From a virus (taxonomy: Duplodnaviria; Caudoviricetes), in the IMG/VR virus record IMGVR_UViG_3300005764_000047, positions 1 to 34,364 of that record: a stretch of DNA of 34,364 bases; one strand, 5' to 3'. Position 1 is the first letter of the stretch; every line of letters starts with the position of its first letter. The translations under genes and the position numbers were made by a program. A model generated the notes under the pieces. That model ran no database searches and had not been told where the DNA came from. It saw only the letters and a list, made by a program, of their open reading frames with translations. Positions 1-34,364 of this stretch are shown here, one piece after another.

Positions 1-117
1 GCTAAAGCGTCTCTTTGGAGATTTTTGCGGCCGCAGCCGTAAACATAATGCGGTGGGTTGCCAACTGGCGGGGTTTGCGGCGTGGTTTTGAGGTTTTTAC
101 CTAGCTACAAGGCGCAA

Positions 118-771
118 ATGGGCAAGCATCTTAAGTTAGCCAGGCCGCGGGCGGAATACGCCGCGCGGTTTGCCGTTGGGTTAACGGCGGTAGACACGTG
201 GATTAAGCGCGGCAAAGCGCACAACGATCCGCCGCCGTTAGATGAGCCGGCGGATATGGCGCGGTGGTGGCGGCGCGTAATGCGTGGGCCAGTGCCGGCG
301 CGCTTCCAAACGGTGGCCGTAAAGGAGTTTGAGCAGCGCGACTTTAGCCAGGTGCGCGGGTTGAGCATGGAACAGAACGTGGCGGCGTTGCGCGTTACGC
401 TGGCCATAAACAAAAAGCTTTTAGACGAGGCGTTGGCCACAAAAGATGAGGGCACGGTGGGGTTGCGCCAGCGCAATTACGAGCGTTGCTTTAACTTGCT
501 ACGCCTAGCGGAGCAAAGCTTAACCGAACTGCAAAAGCGGCGCGGGGAACTAATAGAGCGCGAGAAGGTGGTGGACGATCTAACGCGCATGGTGGAAAGC
601 TACAAGCTTATGCGCGAGCGCATGGCGCGCGACATATTGGTTAGCCTAGAGGGGCGCTGTAGCAAGCGCATGCGCCGGGCGTTAAATTACTTGCGCGAAC
701 ACCTGGAGGCCAGCATTGAAGAAGTGCGCCGCGGGGAGGAACTGTTTTTTGCAAATGGTTTAAAGGAGTAA
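118..771 (+). CDS. terS: Terminase small subunit (Nu1-like)
   Basis: N-terminal HTH-like segment (RAEYAARFAVGLTAVDTWIKRG) followed by a long coiled coil with a 'RRGELIERE' motif; lies upstream of the gpA-type terminase. ATG at 118 preferred over TTG at 58. Confidence 0.7.
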   Translation: MGKHLKLARPRAEYAARFAVGLTAVDTWIKRGKAHNDPPPLDEPADMARWWRRVMRGPVPARFQTVAVKEFEQRDFSQVRGLSMEQNVAALRVTLAINKKLLDEALATKDEGTVGLRQRNYERCFNLLRLAEQSLTELQKRRGELIEREKVVDDLTRMVESYKLMRERMARDILVSLEGRCSKRMRRALNYLREHLEASIEEVRRGEELFFANGLKE

Positions 772-780
772 AAAAAGGCC

Positions 781-954
781 ATGCCAATACCAACACCAAA
801 CAAAGGTGAGCCGCAGCGGTATTTTATTGCCCGTTGCATGGGCAACGCGGTGATGAAAAAAGATTACGCCGACAACAAGCAACGCCTGGCGGTATGTTAC
901 GGCAATTGGCGCAAAGCGCGCGGTGGCAAACCGCCGCCGCCGGCCAAAACGTGA
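781..954 (+). CDS. Small phage head-module protein (57 aa, MPIPTPNKGE...FIARCM...QRLAVCYGNW)
   Basis: Translated by hand (below the ORF-track cutoff). ATG at 781; TGA 952-954 overlaps the terminase GTG start (GTGA). Resembles small proteins recurrent in phage head modules. Confidence 0.75.
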   Translation: MPIPTPNKGEPQRYFIARCMGNAVMKKDYADNKQRLAVCYGNWRKARGGKPPPPAKT

Positions 955-2876
955 GTGCCGCGGCAGCCGAGCCCAGCAAGTGGCACGTGCTGGACAAGGT
1001 ATTTGCGGAGGTGTTTACACCCAGCCCCGACGTGCCATTGCCTATTTGGGCCAGTAAAAACGTTTTTTTAGACCGGCGCATGACCACGCGCCCTGGGTAT
1101 TACAACCCCGGCGAATACCCTTGGACGTGGGAATTGCAGGAGGTTATGCGGTTGCGGCGGTTATGGGAAGCGGAGGCGCCGGATGGGGCCACGGTAATAG
1201 TTGCCCCCAACACGGCTGGGGCGCGCGTAATGCGGGTGCACCAGGTGGATGTAATGAAGGGCACACAAACGGGGTGCACCGAGAGTGCGCTAAATGCGGT
1301 TAGGTTTATGGCGCGTTACGACCCGCAAAACATAATCTTTGCCATCGATAACGCGCGCCAGGCGGGCGAAGTTAACGTCATTAGGTTGCAACCCACGTTG
1401 CGCGACCTGGGGGCGCGCATATTTACCGATAACATAGATGATGCCAGCCAATTTATTTTAAAGTTGCGGCGCATGATAGTTTACTTTTTGGGCAGCTACA
1501 GTGAGGCCAATTTCACACAAAAAATGTGCGAGGTGGGCATAGCCGACGAGCTGGAGGAGCACGGCAGCAAAACGACCATTGCCGACTTGCATAGCCGCAT
1601 GAAGTCCAGCGAGCGGCGCCTATTGGTGGCCATGAGCAAGCCCAAATACGCCGGCGGCCCCATAGCGCGCGAGCACGCCAACGGCAGCCAACACGTGGCC
1701 GAAATAGCGTGCCCCCAGTGCGGCGGCTTCCAACAACTTGAGCAGGACAATATGCGTTTTAACCATTGCAAAAACGCGCTGGGCCGCTGGGATTTCCAAC
1801 GGGTGTTACGGGAAACTTACTTTGAATGCGTGCACTGCCAAAAACCCATAACCGAAGACAGTAAACGGTGGTTTAACCAACGGGAACGCCGGCGGTGGCG
1901 CCGCACAAATTTTGAGGGGGCCGAGCCCAACCACGTAAGCTTTCACCTTAGCGACTTCCTTAGCTACGACGACAGCGTGGCGTGGGGCCGGTTGGCCATT
2001 GAATACATAAATAGCAAGGGCGACCGCGAAAAGCGCCGCACATACCGCAACCACCACGAGGGGTTGCCGTATGAAGAGCGCGCCGTGCGCACCGAAACCA
2101 ACGACCTTTTGCTGTTGCGCGGCGATTACCCGCGCGGAGTGTTGCCGTGGTTGCCCAGGGCATTGGTGCTGGGGGCCGATGTGGGGCTTAATTACGTTAA
2201 GTGGGCCGTTTTGGCCTTGCGGATAACGAGTGAATATCCCAGTGAAGCGGCGGTTGTAGATTTTGGTAACGAGTTGGCCCCAGCGGACTTATTGCGCGTC
2301 ATGGGAGGGAGGGAATATCTTTGCGCCGAAGACAACCAACGCTACGGCATCACAATTGGGGGCGTGGACGAAAAATACCGCAAACTGGAGGTGCAGCAAG
2401 TGTGCATGCAAAGTGCGCGGCGGTTGTGGCCCACCGCGGGGTTGCCCAGTGATCTTAGCATTCGCAGCCTTAACTTTTCGCACATCCCGCAGGCACCGCC
2501 CTGGTTTGGCATAATTACTTACAATGATCGCGATGCCAAGCACGACCTTTATACCGACCGCATAGGGTCGTGGGCCGGCTGGATTAAGGCCGGGCGCCCA
2601 GTGGAGCGGCCGCCGGTGGGTAGCCCCTTGCATTTCCCGCGCGACTTAAGCGATGCGGCGGCCAGCCCCACGCGCGAATTCCTTTACGAACACACCAAAG
2701 AAAACCTGGTGGAAATGCCGGGCTTGCCCAGTGCGCGGCAGTTTATGTGGAAGCGCAGCGGCCCCAACCATTACGCCGACGCGGTAAAAGTGGCTTTGGT
2801 GGTTTGGCGCTTTTTTACCGTGCCCCACGATGTGCGCCCGGCGTTGCCGGCGGAATTGACACCGGGCGCAAAATAA
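951..2876 (+). CDS. terL: Terminase large subunit, lambda gpA family
   Basis: Deviant Walker A MKGTQTGCTE, Walker B IADELEE, CPQCG and CVHC zinc motifs, nuclease motifs GADVG and NHYADA. GTG at 951 is coupled to the upstream ORF. Confidence 0.93.
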   Translation: MSAAAAEPSKWHVLDKVFAEVFTPSPDVPLPIWASKNVFLDRRMTTRPGYYNPGEYPWTWELQEVMRLRRLWEAEAPDGATVIVAPNTAGARVMRVHQVDVMKGTQTGCTESALNAVRFMARYDPQNIIFAIDNARQAGEVNVIRLQPTLRDLGARIFTDNIDDASQFILKLRRMIVYFLGSYSEANFTQKMCEVGIADELEEHGSKTTIADLHSRMKSSERRLLVAMSKPKYAGGPIAREHANGSQHVAEIACPQCGGFQQLEQDNMRFNHCKNALGRWDFQRVLRETYFECVHCQKPITEDSKRWFNQRERRRWRRTNFEGAEPNHVSFHLSDFLSYDDSVAWGRLAIEYINSKGDREKRRTYRNHHEGLPYEERAVRTETNDLLLLRGDYPRGVLPWLPRALVLGADVGLNYVKWAVLALRITSEYPSEAAVVDFGNELAPADLLRVMGGREYLCAEDNQRYGITIGGVDEKYRKLEVQQVCMQSARRLWPTAGLPSDLSIRSLNFSHIPQAPPWFGIITYNDRDAKHDLYTDRIGSWAGWIKAGRPVERPPVGSPLHFPRDLSDAAASPTREFLYEHTKENLVEMPGLPSARQFMWKRSGPNHYADAVKVALVVWRFFTVPHDVRPALPAELTPGAK

Positions 2877-2879
2877 CAC

Positions 2880-3191
2880 ATGGCACAGATGGCAACATAC
2901 GCCGAGCAACGCTCCTCGGCGGCGCGTTACCTGGCTTACACTTACCCCGGCGATGTGGACGCCATAACGGCGATTAAAGACGCGGCATGGGCCGATGCGC
3001 AAGCGGGCAAAACGGTGGTTAGCACCAGTTACGAGGGCGCGAGCACCAGCAGCATTTTAACGGGCTACGACCCCGTGGCAATTGTGGATGCGTGCCTGGA
3101 TGTGCTGGCGGCCATGGGCGCCGCGGGCGCCACAACCTCAACCTCGCGCTCTATTTTTACACGGTTTGGCAGCCAAGTTGTGCAAAGTTAA
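2880..3191 (+). CDS. Head-tail adaptor, gpW-like by position
   Basis: 103 aa between terL and portal as in lambda; contains 'GKTVVSTSYEGASTS'. Confidence 0.55.
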   Translation: MAQMATYAEQRSSAARYLAYTYPGDVDAITAIKDAAWADAQAGKTVVSTSYEGASTSSILTGYDPVAIVDACLDVLAAMGAAGATTSTSRSIFTRFGSQVVQS

Positions 3192-3199
3192 AAACGGCT

Positions 3200-4852
3200 A
3201 TGGACGAGGCCCTACCCATTCAAGTGCGTGCGCGCCCTGGCGCCCGCCGCAGGCAACCGCCGCGCACCCCCAGCGCCATAGGGGTTGCCGGCGCTGTAGC
3301 GGCCAACGTGGGCGCGCCGCGGGGCCAACCTGGGGGCAATGGCGACTACGCGATGAGCCTAAAAGCGTGGAGCGCTTACGAGGGGGCTAACTGGAGCCAA
3401 AACCGCGGTTGGATTTACTTCCCAACGCTTTACAGCAAAAGCGACCTTGACCAATACACATTAACCGAGCTGCGGCGCAAAAGCCGGTGGCTTTACGTTA
3501 ACGTGGGCCTTGCCACCAGGGTAATTGATGGCATAGCGAAAATGGTTGGCAGCCTTACGCCCGTGCCGCAAACCGACGACAAGGAATGGAACGAGCTGGC
3601 GCTGCAAAGCTTTACCAACAATGCGGGGGCGGAAATTGTTTTTGACCAAGGCGGCAAGTTTAACTTTTGGAGTTGCCAGCCAATGCTTACCGCACTGCGG
3701 CTTTTAGATGGCGATGCCCTGGTGGTGCTCACGGCAACGCAAAGTGGTATTGCCAGCGTAATGTTTTACGAGGCGCACCAAATAGGCAACGCCAACAACG
3801 TTTTCCCCGACCAAGACCAGTGGAACGTGGGCGTAATGGCCAACGCGCAAAACCGCCCCTTACAATACCGTTTGCTAACTGACAACGGCAACAAGAGCGT
3901 AGACATAAGCGCTTCGGATGCCATTTTGCATTGCCTTTTTAGGCGCCCATGCCGGCAGCGAGGCGAGCCTGCAATGCGCCACGCCATTAACCACTTGCTG
4001 GACCGCACTGAGATTTTGGGCTTCCTAAAAACCAGCATGAAAAACGCGGCCACCATTGGTTACCAAATAACGCGCTCACCGCAGTTTAGCGGCCCGGTGC
4101 AATTGCCGGCGCTTAACCAAGGGCCAATTGACTTTACCGTGCCGTCCAGCGGCGCCGTAATTAAGGTGGAAGATGCCTTTAGCGGCACCAAAACGCCCGT
4201 AATGAACCCTGGGGAGGAAATTAAAATGCTAATGGACGAGCGGCCGCACCCCAACCAAATAGAGGGGATGGATTACCTGGTGCGCGACATTGCGTGGGGC
4301 TTCGACATATCGCCCGATCTGCTTTGGAACATAGCCAAGGTGGGCGGCGCTGACACGCGCTACCTATTGGCCGATGCGCAAAAAACCATTGAAGGCATGC
4401 AAATGCTTTTGGCCGACCAATTTTGCAGCCGGTTTTGGGTGTATTTTATTGCCAAGGAACTTAAAGCCGGCCGGCTGCGGCAACCCAGCGATGCGCAATG
4501 GTGGAAGCACGGGTGGCAACCCGAGCAAAAGCTTACGGTAGACATAGGGCGCGATGGCAAGCTTTACCTGGACATGCACAAGGCGGGCCTTATTAGCCTT
4601 AAGCGTTATTTTAGCAGTGCTTACGGGGCAAGCTGGGAGCCCGAGATGCGCGATTACCTAGACGAACGCAAATGGATAATTGATGAGGTAGAGGCGCGCA
4701 ACCTAACTTACGAGCAGGCGTTCCCGCCGGCGCCGGGCGTGCAAAACATAACACAACGCGAGCAAGCCGCGGAAACCGCCACCGGGGCAGAGGTGCCGGT
4801 TGCGCCCGGTAAACGCGGCGGGGGCGCAAAAGGAGGCGGCGCGGCCCCATGA
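3200..4852 (+). CDS. Portal protein, lambda family
   Basis: AYEGA, 'LRRKSRWLYVNVGLA', 'LLDGDALV', 'QRGEPAM' and 'VDIGRD' motifs typical of lambda-type portals; ATG at 3200 follows the upstream stop. Confidence 0.9.
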   Translation: MDEALPIQVRARPGARRRQPPRTPSAIGVAGAVAANVGAPRGQPGGNGDYAMSLKAWSAYEGANWSQNRGWIYFPTLYSKSDLDQYTLTELRRKSRWLYVNVGLATRVIDGIAKMVGSLTPVPQTDDKEWNELALQSFTNNAGAEIVFDQGGKFNFWSCQPMLTALRLLDGDALVVLTATQSGIASVMFYEAHQIGNANNVFPDQDQWNVGVMANAQNRPLQYRLLTDNGNKSVDISASDAILHCLFRRPCRQRGEPAMRHAINHLLDRTEILGFLKTSMKNAATIGYQITRSPQFSGPVQLPALNQGPIDFTVPSSGAVIKVEDAFSGTKTPVMNPGEEIKMLMDERPHPNQIEGMDYLVRDIAWGFDISPDLLWNIAKVGGADTRYLLADAQKTIEGMQMLLADQFCSRFWVYFIAKELKAGRLRQPSDAQWWKHGWQPEQKLTVDIGRDGKLYLDMHKAGLISLKRYFSSAYGASWEPEMRDYLDERKWIIDEVEARNLTYEQAFPPAPGVQNITQREQAAETATGAEVPVAPGKRGGGAKGGGAAP

Positions 4853-5226
4853 TTATAGCAACCGACTTTGACGGGGTTAACTTTTACGGGGGCGACACCT
4901 TCGACTTTACCCTTAATTGGAAGGACGCCAACGGGACGCCATTTAACCTTACGGGGTGGCACGCCCGGCTGCGCTTTTACACCGCCAAAACCGCCGACCG
5001 CACTGTGCCGCTTATTGAAATTACGGATTTAACGGGCCTAACCTTTGGCAACATCACGCTGGGCACCACCAGCCCCAACATTAAGTGCACCATCCCCGAC
5101 GAACAAACCGGCTCTTACGACGCCGGGCCGCCGGGCTATTACATTTTGGAGTTGGAAGATACCGCGGGCGCCTGGCAACGCCTGATGGAGGGCAAAGTGG
5201 TTTACCGCAAAAAGAGTAAGGCATGA
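4849..5226 (+). CDS. Virion structural protein, BppU-N-like fibre attachment domain
   Basis: 'GDTFDFTLNWKDANGTPFNLTGWHARL...YYILELED...RLMEGKV' pattern; ATGA overlap with the portal stop. Confidence 0.6.
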   Translation: MIIATDFDGVNFYGGDTFDFTLNWKDANGTPFNLTGWHARLRFYTAKTADRTVPLIEITDLTGLTFGNITLGTTSPNIKCTIPDEQTGSYDAGPPGYYILELEDTAGAWQRLMEGKVVYRKKSKA

Positions 5227-5699
5227 TCGAGGTGCTAGAAAACCAAACCACGGTGGTGCCGCTGGATACGCCCAACACCATTGACCTGGGTGGCGCCACA
5301 AGCGTGGACGTTATTACCGCGCCCGTTACCACGTTGCAAGCTGCCGAAACCCTAGCGCCCGTTGACGTGTTAAGCACAACAAGCACGTTGGATTTAAGTG
5401 CGGTGCAAGTTACGCCCCTAGAGGTCGTTTCGCCTGGGCCGCAAGGGCCAAAAGGCGATACCGGGGCGCCTGGCACCGGCAGCGCCATTTACAACGAAAC
5501 GCCCACGGGCGCCATTAACGGGGTTAACACCACCTTTACCGCGGTTAACAACTTCCGCGGTGAAACCCTGGCGGTTTACTTAAATGGGCTGCGCCAACGG
5601 CCCACCGACGATTTTATTGTTGTGGGCGCCAACACTTTCCAAACCACCCTGGCACCTTTAGCCAATGATCGGCTTTCGATAGATTACTACCTGCTATAA
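5223..5699 (+). CDS. Short collagen-containing fibre/decoration protein
   Basis: GPQGPKGDTGAPG collagen triplets, then a C-terminal 'NETPTGAINGVNTTFT...VYLNGLRQ' beta domain. Confidence 0.7.
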   Translation: MIEVLENQTTVVPLDTPNTIDLGGATSVDVITAPVTTLQAAETLAPVDVLSTTSTLDLSAVQVTPLEVVSPGPQGPKGDTGAPGTGSAIYNETPTGAINGVNTTFTAVNNFRGETLAVYLNGLRQRPTDDFIVVGANTFQTTLAPLANDRLSIDYYLL

Positions 5700-5702
5700 C
5701 TT

Positions 5703-7343
5703 ATGGCCACCACACAAATACGCGGCAACACACAGATAATGGCCGGCACCATTGTCGATGCCCAAATATCGGCAACGGCGGCCATTGTAACAAGCAAGCT
5801 GGCCGATAGTGCCAATTTTATTTTACGCACTGGCGTAACGGCCTTCACGGCCAACCAATCGATGGGCAGCAACAAGCTAACCAATGTGCTTGACCCCACC
5901 GCGGCGCAGGATGCGGCCACCAAAAACTACGTGGACAACGTGGCCCAGGGCCTTTCGCCCAAAGCCTCAGTGCGCGTGGTAGCCACCACCAACGTTACGC
6001 AAAGCGGCACCCAAACAATTGACGGCGTGGCATTATCCGCCGGCGACCCGGTTTTGTGTATAGGGCAAACCACCGGCAGCCAAAACGGGTCGTGGGTTGT
6101 GGCCAGTGGCGCGTGGACGCGCACAGTGGATTTTGCTGACCCGCAAGATGCCGTGCGCAGCCCTTATTGGTTCGTTGGCGAGGGCACGGCCAACGCCGGC
6201 AGCGGGTGGGTAATGACCACGTGGCCATACACCATTGGCACCACCGCGCTGTCGTTTACCCAGTTTACGGGCGCGGGCGAAATTATAGCGGGCAACGGCT
6301 TAAGCAAATCGGGCAACACCCTTTCCATCGACACCAACATAACGGTGGATAAAAACACCACGCAAACCCTTACCAACAAAAGCATCGTTGCCACACAGTT
6401 AACGGGCACTTTGCAAGCCGCGCAATTCCCCGCTTTAACCGGCGATGTTACCACGGTGGCCGGCGCCCTGGCCACCACCATTGCCAATAGCGCCGTCACG
6501 CTGGCAAAGATGGCGAACCTGGCGGCCAATAGCGTTATTGGCAACGCCACCGGCAGCGCCGCGGTGCCCACCGCAGTTGGGATGGTTAGCGCCGCCACCG
6601 CGAGCACCGTGCCTTACCGCGATGCCAACGCCAATTTCCAAGTAAACAACGTCATCGAAAACATGCGCACCACGGCAACTGCCGCGGGCACCACTACGCT
6701 TACAATTTCCGATGCAGCGTTTCAGCAATTTACCGGCTCGTCAACGCAAACCGTGGTTATGCCTAACGCCACCACCCTGGTAAATGGCCACTCTTTTATT
6801 ATTGCCAACCGCTCGAGCGGCGCGGTTACGGTAAACATGAACGGCGGCTCGCTTTTGCAAACCATGGCCGCTGGCACTTTTGCAGAATACACGCTAATAA
6901 GCAACGGCACCGCGGCGGGCACCTGGGATGTGGCTTACACAACGCCGGGCGGCGGCTCCGTCACAACGGTCTCGGTGGTTACGGCCAACGGTTTTGCCGG
7001 CAGCGTTGCTAATGCCAGCACCACGCCGGCCATTACCCTTACCACAACCATTACCGGCGTGCTTAAAGGCAATGGCACCGCCATTTCGGCAGCCACCGCT
7101 AGCACCGATTACATGGCGCCGTCCAGCTTTATTGTGCGCGAAACGCCCAGCGGATCGGTTAACAGCGCCAACACCACTTTTACCCTAGCCAATACGCCCT
7201 TGGCCGGCACCGAGCAGGTATTCCTTAACGGCTTATTGCAAGAACCAGGAGCCGGCAATGATTATACAATTTCGGGCGGCACCATCACCTACCTTACGGC
7301 CCCCACCACGGGCGATCGGTTGCGGGTAAGCTATTACAAATGA
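5703..7343 (+). CDS. Thr/Ala/Gly-rich fibre protein
   Basis: 'DPTAAQDAATKNYVD' stalk motif, 'SVRVVATTNVTQSGTQTIDGVAL' module, 'LTGDVT' segment and a C-terminal domain shared with 5223..5699. Confidence 0.8.
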   Translation: MATTQIRGNTQIMAGTIVDAQISATAAIVTSKLADSANFILRTGVTAFTANQSMGSNKLTNVLDPTAAQDAATKNYVDNVAQGLSPKASVRVVATTNVTQSGTQTIDGVALSAGDPVLCIGQTTGSQNGSWVVASGAWTRTVDFADPQDAVRSPYWFVGEGTANAGSGWVMTTWPYTIGTTALSFTQFTGAGEIIAGNGLSKSGNTLSIDTNITVDKNTTQTLTNKSIVATQLTGTLQAAQFPALTGDVTTVAGALATTIANSAVTLAKMANLAANSVIGNATGSAAVPTAVGMVSAATASTVPYRDANANFQVNNVIENMRTTATAAGTTTLTISDAAFQQFTGSSTQTVVMPNATTLVNGHSFIIANRSSGAVTVNMNGGSLLQTMAAGTFAEYTLISNGTAAGTWDVAYTTPGGGSVTTVSVVTANGFAGSVANASTTPAITLTTTITGVLKGNGTAISAATASTDYMAPSSFIVRETPSGSVNSANTTFTLANTPLAGTEQVFLNGLLQEPGAGNDYTISGGTITYLTAPTTGDRLRVSYYK

Positions 7344-7347
7344 TGCC

Positions 7348-7554
7348 ATGGCGGAAATCCACATAACTTACGACGAAGCCACGGGCAACGTGAACGTTAA
7401 CGGCCCGGTGCACAATAAAGGGCTTTGTTACCTTATGCTCGAGTGTGCGCGCGATGCGGTAAAAGACCACGTGGATAACGTAGCTAAAATCACGGTGCCG
7501 GCTAACGGCGGCCCCCTGGCCTTCTTACCGCGCCGCGGCAAACCCAGGCGTTGA
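7348..7554 (+). CDS. Hypothetical protein (68 aa)
   Basis: Fills the gap between fibre genes on the coding strand. Confidence 0.6.
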   Translation: MAEIHITYDEATGNVNVNGPVHNKGLCYLMLECARDAVKDHVDNVAKITVPANGGPLAFLPRRGKPRR

Positions 7555-7563
7555 CACACACAC

Positions 7564-7830
7564 ATGGCAGCCACAAACGTAAGGGGCGGGCAAATTGGCG
7601 ACGGCACGGTGCAGCGCGTTGATTTGGATGTGGCCACCATCGGGCAGGCCGTAATCCGCAAAATAGTGCAGGGCACTAATATAACCATCTCGAGCACCGG
7701 CGCTGATTCCGGCACTGGCGATGTTACCATCAACGCCGCGGGCGGCAGCGCAACCGATTACGTGATTGGCGGCTACGTGAAGGGCGAGGTGCTTACTGAT
7801 GCAACTGGCAACGCAATAACAAGCTCATGA
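7564..7830 (+). CDS. Small fibre-associated protein
   Basis: N-terminus MAATNVRGGQIGDGTV resembles that of 5703..7343; contains a 'GTNITIS...GTGDVTINA' fibre motif. Confidence 0.7.
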   Translation: MAATNVRGGQIGDGTVQRVDLDVATIGQAVIRKIVQGTNITISSTGADSGTGDVTINAAGGSATDYVIGGYVKGEVLTDATGNAITSS

Positions 7831-8510
7831 GCAGACACCAGGATCAAACCGCAAACCATATCATCGAAAGTTTCGTTTACGCCAATTCTACCGCTAGAAT
7901 GGCCGCGACGGGCTTTGTTTCTGGTGATGTAGGCCGGCTGGCTTTCCAAACAGACCAAAACGCCTACTACCGGCTCACAGCCACCACTCCAACTTGGTTG
8001 TTGGAGGCTTCAATCGAAAATGCCGACACCGCAGCCCAGGGCTCAGTTACAGCAGGCACCAGGACTTACCTTGCCGGCTCTTCTATCCAATGCGGGCAAC
8101 TTTTAGTGGGCAGCAGGTTTAGGTGGGTGGTAAGCATAACCAAAACCGCGGCAGGCGTAGCCAATACCAACATCGATATTGCCGTCGGCACGGCTGGCAC
8201 CACCGCTGACACGGCAAGGGTCACTTTTACTGGGGCAACCGAAACCGCCATTGCGGACACCGCCACAATTGTTATTGATGCCACGGTGCGGGTAGTTTCG
8301 GCCAGCGGCATAATCGCAGGCGCTTACCAGGTCAATAACACGGCCACCGCTGGCGCGGCAGCGGGTTACAAGGCAAATGCGGCTTACGTCGTCTCTGCCG
8401 CTTTTGCCAATAACACCAACAACCTTTTCATCGGCCTTTGCATTACCGCAGGCACCGCGGACGTGACTACGGTGAATTTCGTTAACGCAATGGGGTGGAA
8501 CATCGGATAA
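7827..8510 (+). CDS. Fibre/receptor-binding-like protein
   Basis: Thr/Ala-rich, beta-rich C-terminus; N-terminal module shared with the next gene; ATGA overlap. Confidence 0.7.
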   Translation: MSRHQDQTANHIIESFVYANSTARMAATGFVSGDVGRLAFQTDQNAYYRLTATTPTWLLEASIENADTAAQGSVTAGTRTYLAGSSIQCGQLLVGSRFRWVVSITKTAAGVANTNIDIAVGTAGTTADTARVTFTGATETAIADTATIVIDATVRVVSASGIIAGAYQVNNTATAGAAAGYKANAAYVVSAAFANNTNNLFIGLCITAGTADVTTVNFVNAMGWNIG

Positions 8511-9317
8511 ATGGCTGACGAACAGCGGGGACTAGATACGCTGATCGAGCGCTTCACGTTTGCCGATGCTGCGGCGCGCACTGGAGCCACAGGCTTATTC
8601 AACCAAGACATTGGCAAAATCGCTTACCAAACCGACACGGGTATTTATTACAGGCTAACTAGCCTTTCGCCTTTAACTTGGGCAGTGGTAGCACCGGCGG
8701 CCACAAAGATAACAATTCTAACATCTGGCACCACATGGAGCCCAACTGCGGGGTGCAGAGCGTTTTGGGCGGAATGCGTGGGCGGCGGCGGCGGCGGAGC
8801 AGCAGCTAACGGTGGGCCAAGTGCGGCTTCGTGTTGCTCAGGCGGCGGCGGTGGTGGTTACGCCGCAAAATACTACAGCGGCGTCTTGGCGGCCTCATAC
8901 ACCTGCGCTATCGGTGCAGGTGGCGCTACCGATACTGCTGGAGGCGATACCAAATTTGATGGCACCACCAACGTGTATGCAGTTGGAGGAACGCAAGGTA
9001 GTTTCATGAGCAATGGCACCGCTATCACCGTGCTTGCTGGTGGCGCCGGCGGAGGTGCTACCTTTGGCACCTTACGGATTCAGGGATCCGATGGCGGACC
9101 TGGCGTGCGTTTTAGCGGCACAGCAGGCTATGGCGGCCAAGGTGGTGCATCGGGCAGAGGTTTTGGTAGCGCAAACGGAGTTACCGTCGTTGCTGGCGTA
9201 GGAGCGGCAGGCTACTTGTATGGCGGTGGCGGTGGTGGAGCGCTCGCGTTCAGTTCAGGTGTGCAAAACGGCGGGACAGGTGCGAACGGCGTAATAAGGA
9301 TAATGGAGTTTTTCTAA
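8511..9317 (+). CDS. Glycine-rich fibre protein
   Basis: 'VGGGGGGA...SGGGGGGY...YGGGGGGA...GANGVIRIMEF' glycine-rich domain common in phage fibres. Confidence 0.75.
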   Translation: MADEQRGLDTLIERFTFADAAARTGATGLFNQDIGKIAYQTDTGIYYRLTSLSPLTWAVVAPAATKITILTSGTTWSPTAGCRAFWAECVGGGGGGAAANGGPSAASCCSGGGGGGYAAKYYSGVLAASYTCAIGAGGATDTAGGDTKFDGTTNVYAVGGTQGSFMSNGTAITVLAGGAGGGATFGTLRIQGSDGGPGVRFSGTAGYGGQGGASGRGFGSANGVTVVAGVGAAGYLYGGGGGGALAFSSGVQNGGTGANGVIRIMEFF

Positions 9318-9364
9318 CAAACAGGGGGGGGGTTTGACATTTGCACACGGCAAAAAGGTAGGAA

Positions 9365-10747
9365 ATGAACCCTTACGAGATCAACTTATACGGCACAATT
9401 GGCGCGGGTTTTTTAGAGGAAGGCAACGATGCCAAAAGCGTGGTGGACAAGATTAAGGCCGCCGGTGCAGCCCCCATTGACCTGCACATCCATTCCCAGG
9501 GCGGCAGTTTATTCGATGGTTACACCATCTACAATGCCCTACAAGCGCACCAGCCGGGCGTTAACGTGTTTATTGATGGCATAGCGGCCTCCATTGCCGC
9601 TTACGTGGCTATGGCCGGCAAAACCATTACCATGCCCGACAATGGCATGATGATGATCCACAATCCAACCATTGAACCGGGGCGCGTTGACAGCAAGAAA
9701 ATGCGCCAGCAAGCCGAATTGCTGGGCAAAGTTACCGCCTCCTACAATGAGGCCTTTGCGCGGCGCGGCCTGCTTACGGGCGAGCAAGTGCAGCAAATGA
9801 TGGATGCCGAAACGTGGATGACGGCACCAGAGGCTTTGCTGGCCGGGCTTATCGACGACATAACGCCCGAATTGGCCCTAGCCGCAAGCTTTGACCTATC
9901 GGAATTTGCGCACCCACCCGAAACGTTGCTGGCGCAGGCTGGCACCAGGCCCAGCAAAAAAGAAGGGGCGCCGCAAAGCCCGCCCAAAGGTTACCCGCAA
10001 AGCCGCGACCAATACGCTGACCCAACCAATTACAAATACCCGATCGACACCGAACAGCACACCCGCGCCGCGTGGAGCTACATTAACAAGCCGGAAAACC
10101 GCAAGGGCTACAGCGCCAGCGAGCTTACATACATGGAAAACCGCATAAAAAGCGCGGCCAAAAAGTTTGGCATTAAAATAGCGGAAGGGAATTTTGACAT
10201 CGCCGTCACCAACATGGACACTCCAGCCGCAGAACCAGAACCCCAGCCGCCGCAGCCGCCGCCAGAGGATGCGGCTAAAGAGCCCACCATCTTGGATAAG
10301 CTAAACGCCTTGCTGAAACCAAAGGGCGAATTGCAAGCCGAAATTAACGCTCTTAAAAGCCAAATTGAGGTGCGCAACGCAAGCATTGCCGACCTAAATG
10401 GGCAAATTAACAAATTAAACGCCGAGATTGTGGGGTTAAAGGCCGAGGCCAACGAATTGCCCGCAATCCGCAAGTTGGTGGCCGATTTAGAGGCGGAAAA
10501 GAAAAGCACCGAGGCCACGGTGGCGGATAAGGTGGCGGCCCTTGGTTTCCCGCAGGATAAATTGCCGGCTGCAACCGCGGACAAGGACCAGAAAAAAGAT
10601 GAAGCCACGCCTACCGCGGAAGCCTTGCTTGAGGAATTAAATAAAATTACCGACCCACGCGAATTCACCAAGGCTTACAACCGGCTACGGCCTAAAATTC
10701 AAGCCGCGTGGCAAGCCGCAAAAGCCGCCGGCACTTTGACACCCTAA
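9365..10747 (+). CDS. ClpP-type (S14) prohead protease fused to a DUF6582-like domain and a coiled-coil scaffold
   Basis: HSQGGS, GIAASIAA (catalytic Ser), MMMIHNP (His) and MDAETWM motifs, then YADPTNYKYPIDTEQHTRAAWSYIN, then a heptad coiled coil. Confidence 0.92.
   Translation: MNPYEINLYGTIGAGFLEEGNDAKSVVDKIKAAGAAPIDLHIHSQGGSLFDGYTIYNALQAHQPGVNVFIDGIAASIAAYVAMAGKTITMPDNGMMMIHNPTIEPGRVDSKKMRQQAELLGKVTASYNEAFARRGLLTGEQVQQMMDAETWMTAPEALLAGLIDDITPELALAASFDLSEFAHPPETLLAQAGTRPSKKEGAPQSPPKGYPQSRDQYADPTNYKYPIDTEQHTRAAWSYINKPENRKGYSASELTYMENRIKSAAKKFGIKIAEGNFDIAVTNMDTPAAEPEPQPPQPPPEDAAKEPTILDKLNALLKPKGELQAEINALKSQIEVRNASIADLNGQINKLNAEIVGLKAEANELPAIRKLVADLEAEKKSTEATVADKVAALGFPQDKLPAATADKDQKKDEATPTAEALLEELNKITDPREFTKAYNRLRPKIQAAWQAAKAAGTLTP
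10214..10747 (+). CDS. Putative internal in-frame scaffold protein (Nu3-like)
   Basis: In-frame ATG (MDTPAAEPEP) 14 nt after TTTTGACA (10192-10199); analogous to lambda C/Nu3. Confidence 0.5.
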   Translation: MDTPAAEPEPQPPQPPPEDAAKEPTILDKLNALLKPKGELQAEINALKSQIEVRNASIADLNGQINKLNAEIVGLKAEANELPAIRKLVADLEAEKKSTEATVADKVAALGFPQDKLPAATADKDQKKDEATPTAEALLEELNKITDPREFTKAYNRLRPKIQAAWQAAKAAGTLTP

Positions 10748-10769
10748 AAGTCAGTAACAAAAACCTCCT

Positions 10770-11651
10770 ATGGCAACCTATACCAACCTCTCCGACATTA
10801 ACTTCGCCCAGCAAGCCCTCCAGGGTTTCGTGGCGACGTTGGTGCCGTTAAACAATTTCAGCACCAATTTCGAGCCCACGCCCATACCGCCGGGCAACAC
10901 GGTTATTGTGCCGTTGATTGGGTCGCTTACCGCCACCACGTTTGGAGGCAATTACGCAATTTGCGGTGGCACCATGACGGGCATCACCGTGGTAATTAAC
11001 CGCCACAAGCACATCCCAATTGGCCAAAGTGACCTTACGCGCGCCTCAAGCTCCTGGGCACAACTCGACCGCTTCGCCTTCCAACAAGGCGCCGGCCTTG
11101 CCCTGGCGGTTTTGCAGGACATTTTGTCGCTTGTTACCAACGCCAATTTCGTGCTCGCCACCAGTGTGGCTAACCAAAGTTTTGGCATTGCCCAAATCTT
11201 AAAGGCGCGCCTTGACCTAAACAATAGCAAGGCGCCCCTTACCGAGCGGTCGTTGGTGCTAGATGTGGCGCCCTTTAATGCGCTGCTAACGCTTACCAAC
11301 TTCATCCAAACGCAAGCTTACGGCGACCGCACCGCGCTTTTGGAAGCCAAAATCCCCAGGGCATTGGGCTTCGACATCTTTGAAACCAACGGGCTGCCTG
11401 GCACCAACTCCATTATGGGTTTTGCAGCGGTGCCCAGCGCAATTGCCATTGCCATGCGCTATTTGCAGCCCGGTAGCGACCAGTATTACATCGACGCGCG
11501 GCCGGTGGCTGACCCCAACACGGGCGCCACTTTTGGCTACCGCCGGCACTACGATCCAAACACCGGCAACGAATTCATCAACTTGGAATGCAATTACGGC
11601 TACAGTGCCGGCATTACGCAAGGGCTGGAGTTTTTCCAACGCACTGACTAA
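10770..11651 (+). CDS. Major capsid protein
   Basis: 293 aa directly after the protease/scaffold; 'GNTVIVP', 'RSLVLD' and 'RALGFDIFETN' capsid-like segments; followed by a terminator-like hairpin. Confidence 0.82.
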   Translation: MATYTNLSDINFAQQALQGFVATLVPLNNFSTNFEPTPIPPGNTVIVPLIGSLTATTFGGNYAICGGTMTGITVVINRHKHIPIGQSDLTRASSSWAQLDRFAFQQGAGLALAVLQDILSLVTNANFVLATSVANQSFGIAQILKARLDLNNSKAPLTERSLVLDVAPFNALLTLTNFIQTQAYGDRTALLEAKIPRALGFDIFETNGLPGTNSIMGFAAVPSAIAIAMRYLQPGSDQYYIDARPVADPNTGATFGYRRHYDPNTGNEFINLECNYGYSAGITQGLEFFQRTD

Positions 11652-11689
11652 CACGCTTTTTTGGTTATCGTAAAACGGCTCAGACAGAT

Positions 11690-11721
11690 AAAACGGCCGC
11701 GTGCTTGGCGCGGCCGTTTTT
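11690..11721 (+). terminator. Intrinsic terminator-like hairpin after the capsid gene
   Basis: AAAACGGCCGCG-tgcttgg-CGCGGCCGTTTT: perfect 12-bp inverted repeat ending in a T-tract. Confidence 0.75.
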
Positions 11722-11726
11722 AGCTT

Positions 11727-13958
11727 ATGGCAGGCACAATTTCGCTTTGCCTAATTGCGGGCAACGTAGAGGAATATATTGAGCGGTGCCTGACCAGCTT
11801 TAGCCCTATAGCGGACGAAATTGTGGTGGTGCGCGCCATAGGCACCCAAACACCAGACGGCACACTGGATATTGCACAGCAAAAATTTGGCGCAACGGTG
11901 GGCGTTTACACGAACGGCGGCCTGGTGCACCCAAAGGACGGTCCCAGCGAAGGGTGGCCGCACATAGATAACTTTGCCGCCGCGCGCCAGCAAAGCTTTG
12001 ACATGGCCAGCGGCGATTACCTTTTTTGGGTGGACACCGACGACGTGCTGCACGCCGGCGCCGAATACGTTAGGCAACACGCCGTGCGCAATGGTTTCCC
12101 AGCCTTCTTTTTCCGTTACGACGTGTTTGGCCGCGGAGTAGATTTAACGCGCGAGCGCATGATCTTGCGCGGTGCCGGCCGTTGGCGTTACCCGGTGCAC
12201 GAATGTTTCGATTTCAACCTGCCGCCCAAAGGCGTTGAAGACCAGCGGGTAATTGTGCGGCACCTGCCCACGACGCATAAAACCGGCTCTTTGGAGCGCA
12301 ACATGCGCATTATGGAGTCGATCCCCGACAAGGAGCTTGTGCCGGGTTTAATTTACCACATGCACGGCGAACTTATGGGCTACCCCGAGCGGCAAGCCGA
12401 AGCCGTTGCGTGGGGTAAGCGCGCCTTTGAGCACCCCGAAATGGGCAAGGCCGAGCGCTACGAAATTTGCCTTAACCTGGGGCGCATAAGCAAAAAACCG
12501 CAGGTGGCGGCCGCATTTTACCACCAGGCTTATGCCATTGACCCCTGCCGGCGCGAGGCACTGGGCCTTTTAACTTCTAGCGCCTTGGATTACGGCCGTA
12601 ACGAGGAAGCTTACGCATACGCCAGGCAAATGTTGGCCACCACGCCGCCAGTGGAACGTAGTTGGAATGATCGCGCCGCGGCTTATGAGTGGTTGGGCAT
12701 AGATATTTTCACGCAAGCGTTGCGCATGAATAACATGGCCGAAGAAGCCGAACGGTGCCGGTTGCGGGTGCTAAACGATTCTGGCGGCCCAGTTATTTCG
12801 CTAATACACGCCACGCGCGGCCGACCGCGGCAAGCTTGCATTGCGCGCAAAGCTTGGCTGGACTTAGCCGAACGGCCGCAGCGTGTGGAACACGTTTTTG
12901 TAACCGACGGCGACGACGCTGTCTCTTTGCCTTTGCGCCGCATGTTTAGTGCAGTGGTGGCGCAAAAAGACGGCGGCCCAGTTGCGGCGTGGAACCTGGG
13001 GGCACAAGTAACGTGCGGGCAAATCATGGTGCAATTGTCCGACGATTGGACGCCGGTGCCGCGGTGGGATGTGCTACTGGAGGAGCGCCTGGGCAACCTT
13101 AATGAGCCAAAGGTGCTGGCTATTTCCGATGGCACGCGCAAGGACGACCTGCTTTGCATGGCTATTTGCACGCGCGCTTACTGGGCCTTGGATTACTTCT
13201 TTTTCCACCCGCGGTTTTTCAGCGTATTTAGCGACAACTGGTTTACCCACGAGGCTTACCGCCGCGGCGTGGTGGTGCAAGCCCGCGACGTAGTATTTAC
13301 GCACCGGCACCCGTTTTTTATGGAAACCGTGGAATTGGACGATGTTTATTTGCGCAGCAACGCCGCGGAACATTACGACCAGGGCCAAAAAACCATGCGC
13401 TTCCTTGCCAGCGGCCAGGATTGGAGCAGTGTGCACGGCTGGTTCAATTACTGGCCTTTTTACCGCGCCGTGGCAGCCAACTTAAAACAGGGCGACACGG
13501 TGGCCGAAGTTGGCACCTGGCTGGGCCGCTCCATAATTTACCTGGCGCAAGAATGCCAGCGCCTTAACAAAAATGTGCACTTAATTGCCGTTGATAGTTA
13601 CCGCGGCGAACACGACCAAAAAGAGCAGCTCGATGTGGTGGCCCAGCACGGTGGCAGCATATTGCCGGCGTTTAAAGCTAACCTACAGCGGTGCGGCGTG
13701 GCCGGCATGGTTGAAATTTTGGATGGCGATAGCGCCCAAATGGCCGGGCGCGTTGGCGATGGCACCCTGGCCTTTTGTTTTATCGATGCCGCGCATGATT
13801 ACGCGAGCGTGCGCCGGGACATAACGGCGTGGTTGCCAAAAATTAAAAAGGGCGGCATGTTGGCCGGCCACGATGCGCAGCATGAGCCCGTAATGCGAGC
13901 CGTTAAGGAGCATTTTAAAAATGCGCAGGTGGTGGGGCCAATATGGATAGCAGCGTAA
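11727..13958 (+). CDS. Multidomain GT2 - TPR - GT2 - class I SAM methyltransferase (Methyltransf_24-like)
   Basis: GT-A 1: NFAAARQQS...WVDTDD...YPVHE. TPR-like helices: AYAIDPCRREAL. GT-A 2: ISLIHATRGRP...QLSDDW...FSDNWFT. Methyltransferase: EVGTWLGRS...FIDAAHDY...GGMLAGHD. Confidence 0.88.
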   Translation: MAGTISLCLIAGNVEEYIERCLTSFSPIADEIVVVRAIGTQTPDGTLDIAQQKFGATVGVYTNGGLVHPKDGPSEGWPHIDNFAAARQQSFDMASGDYLFWVDTDDVLHAGAEYVRQHAVRNGFPAFFFRYDVFGRGVDLTRERMILRGAGRWRYPVHECFDFNLPPKGVEDQRVIVRHLPTTHKTGSLERNMRIMESIPDKELVPGLIYHMHGELMGYPERQAEAVAWGKRAFEHPEMGKAERYEICLNLGRISKKPQVAAAFYHQAYAIDPCRREALGLLTSSALDYGRNEEAYAYARQMLATTPPVERSWNDRAAAYEWLGIDIFTQALRMNNMAEEAERCRLRVLNDSGGPVISLIHATRGRPRQACIARKAWLDLAERPQRVEHVFVTDGDDAVSLPLRRMFSAVVAQKDGGPVAAWNLGAQVTCGQIMVQLSDDWTPVPRWDVLLEERLGNLNEPKVLAISDGTRKDDLLCMAICTRAYWALDYFFFHPRFFSVFSDNWFTHEAYRRGVVVQARDVVFTHRHPFFMETVELDDVYLRSNAAEHYDQGQKTMRFLASGQDWSSVHGWFNYWPFYRAVAANLKQGDTVAEVGTWLGRSIIYLAQECQRLNKNVHLIAVDSYRGEHDQKEQLDVVAQHGGSILPAFKANLQRCGVAGMVEILDGDSAQMAGRVGDGTLAFCFIDAAHDYASVRRDITAWLPKIKKGGMLAGHDAQHEPVMRAVKEHFKNAQVVGPIWIAA

Positions 13959-14539
13959 CGCCAGAACCACTTTTGTCGGTATTAACGCCCGCGGTGCCTT
14001 CGCGCATCTTGGCGGTTAACAGCTTGTGCAAGGTGTTGGCCGACCAAATAGGTGCCGCCCCAGTTGAGCACATAATTTTGGTGGACAACAAACGGCGCAC
14101 GGTAGGCGAAAAGCGCGATGCCTTATTGCGTGCTGCGCGCGGGTTTTACGTGGCTTTTGTAGATGACGACGATATGGTGGCCCCAGAATATGTGCACGAA
14201 CTGTTGCAAGCCACGCATTCGCGCCCAGACGTAATAACGTTTTGCCAGCAAGCAAGGGTAAATGGGGCGTGCGCCCTTGTGGAATTCAAGCTGGGCAATC
14301 CTAACGAAGAATTCAAGCCCGACGTCACGGTAAGGCGTAACGCCTGGCATGTGTGCGCCTGGGCGCGCACCCTGGCAATACAAAGCCATTTCCCAGCCCT
14401 TAATTACGGCGAAGATTGGGCTTTTGCCGAGCCACTTTGCAAGCTTGCAAAAACCGAGGTGCACATCCCGCAGGTTTTGCATTATTATAGGCATGCCACG
14501 GAGTTATCCGAAGCGCCGCCACTACAGCGCACCTTATGA
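13943..14539 (+). CDS. Glycosyltransferase family 2 (GT-A fold)
   Basis: LLSVLTPAV, 'VGEKRDAL', YVAFVDDDD, YGEDWAFA and 'LHYYRH' motifs. Confidence 0.88.
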   Translation: MDSSVTPEPLLSVLTPAVPSRILAVNSLCKVLADQIGAAPVEHIILVDNKRRTVGEKRDALLRAARGFYVAFVDDDDMVAPEYVHELLQATHSRPDVITFCQQARVNGACALVEFKLGNPNEEFKPDVTVRRNAWHVCAWARTLAIQSHFPALNYGEDWAFAEPLCKLAKTEVHIPQVLHYYRHATELSEAPPLQRTL

Positions 14540-14763
14540 CCATGTATTTCCGTGATGCCGCAGTTGCCGAGCGTTTCTTGGCGCTTTGCACCGAGCGCGC
14601 CATAGCCGCGCACGTAACGCGCAACGGCCAAAAGCTGGTGGTTGACGCCCAGGTGCCGCGCGGCGCCCGCAGTAAATTCGTGGCGGCCTGGGCAGCCCTT
14701 AGCATGGAAGTGCCGGGCCAGCAGCGCCGCGCCGATGCACAGTTAACTTTGCGCTGGCGTTGA
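14536..14763 (+). CDS. Hypothetical protein (75 aa)
   Basis: ATGA overlap with the GT2 stop. Confidence 0.55.
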   Translation: MTMYFRDAAVAERFLALCTERAIAAHVTRNGQKLVVDAQVPRGARSKFVAAWAALSMEVPGQQRRADAQLTLRWR

Positions 14764-14783
14764 CAATTGGGCCACCTCTAAAG

Positions 14784-15140
14784 GTGTCGCTCCAATCGCA
14801 AGTTACAACGCTAATGGCCATGGGCATGGACGACCGCATCGCCATGTTTGGCAAAACGGGCCGCATGAAAGACCAAGACGGCAGCCCCACGCACACTTTC
14901 AATTGCTATTATACCCCAGTGCGCTCCAGCGAACAGTTAACCGAAGCGTTGTTTAAAGATGTGCATGACAGCATTGTGCGCGTGCCCAAAACCGAACAAT
15001 GGGTGGATGCCACGGTTGGCAAAGAGCTAACGCTATTGGCCGCCCAAAACAATGGCAGCGATATGCGGTTGCGCATAAGCGAACTGGGCCACTCAACCAT
15101 TAACCCCGAATTCGTGCTGGGCTGCAAAGCCCTTTTCTGA
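14784..15140 (+). CDS. Head-closure protein, FII-like by position
   Basis: Size and position before the neck genes; GTG start at 14784, 18 nt after TTGACA. Confidence 0.55.
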   Translation: MSLQSQVTTLMAMGMDDRIAMFGKTGRMKDQDGSPTHTFNCYYTPVRSSEQLTEALFKDVHDSIVRVPKTEQWVDATVGKELTLLAAQNNGSDMRLRISELGHSTINPEFVLGCKALF

Positions 15141-15142
15141 TT

Positions 15143-15823
15143 ATGCCCGAGGCGCCCGTCATACAATTTACCGTGCGCGTGGACGATTCACAGTTATTGG
15201 CAAGGACAGCCGAAATGGCGCGGGCTACTGGGCGCACCATTGCTGAACAATCGCGCCTTACCATGAAGGCGCTGGTTAAATACGTGCTTACCTACACGCC
15301 GCCGGCAAGCCAAAAAGCACAGGGCAAAGCGGCCCAAACCGCCGGCGAACTGGCCGTTGTGCGCGACATGAAGAAGCTTTTTTACGCCGTGGATTTTAAG
15401 GGCAAGCGCACCGAGAAATTTCCCGACCCAGGGGCGCTGCACCAGGCGGCCTTTGCCTCCGGAGCGCTGGTGCCACCATCTAAGCGTTACCACGTTGACA
15501 AGGCCAAAATAACGGCGCTAAAGACCACTTTGCAACATAACATTGGCCTATTGGCTTCTGGTTGGGCGCCATCCGCAAACACCCTGGGCGTGCCCATGCC
15601 GGCGTGGATAACCCGGTGGGCAGGTTCGGGCCGCGGCACCAATTTAATTACAACCGAGCGTGGCACCAAGCTTAACCTAAAAGTAACCAACCACATGCCC
15701 GGCACGGCGCGTGTGGTGGCGGCGCAAACGCAAAGGCTAGTGGAATCTGCAAAACGCGCCCAGGTAAATTCAATGCAGCGCCAGCTGCCTTACATCTTGA
15801 AACGGGCGCTCAGGGGACACTAA
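15143..15823 (+). CDS. Neck/tail completion protein, Z-like by position
   Basis: Basic helical protein containing 'TPP' and 'GLLASGW'; synteny with lambdoid tails. Confidence 0.55.
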   Translation: MPEAPVIQFTVRVDDSQLLARTAEMARATGRTIAEQSRLTMKALVKYVLTYTPPASQKAQGKAAQTAGELAVVRDMKKLFYAVDFKGKRTEKFPDPGALHQAAFASGALVPPSKRYHVDKAKITALKTTLQHNIGLLASGWAPSANTLGVPMPAWITRWAGSGRGTNLITTERGTKLNLKVTNHMPGTARVVAAQTQRLVESAKRAQVNSMQRQLPYILKRALRGH

Positions 15824-15829
15824 AAAAAA

Positions 15830-16312
15830 GTGGCCACGCCATCCATCCAGCTTGACCTTGAAAACGCGCTTAAAAGCTACCTTACGGGCATTTCGCTTTT
15901 CGTGCCGGCGGTGCCGGTGGTGGCGGCCCACGCCACCGAAACCGTGACGGACGGCACCTACATTTCTATTAAAGCCGATACGCCAGATTGGTATAGTTTG
16001 GGCGGTTACAACGCACAAATTAACGTGGTGTTCGAATTTGGCACTAAGGTAAGCGACCCCGCCGTGCGCAACGCCGCGGACATAGCGCATTCGGTGCGCA
16101 CGGGCAATTTAATTGAGTGGCTGTCCATGCAAAATTTTGCCCAAATGAAGGGGCAACTTAATGCCCCCGCTTTCCCGCTGCCCGATAACCGGCCGTGGAA
16201 AGGGCTGGGCTTTAGCGCATGGGAAGAAATGACGCCGCCGGCCGAAGAGCGCACCGAAACGCAAATTGTAACCCGGTTGGCCTACGAATTTGTGGTGCAG
16301 TTGGAATCGTAA
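15830..16312 (+). CDS. Tail terminator protein, U-like by position
   Basis: 160 aa immediately before the tail tube gene; GTG start. Confidence 0.55.
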   Translation: MATPSIQLDLENALKSYLTGISLFVPAVPVVAAHATETVTDGTYISIKADTPDWYSLGGYNAQINVVFEFGTKVSDPAVRNAADIAHSVRTGNLIEWLSMQNFAQMKGQLNAPAFPLPDNRPWKGLGFSAWEEMTPPAEERTETQIVTRLAYEFVVQLES

Positions 16313-16354
16313 TTTTGACAAGCGGCCACCATTAACTTTTAACCTCCAAAGCTT

Positions 16355-16726
16355 ATGGCACAGCACCAGCAAGTTGGCTCTTTTATTTACACCCGCAGTG
16401 CCCCCACGTTTACCGGTTACATAGTTGTGGGCGGCACGTGGCAAGAAGATGATGCATTGCAAGTGGACGATGTCCTAAACCAAGACGAGGCCACGTTTAA
16501 TACGACGGGCTGGGACCCTGGCCTAAACGCGCGCTGCGACCTATTGGCGCAAACAACAACCGCCGGCACGGCCTCTTTGCTCGTGTTGGACATAATTACC
16601 GAGGTTACGCCCTCGACGCGTTCTTGGCTGGTTAAAAAGGTGAGTAAAAAGTTTGCGAAGCGCAAAGTGGTTTTCACGGTGGAGTTGCAATTTAGGGCGG
16701 CGCAAGACCTGACCCAATTCTTTTAA
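16355..16726 (+). CDS. Major tail (tube) protein, compact
   Basis: Beta-rich 123 aa protein two genes before the tape measure, with a TTTTGACA motif upstream. Confidence 0.55.
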   Translation: MAQHQQVGSFIYTRSAPTFTGYIVVGGTWQEDDALQVDDVLNQDEATFNTTGWDPGLNARCDLLAQTTTAGTASLLVLDIITEVTPSTRSWLVKKVSKKFAKRKVVFTVELQFRAAQDLTQFF

Positions 16727-16729
16727 AAT

Positions 16730-17344
16730 GTGGCTGACGGTTTCGAGTTTAGAACTAGCGATCAGGTTGATGACAGTTTTGCCGAGGCCGTTGTCCACTC
16801 TAAGGCGCACCGCGTTTTAGGGCTCAGGCTGCGGCCATTTTCGCTTTGGCACGCGGCAAACTTGGACTTTATTGCCAGCCCATTTGCCGGGCACAAAACG
16901 CTGGTTGACCTTGCCGCGCTTTACGTTGCCGCGCGTGTTTGCCAGTTACGTTACCCTAGCGTTTACCGCCGCAGCCACCTAGAGCGGGCACTTAAGTTGT
17001 GGATGTTATGGCGCTTTAAAGCAACAAAACGCCATCGCGGCAAGCCAGCCAGGTTTCCGTTACTGGCCGAGGTAGCAAAATTTAGCGCCTACTTGCGCGA
17101 TTACGCCAGTCGCCCCGAATACATGCAAGGCGAAGATAGCGTGCCGGTAAGGTGCCCCTGGTATCTTTACGAGGCCGCGCTTTTAAAGAATTACAACCCT
17201 GGCATGACGTGGGGCCAATGTTGGGATTTCCCGGTGGGCGAAGCTGGGTGGTGCAATGCGGCAATGCACGAGGCGCACGGCAATAAGATTGAGCTTGTGA
17301 CGCCCGAATACCGTAAAGCCTTCAGAGAGGCAGGCTACGAATAA
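16730..17344 (+). CDS. Tail assembly chaperone
   Basis: Between tail tube and tape measure; 'VLGLRLRPFSLWH' and 'WDFPVGEAGW' segments. Confidence 0.65.
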   Translation: MADGFEFRTSDQVDDSFAEAVVHSKAHRVLGLRLRPFSLWHAANLDFIASPFAGHKTLVDLAALYVAARVCQLRYPSVYRRSHLERALKLWMLWRFKATKRHRGKPARFPLLAEVAKFSAYLRDYASRPEYMQGEDSVPVRCPWYLYEAALLKNYNPGMTWGQCWDFPVGEAGWCNAAMHEAHGNKIELVTPEYRKAFREAGYE

Positions 17345-17347
17345 AAA

Positions 17348-19663
17348 ATGCCAACTGGCGCAGATGTAGACATCACTTTTGGTGCCGATACCAGTGCGGT
17401 AACGGCCGGCCTGGCTGAATTGCGCAACCAGGTTAGCCAAACCGCCCGCTCATTTACAAGCGCCTTTACCAGTGGCTTTACTGGTGCAGCCATAGTGGCC
17501 GAGGTGCAAAAGGTGCTCGATGCCGCTTCGGAAGTGCATAAGCAATCCGAGCGGTTTGGAATTGATGCCGAGCAATTCCAAAAGATTTCAAACGCGGCAA
17601 AGGAATTTGGCATTGAAGGCGGCACCGTTGCCAGGGCAATGAACCTCATGCAACTGAATGCCGAAAAGGCATTGGTCCCAACCAGCAAGCAAGCCAAGGC
17701 GCTTGAGGATTTAGGCATATCCGCCGAACAGTTTGCAGCCGCTAAACCGTGGGAAAAGGTTTTAATGCTCTCCAATTCTTACACCACGGCAGCCGATCAG
17801 GGCAAGGCTTACGCCGATGTGGCTCAAATTGTAGGGACGCGCAATACCGAGCTGGTGGCCCTTTTCGAGCAGGGCGCTATCAAAATCCAAGAACTTGCCG
17901 CACAATTTCCCGTGTTATCTAACGCGGAAATTAAAGCCTTGCACGACATGAAGGTGGCCGAGGATGTTTACCGCGCCAACCTCAGCAGCAACGTCGCCAC
18001 CCTAACCGTAATTTGGGGCGGCCTTTTCAATTTCCTTAGAACTGGCATAGCTAACCTGGGCGTTGCGCTAATGAAGCCTTTTGACCCCAACCTTAGCTTT
18101 TTTGGCGTTCAACAAAACCAGGCGGCGGAATTGGCTAAACGCATTCAGTATTTACAATCCATAATGATAACGCCGCCGGGCGTTGGCGGTGCGGTTAAAG
18201 GTGGCGAACCAGGTGCCGGGGCCGGCCTAACCGATATTGCTGCCAGCGCAGGAGCGGCCGTAGCCGGCTTAACTAGAGTTGAGCGGTTACAAGATCAGCT
18301 TACCGCTGCAATGCAACGATCTCGTGAGGCACAGGCAGGGCAAATCAATTTAGAAGAGCGGCTCAACGTTATCCAACAGGAACGCGCCCGCTTGCAAGAG
18401 GAATACATGCGGCTACGCGATAGTGGTGTGGCCACCGAAGACCAATTGCTACAACTAAGCATCGAGGCAGAAAACAAATTTAAGGAGGAACTGGATACCG
18501 AAAAGAAAATTACCGACCAAAAACAAGCCCAGAAGGATGCCGAGGCTGATTTTTTGCGCTTGCAACGCCAACACACCGCCGAGGTGCAACGCGAGCTTGA
18601 GGCATCTCAGCGCAGGGTGGAGTTGATTAACTTAGAGGCAATGGGCGCCACCGAAGCGGCAGACCAAATGCAATTGCAAGCTAAATTCGAGGGCGAGATA
18701 CAAAAAGCAATAGATGCCGCCAACAAGGCTTACGAGATAGGGGATCGCATCACGGGCGATATGAACATGAAGTTGGCCCAGCAGCTTGGCATTGAAGAGC
18801 AGGTGGCCATCGCCGCCTTGCACGCAGCCCAAATGCGCGCCGCTACGTTGGCCACTATACGCGCCCAAATTGATTTAGACGTGGCGCGCGGCCGCACAAG
18901 CTCCGAAATGGCGGATTTTGAGCAAAAATTCGTTGATCTGCAACTTAGGTCACAACAATTGGGCGCCGAAATTAACGGCGCACTTTTGGTGGGTAACACG
19001 GCGCTGGCCTTGCAATTAAGCCTAGAAAAACAAATTACAGACCAATTGGCGCAACAAGCGGCCAACCGCGCCGCGCAAGCAAATTTAATGGCAAGAGGTC
19101 CAACCGCCGCCTCTATACCTTACGGCGTGCTAGGCTATTTTGCAGCGCATGGCCTTAGTGCCGGCGCGGGTGCAGATATTTACACGGCGGCCTATGCAGC
19201 GGCGCATGGTATCCAGCCCGGCACCGCCGCCTATGATCAGTTGCGCCTAGAGGAAATGGCAAGGGAACAGCTTAGAAATTTAACAGGGCAAAACTTAGGT
19301 TTTTTTGAACAAGCTCAGCGCGATGCGCTCGTGCGGCAATACGCGGCACAACAGAACTTACAAGCCACGCAAGCCGCCGCACAAGCAAGACAGCAAGAGA
19401 TCGATTACTGGACATCGATTGCAATGGGGCGTGCGCCCTCAGGCGCTAACCCATACAACGCGCTTTTTGGCATCCCGAATTTCGCGACGGGCCAATTGAT
19501 GGCGGCTGGCACTTATGCTGGCGGACAATTTCTGCCGGGAACTACCGCCAGCACAGATGTGCAAATCGCCCAGCTTTCAACGCAAATCGGCATTATGCAG
19601 CAGCAGCTTACGCAATTGCAGCAAATTAACACCAGGCTAACGCCCACACCGGGCTTGCATTAA
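17348..19663 (+). CDS. Tape measure protein
   Basis: 771 aa, Ala/Gln-rich and helical; begins 'ITFGADTS' and contains 'SERFGIDAEQFQKI...ALEDLGIS'. Confidence 0.9.
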   Translation: MPTGADVDITFGADTSAVTAGLAELRNQVSQTARSFTSAFTSGFTGAAIVAEVQKVLDAASEVHKQSERFGIDAEQFQKISNAAKEFGIEGGTVARAMNLMQLNAEKALVPTSKQAKALEDLGISAEQFAAAKPWEKVLMLSNSYTTAADQGKAYADVAQIVGTRNTELVALFEQGAIKIQELAAQFPVLSNAEIKALHDMKVAEDVYRANLSSNVATLTVIWGGLFNFLRTGIANLGVALMKPFDPNLSFFGVQQNQAAELAKRIQYLQSIMITPPGVGGAVKGGEPGAGAGLTDIAASAGAAVAGLTRVERLQDQLTAAMQRSREAQAGQINLEERLNVIQQERARLQEEYMRLRDSGVATEDQLLQLSIEAENKFKEELDTEKKITDQKQAQKDAEADFLRLQRQHTAEVQRELEASQRRVELINLEAMGATEAADQMQLQAKFEGEIQKAIDAANKAYEIGDRITGDMNMKLAQQLGIEEQVAIAALHAAQMRAATLATIRAQIDLDVARGRTSSEMADFEQKFVDLQLRSQQLGAEINGALLVGNTALALQLSLEKQITDQLAQQAANRAAQANLMARGPTAASIPYGVLGYFAAHGLSAGAGADIYTAAYAAAHGIQPGTAAYDQLRLEEMAREQLRNLTGQNLGFFEQAQRDALVRQYAAQQNLQATQAAAQARQQEIDYWTSIAMGRAPSGANPYNALFGIPNFATGQLMAAGTYAGGQFLPGTTASTDVQIAQLSTQIGIMQQQLTQLQQINTRLTPTPGLH

Positions 19664-19664
19664 C

Positions 19665-21452
19665 ATGGCACAACATACTAGCGCAGGCGCACGCCCTTAC
19701 GACACTGGCCTAGTGCTACAAATGCGCCCCGAAATCGATAACAACGAATTTGGCATGAAACAAGGCACCTTTCGCTTTGTGATAAATAACACCTTATGGC
19801 CAGCAAAAGAACCAGTGCGCGCTACGCCTTGCGGCGCCACGGGTTTCGTTGGCGCCGACGCGCTTACGCAGAGTTTCCTTAACGGCGTTTCGTTTATGGG
19901 CGCCCAAACCTCGCGCTTTATCCGCGGCGGCCATTGCCCAGGCGTTGGCGTTTTGGAAGTGCTTTGCCAGGGGGCAAACTTTACCCAGGGCGGCGGCAGC
20001 ACAACAACGCCCACCTTCGAAATTGTTTCCATACCCATTACAAACAAGGGCGCGGGCTACACCTCGTGTCCGACGGTTGCCATTTCGGGCGGCGGCCAAG
20101 TTAACCCGGCAAGCGTTGTTTCGCGCCTAGAGCTTTCAACGCGGCAAATCGTTAACGGCGGCACCGGCTACGCCGTCGGCAACGTGCTAACGCTTAGTGG
20201 TGGCCAATATGATTTCGCGGTGCAAATAACCGTAGACGCCATCGGCGCCGGCGGCAGCATTAAAGTTGCTGATGGCGGCAACAACCATGTAAGCACTTAC
20301 GGCCAATATTCGGCAATCCCGGCCAACACTTGCACCCTTACGGGTGGCAGCGGCACGGGCGCAACGGTGGATGTGACGTGGCGCCTGGCGCTGATCGTCG
20401 TCAGTGATGGTGGCGATTTTACAGGCACGCCCAGTGCAACCCTCTCGGGTGGCGGCTTTACAACCGCGGCTACCCTGGGGACGATCACAATGGCTAACAG
20501 TGGTGGCCAAACCACTGCCGCCCCAGGCACGTTACAATTAACAACGCCGTGGAAACCCGTCGATACAACAAAAGACACGGTGCAGTTTACAATTACCGGC
20601 ACAGCGGCAGGCACGGCAACGGCAACCGCGGAAGTTAAGTATGCAACCGTGGCGCCATTGCCAACTTGCAAATATTACACGCACACCGATGGCACAATTT
20701 ACATCGAGGCCGACTTTGGCTCCTTCCAAGGTGGCTCGCCAGTGCCCGATGGTGGGGTGGTGTCGGTGGGCGATTGGATTTTGGTTAAGAATGAGGCAAA
20801 CGCTTTTCGCAACGGCATTTACAAGGTTGTGCGCCTGGGCAGCGCCACCAATACGTTGCCAGTGGTAACGTGGGTGCTGGCCCGGCCGCCAGGCTTTAAT
20901 GAGGCTATAAATTACACCACCTCGCTAAAGGTGCATGTGCAATTGGGCCAAACGCTTGCCAACACCATTTGGCAATGCGCCGTAAATGTGACAACCCTGG
21001 CCCCCAGTGATGCCGCGGGCGGCACCAACATAACTTTTAACTCCACCACACAAACGAGCACCGCGGTGCCCCAGACGCGCATCACAATCGAATACCACGC
21101 CATCGACCTGCATTTTGAGTATATGGCCAACCAAAAGTTGCAGCAGACAAATTTCACGCATGCCACTTACGCAATGGACGGCAACGGCTACATTACAACT
21201 GACCCCACCACGGGCGAAAAAATGTTGCTGCGGGTAGATTCGGCCTTGGCCGAGAATGTTACAATCGACGCCACCACGGGCGCAACTAACTTTACCCCAA
21301 CCGCTACACCCATCCCGCGCTCAACATGGCAACAATGGGTGCAATTTGTGGGCACCGCGGCGCGCTTTGACCAAGTGCCCGCCGGCCAATACTGGCACGT
21401 AACCGAAACCACCAGCATTAAAATTGTGCCGCTTAACGCAACACCGCTATGA
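19665..21452 (+). CDS. Tail-tip protein with inserted fibre-like modules
   Basis: Follows the tape measure; GAGYTSCPTVAISGGG-type repeats and a 'VGDWILVKNEANAFRNGIY' module. Confidence 0.7.
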   Translation: MAQHTSAGARPYDTGLVLQMRPEIDNNEFGMKQGTFRFVINNTLWPAKEPVRATPCGATGFVGADALTQSFLNGVSFMGAQTSRFIRGGHCPGVGVLEVLCQGANFTQGGGSTTTPTFEIVSIPITNKGAGYTSCPTVAISGGGQVNPASVVSRLELSTRQIVNGGTGYAVGNVLTLSGGQYDFAVQITVDAIGAGGSIKVADGGNNHVSTYGQYSAIPANTCTLTGGSGTGATVDVTWRLALIVVSDGGDFTGTPSATLSGGGFTTAATLGTITMANSGGQTTAAPGTLQLTTPWKPVDTTKDTVQFTITGTAAGTATATAEVKYATVAPLPTCKYYTHTDGTIYIEADFGSFQGGSPVPDGGVVSVGDWILVKNEANAFRNGIYKVVRLGSATNTLPVVTWVLARPPGFNEAINYTTSLKVHVQLGQTLANTIWQCAVNVTTLAPSDAAGGTNITFNSTTQTSTAVPQTRITIEYHAIDLHFEYMANQKLQQTNFTHATYAMDGNGYITTDPTTGEKMLLRVDSALAENVTIDATTGATNFTPTATPIPRSTWQQWVQFVGTAARFDQVPAGQYWHVTETTSIKIVPLNATPL

Positions 21453-21574
21453 CGCTCGAACAGCTAATTGAACGCATACACACCTTATTCGTCCGCGGCT
21501 TTATCGTCCCAACCAGCGCGGGGCTAATTATCCGAAGGCTACCTGATGGCCGTTACGAGATTAGGCTCAAATAA
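21449..21574 (+). CDS. 41-aa protein paralogous to the tailspike N-terminus
   Basis: Translated by hand: MTLEQLIERIHTLFVRGFIVPTSAGLIIRRLPDGRYEIRLK; ATGA overlap with the upstream stop. Confidence 0.7.
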   Translation: MTLEQLIERIHTLFVRGFIVPTSAGLIIRRLPDGRYEIRLK

Positions 21575-23180
21575 GAGCAGGCCATTTGCGCGCGGGGGCG
21601 GCATTAAAAGCGCCCCTTTCCAACGCGATTTGCACGCAAAGGTGGAGCCCATTCGCGAGATAATTGAGCGCGGGCTAATTGTAGAATCGCCCGACATAGG
21701 GGTTGAAAGATTGCCGGATGGCCGCATTAAGTTGCGCCTTAAAAACCTTATTGGCGGGCCTTTGCCGGCGCTAGCCGGGCCTGGTGCTGGGCCGCCGCCT
21801 GGGCCTGGCACCGCGGGGGCTTTTACCGACTTTTATTGCATGAGCGGCGGCTCGCCTTACAACGGCGGCTCTAACGAGGGCGCGGCTATTTACACAAGCA
21901 CCAACGGCAATTGGAATGGGGCAACTATTTTTACACCCACCGATGGCAGCAACCCCGTTAGCGCCGGCGTGATGGTTGGCCAATTTGCAAACGTGCACCT
22001 TGACGGCCCTACGGGCGGAGTATTCATTGCGCGCGTTACAGCCGTTGTGAACGCCGCTAATGGGGCCATCACGTTAAACGCAAGCGGCGCGGGCGCAGGC
22101 GTTGCAGGCGGAGCAAACGGCCGCTCGATCGTAGTGGGTGGGGCATGGGGTGGCCCAGGCGCATTGGGCACAACTGACACAAACCCTTTTGCCCAAAACA
22201 ATCTGATAAATTTAACCAATGTTGCCGGCGACATTCCTCGCATCAACATGAAAAACGACCACACATACACCGTTACTGTGCAGATCACGCACAGCAACAC
22301 CAGCAGCGGCCCCATTGTCACGCAAGGTTACGCAAGCGTTAAAGGCGATGGCGGACGCGCTAAAATCTCATCCGCCAGTGCCATCACAATTTTGCAACCC
22401 AGCACGGCAATAAATATGTGGGCCGATCTCGAGATTGAATCAACGGCCACAACTGGCACCGGCAGTTGCGCCGTGGAGCAAGTCCCGCAATCGTGGTATA
22501 GATGCGTATTCCATGGCGCTCGCGGGCATGGGCTATTTACAACTGGCGCCTCAATTGTTCACGAGTGCGAGGCGTATGAGTGCAACAAATCCAACACGGC
22601 TGCCGTGGCAGGTTTTTCCGCTTACAATGCCGTGGGCGCCACTTTTATCCGTTGCTATAGCCACGACCACACTACGGGAGCCGCGGGAACAAATTCGCAC
22701 GGCTTTTACCTTAACAATTCAAGCGCGCTTGAATATTGCATTGCCGAGAATTGCAAGGGCAGCGGCGTTGTTTCCGTAACGGCTTGCACCGTTAAAAACT
22801 GCGATTTTTACAATAACGCTGTCGATGGCGTTACACTTTCTGGGGCCGCGGTGATAATGGCGTTGATCGAGAATTGCAACTTCCTTAAAAACGCTGGCAA
22901 AGGCATAAACGCAAGTGGCAGTAACCTCATTATGGGTTACACATTCAACTGCGGTTATGGTGCTGGCGGCATGGCTAATGGGGGCGTAAATGTCCTCAAG
23001 CGCATCACGGAGGTGAGCCCATTTACGTATGGCACTAATGCCACGCCCTGGACCGCGCCCGACACGGGCAATTTCACCGTTTCGCTAGCGGATGCGCAAG
23101 GCACTGGCCGCGGGATATTTATTGAAAGCGGCAGTGGTTCGAGCGGCACCCTGGGCACACCCAACATTGGCGCAGCGTAG
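21546..23180 (+). CDS. Tailspike with right-handed parallel beta-helix (pectin-lyase-like), probable receptor-binding protein
   Basis: Repeats such as 'IVHECEAYEC', 'VKNCDFYNNAVDGV' and 'IENCNFLKNAGKGI'. Start uncertain (ATG 21546, TTG 21630 or GTG 21642). Confidence 0.8.
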   Translation: MAVTRLGSNKSRPFARGGGIKSAPFQRDLHAKVEPIREIIERGLIVESPDIGVERLPDGRIKLRLKNLIGGPLPALAGPGAGPPPGPGTAGAFTDFYCMSGGSPYNGGSNEGAAIYTSTNGNWNGATIFTPTDGSNPVSAGVMVGQFANVHLDGPTGGVFIARVTAVVNAANGAITLNASGAGAGVAGGANGRSIVVGGAWGGPGALGTTDTNPFAQNNLINLTNVAGDIPRINMKNDHTYTVTVQITHSNTSSGPIVTQGYASVKGDGGRAKISSASAITILQPSTAINMWADLEIESTATTGTGSCAVEQVPQSWYRCVFHGARGHGLFTTGASIVHECEAYECNKSNTAAVAGFSAYNAVGATFIRCYSHDHTTGAAGTNSHGFYLNNSSALEYCIAENCKGSGVVSVTACTVKNCDFYNNAVDGVTLSGAAVIMALIENCNFLKNAGKGINASGSNLIMGYTFNCGYGAGGMANGGVNVLKRITEVSPFTYGTNATPWTAPDTGNFTVSLADAQGTGRGIFIESGSGSSGTLGTPNIGAA

Positions 23181-23204
23181 GTTTGACAAAATTCTTCCCG
23201 TAAT

Positions 23205-23570
23205 ATGGCAGCAAACGCATCGCGAGGCGTTACCATTGTTTATACTGGCGACGTAATTGGCAACGAGGTTTTTAGTTCGGTTTCCAATGTTACCTCCCCG
23301 GCAGCCATCACCCTGCACAATTTGGCCTCCGGCTCCAACACAATTACCGTGCCACCGTTTGGTGCCGCTGGCGGCATTACCTTGGCCGGTGTCACTATTA
23401 TCCCGCCAATTGGCAACACCGTGGGCATTACGCTTAAGGGCGTTGCGGGTGACACGGGCATTAACTTGCACAAAACTGATCCCACTAGCCTGGGCCTCGA
23501 TTCCGCCCTTACGGCTTTTGTGCTGGGCGCTGCGGGCGGCATTACCGGCGTGCGGCTTTTTTGGACGTGA
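23205..23570 (+). CDS. Small beta-rich protein, probably virion-associated
   Basis: Gly/Thr-rich 121 aa; TTTGACA motif 16 nt upstream. Confidence 0.65.
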   Translation: MAANASRGVTIVYTGDVIGNEVFSSVSNVTSPAAITLHNLASGSNTITVPPFGAAGGITLAGVTIIPPIGNTVGITLKGVAGDTGINLHKTDPTSLGLDSALTAFVLGAAGGITGVRLFWT

Positions 23571-23574
23571 TCGT

Positions 23575-23955
23575 GTGGCGAACAACCAAATCCCAAAGGC
23601 AAACGGTGGGTTGGGCAACGTTCTAACCACGCTGGCGGGCAGCGGCGACAGGGTGGTGCAAATGCTAATTGCGGGCGTAATCATCCTTAACACATGGATG
23701 ACGAACAATAACGGCAAGGGCATTAAAGAGGCTGATCGGCGCCTAGATTACTTGCGCGAAAGTATGGCCCGGCAAGTTAGGGTTGTTTACGATAACCAAA
23801 CTTTTTTGTTCGATTTTGTGGACGAAGTTCGGGCCTCCCAGGACCGCGTCCAAACTAAGCTGGGCATTGCGCACCCAGCCGTGACGCCTTTCCCGCGGCA
23901 ACAATTGCCCGACGTTGTGCCATACCTAAACACATATCCCAACCCATACCAATGA
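23575..23955 (+). CDS. Membrane protein, holin/lysis-associated candidate
   Basis: GTG start (MANNQIPK), hydrophobic VVQMLIAGVIILNTW then an amphipathic helix; ATGA-coupled to the hydrolase. Confidence 0.55.
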   Translation: MANNQIPKANGGLGNVLTTLAGSGDRVVQMLIAGVIILNTWMTNNNGKGIKEADRRLDYLRESMARQVRVVYDNQTFLFDFVDEVRASQDRVQTKLGIAHPAVTPFPRQQLPDVVPYLNTYPNPYQ

Positions 23956-24473
23956 CGAAGCGTAAAATAACTGCAAAAGGTCAGGCGCACATTAAAGCGC
24001 ACAACCTGGAGGTGCTGCTCGAAATTGGCGGAGCAATCATTTACACGGCGCCAAAGGGCGATTACGTCTGTTTCGTTAGCGACTTGGACGTTTGCACCGA
24101 TGGCAGCGGCCCCAGCCACGGCGACCCATCTTACCAGCCCCAGACGGCTTATTACAACGGGGGCAAATTTTTAAACGCGGATGTGGACAAATACATTGTA
24201 ATCCCTCCCCAGGTGCGCAGCATGGTTGCGCCCGTGGTCATGGGTTGCCAGGGTAAGCTTACGCGGTTGGACAGCGCATTGCAGCACGCCGCGGTGGTGG
24301 GCGAGATCGGCCCAAAGGATAAAACCGGCGAGGCGGCCATTTGCTTGGCTAAAATCATGAACCCAAAAGTTACCCCCAAAGCTGGCGACGAGCGGCTTAT
24401 TTACTTTTACGAACTTTGGCCCGGCAAACCTGCGGTGGTGGACGGTAAGCGTTACAAGTTGGAGCCGGCGTGA
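23952..24473 (+). CDS. GH75 chitosanase-like hydrolase, probable endolysin
   Basis: DLDVCTDG, YQPQTAY, LNADVDKYIVIP and AVVGEIGP...GEAA match the GH75 motif pattern; lysis-cassette position. Confidence 0.75.
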   Translation: MTKRKITAKGQAHIKAHNLEVLLEIGGAIIYTAPKGDYVCFVSDLDVCTDGSGPSHGDPSYQPQTAYYNGGKFLNADVDKYIVIPPQVRSMVAPVVMGCQGKLTRLDSALQHAAVVGEIGPKDKTGEAAICLAKIMNPKVTPKAGDERLIYFYELWPGKPAVVDGKRYKLEPA

Positions 24474-24652
24474 GGTATCAGATCATGCGCGCCTCTAGCC
24501 CAAACGAACTCGAGAAATTCGTAAACAACGAACTTGCGCATGGCTGGCGCGCCACCGGCGGCCTTGCCGTTTTGGTGCTGCCCGCCAATAACGTGGATGG
24601 CGTTAGAACCATCCTTATGCAAGCGATGATCCATGAAGGCCAGCCAACGTGA
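24470..24652 (+). CDS. DUF1737-like small protein
   Basis: 'YQIM...ELEKFVNNELAHGWRATGG...MQAMI' pattern; GTGA overlap. Confidence 0.7.
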   Translation: MRYQIMRASSPNELEKFVNNELAHGWRATGGLAVLVLPANNVDGVRTILMQAMIHEGQPT

Positions 24653-24729
24653 ATTATCCGTGGTTGTGGTGGTTTTTGCTTGCCGCTTTTTTGGCGGTTG
24701 TGTTATTAACGTGGTTCTTGCGCCTGTAA
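24649..24729 (+). CDS. 26-aa single-TM microprotein (MNYPWLWWFLLAAFLAVVLLTWFLRL)
   Basis: Translated by hand; GTGA overlap with the upstream stop; almost wholly hydrophobic. Confidence 0.55.
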   Translation: MNYPWLWWFLLAAFLAVVLLTWFLRL

Positions 24730-24800
24730 CTGGGCGCTTTTGACACCCTATGAGTAAACGTAAACGTAAACCCAAAACCACCGAAAGGAACAAACAAAAA

Positions 24801-25142
24801 ATGGCAGCAATACCAGTCACATTATCAGGAATGCTCTACGACAAGACAGCCAGAACCAGCCAACCCGTAGCCTTCATCGGCATGGCCAGCCTAACCGGCC
24901 TTGGCGTAGGCGGCGGGCCTGTAGAACCTGCCCCACCAGAAGAACAACCGCCGTTGGTTATTTGGGGCGGGGGCAACGAGCCGTTTCCTACCCCGCCAAT
25001 AGTCATCCCAATCCCACCCGATTTGCAACCGCCAAAGCCGCCAGAAGGAATAAAGCCGCCACCGCCGGACGGCGGCTGGGGTTACCATCCCGATTACGGC
25101 TGGGGATTCTTCCCGGCGGGCACCTTCCCTGGGCCAAAATAG
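24801..25142 (+). CDS. Proline-rich hypothetical protein
   Basis: MAAIPVTL start after an A-rich leader containing AAGGA; Pro-rich with IWGG and GGWGYHPDYGWGFFP. Alternative ATG at 24750. Confidence 0.7.
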   Translation: MAAIPVTLSGMLYDKTARTSQPVAFIGMASLTGLGVGGGPVEPAPPEEQPPLVIWGGGNEPFPTPPIVIPIPPDLQPPKPPEGIKPPPPDGGWGYHPDYGWGFFPAGTFPGPK

Positions 25143-25156
25143 TAAAAAGGCTAAAT

Positions 25157-25285
25157 GTGCAACCGCGGTTGATACTTGTAATCCTGGCCATAGTCTTGGC
25201 CGCATTAAGCTATTGGCTGCCGCAGACGTTGGGGGCTGCGGTTATTTTGTTGGGGGCCGCTTTGCTAGTGCCGGCTGGGCAATGA
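25157..25285 (+). CDS. 42-aa two-TM membrane protein (holin-like)
   Basis: MQPRLILVILAIVLAALSYWLPQTLGAAVILLGAALLVPAGQ; stop overlaps the next ATG. Confidence 0.6.
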   Translation: MQPRLILVILAIVLAALSYWLPQTLGAAVILLGAALLVPAGQ

Positions 25286-25725
25286 CCCTGGCGGAATTTG
25301 AGCGCTGTAGCGCCAGCGTTAAAGCGCTCAATCCGCACTTATTTGGCGCGCCGGCCCGACCCGAATGTCCCGGCGTTGCTCCTCCTCCGAGCACCGGCGC
25401 GCCGCCGTATTGCCCCACCGCGGGGCGCCGCATGAATCGCACGGAGCGCGATTTTGGCGCCATGCTTGAGGCGCAAAGGCGCAGGGGCGAAATTGTGCGC
25501 TACGAATACGAGGGCATAACGTTGCGCTGGGGCGGCGGCATGCGTTACACGCCCGATTTTGTGGTGGTGCAGCACGTGCCGCACCCGCTTAAGTTTGTGG
25601 AGATAAAAGGCGGGCGCATTTGGGACCGCGACATTGTGCGCTTTAAAGGCGCCGCGGCTTACTGGCCCCAGTTTGAATTCGAAATGTGGCAAAAACAGGG
25701 TGGCCGGTGGTGCCGGCTGCACTAA
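25282..25725 (+). CDS. PD-(D/E)xK endonuclease, DUF1064-like
   Basis: MNRTERDF...YEYEGITL...RYTPDFVV...FVEIKG motifs. Confidence 0.8.
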   Translation: MTLAEFERCSASVKALNPHLFGAPARPECPGVAPPPSTGAPPYCPTAGRRMNRTERDFGAMLEAQRRRGEIVRYEYEGITLRWGGGMRYTPDFVVVQHVPHPLKFVEIKGGRIWDRDIVRFKGAAAYWPQFEFEMWQKQGGRWCRLH

Positions 25726-25811
25726 GTTGGCACGAAAATGCTTAAAGCATAAACGGTGCCAAATGGCTGGAAACAGCGCCTCTTTATTTTCCGCCAAACA
25801 TAAAATAGTCA

Positions 25812-25839
25812 TTGCGTTTTAATATGCTTGCCCTATGTT
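25812..25839 (+). promoter_or_regulatory. Sigma70-like early promoter, probably leaderless
   Basis: TTGCGT-N16-TATGTT, ATG 6 nt after the -10 box, AT-rich upstream region; paralogous to 27520. Confidence 0.55.
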
Positions 25840-25845
25840 CAGGGC

Positions 25846-26277
25846 ATGCACAGAGATAAAAACAACAAAAGCGCGGCCCGCGACGCAGGGCAAATCTGCC
25901 AAAAGCATAATTGGCAAAACGCCTTCCCTGGCGATAATTCCTGCCCGTATTGCTACGAGCACAAAGCGGTGCACCGTTACTTCAACCTGGCGGCCATTAC
26001 CCTGGATGGCCGCACAATTAGCCAGCAAATACGCGGCACACGCGATGAGGCTCGCCAAATGTTGCTGCACTGGGCAACGCCCGAACAAACGCGCTGGCAC
26101 GGGCAAATAACCCACGGCGTTATTTACGACGTGGACGCCAAAACCAGCACCATGATGGAGTTTGGCGAGCCGCACAAGTGCACTAGCGAGGCAACCTACT
26201 TTGGCGACAGCAAGCCCAAAACCTATGCCGCCACGCTAAAAGGCAAGTCCGTGCGCGTGACGGTGCCCGAGGATTAA
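25846..26277 (+). CDS. Hypothetical early protein
   Basis: ATG at 25846; CPYC motif; N-terminus paralogous to the 27556 ORF. Confidence 0.65.
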   Translation: MHRDKNNKSAARDAGQICQKHNWQNAFPGDNSCPYCYEHKAVHRYFNLAAITLDGRTISQQIRGTRDEARQMLLHWATPEQTRWHGQITHGVIYDVDAKTSTMMEFGEPHKCTSEATYFGDSKPKTYAATLKGKSVRVTVPED

Positions 26278-26318
26278 CGTGGGTGTTCGCCTCCCTGCCC
26301 GCCACGGTGGGCAGCACG

Positions 26319-26621
26319 ATGAACACAGCAAAACAACCAACAATGGCAGCGCAGGGCCAGAACATGCGCATTAACTGCGAGCACCTAGAGCAGCTCGACC
26401 CCAACGCCAAAGTAACCTTGCACCGTGCGGTGCAATGCCCCCAGGGCTACGAGGTAATCTTTAACGCCGCCCAAAACAGTTTGGGCCAAATTAGCTTTTA
26501 CCCCGATGCCGCAAAGGCCTCGCCGGCGCCCCTGGTGCTAACCGTAGCGCAGGCCGCTTATTGGATCCGCGAATGGAGTTTTTACACGCCGGCAGCCTTT
26601 TTTGTGGAGGCGGCACAATGA
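26319..26621 (+). CDS. Hypothetical early protein
   Basis: ATG at 26319 within a hairpin; stop overlaps the next ATG. Confidence 0.6.
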   Translation: MNTAKQPTMAAQGQNMRINCEHLEQLDPNAKVTLHRAVQCPQGYEVIFNAAQNSLGQISFYPDAAKASPAPLVLTVAQAAYWIREWSFYTPAAFFVEAAQ

Positions 26622-27070
26622 GGCGCGGCTTTGTTTACAGCGATGGCGGGCGCAAGGCCGCGGGCTACCGGGGCAAGGCCGGCGACTGTGTAACGCGCGC
26701 CATTGCTATTGCCACGCAGCAACCTTACGCCGTGGTTTACGCGGCCCTGTCACACGGCTGCCGCACCCAGCGCCGCGGCCGCAACAAAAAGGCCCACAAG
26801 GGCACCGCGGCGCACGGCGTTGTCGTGCAGCGCAAGTGGTTTAAACAATACATGGCCAACCTGGGATGGGTGTGGGTGCCCACCATGCACATTGGCAGCG
26901 GGTGCACAGTGCACTTGCGCGCCGACGAGCTGCCGGCGGGCCGCCTGGTAGTTAACCTTAGCCGGCACATGAGCGCCGTGGTGGATGGCGTGGTGCACGA
27001 TACTTACGACCCGCGGCGCCGCGGCACCAGGTGTGTTTACGGTTATTGGCACAAGGCGGTGGCGCAATGA
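26618..27070 (+). CDS. Phage protein with a Cys-His-Asp papain-like signature
   Basis: GDCVTRAIAIA...RHMSAVVDGVVHDTYD...VYGYW; GGAGG Shine-Dalgarno site. Confidence 0.7.
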   Translation: MRRGFVYSDGGRKAAGYRGKAGDCVTRAIAIATQQPYAVVYAALSHGCRTQRRGRNKKAHKGTAAHGVVVQRKWFKQYMANLGWVWVPTMHIGSGCTVHLRADELPAGRLVVNLSRHMSAVVDGVVHDTYDPRRRGTRCVYGYWHKAVAQ

Positions 27071-27465
27071 AGGAGCACAACTTGCAAGTAACCCAAACCG
27101 TGTGGCGCCGCGTGCGCCGGCCCAGTGCCGCCACAATCGCAAAGCTAAAAGCGGCCACTAAGCCCGGCTATGGTTACAAAGTTACCGTGGGCCAATTGGT
27201 GGACGAGCAAATTGGCAAGGGGCAGCCAGTGCCCGCGTTTTACCGCGAGCTAATTAACTTGGCCACCACCAAATGCCTGGGCATCGAGCTTTTGCCGGGC
27301 GCCTGGGGCATCGACAATCGCGACCGAATCCTGGGCGCCTGGGGTGGCCGCGATGTTGTTTTGTGCGCGCCCCTAGAATTACAGCGCGGGCACAAGCTTG
27401 TGGTGGTAAAAGCAAGCGAACTAAGACCCATAAAATGCCGTGAGCACGTTTACCCGATAACGTAA
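27067..27465 (+). CDS. Hypothetical protein
   Basis: ATGA overlap; begins MKEHNLQ. Confidence 0.6.
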   Translation: MKEHNLQVTQTVWRRVRRPSAATIAKLKAATKPGYGYKVTVGQLVDEQIGKGQPVPAFYRELINLATTKCLGIELLPGAWGIDNRDRILGAWGGRDVVLCAPLELQRGHKLVVVKASELRPIKCREHVYPIT

Positions 27466-27519
27466 ACAATTGCCGTGCCAACTTGCCTAAACACCGTAAA
27501 ATATAATTAAATATAATTG

Positions 27520-27548
27520 TTGCGTTTGATTATGCTAGGGCGTAGGAT
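27520..27548 (+). promoter_or_regulatory. Sigma70-like early promoter, probably leaderless
   Basis: TTGCGT-N17-TAGGAT, ATG 7 nt after the -10 box; tandem AAATATAATT x2 (27499-27518) upstream as an UP-like element. Confidence 0.6.
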
Positions 27549-27555
27549 GAGGCCA

Positions 27556-27738
27556 ATGACAACAACACAAAACAACAATAAGGCGGCCCGCCAAGCAGGG
27601 CAAATTGGCAATACACCAAGTATCAGGCTCGACGAATTGCTGGCGGCAGTTAAGCGGGTCGCATTAATTCTCGACGAATCTGACGAAGCGCAAATGCTCT
27701 GGGAAGCAATCGCCAACGCGGAAAGGGGGAGCAAATGA
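27556..27738 (+). CDS. Hypothetical protein
   Basis: Begins MTTTQNNNKAARQAGQI; follows the promoter. Confidence 0.6.
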   Translation: MTTTQNNNKAARQAGQIGNTPSIRLDELLAAVKRVALILDESDEAQMLWEAIANAERGSK

Positions 27739-27818
27739 CGCCCGTTGTCTTTTACGTGATCTGCGCACCAATGTTGGCGTTTTTTATTGGCGTGTGGCTG
27801 GGCGGAGGTGGCAAGTGA
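27735..27818 (+). CDS. 27-aa membrane microprotein (MTPVVFYVICAPMLAFFIGVWLGGGGK)
   Basis: Translated by hand; ATGA and GTGA overlaps at the two ends. Confidence 0.6.
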   Translation: MTPVVFYVICAPMLAFFIGVWLGGGGK

Positions 27819-28075
27819 AATTGCTTGGCCCATACCCTGAAAGCATTAGCCGCCGGCTTTACGAGGCCACGCCCAAAGCTGTTTTTGCCGGCATTGCTGC
27901 CGGCGTGGCGCTAAACGGTGGCGCCAGTGTGCAAATAGCCGATGCCGACACCCCCAATAACTACATTATGCGCGAGTGGGTGCTTATGTTTGAGCAAGGG
28001 CACGTTAAAAGCCAGCCGCCAAGCTGGGTGCGCGCCGCAGTTAAACGCGAACGCGCTGGGGAGGTGCCGGCGTGA
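27815..28075 (+). CDS. Hypothetical protein
   Basis: GTG start with GGAGG upstream; overlaps on both sides. Confidence 0.65.
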   Translation: MKLLGPYPESISRRLYEATPKAVFAGIAAGVALNGGASVQIADADTPNNYIMREWVLMFEQGHVKSQPPSWVRAAVKRERAGEVPA

Positions 28076-28272
28076 GCGTGTTTATTGCCGTTTTTGCCTT
28101 GGCTATGCTTGTGCAACATTGCCGGGCACGCCACAAGTTGCGCGGCATTGTCATAGCAATTGACAAGCTGATTGCACAATGCCAGGCGGGCAGCAACCGG
28201 CCAACCAATTACGCGCGCACAAGCTGGCAATATAACCAGGCACCGCGCAACGTTGGGGAGGTGCAACCATGA
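28072..28272 (+). CDS. Hypothetical protein with a hydrophobic N-terminus
   Basis: GTGA and ATGA overlaps; GGAGGTG upstream. Confidence 0.55.
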   Translation: MSVFIAVFALAMLVQHCRARHKLRGIVIAIDKLIAQCQAGSNRPTNYARTSWQYNQAPRNVGEVQP

Positions 28273-28877
28273 ACATTAGCGTTGAACGCCGGCGCGGCTG
28301 CGGCTACCGTAAGCCCGGTGGCATTTACCTGGTGGCGCCCGGCACGGGGTTTGGGTGCGGCTTGCTGCCCATACCACTTACCATTTGCCCGTGTTGTGGT
28401 GCCGGCTTTAGGCACAACCGCGGCTTCACCTGGATTAACCCAGCGGGCATTGCTGCGGCAGCTAACCACGCTTGCACCAGGCCCACTGGGTGCAGCATTT
28501 GCCCGTTGGCCGACAGCAAGGTGCAGCGGGCCGGCTTACTTTGGATTGGCGCAGCGTTTTACAAAACGCCCGACCTATTTGACGCCGAAGCGGCCCGCAT
28601 GGGCATTAGCCGGCGCATAAGCGCGCTGCCGCGCGACTTTAAGGTGGGCGAAAGCTGGATTGCCTTGGCCCACATTAAAGCGATCGAAGGGCCGGCGCCG
28701 GCTCCAGGCGAGGAACTAATAGAAGCCAGGCCCGGCATTTTCCGCTTGTTTAAACCCACGGCTATTGAATACGTGGTTAAAGGCACCGAAACGGATGAGG
28801 AACTGGCGCGGTTTGAAAAGCGCGGTTTTACCCTGGTTAAAGTGGTGCACGCCAAAGAGGAACAGGAGGCGGCATAA
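28269..28877 (+). CDS. Cys-rich (probably Zn-binding) phage protein
   Basis: ERRRGCGYRKPGGIYL, CPCCG, CSICP and MGISRRI segments. Confidence 0.75.
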   Translation: MNISVERRRGCGYRKPGGIYLVAPGTGFGCGLLPIPLTICPCCGAGFRHNRGFTWINPAGIAAAANHACTRPTGCSICPLADSKVQRAGLLWIGAAFYKTPDLFDAEAARMGISRRISALPRDFKVGESWIALAHIKAIEGPAPAPGEELIEARPGIFRLFKPTAIEYVVKGTETDEELARFEKRGFTLVKVVHAKEEQEAA

Positions 28878-28878
28878 C

Positions 28879-29265
28879 ATGGTGGAATTTAACGATGTTT
28901 ACCGCCATGGCGGCAACCCGGTGGAGCAACGCGATTATTGCAAGGATGCCGTTTACGACATGCGCTTTTCACACCACAACCTGCAAGCTTTATGGGGCGC
29001 TTACCGTTGGATGCGCACCCAACTTGACCTAGGTTACGTCTGGACGGAGTCAAGTGGGGGCGATTTGCTTCGCCGTTACCGCCGGGCCGGCCCGCACTGG
29101 GTGTTGCAAGATAAAATATGGGATGCCGGCCTTTACGCCACCGTGGTTAGCTTTGACGCGGCCAAGGGCGAATTAACCATAGTGGGGCGCACATACGCCG
29201 ACAAGGTGTTGGCCATGGCGGTTGCGCGCGAGTTTATGGCCCAACTAAAGGAGCAAGCAATATGA
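28879..29265 (+). CDS. Hypothetical protein
   Basis: AGGAGG site then ATG at 28879 (MVEFNDVY). Confidence 0.65.
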   Translation: MVEFNDVYRHGGNPVEQRDYCKDAVYDMRFSHHNLQALWGAYRWMRTQLDLGYVWTESSGGDLLRRYRRAGPHWVLQDKIWDAGLYATVVSFDAAKGELTIVGRTYADKVLAMAVAREFMAQLKEQAI

Positions 29266-29621
29266 AACCAATTTACCGTAGGCCGGGCCGTCGTAAGGCG
29301 CCCAGTCATGTGGCTGGCCACAGCAAGGCACAAACGCCCGCCGTAAGTAAACCGCGGGTGAAAGCGGCGGAAACGCATTATGGGGCGGCCTACGGTAATT
29401 TCATTTGTGTGCTATGCCGCGGCCGTTTTACGGGCCACGGTAACAACCCTTGGCCGCTTGCCGAGGAGGGCAAATGCTGCAACGATTGCGACGACATAAA
29501 AGTTGTCCCCGCGCGGATGGTGCGGCTCGGATTTAATGAGGCGCACGCAAAACATACCGGTGAACTTGCTCGCAACATTCGGAGAAAAATATGCCAAGAA
29601 AAATCGGAAAAAACAAGGTAA
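29262..29621 (+). CDS. Zn-finger-like phage protein
   Basis: CVLC...GHGNNPWPL...CCNDCD...VVPARM. Confidence 0.7.
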   Translation: MKPIYRRPGRRKAPSHVAGHSKAQTPAVSKPRVKAAETHYGAAYGNFICVLCRGRFTGHGNNPWPLAEEGKCCNDCDDIKVVPARMVRLGFNEAHAKHTGELARNIRRKICQEKSEKTR

Positions 29622-29782
29622 ACGATATTACAACGCGAAAATATTGGGAAGCCACGGCCATCACAGTCGACGGGCACAAGATTTACGGCTATGGCGGCAC
29701 AGAGGCCAAAGCCATCGCAAAAGCCCGACAGCTTGCCTACCAAGAGGACGCTAAAATATGCCACGAAAAATCACAAAAATGA
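29591..29782 (+). CDS. Hypothetical protein (MPRKI repeat 1)
   Basis: Shares its start sequence with the next two ORFs. Confidence 0.6.
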   Translation: MPRKIGKNKVNDITTRKYWEATAITVDGHKIYGYGGTEAKAIAKARQLAYQEDAKICHEKSQK

Positions 29783-29997
29783 CGTTACTCGATAAAGCTA
29801 TGGCAAGGCCCACTAGCAGCCAACGCCGGCTTGACCCAAATGGGGAGGTAGTTGAGTTGGCTTTGGCATGGGCTAGGAACGAAATCAAATTGGCGCAGGT
29901 TCGAACGGCCCTCGATTGTGGCAAGAACAGCGCCAGCAAAGCGTATTGCACGCTTGCACGTGGACTGCGCGAGGCAATCAGGAAGGGGGTGGTGTAA
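29758..29997 (+). CDS. Helical, possibly DNA-binding protein (MPRKI repeat 2)
   Basis: Shares the start sequence; helical and basic. Confidence 0.6.
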   Translation: MPRKITKMTLLDKAMARPTSSQRRLDPNGEVVELALAWARNEIKLAQVRTALDCGKNSASKAYCTLARGLREAIRKGVV

Positions 29998-30197
29998 TGC
30001 CAAGAAAAATCACAAACTTAAACAAAGGCGTTTACGTAATGATTACGCCCGCCAACTCGCGCGCCCTGGGGCGCATAATTGCCCGCACCGGCCGCACTTT
30101 TAGCAAGGAAGTTAACATGGCTATAACCGATTATGTGGCGCGGCATAATGGCGGCGACCAGCAAACCGATGAGGAACCAGCGCATGCCACCGCTTAG
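29997..30197 (+). CDS. Ribbon-helix-helix (Arc-like) DNA-binding protein (MPRKI repeat 3)
   Basis: KGVYVMITP strand, then helices ANSRALGRIIARTG and RTFSKEVNMAITDYV; TAATG overlap. Confidence 0.65.
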   Translation: MPRKITNLNKGVYVMITPANSRALGRIIARTGRTFSKEVNMAITDYVARHNGGDQQTDEEPAHATA

Positions 30198-30339
30198 AGC
30201 AAAAGTGCAAACCATAACCCAAAACTGCGGCCTTTACCTGGCCCACCAGGCACGGCTTTACAAGGCCACAAAGCCCCGTAGCCGGCCTTTTATTACGCGG
30301 CTGCGCCTGGTGCTACAAAAAACCCGCGAGCGCTTATGA
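30184..30339 (+). CDS. Small basic hypothetical protein
   Basis: GAGGA upstream of ATG 30184; stop overlaps the next ATG. Confidence 0.45.
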   Translation: MPPLRAKVQTITQNCGLYLAHQARLYKATKPRSRPFITRLRLVLQKTRERL

Positions 30340-30548
30340 CCACCACCTACCAATTATGGCGTGACGACTGCCTCCTTTTGGCTGGGTGCTTAAGCACCGA
30401 CGCCCCGAAACGCGCGGCGGCCAAGGATGCTTACAACGAGGCCTGCCGCGGCACCAAGCCCGCTTATTACATACGCACCGACAGCGGTCAATTAGTAGCC
30501 ATGGGCCGGCGTTACAATAGCCGCATGACCTGGAGGCGCTCATGTTAG
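30336..30548 (+). CDS. Hypothetical protein
   Basis: ATGA overlap. Confidence 0.55.
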   Translation: MTTTYQLWRDDCLLLAGCLSTDAPKRAAAKDAYNEACRGTKPAYYIRTDSGQLVAMGRRYNSRMTWRRSC

Positions 30549-30718
30549 TGGCCACCTTACTGTTGGTTGCCTTGGTGCTTTGCGCCATTTACCTAACCGT
30601 TGACCGCATAGTGGACGAGCGCCGGCGCGCCCGCGAAAACCGGCAGGAATTAGAAGATTGGCACGCCACGCCGAAACAATATGAGCCCAAAACCAAAACC
30701 AAAAAACACCGAGCTTGA
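30542..30718 (+). CDS. 58-aa single-TM protein
   Basis: Translated by hand: MLVATLLLVALVLCAIYLTVDRIVDERRRARE...; GGAGG upstream. Confidence 0.55.
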   Translation: MLVATLLLVALVLCAIYLTVDRIVDERRRARENRQELEDWHATPKQYEPKTKTKKHRA

Positions 30719-31784
30719 CGCACCCGGCAAGTTGCGCTCGCTTGTGCAGTCCACAAACTTTAAAAGCGCCGTTGCCGCGGCGCTACCGTCGCACCTGCGC
30801 CCCGACCGTTTTGTGCGCGTGGCTTTAACCGCCTTAACCCGCACACCCAGGCTGGCCGAATGTGATCAGGCAAGCTTTTTCCAATGCTTGTTAACCCTAT
30901 CGCAACTGGGTTTGGAACCCGATGGGCGCCTGGCCCACCTTATACCTTTCCGCAATAGCAGGCGCAACGTAACCGAGTGCACGCTTATCGTGGATTACAA
31001 GGGGCTGGTGGCGCTGGCAATACGTAGCGGCCGCGTCTCGGTTATACACGCTGACAAAATTTGTGAGGCCGACGACTTTGTTTTTGACCGCGGCGAAGTG
31101 GTGCGGCACCGCGTCGACTTTAAAAAACCGCGCGGCGCAGCTTATGCCTACTACGCCTTGGTGCGCTTTAAAGATGGCACCGAGCAAGCCGACGTAATGC
31201 CGTTGGAGGATGTGCAGCGCATACGCGCCCGCAGCCGCGCTGCTAACGATGGCCCGTGGGTAACCGATTTCGACGAAATGGCCAAGAAAACCGTTTTCCG
31301 CCGGCTAACGAAATGGTTGGAATTGTCGCCAGAATACCGCGACGCCTTGGAAGCGGACGCGGACGCCCTGGAGGAGCGGCGATTTGAGGCGGCGATCCCC
31401 ATTGAACGGCCCGTGTTTGAAGCGGCCGTATTGCCATCGCCAACGCAGGGGGAGGCAGAAGATGCCCCGGCGCCACCTCCCCCTGCAAAGCCAGCCAAAA
31501 TAAACGGCAGCAAAACGCCGGCCACCGATGAGGTTATGCGCCGCTTGCGCGAAATGGCTTTTAGCGACCAAGATTTGCTGGCCGTGGCGCACGAGCACGA
31601 TTGGGTGGATAAGGGCACGCAATTTGTAATTAACGTGGGCGAAGATAAGGCCAAGGCGTTATTAGAAAATTGGGGGCTAATTGTGCAGAAAATGGGGGCG
31701 CGCCGGCGCGCTGCCGAAGAAGCACAACCGCCCGAAGAGCAAACCAGCTTTGTAACTGGCACGCCGGAAAACCCCTTTTTATGA
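30681..31784 (+). CDS. recT: RecT-family single-strand annealing protein
   Basis: ALPSHLRPDRFVRVALTAL, SQLGLEPDG, AHLIPF, LIVDYKGLV and GPWVTDFDEMAKKTVFRRL motifs. Confidence 0.95.
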   Translation: MSPKPKPKNTELDAPGKLRSLVQSTNFKSAVAAALPSHLRPDRFVRVALTALTRTPRLAECDQASFFQCLLTLSQLGLEPDGRLAHLIPFRNSRRNVTECTLIVDYKGLVALAIRSGRVSVIHADKICEADDFVFDRGEVVRHRVDFKKPRGAAYAYYALVRFKDGTEQADVMPLEDVQRIRARSRAANDGPWVTDFDEMAKKTVFRRLTKWLELSPEYRDALEADADALEERRFEAAIPIERPVFEAAVLPSPTQGEAEDAPAPPPPAKPAKINGSKTPATDEVMRRLREMAFSDQDLLAVAHEHDWVDKGTQFVINVGEDKAKALLENWGLIVQKMGARRRAAEEAQPPEEQTSFVTGTPENPFL

Positions 31785-32350
31785 GTTGCTACAACTTCGA
31801 AACCAATAGTGAGTTTGAGCGGCTGCACCTGCCTTATGCCCAAAAGGTTTTGGATTGGATAACCAACCCTTACCAATCCCCCGAAGTGCCAAAGCCCAAA
31901 TTGGCATCCTTGGAGGACGACCTTAAGCACGCCACCGACATTATACGTGCCGGCGATAGGGTGGGTTTCCGCGTTAGGCGCAAAAAGCATAGGCGCGCCA
32001 ATGGCGGCGACTTTTCGGTTAGGGTGGAAAACAAGGGTTACGAAACCGAGGTGCACAAAATTCGCCGCGGTTGCGGCCGTTATTACCTTTACAGCTTTTC
32101 TTTAGATGACGCCGGCGGGCTGGAGTGCGCCTGGCTGGTCAGTTTGGAAAGGCTGCGCGAGCGCAGGTTGTTGGAACGCGACCCTAGCGGCCTTTACAAA
32201 TACCCAGTGCACCAAAACGGCGATGGCACGGCAGCCATGTATATTCAAATCGAAGGCGATACGGGCGACTTTTGGCGCCCCTCGTTAAGGCAAGCTGGGT
32301 GCATAGTGGGGGAATGGAATTACTACGATGGCCAACACATCTGCCAGTAA
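31781..32350 (+). CDS. Hypothetical protein, possible restriction-endonuclease-like fold
   Basis: ATGA overlap with recT; 'DDLKHATD...VGFRVRR...ETEVHKI...YYLY' pattern. Confidence 0.6.
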   Translation: MSCYNFETNSEFERLHLPYAQKVLDWITNPYQSPEVPKPKLASLEDDLKHATDIIRAGDRVGFRVRRKKHRRANGGDFSVRVENKGYETEVHKIRRGCGRYYLYSFSLDDAGGLECAWLVSLERLRERRLLERDPSGLYKYPVHQNGDGTAAMYIQIEGDTGDFWRPSLRQAGCIVGEWNYYDGQHICQ

Positions 32351-33443
32351 CTTGTTTCGCCGCGCCCTTTGCCCCGGCAGCGAGGCCATGGAAGAGGGGT
32401 TGCCCGATGATAACACCCAGGAGGCGCGCGAAGGCACTTTACTGCACCACTACGACGCGCACCCCGAGCTTGACCGTGAGGTGCTTAAGCCCGAACAGCG
32501 CGACTTGCTGGATATAAGCGCCGGCCTGGACAAGTTCATTTTTAGCCGCATTGCCCAAACCTACCAGTTGAATGGCACCGACGAAACCAGTGGCTACGTG
32601 GAGCACCGCGAGGTAGCGCTTAATTACAAGGCGCTACCTGGGCACGCCGACTTGGTGCGCTATTACCGCGGCGCGCAAACGGCGCTGATAATCGACAAAA
32701 AGTTTGGTTACCGGCAGCAAACGCCGGCCGCGCTTAACAAACAATTGCGCGCTTATGCCGTGATGGTGGCTGAAATGGTAACGCTAAAAGGGGCTATTGT
32801 GGCCATAACGCAGCCACGCATGCCCTTTAGCGAGCGTGTTACCATTGCCGCTTACACCGCCGAGGACATTAACCTGGCCCGGTTGGAAATTGACCTAATT
32901 TTGCAAACGGCCAAGGAAAACCCCACCAAGCTGGTGGCTGGCGAAGAGCAATGCCGCTATTGCCGGGCCAAAGTAAAGTGCCCAGCTTACGCAGCCGTGA
33001 CGCAACCGCTAACGATAGCCGCTGGCGGTTCCGCTGCAATTGCAGTTGATGTTGTGCGCGAGCTCGAATTGGCAAGCCCCGAAAAAGTAAGCATGCTATT
33101 GCGCGCGATTCAATTTGGCGATTTTATTAAAGACCAGGTGCGCGACATAGGGCGCGCCATGGTTGTGGATGGGCGGCTCCCAGGTTGGAAACTGGGGGCC
33201 GCTTCCACTTACCGCAAAATTGCTGACGCCGCGCGTGCCATCGCCCTTTTGCATTTAAAGGGCGATTTAACAAAGGACGAGATTTTAGAATGTTGCAGCC
33301 CAGCCTTAACCAAGTTGCGCGACAAGTTAAGGCAAAAAACGGGCTGCACGTGGAAGGAGGCAAACGCCACAATAGATAAAACCCTAGCGGAGGTGTTGGA
33401 GTTTGAGGAGCGCAAGCCACCGCTGTTACCAACACACAAATAA
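32328..33443 (+). CDS. Cas4/RecB-like PD-(D/E)xK exonuclease (DUF2800-like)
   Basis: LCPGS, EGTLLH, GHADLV, IIDKKFG, NKQLRAYA and QCRYCRAKVKCP (Fe-S cysteines). Confidence 0.85.
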   Translation: MANTSASNLFRRALCPGSEAMEEGLPDDNTQEAREGTLLHHYDAHPELDREVLKPEQRDLLDISAGLDKFIFSRIAQTYQLNGTDETSGYVEHREVALNYKALPGHADLVRYYRGAQTALIIDKKFGYRQQTPAALNKQLRAYAVMVAEMVTLKGAIVAITQPRMPFSERVTIAAYTAEDINLARLEIDLILQTAKENPTKLVAGEEQCRYCRAKVKCPAYAAVTQPLTIAAGGSAAIAVDVVRELELASPEKVSMLLRAIQFGDFIKDQVRDIGRAMVVDGRLPGWKLGAASTYRKIADAARAIALLHLKGDLTKDEILECCSPALTKLRDKLRQKTGCTWKEANATIDKTLAEVLEFEERKPPLLPTHK

Positions 33444-33445
33444 GC

Positions 33446-33736
33446 ATGACCATAACTTACAAACTATACATTGATTTCGTGGACGACATAAGCCCCACCA
33501 ATGTGGCCCGCGCAAAAAACAAAAACAAAGCCAAGAGCAAAAACCACAAGGAAACGGCAGCCGGCAAATCTACCTGGCAAACTTTTGAGGCCGGCTGCCA
33601 GGCTTTTATTGATGAGCTGGCGCAGGAATACGTAAGTGTAGGCTTTACTGCCAGCCCTACCATTGCCAACGTGCAGGGCGCACCGGGCAAATACCTGGTA
33701 TGCCAGGCCATAATGTGCGGCCAAAAATTAACATGA
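33446..33736 (+). CDS. Hypothetical protein
   Basis: ATG 2 nt after the exonuclease stop. Confidence 0.6.
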   Translation: MTITYKLYIDFVDDISPTNVARAKNKNKAKSKNHKETAAGKSTWQTFEAGCQAFIDELAQEYVSVGFTASPTIANVQGAPGKYLVCQAIMCGQKLT

Positions 33737-33840
33737 AAGAACGCACTCAATACCTGATCATCGTAATTGGCCTTACTGGCATTTTAGTTGCCGCCATTTT
33801 GCTAGAAATCTGCAAAAGCTTCATGCAGACACTTTTATAA
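33733..33840 (+). CDS. 35-aa single-TM protein (MKERTQYLIIVIGLTGILVAAILLEICKSFMQTLL)
   Basis: Translated by hand; ATGA overlap. Confidence 0.55.
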   Translation: MKERTQYLIIVIGLTGILVAAILLEICKSFMQTLL

Positions 33841-34068
33841 AAACGACAAAGAAGGAGGTGAAAAAGAATGAAACAACTAGCGATGATAGTAAGCGCAGCA
33901 TTTGTAGTAGTGTTTGGCGCACTTGCGGATAGCGGCCCGCGACAGAATCCAGTGCGACGCCCGCCACCACCACCGGCAACTCTCGACGCGATTCTGCTCA
34001 ATCGTGAAACAAGAGAGTTTGTATTTCTTAATTGAACGCAACAAATGTTCCCCACCAGACACTTTTAT
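33826..34068. repeat. 13-bp direct repeat CAGACACTTTTAT flanking a small gene
   Basis: Copies at 33826-33838 and 34056-34068. Confidence 0.7.
33868..34035 (+). CDS. 55-aa signal-peptide-like, Pro-rich microprotein
   Basis: AAGGAGGTG Shine-Dalgarno site at 33852-33860; MKQLAMIVSAAFVVVFGALA-DSGPRQNPVRRPPPPP... Confidence 0.6.
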   Translation: MKQLAMIVSAAFVVVFGALADSGPRQNPVRRPPPPPATLDAILLNRETREFVFLN

Positions 34069-34297
34069 GAGTGCCCACTACCATAACAACCGGCGCATGG
34101 CTAAAGAAAAATTTGTTAGCACAAAGCGCAACTACGAGGCTTACGATGGCAAACGCTCGTTACTGCAACTTTACGAAACCATGGGCATAGAGAATGATTA
34201 CGTGCGCGACCTGCGCCGCCGTGTTAGGCGCAAGCAAGTGCAACTATTAAACCGGGGCAGCGATGGCGTGGCCCCCAAATTCGATGCCAACCGTTGA
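34067..34297 (+). CDS. Basic hypothetical protein
   Basis: ATG at 34067 (alternative at 34097). Confidence 0.55.
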   Translation: MSAHYHNNRRMAKEKFVSTKRNYEAYDGKRSLLQLYETMGIENDYVRDLRRRVRRKQVQLLNRGSDGVAPKFDANR

Positions 34298-34364
34298 CCA
34301 ACACCTTTACGACCGCGGGCTTTTTGGTGACCTTTACCGCCGCGATCCCACCTCCGGCGCCGTG
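34284..34364 (+). CDS. Partial ORF running off the window (MPTVDQHLYDRGLFGDLYRRDP...)
   Basis: Open to the window edge; start overlaps the previous stop region. Confidence 0.4.
   Translation, partial: MPTVDQHLYDRGLFGDLYRRDPTSGAV

Follow-up and report, generated by a model that had tools for sequence, protein, structure and literature searches.

The stretch of DNA analysed here (hereafter the window) is a linear phage record of 34,364 bases, estimated by CheckV to be about 48% complete, with all called genes on the + strand. Its left part holds genes for a terminase small subunit (terS, 118..771) and a lambda gpA-type terminase large subunit (terL, 951..2876), and the virion genes include portal, protease, capsid, two virion/fibre-like genes (7827..9317), two glycosyltransferase genes, and the tape measure and tail genes (17348..23180). 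A GH75-like lysin candidate, a resolvase and small early genes, one of them of unknown product (26618..27070), complete this set. Towards the right end lie recT (30681..31784), a gene for a PD-(D/E)XK-fold protein directly behind it (31781..32350), and a PD-(D/E)XK exonuclease (32328..33443), and no replication genes were found in the 34 kb. At the right end, contigs continue the window for as many as 1,209 further bases, and the phage also exists as a record of 35,573 bases; viral scans using terL, capsid and exonuclease gave no further extension. The window is present in seven soil runs, in six of them with at least half of the sampled words. The sequence is real, because contigs from other runs, some of which may be its source, agree with it over long stretches with 0 differing letters. 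Chthoniobacterales is the likely host order, judging from named terL relatives (54–56% identity) in bins of that order.

Across this record (1..34364), the dinucleotide TC and its complement GA are depleted. Whole-window rho is 0.35 for + strand TC, 0.62 for + strand GA and 0.50 for the strand-symmetric TC/GA, and + strand TC stays at or below 0.65 in all 35 1-kb bins. A sequence-only reading of the window had suspected avoidance of TC on both strands and proposed codon-shuffled controls. When proteins and codon usage are held fixed by synonymous shuffles, codon junctions carry 92 TC against 371 expected (z −19.8) and 264 GA against 739 expected (z −26.8); a slightly different gene set gives observed/expected (O/E) ratios of 0.23 for TC and 0.34 for GA. 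The deficit thus persists with the protein fixed, its odds ratio is not near 1, and both strands are affected. The same reading had placed + strand GA mostly in Asp/Glu codons, which is correct for 361..1335, where 38 of 51 GA occupy positions 1–2 of such codons, eight lie at codon junctions and five are intergenic. Intergenic DNA of the window (1,134 bases) has a TC/GA score of 0.44. The loss is confirmed as genome-wide and as acting on both strands, while CC in the window is unaffected (1.0).

The depletion is specific to a lineage. Sister contigs with about 75% nucleotide identity and about 90% terL identity score 0.82–0.91 for TC/GA overall (0.89 for L001/G002, 0.82 for L006), and more distant terL relatives 1.04–1.23. 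At codon junctions, TC/GA falls from 1.17/1.19 in the outgroup G003 through 0.98/0.77 in the sister to the 0.23/0.34 of the window. All 40 stretches taken from Chthoniobacterales genomes score 1.01–1.39, 20 terminase-bearing loci in that order 1.05–1.41, and none of 80 unrelated viral loci falls below 0.84. The sampled DNA of the likely host order thus shows no such loss.

Every one of the 16 NTCN contexts in the window is about 1.5–6 times below the sister, as ratios between window and sister from a codon model whose standard errors are inflated by collinearity, so that only these ratios are used. GATC (92 versus 103.5 expected) and TCGA (144 versus 105.7) show no extra depletion, and the signal cannot be traced to any one context of 3 or 4 bases. 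Restriction at GATC or TCGA and DarT-type modification of TNTC/TCTC (TNTC being seen through its NTC parts), both earlier candidates, do not explain such a pattern. The deficit is wider than one restriction site and not confined to one palindrome, and the proposed long-term pressure at the dinucleotide level is supported by the junction ratios and by the low values in all contexts.

Local variation is superimposed on this trait. The two patches that had first drawn attention are as counted: 361..1335 holds a single TC, at 579, and the next begins at 1336, leaving 581..1335 free of TC on the + strand; 26581..27060 holds two, at 26750 and 26823. This 755-nt run, the longest without TC, covers the end of terS, an intergenic stretch and the start of terL; it does exist, but as the tail of a genome-wide trait (p ~4e-4 if the genome rate is applied, but ~0.05 with that of the first 5 kb). 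Patchiness is likewise real (chi2 112, df 38) but modest. The most purged gene is terS (avoidable TC/GA O/E 0.11 over 367..771); the early gene with the second patch has 0.21 and terL 0.27. The tape measure and tail genes, which match the sister poorly, are less purged (0.36–0.52), and the two virion/fibre-like genes, unmatched in the sister and likely acquired more recently, are the least purged (0.61 and 0.76). The 22 genes with good conservation in the sister have an O/E of 0.30, versus 0.43 in 16 that are poorly matched or absent there, with a rank correlation that is not significant (p 0.21); patchiness partly follows exchanged tail modules. No modification-free islands were found in the window, the longest stretch free of both GA and TC being 141 nt. 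Two promoter-like repeats of the window still contain GA.

The manner of loss was read from 4,533 orthologous codons at which window and sister encode an identical amino acid. TC is lost through its C, with GTC falling to 14 from 55 in the sister, CTC to 11 from 80 and ATC to 40 from 116, and also through its T: at junctions where NNY is followed by C, T stands before C in 9/127 cases in the window versus 52/127 in the sister (p 2e-10), while T before a following G is unchanged (p 0.92). GA is similarly lost through G (G before A in 15/131 versus 66/131) and through A (GGA 8 versus 43, AGA 1 versus 16, CGA 4 versus 23). GTC codons of the sister align in the window to GTG (19), GTT (18) and GTA (13), and T-replacing losses go in the GC-raising direction. 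The comparison with a relative, which the sequence-only reading had advised, is two-sided: the C of a sister TC is T in the window in 22% of cases, against 5–12% in other contexts, and C>T is the commonest change at that C, but loss on the T side is as strong. Because the T of TC is replaced too, and a C>T process cannot make C from T, neither a TC-specific deaminase nor UV-induced C>T change, both among the proposed causes, is supported as the main one. Loss through either base is best read as selection on the dinucleotide, and C>T deamination or UV would not suffice by itself. With synonymous positions close to saturation, mutation may nevertheless have a share in the loss. Near-identical contigs, inspected for a population mutation spectrum, are nearly variant-free, with one G>C. 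The trait is real, strong and recent.

Relatives of the phage purge a different step. L009 and L010, short contigs of the window’s own terL clade (73–77% identity), have lost CC instead (0.56). A scan based on the exonuclease gave 12 loci, of which four (three distinct) purge CC/GG to 0.45–0.56, and in all of these recT is directly followed by a methyltransferase-like gene whose product has the motifs DPFAG and TSPPY. The near-whole records G305, G307, G310 and G312 possess this gene together with a PLP enzyme and have CC scores of 0.58, 0.47, 0.65 and 0.46, whereas both genes are missing from G309 (98% complete; same virion clade, ~45–80% identity) and from G308 (100%), whose CC scores are 0.90 and 0.89. 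This with/without contrast is essentially one clade. Orthologous codons of G307, set against those of G309, agree with a CC purge (ACC 6/63, GCC 27/135). Over the methyltransferase-like family, CC is below 0.7 in 18/52 loci and in 0/80 background viral loci, duplicates included. A quick tree of 43 distinct rows, from which duplicates, rows shorter than 180 aa and scores under 150 had been dropped, has one branch in which 13/14 loci have CC at or below 0.72, while 2/28 rows outside it are below 0.7. Neighbours in that branch, G310 (complete) and L213, also lose TC/GA (0.75 and 0.61) and share the window’s raised AA and GC; compared with G309, G310 has lost TC at GTC/CTC codons and not at GA junctions (16/53 versus 11/53). 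The purged step therefore varies (CC, CC plus TC, TC) among phages that share genes and probably hosts. A search of 301 host-order genomes at E 1e-20 gave no member of the methyltransferase family. A second methyltransferase of G310 was rejected as a predictor, as its carriers Pam4, R6L, Mae-JY30 and AlanGrant have GA scores of 0.97–1.25.

The site behind recT connects these relatives with the window. In the sister, recT is followed directly by a PLP enzyme gene, at which the contig ends; the enzyme shares homology with its G305 counterpart (hhalign 99.9%) and with M6 gp52 (E 7e-9), and phages of Salmonella and Aeromonas have related PLP genes. In other phages, this PLP family adjoins N6/N4 methyltransferase-like and GNAT genes. 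The window’s 34 kb contain no PLP enzyme, and the PD-(D/E)XK-fold gene occupies the sister’s site. The methyltransferase-like gene with the SPPY motif is absent from the 34-kb window and from the sister contig, each less than half complete. Neither of these incomplete contigs holds a hydroxymethylase, a 5-hmU kinase or an amino-acid transferase, the PLP gene of the sister being the only homolog of such a pathway, and 19 known or candidate modification proteins have no homolog in the window, which is about half of the genome. The PLP gene alone was rejected as a predictor of the purge, since ten loci with such a gene have GA scores of 0.96–1.18. Phage methyltransferase-like and PLP pairs belonging to the two families of the CC-purged relatives (PHROG 498/12517 with 3650/7093; the Pam4 gp70 fusion and AlanGrant gp1–gp2) differ in that four cultured carriers have no CC or GA purge, and the window itself shows no such module. 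A literature search, mainly of openly accessible main texts, found no paper on the product of these pairs and nothing on point about a TC/GA deficit in phages; as far as searched, the link between a dinucleotide purge and this module is new.

By analogy with the CC-purged relatives, and given the sister’s PLP gene, the most likely agent is the phage’s own DNA modification. We are about evenly divided on the full proposal, namely that TC/GA is purged as the target of a dinucleotide-specific modification that was retargeted to TC and is costly at each site. A predicted methyltransferase-like enzyme and a PLP partner, encoded in the unseen half of the genome, would modify TC/GA. The former would mark the C of 5′-YC-3′, although the mark may instead lie on the paired G or the A; we take the SPPY motif to indicate an N4 mark. 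Once an amino-acid group has been transferred, the PLP enzyme may trim it, much as happens in the thymidine pathways already described. Specificity would have moved from CC to TC in the window lineage, and each marked site would carry a cost, either by hindering replication or transcription or through cutting by a host modification-dependent nuclease, so that selection would keep such sites few. We infer the modification gene itself, the base it targets, its chemistry and the form that the cost takes.

Several observations support a costly modification of the phage’s own making: TC/GA has been lost by both bases with the protein fixed; the deficit deepens from G003 through the sister to the window, while L009 and L010 purge CC instead; CC is purged where the module is present (4/4 genomes) and not in the two near-complete genomes lacking both genes; G310 and L213 lose TC/GA as well; and Pseudomonas phage iggy, a strict GA modifier, is mildly depleted relative to JG054. 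Against it, most of the methyltransferase-like family is unpurged, with CC at or above 0.7 in 34/52 loci and GA at or above 0.8 in 49/52 (the 3/52 below 0.8 include two from one phage). A cost tied to the phage’s own modification, the last of the candidates listed in the sequence-only reading, has the best comparative support, through the CC-purged relatives, but no modification gene in the 34 kb.

The palindromes of the window bear on a different agent. GTAC occurs 0 times against 150.7 expected on both strands, and six 6-mer palindromes are also fully lost; CTGCAG, GGGCCC, CCCGGG, ACATGT and CATATG are absent. The sister retains GTAC (66 versus 123 expected) and GGGCCC. Nine of the 40 host-order stretches also lack GTAC, and its absence looks like ordinary restriction avoidance. 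The lost palindromes contain no GA or TC, overall palindrome O/E is similar to that of the sister, and palindromes with and without GA/TC show no aggregate difference (0.85 versus 0.87). The full loss of GTAC and the 6-mers is nevertheless what an unprotected genome would show, and so counts against own modification. It would fit the main rival explanation, a host defence that reads TC/GA in unmodified DNA (a short-motif nuclease, a nickase or a base-modifying toxin), from which a lineage that had lost the sister’s module escapes by sequence. Such a defence would also agree with loss by both bases and with the missing PLP gene at the sister’s site. We nonetheless consider it unlikely, as a host order in which all sampled stretches are rich in TC/GA would need to protect itself at a very frequent site, thousands of TC/GA sites persist in the window, and it would remain unexplained why the purged step in the relatives tracks a phage gene. 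Restriction-site avoidance, in which a short motif is removed at synonymous sites on both strands, is known in phage genomes, and the window resembles it in this respect and shows its classical form at GTAC. It differs in that the unit is a non-palindromic dinucleotide, cut 3–4 fold in all contexts and not eliminated, and in that the purged step in its relatives follows a phage gene.

Own modification of another known kind, either 7-deazaguanine at GA by DpdA or a hypermodified T at TC, is less probable again. The DpdA of phage iggy places dPreQ0 strictly at GA and modifies 97% of GA sites, and its paper mentions a lower GA count, the main text having no wording of depletion, underrepresentation or avoidance (PMC10484667). 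In our scoring, iggy has a rho of 0.86 over 24 kb and junction TC/GA of 0.76/0.73, against 1.14 and 1.12/1.07 for JG054; it shares with the window the step and the GC content (57%), and has a mild two-strand deficit. CAjan is reported to have a DpdA-type GA-specific dPreQ0 modification (PMC7544227). The deficit of the window (junction 0.23/0.34) is far deeper, and no dpdA or que homolog was found in it or in the relatives examined. In thymidine pathways, a group is transferred after replication and a PLP decarboxylase then trims the amino acid (PMC8989533, PMC5889632), and thymidine hypermodification is reported to occur mainly at TG/TC (PMC13458397). The thymidine hypermodifiers M6, ViI, PhiW-14 and SH-Ab 15599 share the PLP step, and the sister’s relation to M6 gp52 and to the Salmonella and Aeromonas genes favours this variant. 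However, tblastn of dpdA, que, hydroxymethylase, kinase and transferase found no homolog in the window or in nine related records, the TGT family had no match in 5/5 records, and the PLP family has methyltransferase-like and GNAT genes as neighbours. Known cases are also far milder (0.86–1.20): TC/GA scores over 20–50 kb each are 0.88 in CAjan, 0.92 in 9g, 1.20 in M6, and 1.12 in both PhiW-14 and ViI, so that the last three are not TC-depleted despite modifying T at TG/TC. Modification alone, by these scores, gives no deficit of the window’s depth.

We regard context-dependent mutation, by a TC-preferring cytidine deaminase, UV damage or a lesion spanning TC, as improbable. APOBEC3- and DddA-like cytidine deaminases prefer TC, and the raised C>T at sister TC sites would suit them, as would the high TT/AA (1.57) and low CT/AG (0.69) of the window. 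APOBEC3-type TC depletion and DddA TC mutagenesis act by C>T, whereas in the window T is replaced as often, the changes from T to C before C and from A to C or G after G being equally strong. The spread of sister GTC codons over GTG, GTT and GTA and a GC content not below that of the sister (0.56 versus 0.54) argue against such a process as well, and the runs containing the window are from soil.

Self-avoidance by the phage’s own PD-(D/E)XK nuclease (31781..32350), which would cut TC/GA in host or rival DNA, is very unlikely. The sister lacks this gene of the window at the corresponding site, and its product has a predicted restriction-enzyme fold (model pLDDT 93; best Foldseek match Eco15I, E 2e-4; middling VIA Z scores of 7–8 to DpnI, PvuII, I-Ssp6803I and NhoI), but 83 viral loci of the family, none close to the window’s protein, have GA scores of 0.84–1.53 with a mean of 1.06, which led us to reject the gene as the cause, and part of the depletion already exists in the sister, which has no such gene at this position. 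That the bias mirrors an unsampled lineage to which the true host belongs is hardly credible beside the Chthoniobacterales stretches and terminase-bearing loci, none of which scores below 1.01.

Accounts of base modification usually treat it as wholly protective for a phage. That phages whose terminases are 90% identical differ by a 3–4 fold dinucleotide purge indicates that the pressure is strong and recent and senses a pair of bases. If the host is its source, this would be a defence with an unusually short target. If the phage’s own enzyme is the cause, each modified site would cost enough for a genome to be recoded, and new DNA chemistries, with the steps they target, could be recognized from composition alone; the G307/G309 pair and the complete genome G310 supply enzymes for expression and testing. 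More tentatively, Verrucomicrobial phages may possess an uncharacterised methyltransferase-like and PLP pathway by which cytosine is hypermodified within a context of two bases, with a specificity that has switched among CC, YC and TC. Each switch would then rewrite the genome by selection, and dinucleotide deficits could serve to map unknown modifications and their costs.

Some phages purge a different dinucleotide, CC/GG. Genome-wide CC/GG odds ratios of 0.36-0.72 were found in the related phages G305, G306, G307, G310 and G312 (loci L192-L197, L202 and L255-L260) and at loci L203-L221, where a predicted amino-methyltransferase-like gene with an SPPY motif sits after recT. This gene is duplicated in tandem in G306, a PLP enzyme is also present in the four fuller records (G305, G307, G310 and G312), and TA is strongly depleted too (0.21-0.4) in most of the carriers. 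The CC purge also occurs within the terL group of the window: two short contigs (L009 and L010), whose terL shares 73-77% identity with that of the window, have a CC/GG ratio of 0.56 and are purged of this pair in place of TC/GA.

Several palindromes, namely GTAC, CTGCAG, GGGCCC, CCCGGG, ACATGT and CATATG, are absent from the whole window. GTAC is also missing from many related phages and from 9 of 40 stretches of Chthoniobacterales, the likely host order.

The product of 31781-32350, from a widespread phage family without a match in Pfam or PHROG, has a predicted fold resembling PD-(D/E)XK restriction enzymes, and Eco15I, NhoI and DpnI, all methylation-dependent, are among its top matches. 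Directly 3' of the major capsid gene, two glycosyltransferase genes (11727-14539), one fused to a methyltransferase, are kept in the sister phage and, by analogy, possibly serve virion glycosylation. The GH75 chitosanase-like gene at 23952-24473 (a weak Pfam match), common to these phages at 58-80% identity, is a candidate endolysin. By eye, the stretches at ~25790-25890 and ~27510-27610, both 5' of small early genes, are alike; each possibly holds a promoter, together with a gene start common to both.

Other candidate modification genes occur in related phages. An adenylosuccinate synthetase-like gene in G308 (L198:18098-19159) is possibly PurZ, associated with 2-aminoadenine DNA. Upstream of terS in the outgroup provirus G003, which belongs to the same terminase group as the window, genes for a C5 cytosine methyltransferase and a TET-associated glycosyltransferase, along with ParB-like genes (L035:11251-16775), make up a further modification module inside that group.
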